Shown here: positions 1 through 39,049 of the stretch, one piece after another
Numbering within the stretch: the first letter of the stretch is position 1
How the letters are laid out: every line of letters starts with the position of its first letter
From: a virus
Length of the DNA: 39,049 nucleotides
Virus record (IMG/VR): IMGVR_UViG_3300005260_000003
Location: 1 to 39,049 of that record
Reading direction: 5' to 3' (one strand)
Translations under genes and position numbers: made by a program
The notes under the pieces: model-generated
What the model saw: the letters and a program-made list of their open reading frames with translations, nothing else
Database searches by the model: none
Told to the model about the DNA's origin: nothing

Positions 1-99
1 TCGGGTTCTTCGCTCGGCTCGGGCTCTGGTTCGGATTCGGTCTCGGCGGGGGTGTCTTCTTGGGGAGGGGGTTCTGGGTTGCTGGCCGCGTCTAGCGAG
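1..99. repeat. terminal direct repeat, left copy (identical to 38951-39049); circular-assembly overlap or terminal redundancy
   Basis: The 99-nt string TCGGGTTCTTCGCTCGGCTC...GCCGCGTCTAGCGAG is present at both ends of the window, read directly from the sequence. Confidence 0.97.
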
Positions 100-878
100 G
101 TGTCTTCGAGGAGTTCTTCGTCGTTTGCATCTTCCGCGTCCTGCATGCATGCATGCAAATCTGAATCTCTAATCTTTCCTATAAGGATGTAGTTCGCTGG
201 CGCGGCCTCGATTAGCTCCTTTGCCTTCCCTCGCCTGTACTCATTTCGGCCCGCGTTGAAACCTTGCAAAAAATTACGAAGGAACGAAATACCGATTTCC
301 AACTGCTCATCGTTCTTCCCTAGCAAGGTAGCTGTGAGTCCGACCGCGCCTCTTACTTTCGCTGCGTATTCGCTTCCCTCTTTCCCTTGCAAGGGAACTT
401 TTCCGGAAGCGTCGAGGGGTGTGGTGGGGAAAGCTAGAGCATACAAAATTCGATCGTCCGAGTCCACTAATCCCTCCTCCCGTAGTTCCTTGATCGCCTC
501 CGAGACGTGGCTCGGGCTCATTTTGCAAATCTTTGCGAGGTCGGCCTGGCTGAGCGGGATCGGCTCGCCCCGCGCGTCGGTCTCGATAATTTCGTCGTTC
601 AACTCGCCCTTGCGGATGCGCCGGCTCTCCGCGATGCGCTTGTGCAGGGCACGCACCCATCCCTCGAAGCCTTCCCGCTTCAGGCGCGGCCTTACCGCGT
701 AACTCGTTGAAATCGTGAACGCATAGGAGCAGCGCAGGATCGCGTTATAGATACGATCCTTCGCCGATCGGCGGCCGATCCGCGCCTCGGTCTGCTCGAG
801 TGGCGACTGCATCCAGTATTCGGCGCCGAGCTCCTTCATGAGGCTCGGCCGCGTCGGCATGGTGGCCGTCGCGCTCAT
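1..878 (-). CDS. replication-initiator-like winged-helix protein, 5' part (gene wraps across the window ends)
   Basis: Hand translation shows an open minus-strand frame from ATG at 878 (GAGGGAAGG about 8 nt upstream) to position 1 with no stop, so it is absent from the ORF track. It continues in frame through the terminal repeat into 38479..39049 (779+571 nt = 450 codons). wHTH-like segment PLSQADLAKICKMSPSHVSEAIKELREEGLV. The functional call is tentative. Confidence 0.8.
   Translation of the reverse strand, partial: MSATATMPTRPSLMKELGAEYWMQSPLEQTEARIGRRSAKDRIYNAILRCSYAFTISTSYAVRPRLKREGFEGWVRALHKRIAESRRIRKGELNDEIIETDARGEPIPLSQADLAKICKMSPSHVSEAIKELREEGLVDSDDRILYALAFPTTPLDASGKVPLQGKEGSEYAAKVRGAVGLTATLLGKNDEQLEIGISFLRNFLQGFNAGRNEYRRGKAKELIEAAPANYILIGKIRDSDLHACMQDAEDANDEELLEDTSLDAASNPEPPPQEDTPAETESEPEPEPSEEP
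382..397. repeat. perfect 16-bp palindrome TTCCCTTGCAAGGGAA (candidate operator or iteron)
   Basis: Self-complementary 16-mer inside the 5' half of the rep-like ORF. Related half-copy TTCCCTAGCAAGG at 316-328. Confidence 0.35.
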
Positions 879-896
879 CGGGAACCTTCCCTCTTC

Positions 897-913
897 TTCC
901 CTTGCGGGGGAAG
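897..913. repeat. imperfect copy of the TTCCCTTGC..GGGAA palindrome, just upstream of the rep-like gene start
   Basis: TTCCCTTGCGGGGGAAG lies 19 nt upstream (minus sense) of the ATG at 878 and overlaps the presumed RBS/5' UTR. Confidence 0.3.
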
Positions 914-1020
914 AAATGGGTAGCGCTGGTCAATCTGAAGACGGAAGGAAGTGTAATCTTTATTCCACACAAAACACCTACAAAATGTTTCGAAGTTGCC
1001 CGCAGGTGTCGTCCAGCACC

Positions 1021-1050
1021 TTGACGGGTCCGCGCCTTCGCGTGCAGAAT
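1021..1050 (+). promoter_or_regulatory. sigma-70-like promoter candidate
   Basis: TTGACG (1021-1026), an 18-nt spacer, then CAGAAT (1045-1050). The host is unknown, so consensus matching is weak evidence. Confidence 0.3.
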
Positions 1051-1156
1051 AAAAGCGGAGCACGTGTCCACGGTTAAAGGCGCGGTGTTTCAAGCGATCG
1101 GTATTTCGCTGCAACCCTTGGACGAGTCGGGGCGAAACCGAAATTAACAACAAACG

Positions 1157-1197
1157 AACGCGCTCAACGGGGGCATAATCCGCGGGGCGCGTTTTTT
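1157..1197 (+). terminator. intrinsic terminator candidate in the non-coding control region
   Basis: AACGCGC (1157-1163) pairs with GCGCGTT (1187-1193), with inner CGG/CCG pairs, followed by a T6 run (1192-1197). No ORF lies upstream on this strand. Confidence 0.45.
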
Positions 1198-1593
1198 GTT
1201 GCTTACGCCTGGCTGCCGGGGCTCTCGCCACACACAGCAGCTCAAATCTTGTTTACGTGGGGGCTTGCGCTCTCATAGTTCACCGATATTGTCGCTCAAA
1301 ACGCTTTCCACAAGAAATGTTTCGTTAACCTTCGGCGCCTTTCCCGTCTCTCGGGGCGCGCTCCGGCGGTGAAGCGACGTTCACGCTTTCAGGCAGTCCG
1401 CGTCAACAAGCGGAGTTGTGCCTGGTGTACCGGTGACTCTATTAATCCGCGCGCATGATCTGTCGTTGCGTAAGACCTCAACACTCGAGGCCCGCCAAAC
1501 CACACCCGCTTAGTTCAAAGTACTCCTAGTTCAACGGTAATGAAAGTGCAATTTTTGGTTCGTTGGTACTGATCTGGCTACTGCATTGAAAGC

Positions 1594-1992
1594 ATGACAA
1601 AAAAAGATCGCGAACTCGTTGCGTTGCGCGCGTTGGTCGATGAGTTAGGCGACTTAGAACTCGAAACGCAACCGTGGCGCGCGAAACTGGCACGTGTCGA
1701 AGCGCTGCGCGCGGCGCTTCGCGCGGCCTTTGCAAACGAGGATCCGACTCAGATGTATACGACAGAGGGGGAGCGCTGGACGTGCCTCGTGGGGCTGCCG
1801 GGCTCGCAGTCCGTGATCGATCGCGAGGCGTTGTTGAAACTAATCGGTTCACGTAAGTTCGCGGCGATCGCGACGGTCTCGTTGAAGGCGCTCGAGACGG
1901 CTTACGGGGCGAGCGTGCTCGGCCAGGTGGTCTCGACCGCGCAGACCGGACCGCGCGCGCTTTCGATTGTGCCGCGGCGAATAGAAGAGTAG
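1594..1992 (+). CDS. hypothetical early protein (coiled-coil N-terminus)
   Basis: ATG-initiated 132-aa ORF and first gene right of the control region. The sequence looks protein-like (ELVALRALVDELGDLELE...). No family recognised. Confidence 0.7.
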   Translation: MTKKDRELVALRALVDELGDLELETQPWRAKLARVEALRAALRAAFANEDPTQMYTTEGERWTCLVGLPGSQSVIDREALLKLIGSRKFAAIATVSLKALETAYGASVLGQVVSTAQTGPRALSIVPRRIEE

Positions 1993-2069
1993 AACTCAAT
2001 AATTCTAGAAATATATGGTTAAATTCCCGCAGTGGTTTGCTGGCAAGTCTTGTGTTTCCATAGCCTTGC

Positions 2070-2270
2070 ATGGCGAAAAAACGCGGGCGGCCGCGGATAA
2101 AGAATAAATCTCCACTTCGCCCTAAATTGTTGTTGCTGAAACCGCAGGCAATTCGTGCCTTCGATATCCTGCGCGCGGAGCAAGGGCCGCGATCGGGTCC
2201 GCGGCTGGCGGCTGAAATGGTGGATCTGTTGTTGCGGGCATACGGGAAGAAACCGATTGGGTTTCCATGA
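2070..2270 (+). CDS. small basic protein with AT-hook-like N-terminus
   Basis: 66-aa ORF starting MAKKRGRPRIKNK. Convergent with the minus-strand gene ending at 2275. Confidence 0.55.
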   Translation: MAKKRGRPRIKNKSPLRPKLLLLKPQAIRAFDILRAEQGPRSGPRLAAEMVDLLLRAYGKKPIGFP

Positions 2271-2274
2271 GCGT

Positions 2275-2556
2275 TTAACGCAGTGGTGGCGCCAGAGTAG
2301 AGCACCACCAGTACTCATCCGTTTCACGCTTTCGGCGGCGCGCGAGGAGTGAGGAGTACAGCGCGCGCTCCCTGCAGGCTGGGCAGAAAAAATATTTGCT
2401 GTTGCGCGAAGGGATTTCCCGCGCTTTGACGTTTGGATGTTTAGGGCAGAACAACACGTTGACAAACCCGCGGCCTCGCTTGGGCCGCGCGAGCCAACTC
2501 GCGCGCATTTTCTCCGCGAGGGCTTCCGCTCTTGCATGCAGATTGCGCCGTTTCAC
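2275..2556 (-). CDS. basic Cys-pair (zinc-ribbon-like) protein
   Basis: ORF open up to 2664. A GTG at 2556 overlaps the upstream stop as GTGA, suggesting coupling. Motifs FCPKHP...FFCPACRE. The start is uncertain (2556 or 2664). Confidence 0.5.
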   Translation of the reverse strand: MKRRNLHARAEALAEKMRASWLARPKRGRGFVNVLFCPKHPNVKAREIPSRNSKYFFCPACRERALYSSLLARRRKRETDEYWWCSTLAPPLR

Positions 2557-2960
2557 TGCGAGCTCCACTGCGGCGCGCCGGCAACCATTAAACAAATCCT
2601 GACGCGTGTGTTGTTTGCGTCGCGAGAGTCGAGCCAGAGGTTCCCGATCCCACTCGTATCGCATGCAGCGGGCGCGGCCGCGGCCGGAATCAGCGCGGCG
2701 AAGTGAAACGCCTGGCGGCCGGTGTACTCGTTCGAGCTCGTTTTGCGCGGCACAACGGCGGTGTTGATGTCGAGGTACAAACCATTCCGGTAGAGGAGCG
2801 CGCCGCTTGGGCCGAGTGGCTGTTGCGCCGCGTAGTTCGGCGGCGCCTGGTCGCTCGCCGGGTCCTGGGCGAGCATGGCGGCGAGGAATCCGACCGCGAT
2901 TCCCGAGATGATCGCCACGCGCAGTAATAACTTTTGTAAAAGTGGAAAGGGATTTTCCAT
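2553..2960 (-). CDS. signal-anchored membrane/periplasmic protein
   Basis: 135-aa ORF with N-terminal hydrophobic helix LLLRVAIISGIAVGFLAAML followed by a soluble domain. Confidence 0.6.
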   Translation of the reverse strand: MENPFPLLQKLLLRVAIISGIAVGFLAAMLAQDPASDQAPPNYAAQQPLGPSGALLYRNGLYLDINTAVVPRKTSSNEYTGRQAFHFAALIPAAAAPAACDTSGIGNLWLDSRDANNTRVRICLMVAGAPQWSSQ

Positions 2961-2964
2961 CGGA

Positions 2965-3273
2965 TTACGTTGTCGGCGGGGCCGTGATCGCGAACGGGCC
3001 GGCCTTGGCAGCCTTCAGGGCTTTCACCGTCTGGTCGGTGAAGTCGCTGGCGGCCTGCGCGATCGCGCCAATCGCGGAATTGGTGCCCACGTTCGAGCCG
3101 GCGGCAGCCATCATGCCGGTTTGGATCGCGGTTGCCTTCAGAATCGTCGAGACGCCGTTCATCAGAATTTCTTTCTTGGTCGCGCCGAGTCCTCCCTGGG
3201 GGAGCGCCTGCTCGAGCGCAATGATCGAGGAAAACGCGTACTGCAAAACGGTCGTAATTAAATTCGCGGTCAT
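2965..3273 (-). CDS. small membrane-associated protein, LL-H-holin-like (tentative)
   Basis: The internal ATG at 3273 avoids overlap with the divergent NusG-like gene. Segment IIALEQALPQGGLGATKKEIL resembles the ..EQ..G..KK.. core of LL-H family holin-like proteins as I recall them. Confidence 0.55.
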   Translation of the reverse strand: MTANLITTVLQYAFSSIIALEQALPQGGLGATKKEILMNGVSTILKATAIQTGMMAAAGSNVGTNSAIGAIAQAASDFTDQTVKALKAAKAGPFAITAPPTT

Positions 3274-3315
3274 GCCTGAGCAGTAGCCAAAACTCTCGAA
3301 CTGGCTACTACCTGA

Positions 3316-3849
3316 GTGATGGGTTCCGCGGCGCTCCGTGTGAGTGACACTGCCATTGGTGCGCCTCAACGCGCCTGGTATGCGTTGCAAGTCCGCGCGA
3401 ATCACGAACGTACGGTAGCGGCGGCGCTGCGCCTCGCGGGCATAGAGGAGTATCTGCCGCAGTACTTTACGCGCTCGATCTGGTCGGATCGCGTCAAGGT
3501 TTTAGCGCGGCCACTTTTCCCTGGGTACGTGTTCGGGTGTTTCGATCCCGCGGCCGGCTTGCCGGTCCTCGCGGGTGTGATCGGCTGTTTGCCGAACAAT
3601 CTCGCGCCGGCGGCGGTTCCCGCGGCGCAATTGGAGTCTATCCGGATCATGTGCGAATCCGGTCTGCCGGTCGAACCGGCGAAACTCGTCGCTGGCCGCC
3701 GTGTCCGCGTCGAGCGTGGTCCCCTGGCCGGCGCGGAAGGCGTCATCCTTCGCGAGCGCGACTCGTGGCGGCTCGTGGTCTCGGTCGAGATTTTCGGGCG
3801 GGCAGTCTCGGTCGAGGTCGATCGGGATTCGCTGCGGGGGCTCGCGTGA
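3316..3849 (+). CDS. NusG/RfaH/UpxY-family transcription antitermination factor paralog
   Basis: NGN-like N-terminus WYALQVRANHERTVAAAL...RPLFPGYVF and KOW-like GRRVRVERGPLAGAEGVIL. 177 aa. Confidence 0.8.
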   Translation: MMGSAALRVSDTAIGAPQRAWYALQVRANHERTVAAALRLAGIEEYLPQYFTRSIWSDRVKVLARPLFPGYVFGCFDPAAGLPVLAGVIGCLPNNLAPAAVPAAQLESIRIMCESGLPVEPAKLVAGRRVRVERGPLAGAEGVILRERDSWRLVVSVEIFGRAVSVEVDRDSLRGLA

Positions 3850-4016
3850 AGTGGCAAAGTTTGAACGTGGCAAAGAAATGGAAGATTCGGAAAGTGGAGT
3901 CTCTTTGGGTGGTCTGGGAATGGGGGCGGCTGTTCGGTCGGTATCCGTCCTGGAAGACGGCGCGCGGCGTGATTTGCTTGTGGGAATTTGCCGATCGTCA
4001 CGTGTACGAGTTTTGA
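3846..4016 (+). CDS. small Trp-rich hypothetical protein
   Basis: GTG at 3846 overlaps the NusG-like stop as GTGA. 56 codons (VKWQSLNVAKKWKIRK...WEFADRHVYEF). Below the ORF-track length cut-off as a stand-alone gene. Confidence 0.35.
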   Translation: MKWQSLNVAKKWKIRKVESLWVVWEWGRLFGRYPSWKTARGVICLWEFADRHVYEF

Positions 4017-4023
4017 GGCTCGC

Positions 4024-4116
4024 GTGAATGTGCCGCGGCTGCCGCTGGCGGTGTTTCTCGTGTTCCTGGTGATCTGTTGCGTGATGTTCTGGCTTTTTAA
4101 CCGGATATGGCAGTAG
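4024..4116 (+). CDS. candidate 30-aa hydrophobic peptide
   Basis: GTG-initiated VNVPRLPLAVFLVFLVICCVMFWLFNRIWQ*, a single TM-like helix that overlaps the start of the next gene by 10 nt. Speculative. Confidence 0.2.
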   Translation: MNVPRLPLAVFLVFLVICCVMFWLFNRIWQ

Positions 4117-5423
4117 CGGCGGCAAAACCGAAGCCGGCGGCGGCGACGCTCGCGATCGAGACTTGGCCGATCGATAAACCAGTGCCCTACCTCGGCAACG
4201 CGAGGCGTCTTTCGGACCGTGCGATCAGTGTGGTTGCGTCCAGCATTAAAGAATTTGGGTTTCGCCAGCCGATCGTCGTTGATAAAAAAGGCGTCGTGAT
4301 CGTGGGCCATACGCGCCTGCTCGCGGCGCAGCAGCTCGGGCTCGAAACCGTCCCGGTCCACGTGGCGCGGAATCTCACGCCGGCGCAAACCGACGCGTAT
4401 CGGTTGATGGATAACCGGGCCAGTGAGGAAACGGAATGGAATCCGGAACTACTCGGGCCGCAACTACTCAAACTCGAAAAGGCGGGCTTCGACCTCGGCT
4501 TAACCGGGTTCACGTCGGAAGAGATCAATAAGTTTCTGAAGCAAGCCTCGCTCGCGGCGGCGCAGTGCGACGAGGACGAGGTTCCCGCGCCGCCGTCCGC
4601 GCCGGTTTCGCGGGTGGGCGACGTGTGGCTTTGCGGCGAGCATCGCGTGCGCTGCGGCGATTCAACCGCGGCCGCGGATACCGCGGCGCTGTTTGGCGGC
4701 GCGCTGCCGGAGGTCGTGTTCACGGATCCGCCGTATGGGATCAACATCGTGAAGGGGAATAAAGTTGGTAGCGGTGGACCAACCACATTTGGCAAAGTTG
4801 GGACCGGTAAGATCGTCCCTGCTCACACTTACGCGGCGATCGCCGGTGATGAAAGCACCGAAATGGCGCAGCGCTTCTATGAGTGTGCTCGGTCTGTGGG
4901 TGTGAAGGCGTTTATTTTGTGGGGCGGAAACTACTTTACGCATTTCCTGCCACCTTCGCCATGTTGGATTGTTTGGGACAAACAAAACGGGGCGAATAAC
5001 TTTGCGGATGTCGAAATGGCGTGGTCGAACCTCACTAGCGGCAAGGCGCGCGAGGCGGAACTCGCCTGGTCTTCCTATCCGAAGGGCGCGCGGCTGTACT
5101 CGTACCTCTGGAACGGGCTCTCGCGCGAGGGCGACCGAAAATCAGAGCTTGTCTCGCGCGTGCATCCCACGCAGAAACCGGTCGGGCTGTTCGAGCGCAT
5201 CTTCGACGATTTCCCGTTTGGCTCCTGTTACGACGGCTTTCTCGGCTCAGGCTCTACCCTGATTGCCTGCCAGAAGGCGGGGCGCCGCTGCTTCGGTATG
5301 GAGCTCGCGCGTGAATACGTCGACGTGGCAGTGATGCGCTGGCAGAACTTTACCGGGCTCGAGGCGCGGCTCGAGGGCGGTGGCACCTATGCGGAAACGA
5401 AGGCAGACCGCATCCAGCAGTGA
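4107..5423 (+). CDS. ParB-like nuclease domain fused to a beta-class amino (N6-A/N4-C) DNA methyltransferase
   Basis: ParB N-domain motifs (IKEFGFRQPIVV...VIVGHTRLLAAQQLG). DPPYG (motif IV) precedes HPTQKP and FLGSGST...GMELAREY (motif I), i.e. beta-class order. Confidence 0.9.
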   Translation: MAVAAAKPKPAAATLAIETWPIDKPVPYLGNARRLSDRAISVVASSIKEFGFRQPIVVDKKGVVIVGHTRLLAAQQLGLETVPVHVARNLTPAQTDAYRLMDNRASEETEWNPELLGPQLLKLEKAGFDLGLTGFTSEEINKFLKQASLAAAQCDEDEVPAPPSAPVSRVGDVWLCGEHRVRCGDSTAAADTAALFGGALPEVVFTDPPYGINIVKGNKVGSGGPTTFGKVGTGKIVPAHTYAAIAGDESTEMAQRFYECARSVGVKAFILWGGNYFTHFLPPSPCWIVWDKQNGANNFADVEMAWSNLTSGKAREAELAWSSYPKGARLYSYLWNGLSREGDRKSELVSRVHPTQKPVGLFERIFDDFPFGSCYDGFLGSGSTLIACQKAGRRCFGMELAREYVDVAVMRWQNFTGLEARLEGGGTYAETKADRIQQ

Positions 5424-5878
5424 AGGGCGAAGGTAAAAAGAAAGCGTTCTTGGCGGCCTACACGGCAACGGCAAGCGTCACGAAGGCCGCGGACGCGGCA
5501 AAGATTCATCGGCGGCTCCATTACAAATGGCTCGAGGCAGATTCCGATTACGTGGCGGCGTTCCAGAAGGCGCAGAGCGAAGCCGCGCAGTTGCTCGAGG
5601 ACGAAGCCGTGCGGCGCGCACACGAGGGCGTGGTCGAGCCGATCTTCTACAAAGGGCGGCCAACGGGCGCGACTCGGGTGTATTCGGATCCGCTGCTCAT
5701 GTTCCTATTGCGCGGCCTGCGTCCGGAGACTTACCGCGAACGCGTGGCGGGCTCGATCGAGCTGTCTGGTCCGGCCGGCGCGCCGATTCCGTTGAAGGAC
5801 GAACGGCTCGCGCTGTTGTCGGACGATGAGCTCGCCTCACTCGTCACACTGGCGGGCAAGCTCCAACCATCCGAATGA
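5420..5878 (+). CDS. terS: terminase small subunit (HTH type)
   Basis: GTGA start/stop overlap with the methylase. N-terminal HTH-like FLAAYTATASVTKAADAAKIHRRLHYKWL and C-terminal SDPLLMFLLRGLRPETYRER motif, typical of small terminases. Confidence 0.75.
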   Translation: MKGEGKKKAFLAAYTATASVTKAADAAKIHRRLHYKWLEADSDYVAAFQKAQSEAAQLLEDEAVRRAHEGVVEPIFYKGRPTGATRVYSDPLLMFLLRGLRPETYRERVAGSIELSGPAGAPIPLKDERLALLSDDELASLVTLAGKLQPSE

Positions 5879-6452
5879 GGGATTTACGTTTTGGAATCTG
5901 CGGCGCACGTTGCTAGTCGAGTGGGCGCTGGTCGCGGCGACGATCGGTCCGCTCACGTGCGCGTTGTGCGCGATCGGCATCACGTGGGACATTCATCAGG
6001 CGCGCCTCGAGCACCTCGCGGTCGAGCACGATCTGCAGCGCGAATCGCTGCGCCGGGTCGACGCGTTGCTCTGGAAGGCGGATACCGCGCTCGAGATCGC
6101 CGGCGCCTGGAAACTCGACCTCGGCTCGCTCTTAACGAAGGTCCGCGCGCAGGTAAAGGAGGCGGCGGATACCTCGGTCGCTGCCTCGAAGACGCAAACG
6201 AAGCAGGCGACGCAGGCGGTAACGCAGGCGCTCGCTTCGACTACGGAAGCGATCAAGCAGGTCGCCGATCAGGCAGTCGTCGTTCCCGAGAAGTTGAAGG
6301 CGGACAAACCCGTCGTGATCGAGTCGCCGGCGCCGGTCGTGATTCAGTCCGCGCCAGTGGTCACGGCGCCGCCGGATGCGGCGTTGCATGTGCCGCCGCC
6401 GCCGAAGCAGCGGCCGTGGTGGAAACGATTGTTCCCGTGGAATTGGCATTGA
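5826..6452 (+). CDS. membrane protein with coiled-coil and Pro-rich tail
   Basis: TM helix LLVEWALVAATIGPLTCALCAIGITW, then a long helical region and PPPPKQRPWWKRLFPWNWH. The start is uncertain (ATG 5826 overlaps terS by 53 nt; TTG 5910 is an alternative). Confidence 0.6.
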   Translation: MSSPHSSHWRASSNHPNEGFTFWNLRRTLLVEWALVAATIGPLTCALCAIGITWDIHQARLEHLAVEHDLQRESLRRVDALLWKADTALEIAGAWKLDLGSLLTKVRAQVKEAADTSVAASKTQTKQATQAVTQALASTTEAIKQVADQAVVVPEKLKADKPVVIESPAPVVIQSAPVVTAPPDAALHVPPPPKQRPWWKRLFPWNWH

Positions 6453-6453
6453 T

Positions 6454-6753
6454 ATGGCCGAACTCGTCGAGGGCGGGGCACGCGTCCCCGTCGCGGCGCT
6501 TGCAGAGTGGGGCTTTAAGCTCGCGCCGTACATCGGCTCGGCGGTTATCTTCGTCTTCTCGCTCTACCACTCGAATGAGGACACGCATCGGCACCAGGCC
6601 GATATCGATTTGCGGCTGCAGGAAATCGATCGGCAGCGCAACCAGCAGGATCGCGAAATGATCGAACGCCTCGCGAAAGCCGACGCGGCGATCGCCGAAC
6701 TCCGCCGTGAACTGGAATTTTATTTCGAGACTCATCGCAACGCGAAACGTTAA
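6454..6753 (+). CDS. small single-pass membrane protein with coiled coil
   Basis: ATG at 6454 directly follows the upstream stop (TGATATG). TM helix FKLAPYIGSAVIFVFSLY. Confidence 0.6.
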   Translation: MAELVEGGARVPVAALAEWGFKLAPYIGSAVIFVFSLYHSNEDTHRHQADIDLRLQEIDRQRNQQDREMIERLAKADAAIAELRRELEFYFETHRNAKR

Positions 6754-6850
6754 ACACCGCCACGCGAACGACGATCAAGCAGGGCTCATCGCCGCGCTCG
6801 ATCGCCTCTACCGCGAACACGAATCAACCAATCGGACCTTAAGGGGGATC

Positions 6851-7258
6851 ATGAGCAATCTACAGGATTTGACGGCATTGCAGACGCGCCTGCAGCAGGA
6901 CGTGCAAACGCAGGCGAACGATATCCAGGTCATTCAGAACAACCTGACCGCACAACTGAAGGACTTGAACGATCAGATTTTCAAACTGCAGCAGCAGCAG
7001 CCGACGCTCGATTTGACCGCGCTCACGATGAGCGTGAATCAGCTCGAGAGTAACCATCAATCGCTGCTCGCGCTCGCCAAGCAGGCCGCCGGCGCGGAGC
7101 ATATTCCGGCGCCGGAGCCATTGATCTCGACGGCGCCGTCTTCCGATCAGCCGGCGCCGCCGGCGCCGGGCACGGTGATCGCGCCGGCCGGGCCAACTGA
7201 GCCGGTCCCGTCGCAGATGCCGGCGGAAGACACAGAGCCGCCGGTACCGCTGGTGTGA
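6851..7258 (+). CDS. coiled-coil protein with Pro-rich C-terminus
   Basis: ATG at 6851 preceded by AAGGGGGATC. Heptad-like LQDLTALQTRLQQDVQTQANDIQVIQNNL. Confidence 0.6.
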   Translation: MSNLQDLTALQTRLQQDVQTQANDIQVIQNNLTAQLKDLNDQIFKLQQQQPTLDLTALTMSVNQLESNHQSLLALAKQAAGAEHIPAPEPLISTAPSSDQPAPPAPGTVIAPAGPTEPVPSQMPAEDTEPPVPLV

Positions 7259-7259
7259 C

Positions 7260-7436
7260 ATGCCGGCCACGGACACCAAGCTCGAGCGCGATCTCGACGG
7301 CTACGTGCACACGCCGTCGGGGTTCTTGCCGCGCGCGCAGTACGAAATGATCCGGCGGCAGAATCCGGGTGCCGGGCTGCCGCCGTGGGAAGCGATTCCG
7401 GTCATTGGAGACGATGAGCGCAAGCGCGACCAGTAA
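7260..7436 (+). CDS. small hypothetical protein (58 aa)
   Basis: ATG at 7260, TAA at 7434. Hand-counted third-position GC is very high (about 50 of 58 codons), as in bona fide genes here. Too short for the ORF track. Confidence 0.5.
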   Translation: MPATDTKLERDLDGYVHTPSGFLPRAQYEMIRRQNPGAGLPPWEAIPVIGDDERKRDQ

Positions 7437-8130
7437 CGCGTTACCGGCTACGCTGCCGCCACTGTCGGCGTTGCTCGCGGAGCAGCGGCGGCGGCGGCTG
7501 AACCGCATCGACGCCATGTTTCCGGATAGCGGGCCGTTCGCACGGCACCTCTATCCAAAGCACATGGAGGTGATTCGCGCGACCGCGGTCGCGAACCAGG
7601 TCGCGTTCATCGCCGCGAACAAAATCGGGAAATCGGAGCTCGGCTGCTACTGCCTTTCAACTTGGCTCACCGGGCGCTATCCGCACTGGTGGGATGGGCG
7701 GCGCTTCAAGGGCGCGACTACGATTTGGGCGACGGGCGAGAAGAACTCGGTCGTGCGCGACTCGCTGCAACTGAAGCTGCTCGGGCCGCTGTCGGATATC
7801 GGAACGGGTTTGATTCCCGCGGACACGCTCGAGCGCGTGACGCGGAAATCGGGGCTCGCCGACGCGATCGATACCGTGACAGTGCGCCACGTGGACGGCG
7901 GGCTGAGCAACCTACGCTTCAAATCGTACGAGGAGGGTCGCCGCGCGTTTCAAGCGACCGACCTCGACGTGATCCTCTTCGACGAGGAACCGCCGGCGGA
8001 CATTTACTCGGAAGGGTTCCTCCGCACGATGGTCAAGCAGGGCTTGGCCATTTGCACGTTTACCCCGCTCTCTGGGTGGTCGGAAATTGTCGAGCAGTTT
8101 CTTGGCGCGGTCGATGGAAACAGCAACTAG
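7414..8130 (+). CDS. terL: terminase large subunit, N-terminal ATPase part (frame interrupted)
   Basis: Walker A-like AANKIGKSE, Walker B-like DVILFDEEP, coupling motif CTFTPLSG. The ORF ends at TAG 8128-8130 where homologs continue. Confidence 0.85.
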   Translation: MSASATSNALPATLPPLSALLAEQRRRRLNRIDAMFPDSGPFARHLYPKHMEVIRATAVANQVAFIAANKIGKSELGCYCLSTWLTGRYPHWWDGRRFKGATTIWATGEKNSVVRDSLQLKLLGPLSDIGTGLIPADTLERVTRKSGLADAIDTVTVRHVDGGLSNLRFKSYEEGRRAFQATDLDVILFDEEPPADIYSEGFLRTMVKQGLAICTFTPLSGWSEIVEQFLGAVDGNSN

Positions 8131-8854
8131 TTTCAAAGTTTCAATCCAGGCCGGTTGGGACGATTGCCCGCATTTGACGGAAGCATCGAAGCGGGAAATG
8201 TTGGCTGCAACACCGCCCTATTTGAGGGATTCGCGCTCGAAAGGGATCCCCGATCTCGGCGCCGGCGCGATTTACCCGATCGCGCAGGAAGACTACACGA
8301 CGGATCGAAAACCGGATCCGGACTGGCCGCGCGCCTTCGGCCTGGACGTAGGTTGGAATGAATCAGCCGCGGTCTGGATCGCGTTCGACCGCGAGTCCTC
8401 GATCGCGATCGCTTACGACGAATACTTCCGCGGGCACGCGGAGCCGGAAGTACACGCCGCCGCGATCAAGAGTAAGGGAGCTTGGATCCCTGGCGTGGTC
8501 GATCCCGCCGCCGCCGGCTCATCGCAGATCGACGGGCGCGTCGTGCTCGAGGTCTACCGCGAACTCGGGCTCGAATTGACGGAAGCGGATAACGCGGTCA
8601 CGGCGGGCACGACCAAGGTGTGGAATCTGCTTTCGACGGGGCAGCTCAAGATCGCGAGCCACTGTAAGCACCTCCTGAAGCAAATGAAAATGTACCGCCG
8701 CGACGAAAAAGGGCGAATCGTGAAAAAGGAAGACCACGGTCCTGACGCCCTGCGCTACTGCGTAATGTCGGGGCCGGACGTGATGCGGACGCGTCCCGCG
8801 AAACTCTCGCTCGATAACTGGCTCGGCGGCACGACCGCGGGCTGGATGGGTTAA
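8087..8854 (+). CDS. terL: terminase large subunit, C-terminal nuclease part (frame +1 relative to the N part)
   Basis: VSIQAGWDDCPHL..., FGLDVGWNESAAVW, VVDPAAAGSSQ, and EDHGPDALRY, typical of the TerL RNase-H-like nuclease. Meaningful sequence starts near 8120. No independent RBS or start is evident. Confidence 0.85.
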   Translation: MSSSFLARSMETATSFKVSIQAGWDDCPHLTEASKREMLAATPPYLRDSRSKGIPDLGAGAIYPIAQEDYTTDRKPDPDWPRAFGLDVGWNESAAVWIAFDRESSIAIAYDEYFRGHAEPEVHAAAIKSKGAWIPGVVDPAAAGSSQIDGRVVLEVYRELGLELTEADNAVTAGTTKVWNLLSTGQLKIASHCKHLLKQMKMYRRDEKGRIVKKEDHGPDALRYCVMSGPDVMRTRPAKLSLDNWLGGTTAGWMG

Positions 8855-8859
8855 AGTAA

Positions 8860-10950
8860 GTGCCTCCTCCCACCGACACGACCAACGATCTCGACGCGCT
8901 CGCGTTGATGCGCCGCCGCTTCCGTGCGGCCGAAGAAGCGGAAACGATTAACCGCGTCGCCGCGCTCGAGGCGATCTCGTTCTACTTCGGCGAGCAGTGG
9001 GCGAACGAAATCGAACGCGCTCGCCTTCAAGATGGCAGGCCCTGTTTTACGCTCAACAAACTCCCCGCGATCGTGCGGCAGGTGCTCAACGAGGAGCGCG
9101 CGAATCCGCCCGCGATCGAAATCGAGCCGGCGGGCGAAGGCGCGGAAGACGAGGACGCGGAAGCCGTGCAGGGCCTGGCGCGTCACGTCGAGACGCATTC
9201 GGACGCGAAGCTCGCCTACGAGAACGCGTTTCAATACCTCGTGATCGGCGGCTTCGGTTCGTGGCGCGTCGACCATAACTACCTGCCGCGCTCGATGGAT
9301 CAAGAATGCTTCATCGAGCCGATCTGGAATCCGTTCTCGGTCTATTGGGATCCGGCTTCGCAGAAACCCGACAAGTCCGACGCGCGTTTCTGTTTCGTCA
9401 CGATCGACCTATCGGTCGAGGAGCATAACGATCAGTATCCGGATTCAGAGCTGGCGGGCCGCGCGGACTTCGATGGCCTCGGCGATCTCGCGCCCGGGTG
9501 GGTGCATCGCGACGGCGCGCGCGTTGTCGAATATTTTTATATAGAAACCGAAGACGCGACGCTGGTCCAGTTGACGGACGGGCGCTGCGTTTATGACGAC
9601 GACATTCCGAAGGGCGCGAAGATTGCGAAGCGCGACGGAAAGCCGGTCACGCGAAAGGATACGCGCCGGCGCTGCTATGTCGCGCACTCGAACGGGCTCG
9701 AGTGGCTCAAGAAAGCCGAAGAACTTCCCACAGAAGACATACCAATTGTCACCGTGTACGGCGAACGCCTGCAGGTCGGCAGCGAGGTCCGCTACAAGGG
9801 CATGGTAGGGGACCTCGAAGAAGCGCAGCGGATGTTTAACTACAACTCGTCCGCGATTACGGAAACGATGGCGCTCGGCGCCAAATCGAACTGGCTCGCA
9901 ACGGTCGAACAGATCGAGCAGTTCATGGATATCTGGCGGCAGTCAAACTCGCGCAACCTCGCCGTATTGCCGTACAAGAACATGCCTGGGGTTGCGCCGC
10001 CGCAGAAGATCGCGACCGAACCGCCGATCCAGGCGATGAGTCTCGCGCGGCAACAGTCCGCGGACGATCTCCGCGCGATCTCGGGCGTCTACGATCCGAC
10101 GCAGTCGCCGCGCGGCGGCGAGGAGTCGGGCCGCGCCATCATCACGCGCCGCCGGCAGGCCTCGGTCAGTAACAACCATTGGACGGTCAACCTGGCGCGC
10201 GGCGTGAAGCGAACCGCCGACATTTTAATCAAGTATTTCCCCGTTATCTACGACAACGCGCGCGTACTGCGCATCACTGGCAAGGATCAGCAGACCAAAC
10301 GAATCATGGTCCACGCGGGGCGGCCGGACACGCTGCCGCCGGTGCCACCGCCGGATCTCAAAGGCGTGTTCGATCTCTCGGTCGGCCGCTACGCGATCAC
10401 GGTCGGCGTGGGGCCATCGTACGAGACGATGCGCGAAGAAACGCTCGATATGCTGCTCGCGCTGGTCGCGGCGGATCCGACGATGGCGCCGCTCGTGCGC
10501 GACCTCGTTGTGAACGAGATGGCCTTCCCGAACAAGCAGGCCTTCGTCGCTCGCCTGCAGCGCGCGCTGCCGCCGAACCTGCAGGATCCGAAGGAAGCGA
10601 CGGATCCGAACCAACTGCAGGCGCAGAACGGCATGCTGATGCAGCAGAACCAATCGCTCATGCAGCGCCTCGCGCAACTGCAGCAGATGATCCAGACACA
10701 CGCGGTTCAGAACGCCTCGCGCGAACGCGTGGAACAAATGAAGCTCGAAGCCGCCAAGATCCTCGCCGAGTCGCGCCTCGAACAAGAGCAGGTGAAGCAG
10801 CGCGCGCACATCTTAACGAAGGCCGCAGACGCGCAGACGCAGATCGTGCACGATCACGCGATGGCCGATAAGGACGCGGTCCACGAAATGATGCACCGCG
10901 AACACGCCGCGCGGATCGCGCCGCCGGCGCCGCTGCGGCTCACGCAATAG
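8860..10950 (+). CDS. portal protein (P22-like, with C-terminal coiled-coil barrel)
   Basis: 696 aa, immediately after terL. FYFGEQWANEIERARLQDGRPCFTLNKLPAIVRQV motif. Gln/Leu-rich helical tail LQAQNGMLMQQNQSLMQRLAQLQQMIQ. Confidence 0.9.
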   Translation: MPPPTDTTNDLDALALMRRRFRAAEEAETINRVAALEAISFYFGEQWANEIERARLQDGRPCFTLNKLPAIVRQVLNEERANPPAIEIEPAGEGAEDEDAEAVQGLARHVETHSDAKLAYENAFQYLVIGGFGSWRVDHNYLPRSMDQECFIEPIWNPFSVYWDPASQKPDKSDARFCFVTIDLSVEEHNDQYPDSELAGRADFDGLGDLAPGWVHRDGARVVEYFYIETEDATLVQLTDGRCVYDDDIPKGAKIAKRDGKPVTRKDTRRRCYVAHSNGLEWLKKAEELPTEDIPIVTVYGERLQVGSEVRYKGMVGDLEEAQRMFNYNSSAITETMALGAKSNWLATVEQIEQFMDIWRQSNSRNLAVLPYKNMPGVAPPQKIATEPPIQAMSLARQQSADDLRAISGVYDPTQSPRGGEESGRAIITRRRQASVSNNHWTVNLARGVKRTADILIKYFPVIYDNARVLRITGKDQQTKRIMVHAGRPDTLPPVPPPDLKGVFDLSVGRYAITVGVGPSYETMREETLDMLLALVAADPTMAPLVRDLVVNEMAFPNKQAFVARLQRALPPNLQDPKEATDPNQLQAQNGMLMQQNQSLMQRLAQLQQMIQTHAVQNASRERVEQMKLEAAKILAESRLEQEQVKQRAHILTKAADAQTQIVHDHAMADKDAVHEMMHREHAARIAPPAPLRLTQ

Positions 10951-10961
10951 GACACGCTGGT

Positions 10962-11183
10962 ATGCGCAAATTCCTTCTCCGCTGGTGGTTTACCTCGAAT
11001 TGGCAACAGGATCGGCATGAGGAGTTACTCCGCCAATGGCATGCCAAACGGGCTGAGCCAACCAACGACTTCGGTGTAAGTGTGCGTTACCTGCACAAAG
11101 CTAATTACGAGGATGTCCGCTACGACTTGCGCGGGGAGATGCTCAATCTCACAACTGGTGAGTTTCGCCGCTTCACGCAATGA
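10962..11183 (+). CDS. hypothetical protein
   Basis: 73-aa ATG ORF coupled to the next gene by an ATGA overlap. Visibly lower GC than its neighbours. Confidence 0.5.
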   Translation: MRKFLLRWWFTSNWQQDRHEELLRQWHAKRAEPTNDFGVSVRYLHKANYEDVRYDLRGEMLNLTTGEFRRFTQ

Positions 11184-11557
11184 ATGAACCGTTACTCCTG
11201 CAGGCAATCGCACGCATGGAAGGCTGGCAGAATCCCGACTCGCGCTGCCGCCGGAATAACAATCCTGGCAACATCGAGCGCGGCCGGTTCGCCTCCGCTC
11301 ACGGCTCGATCGGTGACGATGGACGCTACGCGGTGTTTCCGTCCTCGGAGGTCGGATTCGCCGCGATGCGTGCGCTCCTCGAGTCGGCGGGTTATCGCAA
11401 TCTGACGGTCGCGCAGGCACTCACGCGTTGGGCGCCGCCTGCCGAGAACGACACCAAAGCCTACATCCGCAACGTGTGTGAGTGGGCGCATTGCGAGCCG
11501 AACGCGCCGCTGACGCAACTCCTCGGCGCGAAGGTCGCGCCACCCATAAAGGTTTGA
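11180..11557 (+). CDS. NNPGN-motif protein (possible virion-associated cell-wall-binding or hydrolase-like protein)
   Basis: MEGWQNPDS..RRNNNPGNIE...AVFPSSEVGFAAMRALL...WAPPAENDTKAYIRNV. I recall this motif pattern from phage structural/muramidase-like proteins. Function unverified. Confidence 0.65.
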   Translation: MNEPLLLQAIARMEGWQNPDSRCRRNNNPGNIERGRFASAHGSIGDDGRYAVFPSSEVGFAAMRALLESAGYRNLTVAQALTRWAPPAENDTKAYIRNVCEWAHCEPNAPLTQLLGAKVAPPIKV

Positions 11558-11560
11558 TCG

Positions 11561-12493
11561 ATGGCTGAAACCATAGAATCTCCCGAGATTTCCCTCGCCG
11601 ACTATCGCGCGCTCCGAGAGGGCCGCGACCTGCCGCCGAAGGTGAATACGTCCGAAGCTCCCGCGGCCGCGGCGGAACCGCCGCCGGCTGCGAGTGACGC
11701 TGAAACCGCTGCGGAGCCGGAGTCCGCAGAAACAACCGAAGGCTCGCAAGAGCAAGAGCAACCACCCGAAAAACCGAAGCCTGCGCCTCCGAAGCGCGGG
11801 ATGATAGACGAGATCGCCGCGCTGCGGGCAAAGAACCGCGAGCTCGAGGCGAGGCTCAACGGATCGAAGCCGGCGCAACCGCCGGCCGAAGTACCGCCGC
11901 CTGCCGCCGCCGAGAACGCACCCGCAGATGATCCCGAACCCGATGTCGACAAGTACACGGATTACGTTCTGTTCCAAAAGGACTGGAACCGCTGGGATCG
12001 GCGGCAGGAGTTAAGACGCGAGGCAGCAGAGAAGGCCAAGGCGGATGCCGCGGCCGCGGAACGTGCGAGGGCCAATGTTTGGTCTGAACGCGTGGCGGTC
12101 GCGAAGCGCGCGCACGAGGATTTCGAAACGGTCGCGTTGAACGTCGATCTGCCAGTTACGCCTGTCATGGGGCAGGCGATTACTGATACCGAGATCGGCG
12201 CGGAAATCCTGTATTATCTCGGCTCGCATCCGGAAGAGTCCGCGCGCATCGCGAAACTCACTCCGCTGGCGCAAATTCGGGAAATCGGAAAGCTCGAGCT
12301 CACGCTCTCGGCGAAGGAAGAACCTGCCGCCGCGGAGCCGGAGCAGCCTGTCACACCTACACCAGTCAGTAAGGCGCCGGCACCCGTCGCGCGTCCGCAG
12401 GCCGGAGCTACACGATCGGATCCTCGCCGCAATGTCGAGGGGATGTCGCTCGCGGAGTACCGCGCCTATCGCGAGTCGGGCAAGATCCGCTGA
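11561..12493 (+). CDS. scaffolding protein
   Basis: Acidic, Ala/Pro/Glu-rich, helical 310-aa protein located between the portal and coat genes. Confidence 0.7.
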   Translation: MAETIESPEISLADYRALREGRDLPPKVNTSEAPAAAAEPPPAASDAETAAEPESAETTEGSQEQEQPPEKPKPAPPKRGMIDEIAALRAKNRELEARLNGSKPAQPPAEVPPPAAAENAPADDPEPDVDKYTDYVLFQKDWNRWDRRQELRREAAEKAKADAAAAERARANVWSERVAVAKRAHEDFETVALNVDLPVTPVMGQAITDTEIGAEILYYLGSHPEESARIAKLTPLAQIREIGKLELTLSAKEEPAAAEPEQPVTPTPVSKAPAPVARPQAGATRSDPRRNVEGMSLAEYRAYRESGKIR

Positions 12494-12537
12494 CGCTGAC
12501 GTAACCGCCGCGCGTGGGCGCGGCAGGAGTCTTTGCA

Positions 12538-13694
12538 TTGGCGAACACAATCCTTACTCCGACCATGATCGCGAAAGAAGCGCTCATGCTGTTGGAGAAC
12601 TCACTTACTTTTACCAAGTACGTCAACCGCCGCTATGCGGGCGAGTTCGCGCAAACCGGCGCGAAAATCGGCGCAACCGTTAACATCCGCGTTCCTCCTC
12701 AGTTTTCTGTCACGAGCGGACCGAACCTGAGCATTCAGAACTTCACCGAAACGGTCGTGCCTTTGACGATCAACCAGCAGAAACACGTCGATGTTTCCTT
12801 CTCCTCGGTGGAACTCACGCTCTCGATTCAAGATTTCTCCGATCGCGTGCTCAAGCCGCAAATCGCACAGCTCGCGAACCAGATCGATCAGGACGGGCTC
12901 GCGCAGTACGTGAACGTCTATAACTCGGTCGGCGTACCGGGCACGCCAAACACGACGCTTGCGCCGTTCCTGCAAGCGGGCGTGATCCTCGACAACAACG
13001 CCACGCCGCGCGATAACAACCTCCGCAATATCGTGCTGAGTCCGCAGGGGCAGGCCGATGCGGTCTCGGGCTTTAACGCCTACTTCAACGATCAGGACAC
13101 GATCGGCAAACAATACCTGAACGGCACGATGGGCCGCGCGCTCGGCTTCAAGTGGTCGATGGACCAAAACGTGAATACGTTGACGGTTGGTCCACTCGGC
13201 GGCTCACCCGCGGTGAACGGCGCGAGCCAAACCGGCTCGACGCTCGTGACGAATGGCTGGACGGCATCGGCGGCCTCGCGGCTGCTCGGCGGCGAGACAT
13301 TCACGCTTCCCAACGTGTACGCGTTGAATCCGTTGTCTAAGTTCAACGTCGGCAAGCTGCAAATCTTTACCGTGCTTGGGCCGGTCTCTTCCGATGGTTC
13401 AGGTAACGCGACGCTGACGATTTCGCCCGCGATCGTCACCAGCGGGCCATCGCAGAACGTGTCGAACTCGCCGGCGAACGCGGCCGCGCTGACGTGGACC
13501 TCGGGGCCTGCGAATACGCAGGTGCCTGTGGGATTAGCCTTTCACAGGGATGCCTTTACCTTCGCGAGTGTTGACCTGGAAGATGTAAGTCGCTATGGGG
13601 CATGGGGCGCTCGTGTGAGTGACGATCAACTCGGCATCTCCATGCGCATCGCGCGCCAGTATGCGATCGGTAGCGACACCGTGCCTTGTCGGAT
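12538..13694 (+). CDS. major capsid (coat) protein, P22 gp5 family, exon 1
   Basis: TTG at 12538 lies 8 nt after AGGAG (the track's alternative start is GTG 12514). ANTILTPTMIAKEALMLLENSLTFTKYVNRRY is typical of P22-type coat proteins. The uninterrupted frame stops at 13701 right after ..PCRIN. Confidence 0.88.
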
Positions 13695-13948
13695 TAACTA
13701 ACATTGGTCCCTTCGCGTAGCAATACGCGTCGAAGAACCAGGTGAATTCAGAGAACCTCCGAATGTTCAAGACTCGGACAACTTTGAGCCAAGCCCCGGA
13801 AACGGGGAAGGTGCGACGGTCATCCCGCGAGGGAGTAGGAAACAGCGTTTCCGAAGCGCCTGGAACCCACATGGTGGGTTATGACATGACCTGCACTCGC
13901 CGGCAACGGCGAGAGACTGAGCGGATGCGGCTCAGTCGCAACACTCTG
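13695..13948 (+). ncRNA. candidate group I self-splicing intron (ORF-less, 254 nt, with P7.1/P7.2-like hairpins)
   Basis: U13694.G13707 wobble in P1 (13691-97/13704-10). Terminal G13948. P10 pairs CGA 13949-51 with TTG 13704-06. Hairpins carry GCAA, GAAA, GCGA and GCAA tetraloops. Long-range P3, P4 and P7 pairings can be drawn by hand. Confidence 0.7.
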
Positions 13949-14018
13949 CGATGTTCTTTACGGCTGGGCAACAATCCGTGCTGCTATGGCATGCCGGATT
14001 TACGGAAGTAACACGTAA
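13949..14018 (+). CDS. major capsid protein, exon 2 (last 22 residues plus stop)
   Basis: After splicing, reads ..CR-I-DVLYGWATIRAAMACRIYGSNT*. This matches the CRI-xxx-YG-xxxx-R spacing of the P22 coat C-terminus (CRIALWYGVNATRPEA, from memory). 1157+70 nt = 409 codons. Confidence 0.7.
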
Positions 14019-14833
14019 TACGGATTATTCCGCTTTTGCATGTTGTGCGTTGGGCATAGAATCTGCAAGTTATCCGGCCAATTGGTTCCTGCGATTCCAC
14101 TCTCAGGCTTCAAAGGAATGATGTGATCGACATGGTATTTGTCTTTGCTGCCGGTCACGTCCGAAATCGGATGGCAGCAGTTCGGCACTGCGCATCGCTT
14201 ACCTTGTTTCAACCACAAAGCGCGTATATCGGCGGCGGTATGAAATCCTTCTGCCGCCGCCTTGTATGCGCGTTTATTACGACCTTGTGCATTTGCACAC
14301 TCGGGGTTAGCGCGCCTCCATTCGACGGTGCGCGCGCATGCCTCGTCGCGTCGCGCAGCTCGGTATACCGCGCCGCTCTTTCGTTTGCAGTTAGGATTAG
14401 CGGCGTGCCACTTTTGGTTGTTCGCATAAAACCGCGCGTAGTTTCTGGAGCGCCACTTTTTTGCGCTTTCCTTCACCTTGTCGGGATTCTCGGCGCGATA
14501 CTTCGCGCCGCGCTCAATCTCCGCCTCGCGATTCGCGAGGTAGCGGAGTCGCGCTTTCTCTCGAATCTCCTCGTGATGCTCCGCCTGGTATTTCGCCCAA
14601 GCGAGGCGTTCCTGTTCGATGTGTGTAGCGCGGTATCTCGCTTTTGCCATCCTCGCTTTCTCTGGATTCGCGTCGCGCCACTTTTTATCCATCGCGCGTG
14701 CAGCGACTGGATCCGCGGCACGTTTATTCCGCAGGCGTTGAGCGAGACACGGTTTGCAGTTTGCTTTTCCGATAGTAAACGCGCTCGCGTCCTTGGTCTC
14801 GCCGCACGTCCGGCACGTTTTCACGGCACTCAT
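14000..14833 (-). CDS. free-standing HNH homing-type endonuclease
   Basis: 277 aa. N-terminal CRTCGETK..C..C, repeated (W/Y)Rxx NP(E/D)K units, and C-terminal HNH core KYHVDHIIPL...NLQILCPTHNMQK. Visibly lower GC. Its 3' end overlaps coat exon 2 by 19 nt on the opposite strand. Confidence 0.9.
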   Translation of the reverse strand: MSAVKTCRTCGETKDASAFTIGKANCKPCLAQRLRNKRAADPVAARAMDKKWRDANPEKARMAKARYRATHIEQERLAWAKYQAEHHEEIREKARLRYLANREAEIERGAKYRAENPDKVKESAKKWRSRNYARFYANNQKWHAANPNCKRKSGAVYRAARRDEACARTVEWRRANPECANAQGRNKRAYKAAAEGFHTAADIRALWLKQGKRCAVPNCCHPISDVTGSKDKYHVDHIIPLKPESGIAGTNWPDNLQILCPTHNMQKRNNPYYVLLP

Positions 14834-14913
14834 CTCTATTCACTTATCGGCTGAAACCGCACGTTTCGCCAGTCATAGACGTTCTAAGTACGAACCACAA
14901 AGGAGCTTTTGAA

Positions 14914-15222
14914 ATGGCATACGAACCACGCGAATATCCCAAAATGAAGTACCACGCCAAACACGGCGCGCGTACCGTGAACAACGCGGAGGAGGAGCAA
15001 GCGCTCGGGTCCGGATGGGTGAAGCATCCAGACGAACTCGACGAGCAGAAACAACAGGAGCGCGAACAGTCGGAGCGTGACGAGGAGCTCGCGCGCCTCG
15101 CGACTACGAACGACGCGCTGCCATCGGCGACGGCAACGAACGCGCCGGAGTTCAACGTCCCGAAGGCGAACGAGCCGGCGACGGTCAGTCAGACGATCAG
15201 CCAACGGGCGGCGAAGAAGTAA
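14914..15222 (+). CDS. small hypothetical protein (YPKMKYH motif)
   Basis: ATG preceded by AAAGGAG. EYPKMKYH....V.N.EEEQALGSGW resembles a recurrent small phage protein family as I recall it. Confidence 0.7.
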   Translation: MAYEPREYPKMKYHAKHGARTVNNAEEEQALGSGWVKHPDELDEQKQQEREQSERDEELARLATTNDALPSATATNAPEFNVPKANEPATVSQTISQRAAKK

Positions 15223-15969
15223 ATGGCGGGGGCCGGCGGTGTCACTGTTCGCCAGATCGCGACGGAGGTGCTTTCGCTGCTCGGCGTGTACGCGCCGGGC
15301 GAGTCGATCGACGCCGCCGATACCGATACGTTGCTGTTCACGCTGAACGGCATCGTGGACGGTTGGGCCGCTGAGCCTCTGCTCATCTATCAATCCGTCC
15401 CGCTGCCGTTTACGACGATTCCGAATAAACAGTCGTACACGGTCGGGCCGGATAACTCGAACGACTGGGTAACAACTTGGCTGCCTTCGGAGTTTACGCG
15501 CTTCGGCACGCTCATCGCGACGGGGCTCGAAAATCCGATCGAGCCGCTCACGCGCGATCAGTGGGCGGCGATCAGCCTGAAAGGGCTCGCCTCGACGATC
15601 GCGTTTAACGTGTGGCCGTCGTACGGGAACACGTTTCACACGCTGTACTTCTGGCCGCTGCCGGCAGCGAATCAACCGATCATCTTGTACGCGGACGAGC
15701 AGATCCCGCGCTTCACGACGATCGATAACACGGTCGCGCTGCGGCCTGGCTACCAGGAACTCATCACGTACGAGCTCGCGCTGAAGGCGGCGCCGAAGTG
15801 GGGCGCGGACGCAGTCGTGCCGGCGTGGCTCCCGGTCGCGTGGCAGGAGGCGAAGGCGCGCGTCAAGGCAGCGAACTTCGCGCCGATCGATGCCGAATGT
15901 GATCCCGCGTTGACGGTGGCGGGGCGTCGCCGCGGCGGTGGGAGTATCGATTTCTACTTGGGAAAATGA
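15223..15969 (+). CDS. head-completion/head-to-tail adaptor protein (putative)
   Basis: 248 aa directly downstream of the coat region and upstream of a P22 gp10-like gene. The call rests on position plus the general motif pattern (LNGIVDGW..., LYFWPLP). Confidence 0.7.
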   Translation: MAGAGGVTVRQIATEVLSLLGVYAPGESIDAADTDTLLFTLNGIVDGWAAEPLLIYQSVPLPFTTIPNKQSYTVGPDNSNDWVTTWLPSEFTRFGTLIATGLENPIEPLTRDQWAAISLKGLASTIAFNVWPSYGNTFHTLYFWPLPAANQPIILYADEQIPRFTTIDNTVALRPGYQELITYELALKAAPKWGADAVVPAWLPVAWQEAKARVKAANFAPIDAECDPALTVAGRRRGGGSIDFYLGK

Positions 15970-17405
15970 AGTTCGAGGAATTTCTCGGCGCGACCTATGC
16001 GCTGCCGCAGTTCCAGGTCGATTGCCAGCGTAGCCTCAACCTGATCCCGCAGGTGGTCGCGGCCGATGGTGGCTCGCGCGCGACGCGGTTGATCTTGGTG
16101 CGTGCGCCGGGCCTCGCGTTGCGGCAGACGCTGCCGGATTCGCCGGGACGCGGCGCGTTCGCGCTGAATGGGCGCGCCTTCGCGGTCGCGGGTAGCTCAT
16201 TCTATGAGCTACTGTCGCCCACTACTTATATTCAGCGCGGCACGATTGCGGCGGGCACTTCCGCGGTCAAATTCGACGCGAACGGCGTGCAGGTCGGTTT
16301 CGTAGCGGATGGGCGCGGCTACATGTTCACACTCGCGACGAATGCGTTCGCGCAGGTGACAGACGTAAACTTTCCGAATCCCGCAGTCGGCTTAACCTCG
16401 ATCGATACGTACTTTCTCACGCTCGCCGGCGGAACGAATCAATTCTTTTACTCAGCGCTGCTCGACGGGCTCACGTGGTCGGGGATCGATTTCTCGGCGA
16501 CCGACGCGCCGGATCACGGCGTCACCCTCACGCAAAACAATAACTACCTCTGGGTATTTGGCCAGCAGCGGATCATCGTGTTTCAAGATACCGGCGCGAC
16601 GTCGAAGCCGTTCCAGCGCGTTCCCGGTGTCCAGATTGAAATGGGCTGCGCCGCTGCAGCCAGTGTCGCTTCCGTCGACAATACGCTCTTTTGGCTCGGC
16701 TCGTCCTCCCTCGGCGCGGGTGCTGTATACCGCGCCGATGGGTTTCTGCCGACGCGTATCTCGACGCACGCACTTGAAAGCGCGATCGCCAACTATGCGA
16801 CGATCTCGGATGCCACTGCCTACGGTTACAGTGAGGCGGGGCACACGTTTTACCGCCTCGATTTCCCGACCGCAAACGCAACCTGGGTCTATGACAGTGC
16901 GACGCGGCTCTGGCACGAGCGCGCCTATTGGGATCTGTCGACGGGATCGTTTCAGGCGGACTTAGCGCGCTACCACTGTTACTGTTTCGGCGCGCATCTG
17001 GTCGTCGATTATCAATCCGGCAACGTGTACGAGCAGTCGCTCGACTTTGCGGATCACGCCGGCAACCCGCTGCGCTGGCTGCGCGCGGCGCCGCGGCTCA
17101 ACGATGGGCAGAAGCGGCTCTTTTATTACTCGATTGAAATCGACATGCAGCGCGGCTCGGCGGTCGATGGTGGCGGGCAGGGCTCGGATCCGGTTGTGTT
17201 CATCCGCTGGTCGGACGATGGCGGCGGGACCTGGTCGGACTACCGGCAGGCCTCGACGGGCGCACTCGGCGCGTACGCGACGCGCGTGAAGGTACGCCGC
17301 TGCGGCTCGGGGCGGAATCGCGTGTGGGAAGTCTCAGGCTCGGATCCCGTTCCGCAACTCGCGCTGATCGGCGCGGAGCTGCATGTGATGGAGGGATCGA
17401 GCTAA
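15966..17405 (+). CDS. phage stabilisation/tail hub protein (P22 gp10-like)
   Basis: 479 aa (P22 gp10 is about 470 aa), coupled by ATGA. N-terminal YALPQFQVDCQRSLNLIPQ...VRAPGL...RGAFALNGRAFAVAG pattern, typical of this family from memory. Confidence 0.8.
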   Translation: MKFEEFLGATYALPQFQVDCQRSLNLIPQVVAADGGSRATRLILVRAPGLALRQTLPDSPGRGAFALNGRAFAVAGSSFYELLSPTTYIQRGTIAAGTSAVKFDANGVQVGFVADGRGYMFTLATNAFAQVTDVNFPNPAVGLTSIDTYFLTLAGGTNQFFYSALLDGLTWSGIDFSATDAPDHGVTLTQNNNYLWVFGQQRIIVFQDTGATSKPFQRVPGVQIEMGCAAAASVASVDNTLFWLGSSSLGAGAVYRADGFLPTRISTHALESAIANYATISDATAYGYSEAGHTFYRLDFPTANATWVYDSATRLWHERAYWDLSTGSFQADLARYHCYCFGAHLVVDYQSGNVYEQSLDFADHAGNPLRWLRAAPRLNDGQKRLFYYSIEIDMQRGSAVDGGGQGSDPVVFIRWSDDGGGTWSDYRQASTGALGAYATRVKVRRCGSGRNRVWEVSGSDPVPQLALIGAELHVMEGSS

Positions 17406-18755
17406 GTGGCGGCAACGACCACCGTCTTAATCGCGCCGCCGCCACTCGGCACGCCGTTTCTCGACGAGCGCGGCCGCGTCACGCAACCGTGGGCGGTCTG
17501 GCTCATTGCGATCACGTCGACGGGTTCGGTGGTCGAAGGGTTAACAAGTACAGTCGCCGGCGCGTTGCTTGCCGCGAACAATCTCGCGGACGTACCCGAC
17601 ACGACCGCGGCGCGGTTGAACCTCGGGCTCGGCAGCGCGGCTGTGCATTCAGCGGCGGATTTCGACGTCTCGGGCGCGGCGGCAGCGGCACAGGCTGCAG
17701 CCATCGCGGCGAGTGATCCCATTGGCGCGGCGTCCGCGGCGCAGGCGGCCGCCATTGCCGCGTCTGATCCGGTGGGTGCGGCCGCAGCCGTGCTCGGCTC
17801 AAGCGCACAGAAGTCGGCGAATCTCTCCGACCTTGGGAATGCGAGTACGGCGCGAACAAATCTCGGATTGGGCACGGCGGCGCAGCAGAACACGACGGCG
17901 TTTGATGCGGCTGGCGCGGCGGCGGCGGCGGTCGCGGCGATTCCGAATGCGGACGCGACGCATACGGGCACGTTGACTGCGGCGGATTGGAACACTTTTA
18001 ACAACAAGCAGGCGGCGCTCGGGTTTACTCCGCTCAATCCGGCAAACAACCTATCGGAAGTAACGCCGGCGACCGCACGCGGAAACCTCGGGCTCGCGAC
18101 CGTGGCGGCGACCGGCGCCTATAGCGACTTGAGTGGGCTTCCCTCACTCGGGACGGCGGCGGCTGCGAATCTCGCATCCTTTCCGGCGGGCACCTTCGCG
18201 GCGGGCTGGAATCTGAACGGGCAGACATTCTCGGGAAACGGCACCTTCTCGGGACTGCTCACTTTTGGATTGGCGAAGGTCGGCACGAATACCGGCTTTT
18301 CGATGGCCGAGTTTTCCTACTCGACGCTTTTCGGCACGGGCACGACTTACGGTGTACTCCACGATTCACTCGGGCGCCTGTACCTCAATGGAACGACTGG
18401 CAGTTACGTCTCTCTTCGCGTTAACAATGTCGAGGTTGCTCGCGTCAGCTCAACCGGTCTTGCTGTCAGCGGCAGTGTGACCGCTCCCATTGCAACGAAG
18501 AGCGCGGCGTACACAGCGACCACTTCGGATTTCTCGATCCTCGCCGACGCAACCAGCGCGGCGTTTAGCGTGACGCTGCCGGCGTCTCCTCTAACGGGGC
18601 AAGTCGTGAACGTGAAAAAGATCGACGCGAGCGCGAACGCGGTAACGGTCGCCGGCAACGGGAAAAACATCGATGGCGCCGCGAGCCAATCGTTGGCGGC
18701 GCAGTGGGCCAAACTCCAAATCCAATACAACGGTACCGCTTGGTTCACGCTTTGA
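17406..18755 (+). CDS. tail fibre protein with ARxNLGLG repeats
   Basis: GTG start right after the upstream TAA. Recurrent TAARLNLGLGSAA / TARTNLGLGTAA / ARGNLGLATVA motifs. Tandem AAQAAAIAASDP(I/V)GAA units near 17690-17780. Confidence 0.85.
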   Translation: MAATTTVLIAPPPLGTPFLDERGRVTQPWAVWLIAITSTGSVVEGLTSTVAGALLAANNLADVPDTTAARLNLGLGSAAVHSAADFDVSGAAAAAQAAAIAASDPIGAASAAQAAAIAASDPVGAAAAVLGSSAQKSANLSDLGNASTARTNLGLGTAAQQNTTAFDAAGAAAAAVAAIPNADATHTGTLTAADWNTFNNKQAALGFTPLNPANNLSEVTPATARGNLGLATVAATGAYSDLSGLPSLGTAAAANLASFPAGTFAAGWNLNGQTFSGNGTFSGLLTFGLAKVGTNTGFSMAEFSYSTLFGTGTTYGVLHDSLGRLYLNGTTGSYVSLRVNNVEVARVSSTGLAVSGSVTAPIATKSAAYTATTSDFSILADATSAAFSVTLPASPLTGQVVNVKKIDASANAVTVAGNGKNIDGAASQSLAAQWAKLQIQYNGTAWFTL

Positions 18756-18758
18756 CTT

Positions 18759-19061
18759 ATGTTTGATCTCCTTCACTCGACTTATCAGATGGCCGCGCCG
18801 GGCACGGCGGCGGACGATATCGACCGCATCATCGAAGGCGCACTCGCGCGGGCTCGCGAAAAACATGCGGATTGGGAACACTTCGCGCTCGGAATCGAGT
18901 TCCTTTCCTCGGTGTTCTTTACTGACCATCACAAAATGCCGCTCGACGATTACCTCGAAAGTCTTTACTGCGCGGTGAAGCATGGTGATTTTTCGAAGCC
19001 GTGGCGCGCGGAACTGCGCCGCATGCGCGCCGAAACGGAGCAGCCGGCGGCCGTGCAGTGA
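18759..19061 (+). CDS. hypothetical protein
   Basis: 100-aa ATG ORF whose stop overlaps the next start (GTGA). Confidence 0.6.
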   Translation: MFDLLHSTYQMAAPGTAADDIDRIIEGALARAREKHADWEHFALGIEFLSSVFFTDHHKMPLDDYLESLYCAVKHGDFSKPWRAELRRMRAETEQPAAVQ

Positions 19062-19483
19062 TTCGGCTCGCAGGCGAGGCGGATATTCCGCGACTCGTCG
19101 AAATGGGCAAGCGCTTTCGCGGCTCGACGACCTATGCGGGGCATATCGCCGAGAACCTCGACCGCATGGCAAACACGGCGGCGCGCCTCGCTGCGACAGA
19201 CGGCGTGCTTGTGAGTGAACGCGACGGGCGCATCGTCGGCATGCTCGGTTATATCTTGTTCGATCATTTTTTGTCGGGTGAGTTGATCGCGGGCGAGGTC
19301 TTCTGGTGGGTAGAGCCGGAGCATCGCGGCGACGGTGTACGGCTACTGTTCGAAGCGGAGAAGCGCGCGAGGGCCGCCGGCGCGCTGCGCATGCAGATGA
19401 TTGCGCCGACTGATCGGGTCGCGGCGGTGTATCAGAAGCTCGGTTACGAGTTTGTCGAGGCCGCGTACCAAAAGACGTTATGA
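19058..19483 (+). CDS. GNAT-family N-acetyltransferase
   Basis: VIRLAGEADIPRLVEM..., then RIVGMLGY...WWVEPEHRGDGVRLLFEAEKRARAAGALRMQM...VYQKLGYEF (acetyl-CoA-binding-like R/Q-x-x-G-x-G/A region). GTG at 19058 is preferred over the ATG at 19001, which would overlap the upstream gene. Confidence 0.75.
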   Translation: MIRLAGEADIPRLVEMGKRFRGSTTYAGHIAENLDRMANTAARLAATDGVLVSERDGRIVGMLGYILFDHFLSGELIAGEVFWWVEPEHRGDGVRLLFEAEKRARAAGALRMQMIAPTDRVAAVYQKLGYEFVEAAYQKTL

Positions 19484-20079
19484 GTGTCCCGCTTGAAATC
19501 TTCGACGATTTCGCGCCAGACGTGCGTAAAGTGCGCGAGGCGGTGATCGAGGAAGGCTTCGCGACGGAAATCGGACCGGACGGCGCGGAGTATACCGGCA
19601 TCTCGAAATGCGCCGTGCCGCATTGGCACACACGCATTAGCGAGCTGCTCGGCGTATCGATTCAACCGCGCATCTCCTGTTTTCGGCTCAATCTGAAAGG
19701 CGAGCTACCGCACTCCTGGGTGCATTCGGACGATATCTGCGCGCAGTGGGCCTCAGTCCTCTATCTGAATCTGCCTTCGCAGTGCCGCGGCGGCACGGCG
19801 TTCTGGCGGCACGCGACCCTCAATATGGATCGGTTGTTTACGCCGGTGGAGTTGAAGGCGTGCGGCTTGAATGCGACGACGTTCTACCCGTTCATGACAG
19901 AGCAGTGGAAGGATAAGGCGGCCTGGCGGCAGTACGATTTCGTGCCGATGCGGTTCGGCCGCTTCGTCACCTATCCGACTTGTTACTTTCATTCGCGCTG
20001 GCCGTGGGAAGGGTTCGGCGAAGGGCCGGAGAACGGGCGGCTGATTTGGGTGTGTTTCTATGACCGGGAGGAAAAATGA
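19480..20079 (+). CDS. 2OG-Fe(II) oxygenase-like protein (putative)
   Basis: Candidate HxD (WVHSDD), GGTAFWRH, and distal YFHSRWP histidine/arginine, in the order of the double-stranded beta-helix dioxygenase fold. ATGA coupling on both sides. Confidence 0.6.
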   Translation: MSVPLEIFDDFAPDVRKVREAVIEEGFATEIGPDGAEYTGISKCAVPHWHTRISELLGVSIQPRISCFRLNLKGELPHSWVHSDDICAQWASVLYLNLPSQCRGGTAFWRHATLNMDRLFTPVELKACGLNATTFYPFMTEQWKDKAAWRQYDFVPMRFGRFVTYPTCYFHSRWPWEGFGEGPENGRLIWVCFYDREEK

Positions 20080-20912
20080 GCATTGCCACAGGCACGGCTG
20101 TTGCTTTAGGTGTCGGCGCCGCCACCAGCATTGGCGGCTCGGCGATCGCCGCGCATGCGCAGGGCAAGGCGACCGATAAAGCGGTCGCGGAGCAGCAGAG
20201 CGAGGCGGATAAAACGCTTGGCTTTCAACGCGAGGTCTACGGAAACACGCTCGCGAATGAGCAGCCGTATATCGCAGCCGGTTCGGACGCGGTCGGCGCG
20301 TTGCGCTCGGGCCTCGCGAGTGGTGATCTGACCGCGGCGTATCCTGGGGGCGCGTTCCACTTTACAGGTGTGGATCTGCTGAATGATCCGGCCTATAAGT
20401 TCAACCTCGACCAGGCGCAAACCGCGATTCAGCGCTCGGCGGCGGCGCAGGGCGGGCTCGTTTCGGGCGGCACGCTAAAAGACCTCAGCGACTACACGAC
20501 GGGCTACGCGGCGAATCAATACCAGCAGAGTTACGCGAACGCGCTCGCGGCCTACAATCAGGCTTACTCGCAGTTCGAGAATACGCAGGCGAACAAGTTT
20601 AACCGGCTGGCCACGGTCGCGGGGCTCGGGCAGAACGCAGTCACACAAACGGCGACCTCTGGCAGTAACGCCGCCGCGACCACCGCCGCCACAAACGCGA
20701 ACACGGCGAACTCGCTCGCCGGGCTTTACACCGGGCAGGGCAACGCGACTGCCGGCGCGATCGGCGCGGGCACGAATGCGATTACGGGCGGCGTGAATTC
20801 GATCTCGAACTATCTGGCGCAGCAGCAGATGCTGCGTCAATTGACGGGCTCAAGCTACGGCGGCGTCACGCCTCCAGGTGTGGTTCAGCCGGGCGGATGG
20901 GTCGGAGGGTAA
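20076..20912 (+). CDS. internal virion/ejection protein (putative)
   Basis: Gly/Ala/Asn/Gln-rich 278-aa protein, first of three genes preceding the tailspike, as for the P22 ejection proteins. Confidence 0.75.
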   Translation: MSIATGTAVALGVGAATSIGGSAIAAHAQGKATDKAVAEQQSEADKTLGFQREVYGNTLANEQPYIAAGSDAVGALRSGLASGDLTAAYPGGAFHFTGVDLLNDPAYKFNLDQAQTAIQRSAAAQGGLVSGGTLKDLSDYTTGYAANQYQQSYANALAAYNQAYSQFENTQANKFNRLATVAGLGQNAVTQTATSGSNAAATTAATNANTANSLAGLYTGQGNATAGAIGAGTNAITGGVNSISNYLAQQQMLRQLTGSSYGGVTPPGVVQPGGWVGG

Positions 20913-20915
20913 CGG

Positions 20916-22616
20916 ATGGCTTCTGATCCTAGTGTTTACGGCATCTTTAATCGGCCGACGGTCGAGCTGCTCGATCCCTATACGGTGCAGGCGCGGCAGC
21001 TTGCGATTCGCAACGCGCTCGCCGCCGGGCAGATGCAGGATCAGCAGATCGCGACGGGTGCGCTTGAGCTCGAGGCGCGCCGGCGCGCGATGGCAGACGA
21101 GCAGGCGACTCGCGCGGCTCTCACGAGTTTCTACGGATCCGGATCCGCGCCGCCCGCGGGTCCGGGAGGTGCGGCGGCGGATCTATCGGTTCCCTCCGCC
21201 GCTGCGCCGGCACCTTCTGCGCCTACGGCTCCGGCTGCGGCGCCGGCTGCGGCTCCGGTACCGCGGCCGCGGGTGCCGACGATGGGCGAATTGATTCAGC
21301 ACGGCGTTCCGCCGCCGGCTGCTGCGGGACTCATTGAGTCATTTCAAAAGATCGACGCCAACACGGCCGCCATCGAGGAGAAGAAGGCCGCGGCGGCAAA
21401 GGCACAAAGCGAACTGAACACAGCGGTACAAGAGCACGCCGGCGAGATGGCCAGCGCGATTATCAAAAGCAATTACAATCCGGCGGTCAGGGATTGGCAA
21501 CTCGCGCACTTTGCAGGCCTCGGCGCTCCTTACGCGCAAATGGCGCAACAGGTCAAGGCGCAGATCGAGGCGAATCCTGACAGTGCGCCGGGCATTTTCC
21601 AGTCGATCGCAAACTCGGCGAAGGGGGCTCGCGAGGCCGCGGCGCGCGAGGGCGAAGTCACAAATCAGCAGCAACGGCTCACAGCGGAACTGCCGGGCTT
21701 GCAGGCCGAAAGTGTCACCAAGCAATTGACGGCACAAGGCAAGGCACCGATTCAGCCGGCGGAGCAGCAGCGGATCGCGCTCGAGCGGCAACGCGTCGCG
21801 GACGAAAACGCGCGCCTCCGTCTCGAGGCCGCGCGTTTCCAGCAGCAGTACGGCGATCCGACCGCCGGCGCCACGCCGGGCGAGTTGTACAAGGCGAAGT
21901 TGATCGCCAACGGCGACATACCGGCGCCGTCTTCGCGTTCGAAGGGCTACGATCGCACGCTGGCGCTCGTCATGAATACGGATCCGACTTACACGGAGGC
22001 GCGCTATCTCGGGAAGAAGCAATTTAAGACGGGTCCCGACGCGAATAACATCGTCAGCATCACAACGGCTCTCGCGCATCTGGATAACGCGCAGGCGAAC
22101 TCGGCGAAACTCGGCTTCGAGCCGACGCTCGGCGCGAACTGGGCGCCGGATCAGCGCCGCTATCACGCGGACGTCGACCTATTACAGGGCGAAGTCGGCA
22201 AACTGATTAAAAACGGTGTCGTCGCGGAAGGTGAGGCGAACCGCCTGATTTCGAATCTTACCTCCGTGCAGCAGCGCAACCGCGACGCGGCGCTCGACGA
22301 GTTAAAGAACCTGATGGGCGGCAAACTCGAGGGCATCGCGCAGAAGTATCGCAACGCGACAAACCAGGATCTACCGCTCTCGATGTTCGACAAAGCGACG
22401 CAGGCGCGCCTGGCGAAGCAGGGTCTACTCGGCGCCGGCGGCATTCCAGGGGAAGCCGCGCCGCAACCAACAGCGGCGCCAACTCCGGCGGCTCAACCTG
22501 CCGCCGCGAACAGGCCGGCGGGCTCGGTCTCGGTGACGGATCCGAACGGTGGCGTGCATGTCTTCCCGAACCAGGCCGCCGCCGACAACTTTAAGCGGCT
22601 CGCAGGCATTCGCTAA
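20916..22616 (+). CDS. internal virion/ejection protein (putative), coiled-coil rich
   Basis: 566 aa with long helical segments. Call based on position in the ejection-protein block. Confidence 0.75.
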   Translation: MASDPSVYGIFNRPTVELLDPYTVQARQLAIRNALAAGQMQDQQIATGALELEARRRAMADEQATRAALTSFYGSGSAPPAGPGGAAADLSVPSAAAPAPSAPTAPAAAPAAAPVPRPRVPTMGELIQHGVPPPAAAGLIESFQKIDANTAAIEEKKAAAAKAQSELNTAVQEHAGEMASAIIKSNYNPAVRDWQLAHFAGLGAPYAQMAQQVKAQIEANPDSAPGIFQSIANSAKGAREAAAREGEVTNQQQRLTAELPGLQAESVTKQLTAQGKAPIQPAEQQRIALERQRVADENARLRLEAARFQQQYGDPTAGATPGELYKAKLIANGDIPAPSSRSKGYDRTLALVMNTDPTYTEARYLGKKQFKTGPDANNIVSITTALAHLDNAQANSAKLGFEPTLGANWAPDQRRYHADVDLLQGEVGKLIKNGVVAEGEANRLISNLTSVQQRNRDAALDELKNLMGGKLEGIAQKYRNATNQDLPLSMFDKATQARLAKQGLLGAGGIPGEAAPQPTAAPTPAAQPAAANRPAGSVSVTDPNGGVHVFPNQAAADNFKRLAGIR

Positions 22617-25414
22617 TGGCAAGTACCGCGATCGACTACGAAGCTCTCGCGAAACAGGCCGGCGCGATCTCGTCTTCGCCGGCAATGGTGGATTATGCCG
22701 CGTTGGCGAAACGGGCCGGCGCGATCTCGTCCTCTTCGGCGGGTGTACCGGACGCCGGCGCGCAGATGCGCTCGTCTGCGTTGCGTGGCGTCACAGAGCA
22801 CATGCAACTCGACAATCCGTATAACTTCACGGAGACGTCGGGCGGCGGTTTTCTGGAGTCCGCCAAAGAAGCGTTTATGGGTCCGCTTCGGGGCCTGGTC
22901 CATTTGCCGACTGCCGCCGAAATCAGTCCTACCGGCGGCGCGGAGGCCATGAAGGATATTCCGGCGCAGACCGTGCAACGGGTGAGCGATCAAGCGCTCG
23001 CGGGCAACCTTCCCGGCGCAGCGGGTACAGCTTTGGGCACAGGCGCGGGCCTGGCTGCTCCTCTCGTGGCGGGTGAGGCGTTACGGCTGGCAGGTCCTGC
23101 GGTGTCGCGCGCAACGACAACCGCACGAACAAGCGGTGCCGACTTACTGCGCGCGAGTGCCGAGAAAAACATCGATACCGCCATCAACCCGACCACCCGC
23201 GTCAATAAAGCGCTGGTACGCGACAAAATCGCGCCGGGGCTGGTCGATCGCCGCATCACGGCAAGCTCGCTGAAGGATTTACAGGATCAGGCGCAAGCGC
23301 AAATGGAAGTACACGGCGCGAAGATCGACGACATTTTCGATCAGCACGCCGAAGCCGGGACTAAACTCTCGCCGAAGCCGATTCTGGAAGCGCTCGAAAA
23401 AGAAAAACAGAATTACATCGTCGATGGAGAGCCCGTTAATCCTGCGTATGTGAACCGGCTGCAGGGTTTTCAGGACCAACTGCAGCGCATCAGCGACGCC
23501 AACGGAGGAAAGATTCCCTTGGCCTCCTTGCGCCGTGTGCGGCAGGCTAACGACGAAATCGTGGCCCAGTCGAAGGGCGGCTTTGCGCTGCCGCCGGACG
23601 CGCAAAGCGCGGTGAATGCCGCCAAAACTTACAGCAATGCAATTCGCTCCACGTTTGCCGAGAACGTGGATGGTCTCGCCGACGCTAATCGCGAATTTAA
23701 TTTTTGGTCAGACACGGATAAGGTAGTCGATGCGTCGCTGCTCCGTAAGACCGGGCAGCGCGCACCATTGACGCAGAAGTTCGGGGCTATGATCGGCGGC
23801 GGCATCGGTGCCGCAGTCGGCCACGCCATCGGCGGCGAAGTAGGCACTGGTGCAGGTGTGGCGGCGGGCTCGGCGCTGGGCTCAAAACTTGGTGCGCTTA
23901 GTAACTCAACCATCTGGAACACGCTTTCCGCGAACCTAAAGGCGCGTGTGGCGTCGCGCCTGGCTGCGGGCGATGAAGCCGGCGCGATCGCATTGCTCCC
24001 TCCGCCGGCGCGGGCTATTGTCAGAGACGCCGCCACGGTGGCAGAATCGAAGGGAGTCCCACTCAATGCAGGATCCACGGCAGCAGGAGAAAGCGCAGCG
24101 CTTCCTGAAGCGGTTCGAGGAAGCGAGGCGGTTGTCGCTCGAACGCCTGGCGACACAGGATCCGCAAGCACAACAGTCTCAGTCCCTGGGCAAGCTGGCC
24201 GCGGCTATCAAGCCGAGTACAAAGTCAGAGAATTAGCGGATCTCAACGCTTCACATAACGGGCAGACGTTCGCGCCGAATGCGGAATACAAGCTGACAAA
24301 CGATCGCGACTACGGGAACGCGTCGAATCAGGGCAAGGTCGTGCAATGGTCTTCGCGCACGGAATTTGATCCGCGCTATCACATTACCGATAATCCCGAC
24401 GCGACCAACGGGCCGCTGGTAATCGATCCTGCCGGGAACGTGCTCGGCGGCAACGGTCGGAAGATGATCCTCGATCGCGTGTACGCCTCGAACCCGAAGG
24501 GCGCGCAGGCTTACCGCAATCTACTGAAGGCGAAGGCCGGGCAGTTCGGCGTCGATCCGGCGGCGGTCGACGCCATGAAGCAGCCTGTTCTGGTGCGTGA
24601 AATACCGGAGGCCGAATTTCGCAAACAGGGCGCCTCAAAACAGTTCGGTGTCACGGATTTCAATAAAAGCGGCACGGCTTCACTCACGCCGGGTGAGCGC
24701 GCGATCGCCGACTCGCGCCGGGTCTCGCCGGCAACGCTCGATGATGTGGCGGGCCGCCTCGATCAAAAGGGCGCGAACGCCACGCTGGCGGATATCCTGC
24801 AGGGTAAGCCGGGCGGGGAAGTGCTCAATAAGCTCATCGGCGACGGTGTCCTCACGCCACAGGAGCGCGCCGCGTTCATGACGAGCGAGGGCGAACTCAC
24901 GCCGGCGGGCAAGGATCGCGTTCAAAAGCTCATCCTGGGGCGGTTCTTCGAGGATCCGGCGCAGCTCGACTCGATCGCGCCATCTGTGCGCAACAACGTC
25001 GAACGCATCGCGGCGCCGCTCGCGCAGGTCGAAGCGAAGGGCGGCGAGTGGAATCTGACTCCGGATGTGCAATCGGCGCTCGGCATTCTTGAGCGCGCGC
25101 AGAAGCTCAAGATCCGCAACGTCGACGATTACCTGCGGCAGGAGGGCCTGTTCGGCGCGCAGAACTATGCGCCGCGTGCGATCGCGCTCGCGAAGGCGCT
25201 GCAGTCGATGGGCGCGGAAGAGATCAAGGCGGCCGCGCGCCAGTACGCCGGCGATGCCGCTCACGCGGCCGGCGGTGAGTCGTTGTTCGGCAATGCTCCC
25301 ACGCCTGCCAGTTCATTCGCGGACGCCTTCGAGCGCGCCGCGGCGCCAGTGCCGGCGGCGAAAAACGCGCTCAGTAAGCCGGCGAAGCCGAAAAACTCCC
25401 TGACTCGGAAATAA
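22616..25414 (+). CDS. large internal virion/ejection protein with a ParB/Srx-like central domain
   Basis: 932 aa with a TAATG junction. N-terminal 19-aa tandem repeat (22631-22744). Central SHNGQ...PLVIDPAGNVLGGNGRKMILDRVY resembles the GNGR-motif ParB-like domains of polyvalent ejected proteins (from memory). Confidence 0.8.
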   Translation: MASTAIDYEALAKQAGAISSSPAMVDYAALAKRAGAISSSSAGVPDAGAQMRSSALRGVTEHMQLDNPYNFTETSGGGFLESAKEAFMGPLRGLVHLPTAAEISPTGGAEAMKDIPAQTVQRVSDQALAGNLPGAAGTALGTGAGLAAPLVAGEALRLAGPAVSRATTTARTSGADLLRASAEKNIDTAINPTTRVNKALVRDKIAPGLVDRRITASSLKDLQDQAQAQMEVHGAKIDDIFDQHAEAGTKLSPKPILEALEKEKQNYIVDGEPVNPAYVNRLQGFQDQLQRISDANGGKIPLASLRRVRQANDEIVAQSKGGFALPPDAQSAVNAAKTYSNAIRSTFAENVDGLADANREFNFWSDTDKVVDASLLRKTGQRAPLTQKFGAMIGGGIGAAVGHAIGGEVGTGAGVAAGSALGSKLGALSNSTIWNTLSANLKARVASRLAAGDEAGAIALLPPPARAIVRDAATVAESKGVPLNAGSTAAGESAALPEAVRGSEAVVARTPGDTGSASTTVSVPGQAGRGYQAEYKVRELADLNASHNGQTFAPNAEYKLTNDRDYGNASNQGKVVQWSSRTEFDPRYHITDNPDATNGPLVIDPAGNVLGGNGRKMILDRVYASNPKGAQAYRNLLKAKAGQFGVDPAAVDAMKQPVLVREIPEAEFRKQGASKQFGVTDFNKSGTASLTPGERAIADSRRVSPATLDDVAGRLDQKGANATLADILQGKPGGEVLNKLIGDGVLTPQERAAFMTSEGELTPAGKDRVQKLILGRFFEDPAQLDSIAPSVRNNVERIAAPLAQVEAKGGEWNLTPDVQSALGILERAQKLKIRNVDDYLRQEGLFGAQNYAPRAIALAKALQSMGAEEIKAAARQYAGDAAHAAGGESLFGNAPTPASSFADAFERAAAPVPAAKNALSKPAKPKNSLTRK

Positions 25415-25421
25415 GATCCCT

Positions 25422-27482
25422 ATGAAAGCACTTCGGGCGCTCGCGCTCGTTCTCGTCTCCTCGTGCGCGTTCGCGCAAACATATTCGCTCGCGCCGGTCC
25501 CGCGCCTGCAGTTCCTCGACTCGGATGGCTATCCGCTCGCGGGCGGCAAAATCTACAGTTACGCCGCGGGCACGTCCACGCCTCTCGCGACTTACCAGAA
25601 CGCGACAGGCACGCCTAACACAAATCCGGTCGTGCTCGACTCGGGCGGCTTCGCTTCGATCTGGCTCGGCACGAGCGCATACAAACTGACCGCGCAGAAC
25701 GCCGCGGGCGTGCAGCAGTGGTCGGTCGATAACATCGTCGGGACTGGGCCGGGCGGCGCGCTGACGCAGCTCGCGGCGGCGAATGGCGCGACGCTCGTGA
25801 AATACACCGCGAGCGGCGGCGTGACTCGTACTGTCGCCGATAAACTCGCCGAGTCGCCTAGCATTTTGGACCTCGGCGCAAAGGGGGATTGTGTTACTGA
25901 CGATACCGCAGTATTCCAGGCTGCTTTCAACAACATTCAAGGGAAGCGCTTGCACATTCCGAACCCACCGGGAGGCTGCTATAAGTTAACGGCCAGCATC
26001 ACATTGGGCGAAGTCAGCTCGTTTTGGGTCGAAGGCGATACCCGCTTCGGGACCGTGCTGCGGATGTTTGCGGACAATATTCCGATGTTCCGGTTCACTG
26101 GAGTCAACACGCACTCGGCTCACTTCAGCGATCTCTTGCTCGATTATTCGTCCGCGCAACCAGCAACAAACACAAACTCTGTATTTTTCCTGCTTGATTC
26201 TCCCGTAGGTGCGCCTGTGAGTTCTGTATACGAGTCCATCTTCGAACGGTTGCGGATTCAGAACGGATACCGGGGCTGGTCGATCAGCAGCACTTCAAAC
26301 AAATCGATTTATTGGGGCGACACGTTCTCGCAAATCTGGGCGTGGTCCACCATGAGCGGCGCGACATTCAACTTTCAACCGCCCGTCACAAACGGCATTC
26401 CTCGCATGGAATTCCACCAAATCTGGAATCAGCAATCGGTCAATGAACCAGTGCTCACGTTGAGCGCGGGGCATCAAATCATCATCGACACGTTCGAGGC
26501 AACTCCGTCGAAAAACTTAGTGCTCAACTTGGGCTCGAATAACCAACTCACAGTGCAGGGACTGCATATCGAGCAGCACACCTTCGATAGCTCCTGCACG
26601 ACGACTAGCTGTATGGCCGTGAATCTGGCGAACACTTGGGGAATCATCGATGGCTTTACCTATGCCTCGGCAGTCGCGCCACCAACAAACTATGCAGTCT
26701 ACCTGTTTAGCGCAACGTCAGCCGGTGGATACATCGATTTCCGGAACATAGGCGTCGGCATGTCCGCTCTGACAAACGGCCAGCAATTGGCGGTGTTTCG
26801 ATCTTCTGCTGCGGGAGCGAAGGCTTCAATCGAGAACCTTCTGATTAGCAGCGCCGATCCGACCTCGCAGTATATTTCCCTGCCTCTCGATGTCGCAACC
26901 GATGCCCAAATCGTAAAAAAGGACGGCGAAACACGTGTCCCTACTGCAGGAGTTGCCACCAGCAGCACGAATTACGGCTCGACTTCGCTCCGTTTGGCAG
27001 GAAATTATTGGACTACTAACCCGTTGGCGGATAACTGGTTATTTACGTCCATTCTGTCTAGCGGCACTACTCCAACCAGCACACTTCAGATTTCACATTC
27101 CTCGTCAAGCACGACGACGTCTGCTTGGGATTGGCTGCTTCCTGGTGCTGGACCTCCGCATGTTTTTGTGGATGCCACCACGGACAATCCGCGCATCCGC
27201 TTGTACCGCTACGCCGGGACGGGACTATGGAACGGCTTTGCGATCCAAAACGACCCGGGCGCGATTCTCGGTATTTATGCGGCTCCAGGTATTAGCACCA
27301 TCGGCTCGGAGACTTGGACAAAGTACTACAGTATGAGTTCTAACGGCTTGTTTACTGCCGTAGGCTTTGCTGCGAACGGGAACGTAGGGTTTACCATTAC
27401 GAAGACCGTAAAAGGTTCGGACGGCAATAACTGCACGATCACGTGGACAGGTGGGATCATGACGGCGACTACGTGTCCCTGA
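25422..27482 (+). CDS. tailspike / receptor-degrading protein with pectate-lyase-type beta-helix
   Basis: FLDSDGYPLAGGKIYSYAAGTSTPLATYQN...NPVVLDSGG tail-fibre N-domain motif. LDLGAKGDCVTDDTAVFQAAFNN (Pectate_lyase_3-type motif). The C-terminal two-thirds has visibly lower GC. Confidence 0.85.
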   Translation: MKALRALALVLVSSCAFAQTYSLAPVPRLQFLDSDGYPLAGGKIYSYAAGTSTPLATYQNATGTPNTNPVVLDSGGFASIWLGTSAYKLTAQNAAGVQQWSVDNIVGTGPGGALTQLAAANGATLVKYTASGGVTRTVADKLAESPSILDLGAKGDCVTDDTAVFQAAFNNIQGKRLHIPNPPGGCYKLTASITLGEVSSFWVEGDTRFGTVLRMFADNIPMFRFTGVNTHSAHFSDLLLDYSSAQPATNTNSVFFLLDSPVGAPVSSVYESIFERLRIQNGYRGWSISSTSNKSIYWGDTFSQIWAWSTMSGATFNFQPPVTNGIPRMEFHQIWNQQSVNEPVLTLSAGHQIIIDTFEATPSKNLVLNLGSNNQLTVQGLHIEQHTFDSSCTTTSCMAVNLANTWGIIDGFTYASAVAPPTNYAVYLFSATSAGGYIDFRNIGVGMSALTNGQQLAVFRSSAAGAKASIENLLISSADPTSQYISLPLDVATDAQIVKKDGETRVPTAGVATSSTNYGSTSLRLAGNYWTTNPLADNWLFTSILSSGTTPTSTLQISHSSSSTTTSAWDWLLPGAGPPHVFVDATTDNPRIRLYRYAGTGLWNGFAIQNDPGAILGIYAAPGISTIGSETWTKYYSMSSNGLFTAVGFAANGNVGFTITKTVKGSDGNNCTITWTGGIMTATTCP

Positions 27483-27513
27483 GAAGTTTGCGCAATAGCC
27501 TTCACCCTGTTAT

Positions 27514-28485
27514 TTGGGGCGGATCCAGAATATTCAAGCACTGCGCGCCTTCGCCGCCGCGTCGGTCCTCGTCGGGCATGCCGGCTTCTGGCCTGCGCAC
27601 GTCGGCGCCTTTGGCGTCGATATCTTCTTTGTCATTAGCGGCTTCATTATGGCCGGCTTATGCGAGCTGGAATCAGCCGGCACGTTTGCGCGGCGCCGGC
27701 TCACGCGCATCCTGCCGCTATATTGGGGCGCGACCTTAGCGGTCTTCGCTCTGGCTTTGATCGCTCCCAGCCTGGTCCACGCGACGCGGCCAAACCTGGC
27801 GGAACTGCTCAAAAGCCTTCTCTTCATTCCTTTCACAAAGTCGAACGGCAATCTGCAGCCGGTGCTCTATCTCGGCTGGACGCTTAACTGCGAGATGTTC
27901 TTTTACTCGCTTTTGGTGGCTGGCCTGGCGTGCTCACGTAAATACGCGGCTGCGCTGGCGGCGGCGGCCTTGTGCGCGGTTGTGGCCGCCGGCTCGCTGA
28001 TCGGCGGCTCGAGCGTGTTTGTACGCTTCTACGGGCGGCCGCTGCTGCTCGAGTTTGTGGGCGGCATGCTCTGCTTTGCGATCGCGCGCCGTATGCCAGC
28101 GTTACCGCGCTGGCTCCTGGGTGTTGCGGCGGCGGCTGCGGTTGTTGGTTTCTTTGTTGCTATTCCGCCAGCCGTGCCTGCGATCGCGCTCGTTTTGGCT
28201 GCCGTGCTGCTCGCGAAACAGGGGTTCGATACGCGGTCGCGGCTGCTCGTCTTAGCTGGCGACGCGAGCTATGTGCTCTATCTGATCCACCCGTATTTGC
28301 TCGGCGTGTGTACTCATGCTTTGCCGGGCCTCGCGGGGCGGCTCGCCGGTGTGGCCGTCTCTTTGGCACTGCCCTTGTGGATCCATCTGCGCATCGAAAA
28401 GCCCGCGGTCGCCTTCTTCAACCGCCTGCGGTTCGATTTCCTCGCGCGCGATCGCTTCCGCAGTCAACCAGTCGAGCTCGCCTAA
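27514..28485 (+). CDS. acyltransferase family 3 membrane protein (O-antigen/polysaccharide O-acetyltransferase type)
   Basis: IQALRAFAAASVLVGHAG...GVDIFFVISGFIM motif and about 9-10 hydrophobic segments. TTG start at 27514 is approximate. Confidence 0.85.
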   Translation: MGRIQNIQALRAFAAASVLVGHAGFWPAHVGAFGVDIFFVISGFIMAGLCELESAGTFARRRLTRILPLYWGATLAVFALALIAPSLVHATRPNLAELLKSLLFIPFTKSNGNLQPVLYLGWTLNCEMFFYSLLVAGLACSRKYAAALAAAALCAVVAAGSLIGGSSVFVRFYGRPLLLEFVGGMLCFAIARRMPALPRWLLGVAAAAAVVGFFVAIPPAVPAIALVLAAVLLAKQGFDTRSRLLVLAGDASYVLYLIHPYLLGVCTHALPGLAGRLAGVAVSLALPLWIHLRIEKPAVAFFNRLRFDFLARDRFRSQPVELA

Positions 28486-28591
28486 CTGCGCGCCGACGCG
28501 GTCCCACGCCGGCAGCGTCTCGTCACACGTGGCGGCGCGGCAGGCCTCCGCTTGCATCCGGCAGAATTCGATCTGTTCGGCGCGTGTTCGT

Positions 28592-28744
28592 TTAGCGCAC
28601 GCCGCGCGGGCGTCGTTGTCGAACGAGTTCGCGGGCGGCGCGGGTGAGTTCTTCGATCGCATCACGGAGCGCGAGGATCGCATCGCGCAGCGCCTCGAGG
28701 TCAGGCCGGGAAGTGGCTGGACTCTCGAGGCGTCGCGTCTCCAC
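28592..28744 (-). CDS. candidate 50-aa coiled-coil peptide
   Basis: GTG-initiated VETRRLESPATSRPDLEALRDAILALRDAIEELTRAARELV.. lies downstream of the 62-aa membrane gene. Weak evidence. Confidence 0.3.
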   Translation of the reverse strand: METRRLESPATSRPDLEALRDAILALRDAIEELTRAARELVRQRRPRGVR

Positions 28745-28758
28745 ACTACAGTTGTAGC

Positions 28759-28947
28759 TTATTTGTCCATCAGTTTGGCAATCTCGACATCCATCGCTCC
28801 TAACTTGCTCACGATGCTTTTGATGTCGGCGCGGATTTCGCGGATGTCCTCGCGAACGCCGCTCATCTGAAACAGGCTCAGAATGAGGCTGGCAATGATC
28901 GTCAAACACGGCAGCCCGATCGCGAAATACAACTGAGTGTCTGTCAT
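28759..28947 (-). CDS. small membrane protein
   Basis: 62 aa. TM helix LYFAIGLPCLTIIASLILSLF followed by an amphipathic helix. ATGA-type coupling with the upstream gene. Confidence 0.6.
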   Translation of the reverse strand: MTDTQLYFAIGLPCLTIIASLILSLFQMSGVREDIREIRADIKSIVSKLGAMDVEIAKLMDK

Positions 28948-29150
28948 TTCTTCCCCGCCTTTTTCCCTCTCGCCTTCGCCCGCGCCTCAGCTAAGCGTTT
29001 CCCGATCGCGGCGCGCTCCTCTTCCGTCGCGTCTTCCCAACGGGCGCTCGCCGCGGCACTCTGATGCTCGCGGACCTCTTCCTCGCTTAAACCTTTCCAG
29101 CGTTCTTTCCCCAGCGCGACCGCGGCGGGATTCTTCTTCTTACTGGCCAT
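28944..29150 (-). CDS. small basic protein (KKNPAAVALGK motif)
   Basis: 68-aa Lys/Ala/Glu-rich protein. The NPAAVALG..RW pattern recurs in small prophage/plasmid proteins as I recall. Confidence 0.6.
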   Translation of the reverse strand: MASKKKNPAAVALGKERWKGLSEEEVREHQSAAASARWEDATEEERAAIGKRLAEARAKARGKKAGKK

Positions 29151-29553
29151 GCAGTAGTTGCTCCGGCGTCCAGGGACACGTCTCGGGAAAGGTGTCTATA
29201 TTGAGCCCGGTTTCGGCCTCCGCGTCGTAGCGAGCAATCTCGTAGGCGTCCGCGATCAACTCGCCCAGCCTGGCGCGGAGACTCGGACTGTCTTTCAGAT
29301 ACCGTTTGAGGTGCAGGCGCTGGACCTCGATCGTGTGGTGCCAGCTGCGCGTTTCCTTTTCCGGCTGATACTGCAGTTTTAGCGCGTGCGCCAAAAGCAG
29401 GCGCAAACTGCTCTCGATCCGCGCTCGTTCACTCTTCCCCAAGTCCCTTACCTCATCCGCTAACGCGACGCGGTCGATCTCCTCGAATCGTCCGGCCTCG
29501 ATCGCGCGCGCGGTTTCCTGCGTCCACTCGAAGTAGTCCGTTGTGTAGCTCAT
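29140..29553 (-). CDS. DUF29 domain protein
   Basis: DYFEWTQETARAIEAGRFEEIDRVALADEVRDLGKSERARIESSLRLLLAHALKLQYQPE...TFPETCPWTPEQLL matches the DUF29 pattern along its whole length. Confidence 0.85.
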   Translation of the reverse strand: MSYTTDYFEWTQETARAIEAGRFEEIDRVALADEVRDLGKSERARIESSLRLLLAHALKLQYQPEKETRSWHHTIEVQRLHLKRYLKDSPSLRARLGELIADAYEIARYDAEAETGLNIDTFPETCPWTPEQLLHGQ

Positions 29554-29585
29554 CGCTTCGCGCCTTTCCTCTTTCAGTGTACCTC

Positions 29586-29678
29586 CGCTGGCGCATACAC
29601 TTCCATTCGGGCTTTTCCTGCCTCTTTTTTTCGCCTATATCCCCCACAGGACAATTGTGTGCCTGCGCTGGCACATAC
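29586..29678. promoter_or_regulatory. divergent control region with a 13-nt direct repeat CGCTGGC(G/A)CATAC
   Basis: Copies at 29586-29598 and 29666-29678 (12/13 identical), plus palindrome ACAATTGT at 29651-58, between divergent genes ending at 29553 and starting at 29732. Confidence 0.3.
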
Positions 29679-29731
29679 GATACTTGTCTTGTAAGCAGTC
29701 GTGGCGGACAGGAAAACGCCGGAGGGATTAC

Positions 29732-29929
29732 ATGACTTTAGACGAAACACCGAAAGCGATCAATGCCATCGATCGCTATGTCGAGACGCACGGCGCGTCG
29801 CTGCGCGTCGTGGTATTCGCGCAGCGCCTGCGCGTTGCGGAGCGCTCGCGCGCTCGCTTCGATTCACACGTGGAGCGCGTCTCGGACGCGCTCGTGTACG
29901 GCTATTTCTCGTTCGAGGTGGCTGCGTAA
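29732..29929 (+). CDS. hypothetical protein
   Basis: ATG at 29732 preceded by GGAGGGATTAC. 65 aa. TAATG junction with the next gene. Confidence 0.55.
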   Translation: MTLDETPKAINAIDRYVETHGASLRVVVFAQRLRVAERSRARFDSHVERVSDALVYGYFSFEVAA

Positions 29930-30513
29930 TGGGCGACGTATTGAAGCTTCAAACCAACGTCCCTGAGATGATCTCGCTCGCCTTCTCGGATGGCATGCCG
30001 ATCGCGAGCAAGTTCGGGGGCGACCAGATCATGTTCACGCTCGAAGACGAGCGCCGCTGGTTCGTGGCGCCGTTTGTGGCTAACAAGATCAAGGCGGCGG
30101 GGATCGGTGCCGGCGAACCGTTCGTCGTGTGCAAGCGCGAGCGCACGGAAGGCAATCGGCGCATGGTTGAGTACGAAATTGAAAAAGGCGCTACGGTTAC
30201 AGCCGTCGCGCCTTCAGGAGTTGCAGTCGTAGCTGGTGGAAGCTCTAATAACTCTCGTTCTCAACAGTCTAGCGCGGTCGCGGTGGCTCCTCCGGCGGCG
30301 GTTGCGGTCGCGCCTCCTGCCGCCGCGCCGACACTGGCGACTGATTCGTCCTCCGCGATTCGCTTCGCGGGTATGGCCGCGATCGATGCGGTGCTCGCGG
30401 TCGAGGCCTACGCGAAATCACGCGGCATGACGGATTTTGCGTTTGGCGCCGAAAACATCCAAAAGGTCTGGATGACACTGTACATAGATGCGCGGAAGGG
30501 CGGGCGCGCGTGA
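29929..30513 (+). CDS. hypothetical protein partnered with the exonuclease (possible ssDNA-binding/annealing role)
   Basis: 194 aa with an N-terminal beta-rich domain, an Ala/Pro/Val low-complexity linker (AVAVAPPAAVAVAPPAA) and a helical C-terminus. Function inferred only from position. Confidence 0.7.
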   Translation: MGDVLKLQTNVPEMISLAFSDGMPIASKFGGDQIMFTLEDERRWFVAPFVANKIKAAGIGAGEPFVVCKRERTEGNRRMVEYEIEKGATVTAVAPSGVAVVAGGSSNNSRSQQSSAVAVAPPAAVAVAPPAAAPTLATDSSSAIRFAGMAAIDAVLAVEAYAKSRGMTDFAFGAENIQKVWMTLYIDARKGGRA

Positions 30514-31463
30514 TGGCTGCGCCGGCTATGTCCTCGAACTACTTCTCGAAGCAAACGACCGACGATCTGATCGCGGCTCGTGATCGTCTGAACGCGGTAC
30601 TGGATTTCCGCGCGCGACAACACCATCTGTTCGACGAGGCGCCGACTCCGGCGCCTCTTCTTGTGATGCCGCCGCCGAAACCCGCGATCGTCACCGAAGC
30701 GATTCCCGACGTGCTTTCGCCTTCGAGCGTGAACGCGTTCCACGCCTGCGCGGCGAAGTGGTATTACCGCAAGATCCTGCAACTCCCCGAGACGCGTACG
30801 GCGGCGCTGGTGCTCGGCTCGGCAGTTCACGAGGCCGCTGCCGTGAACTCCCTCGACAAGATCGAGACGGGGCACGATCTCGATTACGCTGCGGTGCGCT
30901 CCGTCTTCCGCGAGGCGCTGCGCCGCCAGCTCGCCGAAGGTCCGGAGGTCACGTTTGACGCGGACGAATCCGTCGCGGACCTCGAAGCCTGCGGCGACGC
31001 TCTTGTTCGTGTGTACCTCGAGCAAGCGGCGCCGACGATCTTTCCCGCGAAAGTCGAGCTCCCGGTCGAGGGCAAGATCGGCGATGTAAAAGTCCACGGC
31101 TTCGTCGACGTGCTCGATCGCGATGGTGTTGTGATCGATTTGAAAACCGCCGGCAAGAAACCATCAGGGATCACGCCGGAGCATCGGCTACAGGTCTCGA
31201 CGTACGCGATGGTTGCGCCTGGTGCTTGTGGGCGCGGCCGACGCGATGTGATTACGAAAACGAAGACGGTCGGGCACTATACAACTTCGTTCGAGGTCGC
31301 GGCGTCAGATCGCAAATACACGGAGCGGCTCTACTCGATCACGCTCGATCAGATGCGCTCCGGCCTGATCGCGCCAAACCGCTCAAGTTTCCTGTGCTCG
31401 AGACGGAACTGCTCTTTTTGGCAGCAGTGCCAAGAGGATTACGGCGGGGAGGTCGCGGAATGA
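30510..31463 (+). CDS. PD-(D/E)XK nuclease, Cas4/RecB-like exonuclease with Cys cluster
   Basis: N-terminal Cys (FHACAAKWYY), core GFVDVLDRDGVVIDLKTAG...LQVSTYA (D..D/E-x-K..Q..Y), and C-terminal CSRRNCSFWQQC, as in 4Fe-4S Cas4-type nucleases. Confidence 0.85.
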   Translation: MMAAPAMSSNYFSKQTTDDLIAARDRLNAVLDFRARQHHLFDEAPTPAPLLVMPPPKPAIVTEAIPDVLSPSSVNAFHACAAKWYYRKILQLPETRTAALVLGSAVHEAAAVNSLDKIETGHDLDYAAVRSVFREALRRQLAEGPEVTFDADESVADLEACGDALVRVYLEQAAPTIFPAKVELPVEGKIGDVKVHGFVDVLDRDGVVIDLKTAGKKPSGITPEHRLQVSTYAMVAPGACGRGRRDVITKTKTVGHYTTSFEVAASDRKYTERLYSITLDQMRSGLIAPNRSSFLCSRRNCSFWQQCQEDYGGEVAE

Positions 31464-31524
31464 GAGGATCGCCGCCGACGCGCCTCTACTCTGATAACTT
31501 TCCGAAAACTTCCATTGGTGATCA

Positions 31525-31557
31525 CGGCCGCCCTTTCCTCCTTGGGGCGGCCGTTTT
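31525..31557 (+). terminator. rho-independent terminator
   Basis: Perfect 9-bp GC stem, CGGCCGCCC (31525-33) with GGGCGGCCG (31545-53), an 11-nt loop, then TTTT. Confidence 0.7.
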
Positions 31558-31626
31558 GGGTTTATAGGCGTCACGGTACGGCTATTCTCTTTCGCACTCA
31601 TGGGATCCGTTTAGATACTGGAGTCA

Positions 31627-32076
31627 ATGAAGCAACACGTGGAACGTGTTCGAGCAGGCTCTCGGCTCACCGAGGAGCAGCGTCGAAACGGCGTGATCGA
31701 AGAGCGGCCCGGTTTTATTTACTATCTGCTCAGTGCGGACGGGTTGAGAGTCAAAATTGGCTACAGTTCCGATCTTGCGAATCGCCTCAACACACTCAAA
31801 AGGCAGTATCCAGGAGTGCGGTATTTGGGGCACACTATTGGCTCTCGTGCTTACGAGTTCTCAATTCATGAGCGCTTTGACTCGGCTCGGCGCAGTAAAC
31901 ACGAATGGTTTGAACTTACAGAGGAGTTGCGTTGGTTTATCACGAATGAGGGGCTGACATGCCTCCGGCCGCGTTTTTACGATGAGTTCCCTGAGATTGC
32001 GCGCCAGCCAGCCTGCGAATTCTTCACTACCAATTCCGATTCCGATCTACCGCCTCCGCTCGTCGACGTTTCGTGA
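31627..32076 (+). CDS. T5orf172 / GIY-YIG-like domain protein
   Basis: GFIYYLLSADGLRVKIGYSSDLANRLNTLKRQYP...EFSIHERFDSARRSKHEWFEL fits the T5orf172 (MUG113) pattern. Lower-GC island. Its 3' end overlaps the integrase 3' end by 50 nt. Confidence 0.8.
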   Translation: MKQHVERVRAGSRLTEEQRRNGVIEERPGFIYYLLSADGLRVKIGYSSDLANRLNTLKRQYPGVRYLGHTIGSRAYEFSIHERFDSARRSKHEWFELTEELRWFITNEGLTCLRPRFYDEFPEIARQPACEFFTTNSDSDLPPPLVDVS

Positions 32077-32614
32077 AGTGCATGTAGATTGCCGTGCTGG
32101 CGGCGTTTCGGTGTCCAAGCCAATCTTGGATAACTTCCGCGGTCTCGCCGCGCTCTGCTAGATGAGTTCCGCAGCTATGCTTCAGGGCGTGCATGTGCGC
32201 CTTTTGGGCATTGATCCCGGCAAGCTTGCAGTAGGTCTTCATCAGTTGATCGAGTCGGCGCCGGGTTATGCCGTTCCGGCCTTGTCTCGACGGGAATAGC
32301 GGACCAGGCGCGGATCCGCGAACCTTCAGCCATGCTTTGAGCGTGACCTGCTCCCGGTTCGTAAGCGCGTAATGTCTCTCGATGCTCCCTTTTCCCCTGG
32401 CGATAAAAAGATGGCCATCGCGCATCCTGTAATCGGCAAGGGTTAGCTTTCCGACCTCGTGCGCTCGCAGTCCCTTTTGGTAGGTAAGCGTGAAAATCGC
32501 GCGATCGCGCTTGGATTTGATGACGGATAACAGGCGCTCGACCTCATCCACATCGAGGTAATCGTACTCCTCGAGTTCGGTCCCTTTGGCTCGCTTCTTC
32601 TTTGTTTGCGCCAT
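32027..32614 (-). CDS. int: tyrosine recombinase/integrase, catalytic-domain-only (195 aa)
   Basis: Box I GLRAHEV, box II HALKHSCGTHL, then DWLGHRNAASTAIYMH with the nucleophile Tyr. No N-terminal SAM-like/arm-binding domain. Confidence 0.85.
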   Translation of the reverse strand: MAQTKKKRAKGTELEEYDYLDVDEVERLLSVIKSKRDRAIFTLTYQKGLRAHEVGKLTLADYRMRDGHLFIARGKGSIERHYALTNREQVTLKAWLKVRGSAPGPLFPSRQGRNGITRRRLDQLMKTYCKLAGINAQKAHMHALKHSCGTHLAERGETAEVIQDWLGHRNAASTAIYMHFTKRRRAEAVDRNRNW

Positions 32615-33207
32615 GTCTCGGCTCCTAGTTGCTCAGTCTAGCTAAGATTGGGCAACTGATCCGGTTTGAGGCTCTTTTTTCCCCACCTTTTTGTTTTGCA
32701 AAGGAACTTTATTCGACAGTAATGTGCAACTCGTGTTTACGCGTGTATTGGTTTTTTTGGCCTGTTTTCACGCTGACGCGGCTTAAAATGAGGTTCACAT
32801 GACCATAAAGCAACTCACGGCGGCGGCCGGCGAAGCTTTCACCCGCAGGACATTCAGCACCGCGACTGGACGTAAATGAAACGCCTCTTCGCGATCACTG
32901 GTTGGGAGTACAAGTGGATTTTTGAATATGAGCGCGGGCCGTTCCGTTCGTTCCGTCTTCAAGTGAGACGAGAGCTGAAACGTTGGCTCTGAACGCAGCC
33001 TCCACTCGTCGCCACCGTCGTCGTCGGCCGCCTCCGTCTCGCAGCGTGGCGCCGCGCCGCCGCTGGCGCCGGGGGCGCCGTTCGCGGCCCACTATTACAC
33101 GTTTTGCGCGGGTCTGAAACGCACTTTCGCGTCCGCGTCGCTTTCACGTCAACGCGTTACGCGCGCCACATTCGTCGAAATCCGCGCTAAAACAATACTT
33201 TTCGAAT

Positions 33208-33777
33208 ATGTTTGGGGGGATAATAGGGGTCAATTTGAGCGAAATCATGCCCGAATCGATCTTTTCGCGTCGCGATGCTCTCGTAGTGGAGCATCTCGCG
33301 CTCGTGCCGCCGATTGCGCGGCGCATCTCCCGTTCCTTACCGCCGTCCTTCGATCTCGATGACCTGATCGGGGCCGGCAATCTGGGTTTAGTCACGGCGG
33401 CGGCACGCTATCGGCCGGGGCTGCATGGCGGCACGCCATTTAGCGCGTATGCGCGGGTCGTCATCCGTGGCTTCATTTTGTCCAGCGTGCGCCGGGGGGC
33501 GTATGTTGAGGCAACGCGGCCGGCGCTGGGCGAGGTTCATGTGCTTCCTTCGACGGTGCCGGCTTTGGTCGAATCGATCGATCGCGGACGGCAACGCTGG
33601 CGGCTCGAGGTCGCGGTGGCGCGGCTCGAACCACGGCAGCGCGCGGCAGTCGAGCTGCACTACACCGAAGAGTTGCCGTTGCGCGAAGTGGCGGAGCGTT
33701 ACGGTGTGGGTCGCGCGCAGGCGAGCCGGTTACATGTGGCGGCAGTGAAGGTGTTGCGGGCGCGGCTCGTCGGATGA
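33208..33777 (+). CDS. sigma-70 family RNA polymerase sigma factor (regions 2 and 4 only; FliA/ECF-like)
   Basis: Region 2: DLIGAGNLGLVTAAARYRP...TPFSAYARVVIRGFI. Region 4: LEPRQRAAVELHYTEELPLREVAERYGVGRAQASRLHVAAVKVLR. An alternative start is at 33247. Confidence 0.85.
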   Translation: MFGGIIGVNLSEIMPESIFSRRDALVVEHLALVPPIARRISRSLPPSFDLDDLIGAGNLGLVTAAARYRPGLHGGTPFSAYARVVIRGFILSSVRRGAYVEATRPALGEVHVLPSTVPALVESIDRGRQRWRLEVAVARLEPRQRAAVELHYTEELPLREVAERYGVGRAQASRLHVAAVKVLRARLVG

Positions 33778-33981
33778 ATGGGCAACTTAGAGCCGGCTCG
33801 AGCGCAACTCGTGAGTGAATTGGCGGCAGCAATCAACAAGTTTTATGAAAAGACTGGGTTCTGTGTTGTCAAAATCGAAATAGCTGAAGGCATCACTTTT
33901 GAAATCCAATCGAAGGAATATTTCGATCAGCGCATGTTGAGTCGACGGAAACGTGCCGAGAAGGCGGCGCGGACGTCTTAG
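33778..33981 (+). CDS. hypothetical protein
   Basis: 67-aa ATG ORF with a TGAATG junction to the sigma gene. Lower GC. Confidence 0.5.
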   Translation: MGNLEPARAQLVSELAAAINKFYEKTGFCVVKIEIAEGITFEIQSKEYFDQRMLSRRKRAEKAARTS

Positions 33982-34166
33982 ACGCTCTGTAATTCCATCA
34001 ATAGCGACGGGAACGTGTCCAGCGGCTTCGCGCCGTGCAGCGCCACGCGCAGGCGCGCGATCTCGCTCAAGAGCACGAGGATGCGGTCACAGTTGCGGTG
34101 GTTCGCCGCGGTCATCTGGGCGAGCTCCAGTTTCAGCTTCGCGATCTCGCTTTGGGCAGGGTCCAC
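33978..34166 (-). CDS. small coiled-coil protein
   Basis: GTG start. High third-position GC by hand count. Sequence SEIAKLKLELAQMTAANHRNCDRILVLLSEIARLRVAL. Confidence 0.6.
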   Translation of the reverse strand: MDPAQSEIAKLKLELAQMTAANHRNCDRILVLLSEIARLRVALHGAKPLDTFPSLLMELQSV

Positions 34167-34320
34167 GCGAGGTAGTGGCGCGCCGGCGCGCTTCCTCTTC
34201 GAGTTCGTGTTCCCAGGCGTAGCGCGTCGCTTTGGCGCGGCGGTGAAACAACCAGGCGAAGGTGGGCGCGAGGATCAGGATCGCGAGGAAGGCGAAGACG
34301 AGGGCGAGGAGTTCGGCGAT
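34087..34320 (-). CDS. candidate single-pass membrane protein lacking a canonical start codon
   Basis: This frame opens right after TAATAA and reads (D)IAELLALVFAFLAILILAPTFAWLFHRRAKATRYAWEHELEEEARRRA with almost all G/C third positions. The only early candidate start is ATC (34320). Confidence 0.3.
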   Translation of the reverse strand: MAELLALVFAFLAILILAPTFAWLFHRRAKATRYAWEHELEEEARRRATTSRGPCPKRDREAETGARPDDRGEPPQL

Positions 34321-34481
34321 GTCTTATTATCGGTCGGCCGCGTGATCGCGAGCGCGGCGGGGCCATCGAGCACGCCGGCGAGTTCCACGAGCGCGTCTTC
34401 GGCGCGGATGCCGCTGTCGGGCTCGAGGTAGCGCGCGAGGATCTCCTGCGCGGCGCGGATCACGGCGGCTGCGTCAGCCAT
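34275..34481 (-). CDS. hypothetical protein
   Basis: ATG at 34481 overlaps the upstream stop (ATGGCTGA). The first ~50 aa look genuine. The tail TSPNSSPSSSPSSRS looks like out-of-frame reading of the overlapping TM ORF. Confidence 0.5.
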   Translation of the reverse strand: MADAAAVIRAAQEILARYLEPDSGIRAEDALVELAGVLDGPAALAITRPTDNKTSPNSSPSSSPSSRS

Positions 34482-34788
34482 GCTGCTCCTTCGCGCCAAC
34501 TTCTTCCTGTATGAATGCCAGATTCTTATAGCCTGCTTTGCAGTTAGGGCAGTAGAGTGAGCGAACGTGTTTCGCCCATACCTCGACGGCGACGTGCGAA
34601 AGGATATTTTCGAGCCATCGATGCTGGCATGCTCGACAGAGAAGCGGTTTGGCGACAACCGTGACGCCTAGCGCAGCGAAGCCGATCGGGGACGCGGGCG
34701 GCATTGGCTCGCCGCGCGGTTTCGCGATCGCCTCCGCGACTTCGCTCTGGATGCGCGCCTGGTCCGCGCGGCTGCGGCGGCGATTCAT
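34474..34788 (-). CDS. zinc-ribbon-like protein
   Basis: 104 aa with CRACQHRW...CPNCK Cys pairs. Coupled to its neighbours by overlaps. Confidence 0.7.
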   Translation of the reverse strand: MNRRRSRADQARIQSEVAEAIAKPRGEPMPPASPIGFAALGVTVVAKPLLCRACQHRWLENILSHVAVEVWAKHVRSLYCPNCKAGYKNLAFIQEEVGAKEQHG

Positions 34789-35006
34789 TGCGCGACCGCC
34801 TTCGCGTAATCCGATTCCGGGTACCGCTCACGCGCGGTGTGATCGAGCCACGCCGCGGCCTCGGCCGCGTTCTTCACGTTGGTCTCGGCGGCGAAGCCGT
34901 TCAGGCGATCGCCGAGTTTCACGTCGATCCCACCATCCCACAGGCACGATAACGAGTAATTGATCTCGCTCGCATACAGGCGGTCGAGCACTTCGTCGAG
35001 CGTCAT
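34785..35006 (-). CDS. hypothetical protein
   Basis: 73 aa, EINYSLSCLWDGGIDVKLGD...AAAWLDHTARERYPES, with ATGA-type coupling at both ends. Confidence 0.7.
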   Translation of the reverse strand: MTLDEVLDRLYASEINYSLSCLWDGGIDVKLGDRLNGFAAETNVKNAAEAAAWLDHTARERYPESDYAKAVAQ

Positions 35007-35659
35007 CCGCGGTACTCCTCGAGGCTCGCGCGCAGGATGCGGATCCCGCCGGGGCGCGTGGCGACTAGTTTATTCGCTTTCACGGCGGCGCGGATCGCGG
35101 CTGCGGGCAAACCGTACTGCGCGACGGCTTCGTCTAGTGTGAGCCACGGTTTCGCGCGTTCTTTTTGCTCAGCCCGTTCGGCGGCCGCTTGTTTTTGTTC
35201 GACCTCCCACCGTTCGCGTCGGTCTTCGTAGTACGCTTTGCGGCGTTCGTGCTCGGCTTCCTGTCCAGCTTTCATGAAGGCGAGGAATTGACCCACCATC
35301 TCAATATTGCCGACTGCTTTTTCTAGTCGAGCCTCAATTGTTCTGGTTTGCCGGTCGATCGCGCGGTGCGGCGCAATTTCCCGCGGCGCATTGCGCGCGC
35401 GGTGGGCCGCTTGCGGCGATGGCTTTGGGACTACGGGAACTAGCGCGCGGACGTCTTTGGCGTCGTAGACGCGGCCGGGACTAGTCCCAACACGTGTTAC
35501 GAGTTTCCATTTCAGGAGTCCCGCCTGGGCTAACTTTTGGACTGTTCGCTGCGATTTGCCAAGGGCATGCATAACCTGTTCGGTCGTCAGCCATTCTTCA
35601 TTCGGCAGTATAGTGATAGTTGTCTGTGTCAAACGTGGCGCCTCCATCGCGCCGCGCAA
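35003..35659 (-). CDS. DNA-binding protein with two excisionase/MerR-type HTH modules
   Basis: WLTTEQVMHALGKSQRTVQKLAQAG (N-terminal) and WLTLDEAVAQYGLPAAAIRAAVKANKL (C-terminal), separated by a charged helix. Start is TTG 35659 or ATG 35647. Confidence 0.8.
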   Translation of the reverse strand: MRGAMEAPRLTQTTITILPNEEWLTTEQVMHALGKSQRTVQKLAQAGLLKWKLVTRVGTSPGRVYDAKDVRALVPVVPKPSPQAAHRARNAPREIAPHRAIDRQTRTIEARLEKAVGNIEMVGQFLAFMKAGQEAEHERRKAYYEDRRERWEVEQKQAAAERAEQKERAKPWLTLDEAVAQYGLPAAAIRAAVKANKLVATRPGGIRILRASLEEYRG

Positions 35660-35786
35660 AGGGGCGAACGGGAATTCGCCCCATTACGTTCGCCTCAAAA
35701 ATACCACGCATCGGCTGGGGTGGCGAGCGCAAACCGTCCGCTATCCACTGCGGTCGTTAGCGGTCAATCGCGTTATCCTCGTTTTC

Positions 35787-36176
35787 GTGCTTCTCCTCGC
35801 GCAAACCGCGCTCTGGTGTGCCTGCGGCGGCTCGATCCTCCGCAATGGCCGCTGCGCGCGTTGCGATCGCCGGCAGCGCCTCTCGCGGGAACGCTTCGAA
35901 GGCCGGCGCGAGGAAACGCTCGAACGCGATGGTTACGCCTGCGTGCTCTGCGCGGGGATCGACGATCTCGTCGTGCATCACCGCTCGCCCAAACGCTACG
36001 TGACGCTGTGCCGCGCGCACCACGCCGCGGTGCATCATCGGTCGCGGCTCTGGTTCGGCGCCTCAGAGCGATTTCGCGAGTTGTGGCGGGAGCAGCATCG
36101 CGGGCAGGCCTGGCAGCTCGAGCTGCCGCTGGTCGAGGCCGCGGATCCGGCGCGCCAGATCTTCCTCGTCGCTTAA
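35787..36176 (+). CDS. small HNH nuclease (putative)
   Basis: CACGG...CARC...DGYACVLCAGIDDLVVHHRSPKRYVTLCRAHHAAVHH. GTG at 35787 chosen as start. It is the only plus-strand gene inside the leftward operon. Confidence 0.6.
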   Translation: MLLLAQTALWCACGGSILRNGRCARCDRRQRLSRERFEGRREETLERDGYACVLCAGIDDLVVHHRSPKRYVTLCRAHHAAVHHRSRLWFGASERFRELWREQHRGQAWQLELPLVEAADPARQIFLVA

Positions 36177-36463
36177 GCTCGTCGGGCTGGCCGTCGACGC
36201 GCCTTCTCGGTGCGTAGCAACTCTAGCTTCATCAGTAAGAACTCGATCTCGCTGTCTAGTTGCCGGTCGGGCCAATCGCGCATCAGCGCTTCGTAACGCG
36301 GTAACGAATAATTGAAGCGGATGCAAGCTTTGGCCTGTTCGCGGATGCACTCCCGGCAGCGTGGATCGAGTCCGTTCAAACGGCGCGGCGTCTTTCCAAA
36401 TTGGCCGCGTGGTAAATCACGTTGGCAGGTTATACAGACCACGAGGATTACTCTAGCGCTCAT
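36173..36463 (-). CDS. Cys-rich (zinc-ribbon-like) protein
   Basis: CITCQRDLP...DPRCRECI followed by a helical region. 96 aa. Confidence 0.65.
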   Translation of the reverse strand: MSARVILVVCITCQRDLPRGQFGKTPRRLNGLDPRCRECIREQAKACIRFNYSLPRYEALMRDWPDRQLDSEIEFLLMKLELLRTEKARRRPARRA

Positions 36464-36466
36464 CGC

Positions 36467-36742
36467 TTAGTCTTCGCTCGCGAGCGCTCGCAGTAGCGTC
36501 TGCCGGTCGGGGAGCGCGGGGCAGTCCCGTTTGTGGTTCCCGATCAACTCGCGCTCTTTGCCGTTCTGCCAGAGCTTGATCGTGCGGCGGCAGTAGCGGC
36601 AGATCACGAGCAGGCCGGCCTGGCGCAGCGCGGTCCGGATCGTTTGGTGCGGCACGCCATAGCGGAAGGCTAATTCGGCGGGGGTCCAGCCGGCGCGATA
36701 AAGACGCGCCATCTCGTCTCGGTCCATTTCCATCTCGGTCAC
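36467..36742 (-). CDS. HTH DNA-binding protein
   Basis: RLYRAGWTPAELAFRYGVPHQTIRTALRQAG (sigma region-4/resolvase-type HTH) followed by CRYC...C. Confidence 0.7.
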   Translation of the reverse strand: MTEMEMDRDEMARLYRAGWTPAELAFRYGVPHQTIRTALRQAGLLVICRYCRRTIKLWQNGKERELIGNHKRDCPALPDRQTLLRALASED

Positions 36743-36809
36743 TGTGCCGGCGCGGCCGCGCGGTTATTTGGCTCGGCTGCTCGCACGACGGCGCCGGCAA
36801 GCTGCGCCG

Positions 36810-37712
36810 CTAGGGCGCGGATTCTAAGATGCGGCGGCCGATCCATTCGGCGATCTGCGGCACGACCGCGTTACCTAAGCCCCTAAGTCGGTCCACCCGA
36901 TTGGGAATCCCATGAGCCACTCGACCCACGTCGGGTTCAACTGCCCACCAACTGCCGTCCTTAAATTCTCCCCGCCATCTCTCCCCGAACAGCCAGGACC
37001 CCCCATCCCATCGCTCTGCGTAGGCGTCGGCCACATCTTCACAACTGCTTCCAGGCCGACCTGAACTTTCTTCCCGTTGTGATACGCCGTACTGCCGCGC
37101 CAGTCCGTTACATGATGCAGTGTGCGGCCACCGTTCGGGACATTCGGAGTCGGCCACATCCTGTAATGGCTGTTCTGGTTTCCGCGTACCGCTTGAATCA
37201 GATCCCCACGTCCGCCTCGATCCGCATCCGAATGCTTGACAGTAGGCCACAATAAAGACCCTGTCCCGGATATGCGGGGCACCAAAGGCCGCTGCCGGTA
37301 AGCATTGCCATTCCGCGTCATACCCGCTCTCGGCCAACTCTCCGAGTACGCGGCCCATTCCTCGAGCAAGCAGCGCTGATACGTTCTCCACGACGACGAG
37401 TCGCGGTCGAACCATGCGAATGACTCGAAGCATTTCCCGCCAGAGTCCGGATCGCTCTCCCTCAATTCCGGCTCCTGCACCTGCGTAGCTGATGTCCTGA
37501 CAGGGGAATCCGCCGGCGATGAGATCGACTCGTTCCAACTCTCTTCCATCAACTCGGGTAATGTCGCCATATCTCTTTACGTTCGGCCAGTGCTTCGCCA
37601 ACACTTTCTGGCAGTAGGGATCGATCTCCACCTGCCACTTACACTCCATCCCGGCGCGCTCGAGTCCTAGGTCGATGCCGCCGATCCCGCTGAACAAACT
37701 CCCGAACGTCAT
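36810..37712 (-). CDS. dcm: DNA (cytosine-5)-methyltransferase
   Basis: Motif I LFSGIGG, IV GGFPCQDIS, VI VVVENV, VIII GAPHIRDRVFIVA, X LGNAVVPQIAEWIG, all in one 300-codon frame. Confidence 0.9.
   Translation of the reverse strand: MTFGSLFSGIGGIDLGLERAGMECKWQVEIDPYCQKVLAKHWPNVKRYGDITRVDGRELERVDLIAGGFPCQDISYAGAGAGIEGERSGLWREMLRVIRMVRPRLVVVENVSALLARGMGRVLGELAESGYDAEWQCLPAAAFGAPHIRDRVFIVAYCQAFGCGSRRTWGSDSSGTRKPEQPLQDVADSECPERWPHTASCNGLARQYGVSQREESSGRPGSSCEDVADAYAERWDGGSWLFGERWRGEFKDGSWWAVEPDVGRVAHGIPNRVDRLRGLGNAVVPQIAEWIGRRILESAP
36875..37570 (-). CDS. 231-codon ORF nested in another frame of dcm (overprinted gene, recoded TRD or chance ORF)
   Basis: Contains three (L/M)WPT(P/V) units and LNPTWVEWLMGFPIGWT, which resemble TRD and motif-IX regions of phage m5C methylases. 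Third-position GC is at least as high as in the dcm frame across the overlap. Confidence 0.35.
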   Translation of the reverse strand: MATLPELMEESWNESISSPADSPVRTSATQVQEPELRESDPDSGGKCFESFAWFDRDSSSWRTYQRCLLEEWAAYSESWPRAGMTRNGNAYRQRPLVPRISGTGSLLWPTVKHSDADRGGRGDLIQAVRGNQNSHYRMWPTPNVPNGGRTLHHVTDWRGSTAYHNGKKVQVGLEAVVKMWPTPTQSDGMGGPGCSGRDGGENLRTAVGGQLNPTWVEWLMGFPIGWTDLGA

Positions 37713-37993
37713 GTTCCCGTCTTCACGTCCGCGAGTGGATCCGCGACGGGGTACGCTACGCGCACCAGGCCCGGCGAGACCTGGGCCATGCGCGGATAAC
37801 GCCGCAATACCAGCGCTGCGGCGTCGCGTGCGCTCATGCCGTGGACGTTCCGGAGGCAGAGGCCATAGAACGCCGCGAGGCCCGCGTAACGGTCGGGATC
37901 GCGCTCTAGTGATTGCTCGGGTCGCGATAGTGAGCGTAGCCGCGAAACTCCGCGAGGCTCCATTCCTTCTCGGGCGTCGTCGTGTGAATCCAT
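37709..37993 (-). CDS. hypothetical protein
   Basis: High GC3 from ..RDPDRYAGLAAFYGLCL.. onward. Its stop overlaps the dcm start (ATGA). The start is uncertain (37993 or 37963) and overlaps the upstream gene. Confidence 0.55.
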   Translation of the reverse strand: MDSHDDAREGMEPRGVSRLRSLSRPEQSLERDPDRYAGLAAFYGLCLRNVHGMSARDAAALVLRRYPRMAQVSPGLVRVAYPVADPLADVKTGT

Positions 37994-38145
37994 AGCAGCA
38001 GCTCCTCGATCGGTATGTGGTTCGTTTCCGCGATCGCGATCAAGCTATAGGCGCGCTCCTGCAGCTCGACCGGGTCCGCGCCAGGCACTTCGTCGGCGAG
38101 CGCGGCCGCGACGGTCTCGAGCGAATAGGCGCGCAGCTCGGTCAT
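37906..38145 (-). CDS. hypothetical protein
   Basis: 79-aa ATG ORF with ATGA coupling to the upstream gene. Confidence 0.7.
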   Translation of the reverse strand: MTELRAYSLETVAAALADEVPGADPVELQERAYSLIAIAETNHIPIEELLLWIHTTTPEKEWSLAEFRGYAHYRDPSNH

Positions 38146-38474
38146 GTCCCGGCGCCTCGTGCTTCTTCTTCGTCGAGTGACAACTCTCCGTTCGTTCTGG
38201 CTTTGTAGTCGGCGATCATCTCTCGGATGATTCGCTTCCCGTTCTCCGGCATGTTGGGCGAGGCCTGCATGTCGCGTAGGGCGTCGACGCTGTCCCGGTT
38301 GACGAGCTCGGCGAACGGATCCGGGTCCACTTTTTCGATTTGCGCGTGTATCCCGAGCGCGTTCTCGATTTGCTCCGCTATTTTGGCGCGGACTGCATTC
38401 ATCGCGGCGTTGTACGCGGTCAATTGGACATGAATAAACTCGCGCATTTGTTCGTCGGTTGGGAGGTTGGGCAT
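38142..38474 (-). CDS. hypothetical protein
   Basis: ATG at 38474 is preceded by GGAGGATGAATCC (a good RBS). 110 aa, acidic and helical. Confidence 0.7.
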   Translation of the reverse strand: MPNLPTDEQMREFIHVQLTAYNAAMNAVRAKIAEQIENALGIHAQIEKVDPDPFAELVNRDSVDALRDMQASPNMPENGKRIIREMIADYKARTNGELSLDEEEARGAGT

Positions 38475-38478
38475 GGAT

Positions 38479-39049
38479 TCATCCTCCGACACCACGGGCC
38501 TTCGGGTGCAGTCCTGCCGCCTCTTCCTCTTGTTGCAGTAGTTTCTGTACCTGTCTCAATTCGTCTTGGTACTTGGCGGGGTCGATCAGGGCGCGCGCTT
38601 CGAGTTCGGTCGCTTGCGCGCGTAGACGGCGGACATTGGTGGGCAGGGCTGCGTCGGGAATCTCCTCGGGCGGCGATGGCGCGCCAGCGGTATTCATGGC
38701 GCGAATCCAGGCGACATAATCGCGCGGCAGGTAATCGACGTTCAGGGCGAGGCCGGGCTGAATGCGTCCGGTCTTCATGCGGGCGCGGACGAAGGCGACA
38801 TAATCGCGCGGTTTATAGAGCGTGTTGAGTTCGCGTTCGAGGTAGGCGTGAACTTTCTCGAGGGCTTCGCTGCGCAGCGGCTGGTGTGGGAAGACGTGTT
38901 GTAGTTCGCGCAGGGCCTGGCCGCTGGTCGCGGCGATCGCGGGCTCGCTCTCGGGTTCTTCGCTCGGCTCGGGCTCTGGTTCGGATTCGGTCTCGGCGGG
39001 GGTGTCTTCTTGGGGAGGGGGTTCTGGGTTGCTGGCCGCGTCTAGCGAG
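38479..39049 (-). CDS. replication-initiator-like protein, 3' part (continues from 1..878 through the terminal repeat)
   Basis: The frame is open from the window end to the stop at 38479. Very acidic PE-rich linker, then two YxPRDYVA(F/W)(V/I)RA repeats and a coiled coil. The track lists only the last 99 codons. Confidence 0.8.
   Translation of the reverse strand, partial: SLDAASNPEPPPQEDTPAETESEPEPEPSEEPESEPAIAATSGQALRELQHVFPHQPLRSEALEKVHAYLERELNTLYKPRDYVAFVRARMKTGRIQPGLALNVDYLPRDYVAWIRAMNTAGAPSPPEEIPDAALPTNVRRLRAQATELEARALIDPAKYQDELRQVQKLLQQEEEAAGLHPKARGVGG
38951..39049. repeat. terminal direct repeat, right copy (identical to 1-99)
   Basis: Exact 99-nt duplication of the window start. 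Confidence 0.97.

Follow-up and report, generated by a model that had tools for sequence, protein, structure and literature searches.

A compact, ORF-less group I intron predicted to split the P22-type major capsid gene of an environmental phage

The window considered here is the whole of a 39,049-nucleotide stretch of viral DNA (IMG/VR record IMGVR_UViG_3300005260_000003) from a high-GC, environmental phage of ~39 kb in which the portal, scaffold and coat are P22-type. The coat gene of this phage lies in two pieces separated by an insert, and a gene on the opposite strand converges on its 3′ end. The genes and boundary features of the locus are as follows:

12538..13694, plus strand: exon 1 of the P22-type coat (major capsid) gene, with 385 codons and two bases of an Ile codon
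13691..13710, plus strand: P1 hairpin, in which exon GGAU and intron UAA (13691-97) pair with the guide UUGGUCC (13704-10), with a U13694.G13707 wobble at the 5′ splice site
13695..13948, plus strand: group I intron of 254 nt, ORF-less, recognized by RF00028 (52.2 bits) and covariation
13699..13701, plus strand: UAA stop codon, in frame, within the P1 loop and 5 nt inside the intron
13702..13706, plus strand: 5′ part of the guide, CAUUG, able to form with CGAUG of exon 2 (13949-53) a putative P10 of 5 bp, read from the sequence
13948, plus strand: terminal G (omega-G), 3′ splice site
13949..14018, plus strand: exon 2 of the coat gene, 22 codons: the last base of the split Ile codon followed by DVLYGWATIRAAMACRIYGSNT and a stop
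14000..14833, minus strand: HNH endonuclease gene (free-standing, 277 aa) that converges on the coat gene, a neighbor rather than a part of the intron

The coat gene begins with a TTG codon at 12538, with AGGAG 8 nt upstream, and its homologues begin with MANTILTP. Its open reading frame ends with the TAA of 13699-13701, right after ..VPCRIN. When U13694 is joined to C13949, the predicted ligated junction reads ..CCUUGUCGGAU joined to CGAUGUUCUUUACGG, and the product is a coat protein of 408 aa with the C-terminus ..PCRIDVLYGWATIRAAMACRIYGSNT. Exon 2 matches the C-terminus of ~45 intronless homologues (73-79% identical), which do not end at ..CRIN and instead run on contiguously as ..PCRIDVLYGW....R....A.R..GSNT. 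Moreover, the DNA of the intronless allele L009 across the predicted junction, CCTTGCCGGAT followed by CGACGTTCTTTACGG, equals the ligated exons. In the case of Pfam family PF11651 (P22_CoatProtein), the spliced product covers model positions 1-423 of 423 with 126.6 bits (cut-off 24), whereas the unspliced ORF reaches only positions 1-403 with 106.6 bits; members of the family conserve the final 20 positions of this model. By these comparisons, removal of the intron restores the host coat gene and its conserved C-terminus exactly. An earlier note on this DNA, made from the sequence alone, had proposed just such a compact, ORF-less group I intron, splitting off the last 22 codons of a P22-type coat gene, with the coat ORF stopping at 13701 after ..PCRIN and the C-terminus carried by 13949-14018. 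That proposal is borne out by an RF00028 score above the cut-off, by coverage of the PF11651 C-terminus only after splicing, and by the contiguity of the exon 2 segment with the coat in intronless homologues.

Automated gene calling gave a truncated coat of 387 aa for both the window contig (P0001) and a second contig (P0047). A search of solved-structure sequences with the spliced coat as query returned weak matches, in the I-domain region only, to chains named 'Putative coat protein' (6mnt, 8skg), and these matches reveal nothing about what the 22 C-terminal residues do.

The Rfam group I intron model RF00028 matched 13685-13913 with 52.2 bits against a cut-off of 50 (E = 1.4e-10) over its full length (model 1-253); Rfam gave no second match in the window when the threshold was relaxed to E <= 0.1. 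The score lies 2 bits above the cut-off in the window and exactly on it (50.0) in the related locus L001, with relatives scoring 50-98 bits. The insert is preceded by U13694 and has G13948 as its last base, which was taken as the 3′ splice site because no other junction fits ..CRID.. and at the same time lets the intron end in G. The P1 register is the same in the Rfam alignment, and the exon provides only four of the P1 base pairs. Both the U13694.G13707 wobble and the terminal G had been named in the earlier note and are read directly from the sequence; its P1 pairing also stands, whereas its P10 of 3 bp has given way to the 5 bp formed by CGAUG with CAUUG. Locus L001 carries AAC UAA as in the window, and likewise a U.G wobble, a terminal G and a possible P10. 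Early in-frame stops are common among phage group I introns, where they are explained by folding needs, and the coupling of translation to splicing is known for phage introns as well (PMC3984707), suggesting a similar role for the UAA in the window. Since the guide lies within the cover of a ribosome terminating at this stop, efficient splicing in vivo is not to be assumed.

The helices of the intron, with pairing and compensatory changes taken from the related introns, are the following:

13711..13735, plus strand: P2, GCAA tetraloop; found by RNAalifold and in the MFE fold, with a G-C to A-U compensatory change relative to L001
13738..13744 with 13857..13863, plus strand: P3, 7 pairs, 100% paired, 4 compensatory
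13748..13787, plus strand: P4 (13748-53/13782-87) enclosing P5 (13758-62/13774-78); from RNAalifold and pair counts
13788..13812, plus strand: P6 (13788-90/13810-12) and P6a (13794-98/13803-07, GAAA loop), including the invariant GCCAAGCC
13816..13822 with 13887..13892, plus strand: P7, formed by A13816, bulged C13817 and G13818-A13822; 6 pairs, 100% paired, 4 compensatory
13823..13852, plus strand: P7.1 (13823-34, GCGA loop) and P7.2 (13838-52); 100% paired, 8 of 9 pairs compensatory
13864..13880, plus strand: P8, 5 pairs, 5 of 5 compensatory
13896..13913, plus strand: P9, GCAA loop; 7 pairs, 6 compensatory
13915..13937, plus strand: P9.1, 8 bp, loop GGAUGCG; from the MFE fold, with compensatory changes seen on inspection in BOESR1 and L006

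The covariation alignment comprised nine related introns from seven loci. From it, RNAalifold recovered P2, P3, P4, P5, P6, P7.1, P7.2, P8 and P9 independently of the hand fold, and P7, which was added as a pseudoknot, was 100% paired in all nine sequences. Over the 57 core pairs, P7 included, 98.2% of pair cells were standard and 42 pairs showed compensatory changes among the nine introns. When the pairing partners were slid by 1-3 columns as a control, only 33-43% remained paired, and none of 500 shuffles reached the observed values. The single-sequence MFE fold gave the same helices together with P9.1 at -98.9 kcal/mol (z = -3.68), with none of 200 shuffles as stable. The boundaries, the fold and its covariation are shown in this work. 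Apart from P7, which is the added pseudoknot, the helices P2 to P9 and P9.1 that the earlier note had drawn by hand were all recovered; its register for P4 was not, as covariation gives the pairing listed above and places G13788 in the base of P6. Within P7, G13818-C13891 is invariant in all nine introns and adjoins both the bulged C13817 and the A13816-U13892 pair. We take this invariant pair to be the guanosine-binding site.

An extension of P7.1 and P7.2 between P7 and P3′ is typical of subgroup IA, and from these two helices the window intron may be described as IA-like. Subgroup IC3 is characterized by a compact core without an insertion at that position. The earlier note had likened the core to that of the Azoarcus tRNA-Ile intron, an IC3 intron that is similarly small and ORF-less, with GNRA-capped helices and a P3-P9 core. 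That assignment was dropped, as an Azoarcus-like class is ruled out by P7.1 and P7.2; the window intron also differs in having P9.1, a protein-coding host gene and phage introns as relatives, and the similarity in joiner sequences falls within the general group I consensus. No endonuclease ORF was found inside the intron among the four overlapping ORFs of at least 20 aa that were checked. The two longest (89 and 112 aa) extend into the exons and gave no Pfam match at E <= 1; the other two, of 28 and 31 aa, lack the length needed for an endonuclease. Frameshifting or translational bypass was also considered for the coat gene, and is ruled out by the folding of the 254-nt gap as a ribozyme.

The same intron occurs at the identical site in L001 (Logan SRR30224762), where the coat product is 74% identical to that of the window. 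The two introns are 89.5% identical, as compared to 69.7% and 73.6% for the flanking exons, and this excess of intron over exon identity could partly stem from structural constraint rather than recent transfer. The introns differ in 27 columns, of which four are in paired positions and make up two fully compensatory pairs. Across exon 2, a hand count gave 11 codons with synonymous changes only and three amino-acid changes, such that the frame and 19 of 22 residues are kept at 26% nucleotide divergence. The intron was found in none of the 80 coat relatives in IMG/VR, and its core pattern had no match in 185,579 bacterial and archaeal species genomes, which yielded neither a prophage copy nor a clue to the host.

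More distant relatives were collected by an intron-core search, with a query that carries no capsid information, and by BLAST. The capsid genes among their hosts, with those of the window and L001 counted in, fall into four Pfam families, P22_CoatProtein (window and L001), SU10_MCP (L003), Phage_capsid_2 (L004, with three introns) and Gp10A-like (L005). Two relatives lie outside capsid genes, one of them in a DNA polymerase gene and the other in a gene of no identified family (L006). The L006 intron is the closest after L001, at 74.8% identity; its joined exons (..RERFAD joined to YGQVGYLAF..) have no Pfam match and a weak PHROG match of unknown function, and no tRNA was found at the locus. 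The closest intron in annotated phage records is an unannotated one within Ralstonia phage BOESR1's DNA polymerase gene (69.6% identical across 80% of the intron). Its helices, P7.1, P7.2 and P9.1 among them, are those of the window intron and show many compensatory changes, and it is likewise compact and ORF-less with a small HNH gene downstream. It differs in its host gene, in its P1 target and in its RF00028 score (91 bits vs 52 in the window). The BOESR1 intron belongs to the class found in the DNA polymerase genes of T7-like phages, such as the IA2 intron of cyanophage Pf-WMP3 (PMC3428280). In GenBank, the BOESR1 DNA polymerase and the MW202674 coat are each annotated as two CDS, and thus present the same split-annotation problem; in MW202674, the coat gene's insert of 262 nt gave no Rfam match even at E <= 1 when a 421-nt stretch was searched.

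Based on these host genes, it is conceivable, though we hold the idea only tentatively, that the window intron is part of a clade of IA-type introns, very small and ORF-less, with a preference for major capsid genes. If so, the lineage would have moved repeatedly to new, non-homologous capsid sites, by reverse splicing (with a guide of 4-6 nt) or by way of nucleases that act in trans. In environmental podoviruses, capsid genes would in that case form a favored intron niche, largely masked by truncated or split ORF calls.

Group I introns in capsid genes have been documented before, and the window intron is a new example; the earlier note, which named no such intron, is corrected by the precedents of LittleE and Tuc2009. 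RT-PCR together with N-terminal sequencing demonstrated the intron in the capsid gene of mycobacteriophage LittleE (Pope et al. 2013, PMC3706429), a lactococcal phage Tuc2009 capsid intron is cited in the same paper, and introns in the capsid genes of giant viruses are reported in PMC6247863. The window shares with LittleE a tailed phage's major capsid gene interrupted by a group I-type intron, a U as the last base of exon 1 and a G as that of the intron, uninterrupted copies of the gene in related phages, and free-standing HNH genes nearby. In contrast to the 254-nt, ORF-less intron of the window, that of LittleE is ~820 bp long and carries an opposite-strand LAGLIDADG-like ORF. The capsid family and host range also differ, the window having a P22-type coat, and splicing is experimental in LittleE and predicted in the window.

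Taken together, the best explanation is that 13695-13948 is a genuine group I intron of IA layout, competent for splicing, 254 nt long and ORF-less, in a late-expressed major capsid gene; on the sequence evidence, we give this reading a probability of about 0.9. From it we infer the chemistry of splicing and its efficiency in vivo. In the coat pre-mRNA, the guide at 13704-13710 would pair with the last four exon bases, GGAU, to form P1 with its wobble at the splice site. Free guanosine held at the G13818-C13891 pair of P7 would attack after U13694, the 5′ part of the guide (13702-13706) would align exon 2 (CGAUG) as P10, and G13948 would then take the place of the free guanosine as the exons are ligated. 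Translation of the ligated message, ..CGG AUC GAU.., would yield the 408-aa coat protein, and translation of unspliced RNA would end at the UAA of the P1 loop with a product ending in ..CRIN. Full-length coat, and virion assembly likewise, would presumably need splicing.

Could the intron instead be a means of regulation, with incomplete or conditional splicing giving both a 387-aa and a 408-aa coat or timing capsid production? The stop 5 nt into the intron does define a truncated product, and the known coupling of translation to splicing in phage introns (PMC3984707) would offer a means; however, most relatives manage without an intron, such early stops are common and have been accounted for by folding needs, and no sensor is indicated in the sequence, making this reading quite improbable. 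It is less probable still that the insert is a decayed, non-splicing remnant, which would leave the coat gene a pseudogene or a working gene for a 387-aa protein and exon 2 a relic. The near-threshold Rfam score speaks for such a remnant, but all core helices are intact, the G-C pair of P7 is invariant, the differences from L001 are compensatory or fall outside paired positions, exon 2 has kept its frame and most of its residues despite its divergence, and the family conserves the last 20 model positions. An assembly artefact, in which foreign sequence was put into the coat gene, deserves mention since the window is a metagenome contig and the related locus L004 resembles a chimeric or duplicated assembly. 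Nevertheless, the same insert at the same nucleotide, in diverged form, in two independent assemblies from different data sources, and a reading frame restored to the base at the boundaries, make a chimeric contig extremely unlikely.

A further alternative concerns how the intron spreads, and involves the HNH gene, which comes to 52 nt from the 3′ splice site and shares its last 19 nt with the end of exon 2. Its protein scores 21.3 bits with PF01844 (cut-off 21.4) and matches phrog_1035, 'endonuclease VII', at E = 2.4e-18. Homologues 57-60% identical fill the same slot beside intronless coat genes in L012-L016, so the HNH gene is a separate mobile element in the slot just downstream of the coat. 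Under collaborative homing, the HNH enzyme would cut intronless coat genes at or near the insertion site, thereby spreading both itself and the intron, and the intron would shield its carrier. Such homing is established for cyanophage psbA with F-CphI and for T4 mobE with I-TevIII (PMC3984707, PMC2790892, PMC6083498); it would fit both the proximity of the HNH gene and the lack of intron and HNH gene alike in most relatives. Yet all four combinations occur, with the intron only in L001, the HNH gene only in L012-L016, both in the window, and neither in L007, L009, L010 and 77 of the 80 IMG/VR loci (the other three, L019, L020 and L022, having an HNH fragment or distant relative in the slot). 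The L012-L016 carriers would themselves be cut by a site-cutting enzyme. The HNH gene is absent from L001, L007, L009 and L010; alignment of coat 3′ ends from genomes with and without it revealed no consistent difference that would point to its target, and the cleavage site is not deducible from the sequences. A scan of 13900-15000 for promoters and terminators gave nothing over shuffled expectation. Compared to the ORF-less psbA intron of cyanophage S-PM2 and F-CphI (PMC3984707, PMC6083498), the window intron and HNH gene are independently distributed and the HNH family differs. Collaborative homing is therefore doubtful here, though less so than the alternatives above. For the ORF-less intron, the route of spread is probably recombination when related phages infect the same cell, with possible help from a nuclease in trans.

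This intron leaves the present understanding of group I introns unchanged. With it, a P22-type coat gene joins the few phage capsid genes for which a need for RNA splicing is known or predicted. Recognition of such introns corrects the annotation of capsid and polymerase genes, which serve as phylogenetic markers. Finally, an ORF-less intron and a neighboring HNH gene that segregate independently provide a well-sampled case, which would be useful for testing how ORF-less introns spread.

The coat gene of this 39,049-bp metagenome contig (61% G+C) follows portal and scaffold genes, and the features that concern us are the following:

8860-10950, P22-type portal gene (PF16510, 492 bits)
11561-12493, scaffold gene (phrog_8865)
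12538, TTG start of the coat gene, with AGGAG 8 nt upstream
13699-13701, TAA stop of the coat reading frame, after ..DTVPCRIN
13695-13948, predicted intron of 254 nt, with U directly before it and G as its last base
13949-14018, exon 2, in a different frame, reading (C)+DVLYGWATIRAAMACRIYGSNT+stop
14000-14833, minus strand, HNH endonuclease gene, 277 aa (PF01844, 21.3 bits against a cut-off of 21.4; phrog_1035, E = 2.4e-18)

Elsewhere, the contig encodes a ParB_N and N6/N4 methylase fusion protein (4107-5423), a 932-aa protein with a ddrB-like ParB domain amid the late genes (22616-25414), and a 300-aa C-5 cytosine methylase ORF (36810-37712) in which the Pfam model was matched in the N-terminal half only (1-164 of 324).

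Re-reading of the sequence confirmed the coat stop, the 254-nt insert and the downstream coding segment as an earlier note had placed them, and its central interpretation, a group I intron with no ORF, splitting a P22-type coat gene, is supported. We put the probability that a functional group I intron splits this gene at roughly 90%. When 13694 is joined to 13949, the resulting 408-aa protein covers the whole Pfam P22_CoatProtein model (1-423/423, 126.6 bits); without splicing, the ORF matches 1-403 only (106.6 bits), and the C-terminus of the model is thus reached only in the spliced product. Close homologues do not end naturally at ..CRIN: of the top 120 in the databases, about 45 (73-79% identity) have a single contiguous gene with the ending ..VPCRIDVLYGW..RPQMACRI.GSNT, which is the predicted junction plus exon 2. 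Three of these phage contigs (L007, L009, L010) have an uninterrupted 408-aa coat gene in the same order of portal, scaffold, coat, small ORF, ~245-aa gene and Phage_stabilise gene, and the L009 DNA across the insertion site reads CCTTGCCGGAT|CGACGTTCTTTACGG. A junction at 13695|13950 is equally possible at the protein level, but only 13694|13949 gives an intron ending in G.

The covariance model agrees with this reading. Rfam Intron_gpI (RF00028) matched 13685-13913 over its full length (52.2 bits, E = 1.4e-10), the sole Rfam hit in the window even at E <= 0.1. Since this score is close to the 50-bit cut-off, relatives were sought, and an RNAalifold consensus of nine intron sequences, made with no manual input, recovered P2, P3, P4, P5, P6, P7.1, P7.2, P8 and P9. 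With P7 added as the usual pseudoknot before counting, 98.2% of pairings across 57 pairs were standard, versus 33-43% when the 3′ partners were slid by 1-3 columns; in 42 of the 57 pairs both partners had changed, and 500 column shuffles never reached any observed measure. The P7 pair G13818-C13891 is invariant in the nine introns and a bulged nucleotide lies just before it, an arrangement that we take to be that of the guanosine-binding site. Folding of the window intron by itself gave the same helices plus P9.1 (z = -3.68). Read from the sequence, P1 pairs GGAU|UAA with UUGGUCC, including the U13694.G13707 wobble, and a possible P10 of 5 bp pairs CGAUG with CAUUG. P7.1 and P7.2 give the intron the layout of subgroup IA, often met with in phages; the Azoarcus intron, to which the earlier note had likened the core, belongs instead to IC3, and that comparison is not supported.

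An insert of about 262 nt was also seen in a second P22-type coat gene in a public record, that of Podoviridae sp. ctn9Y15 (MW202674.1, about 16829-17090; L011 1761-2022), where the annotation gives two 'P22 coat protein' CDS and a hypothetical protein. It follows ..CATGTGGAT and ends ..GGATG before ACACAATTC, in agreement with the U/G boundary rule, and its removal would restore ..HVD|TQFTTQDLALS... Rfam gave no match to this insert with the threshold relaxed to E <= 1; it could be a divergent intron inserted at another site.

One other coat homologue, P0047, stops at ..PCRIN. On its contig, L001 (Logan SRR30224762, a different data source), an intron of 253 nt (RF00028, 50.0 bits) interrupts the gene at exactly this position, and DVLYGWATPRPQMACRIYGSNT comes after it. 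Identity between the two alleles is 89.5% in the intron, 69.7% in exon 1 and 73.6% in exon 2. Only 4 of the 27 differing intron columns are paired; together they account for two base-pair replacements that compensate fully, one in P2 (G-C to A-U) and one in P7.2 (A-U to G-C). In exon 2 the difference is synonymous only in 11 codons and alters the amino acid in 3. Judged by these patterns, ribozyme fold and exon 2 are both under purifying selection, which counts against a dead intron remnant. The intron is rare: all 80 of the closest IMG/VR coat loci lack it. Such rarity, with intron identity above that of the exons, fits horizontal spread, although structural constraint also contributes.

A BLAST search of phage records found a 70%-identical element (RF00028, 91 bits) in Ralstonia phage BOESR1, where it parts the DNA polymerase gene into its two separately annotated halves. 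This intron (OR367448.1, about 18858-19006; L002, about 3005-3153) is unannotated between the CDS 'DNA polymerase' and 'DNA polymerase I', and 140 nt downstream there is an HNH gene of 79 aa. A core-motif search (GAGCCAAGCCCNGGAA..GGGAAGGTGC) of IMG/VR and JGI metagenome contigs added four loci with six introns (69-98 bits on RF00028). Retrieved with the intron core alone, the relatives occur in capsid genes of four Pfam families:

P22_CoatProtein: the window and L001
SU10_MCP: L003 2167-2464, minus strand, compact intron in an SU10-type capsid gene (IMG/VR 3300031841_002158)
Phage_capsid_2: L004, three introns
Gp10A-like: L005 219-430, compact intron in a T7 gp10A-like capsid gene (TARA contig)

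By locus, the host is a capsid gene in five of seven cases, the others being the BOESR1 polymerase gene and a gene on L006 encoding ..RERFAD|YGQVGYLAFSRYDASPLYGPG... That capsid genes are a frequent host of this intron clade is a lead, not a result, the sample being small and its retrieval requiring an exact core motif. After L001, the nearest relative is the L006 intron (1848-2119, minus strand; Ga0070763_10041543; 74.8% identity). As in the window, the 5′ exon has ..CGGAU at its end; the intron lies ~100 nt before the end of its gene, which adjoins ORFs that by eye are Mn-catalase-like and TIR-like/nucleoside deoxyribosyltransferase-like. On L004 (1400-2660; from PVBE011348152.1, a 39,016-bp metagenome contig), three RF00028 introns (1577-1799, 1979-2189 and 2350-2562; 69-98 bits) fall within ~1 kb of a single capsid gene. 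There, two copies of the exon segment FDQVGKAVAVKKTSRHSDTPISDTPHSRRMVTMEHYEYADL-IDDADKVRMLIDPTSS occur: intron a interrupts the first, which intron b ends, and intron c interrupts the second at another site. The arrangement is either a genuine tandem duplication in which three sites received introns or a chimera assembled from strain variants.

The HNH gene and the coat gene are convergent and share the final 19 nt of exon 2, whose complement (14000-14018) supplies the last six codons and stop of the HNH ORF. In L012-L014, relatives that carry the HNH gene, the two genes are instead kept apart by a hairpin terminator, a spacer lost in the window. It is conceivable that the HNH enzyme helps the intron to spread by collaborative homing, yet the two are distributed independently, which argues against an obligate partnership. 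The HNH gene is absent from L001, L007, L009 and L010. The homologues nearest to it (57-60% identical) occupy the same slot, convergent to intronless coat genes, in L012 (a 38.6-kb contig) and L013-L016, and the slot holds a 30%-identical HNH in L022 and N-terminal remnants in L019 and L020. Every combination of intron and HNH presence and absence thus exists. The two are separate mobile elements, and this HNH family has landed repeatedly in the slot after the coat gene, in line with the published clustering of homing endonuclease genes beside capsid and other essential genes (PMC10448857). L012 has a second HNH gene (7146-7949, 267 aa, PF01844 and PF14279) between scaffold and portal genes; phages of this kind accumulate free-standing HNH genes around the head-gene block.

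Splicing would follow the standard group I pathway. P1 would form first, guanosine held at the P7 site would attack after U13694, P10 would align exon 2, and G13948 would then move into the guanosine site, with ligation of the exons. The UAA in the P1 loop, five nucleotides inside the intron, would halt ribosomes ahead of the ribozyme core. In phage group I introns, an in-frame stop near the start is well known and is thought to allow folding (PMC3984707). Unspliced RNA would yield a coat protein without 21 conserved C-terminal residues, so full-length coat protein, and presumably also assembly, would depend on splicing.

Capsid-gene introns were already known, contrary to the novelty premise of the earlier note. 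RT-PCR together with protein sequencing demonstrated that the capsid intron of LittleE splices (PMC3706429, which also cites a capsid-gene intron of lactococcal phage Tuc2009), complex splicing is reported for a giant-virus capsid gene (PMC6247863), and in some huge phages essential genes carry small group I introns, ~18 of them per genome (PMC12363816). What is mildly new is that relatives of one intron occur in capsid genes of four families, with the P22-type coat gene among them.
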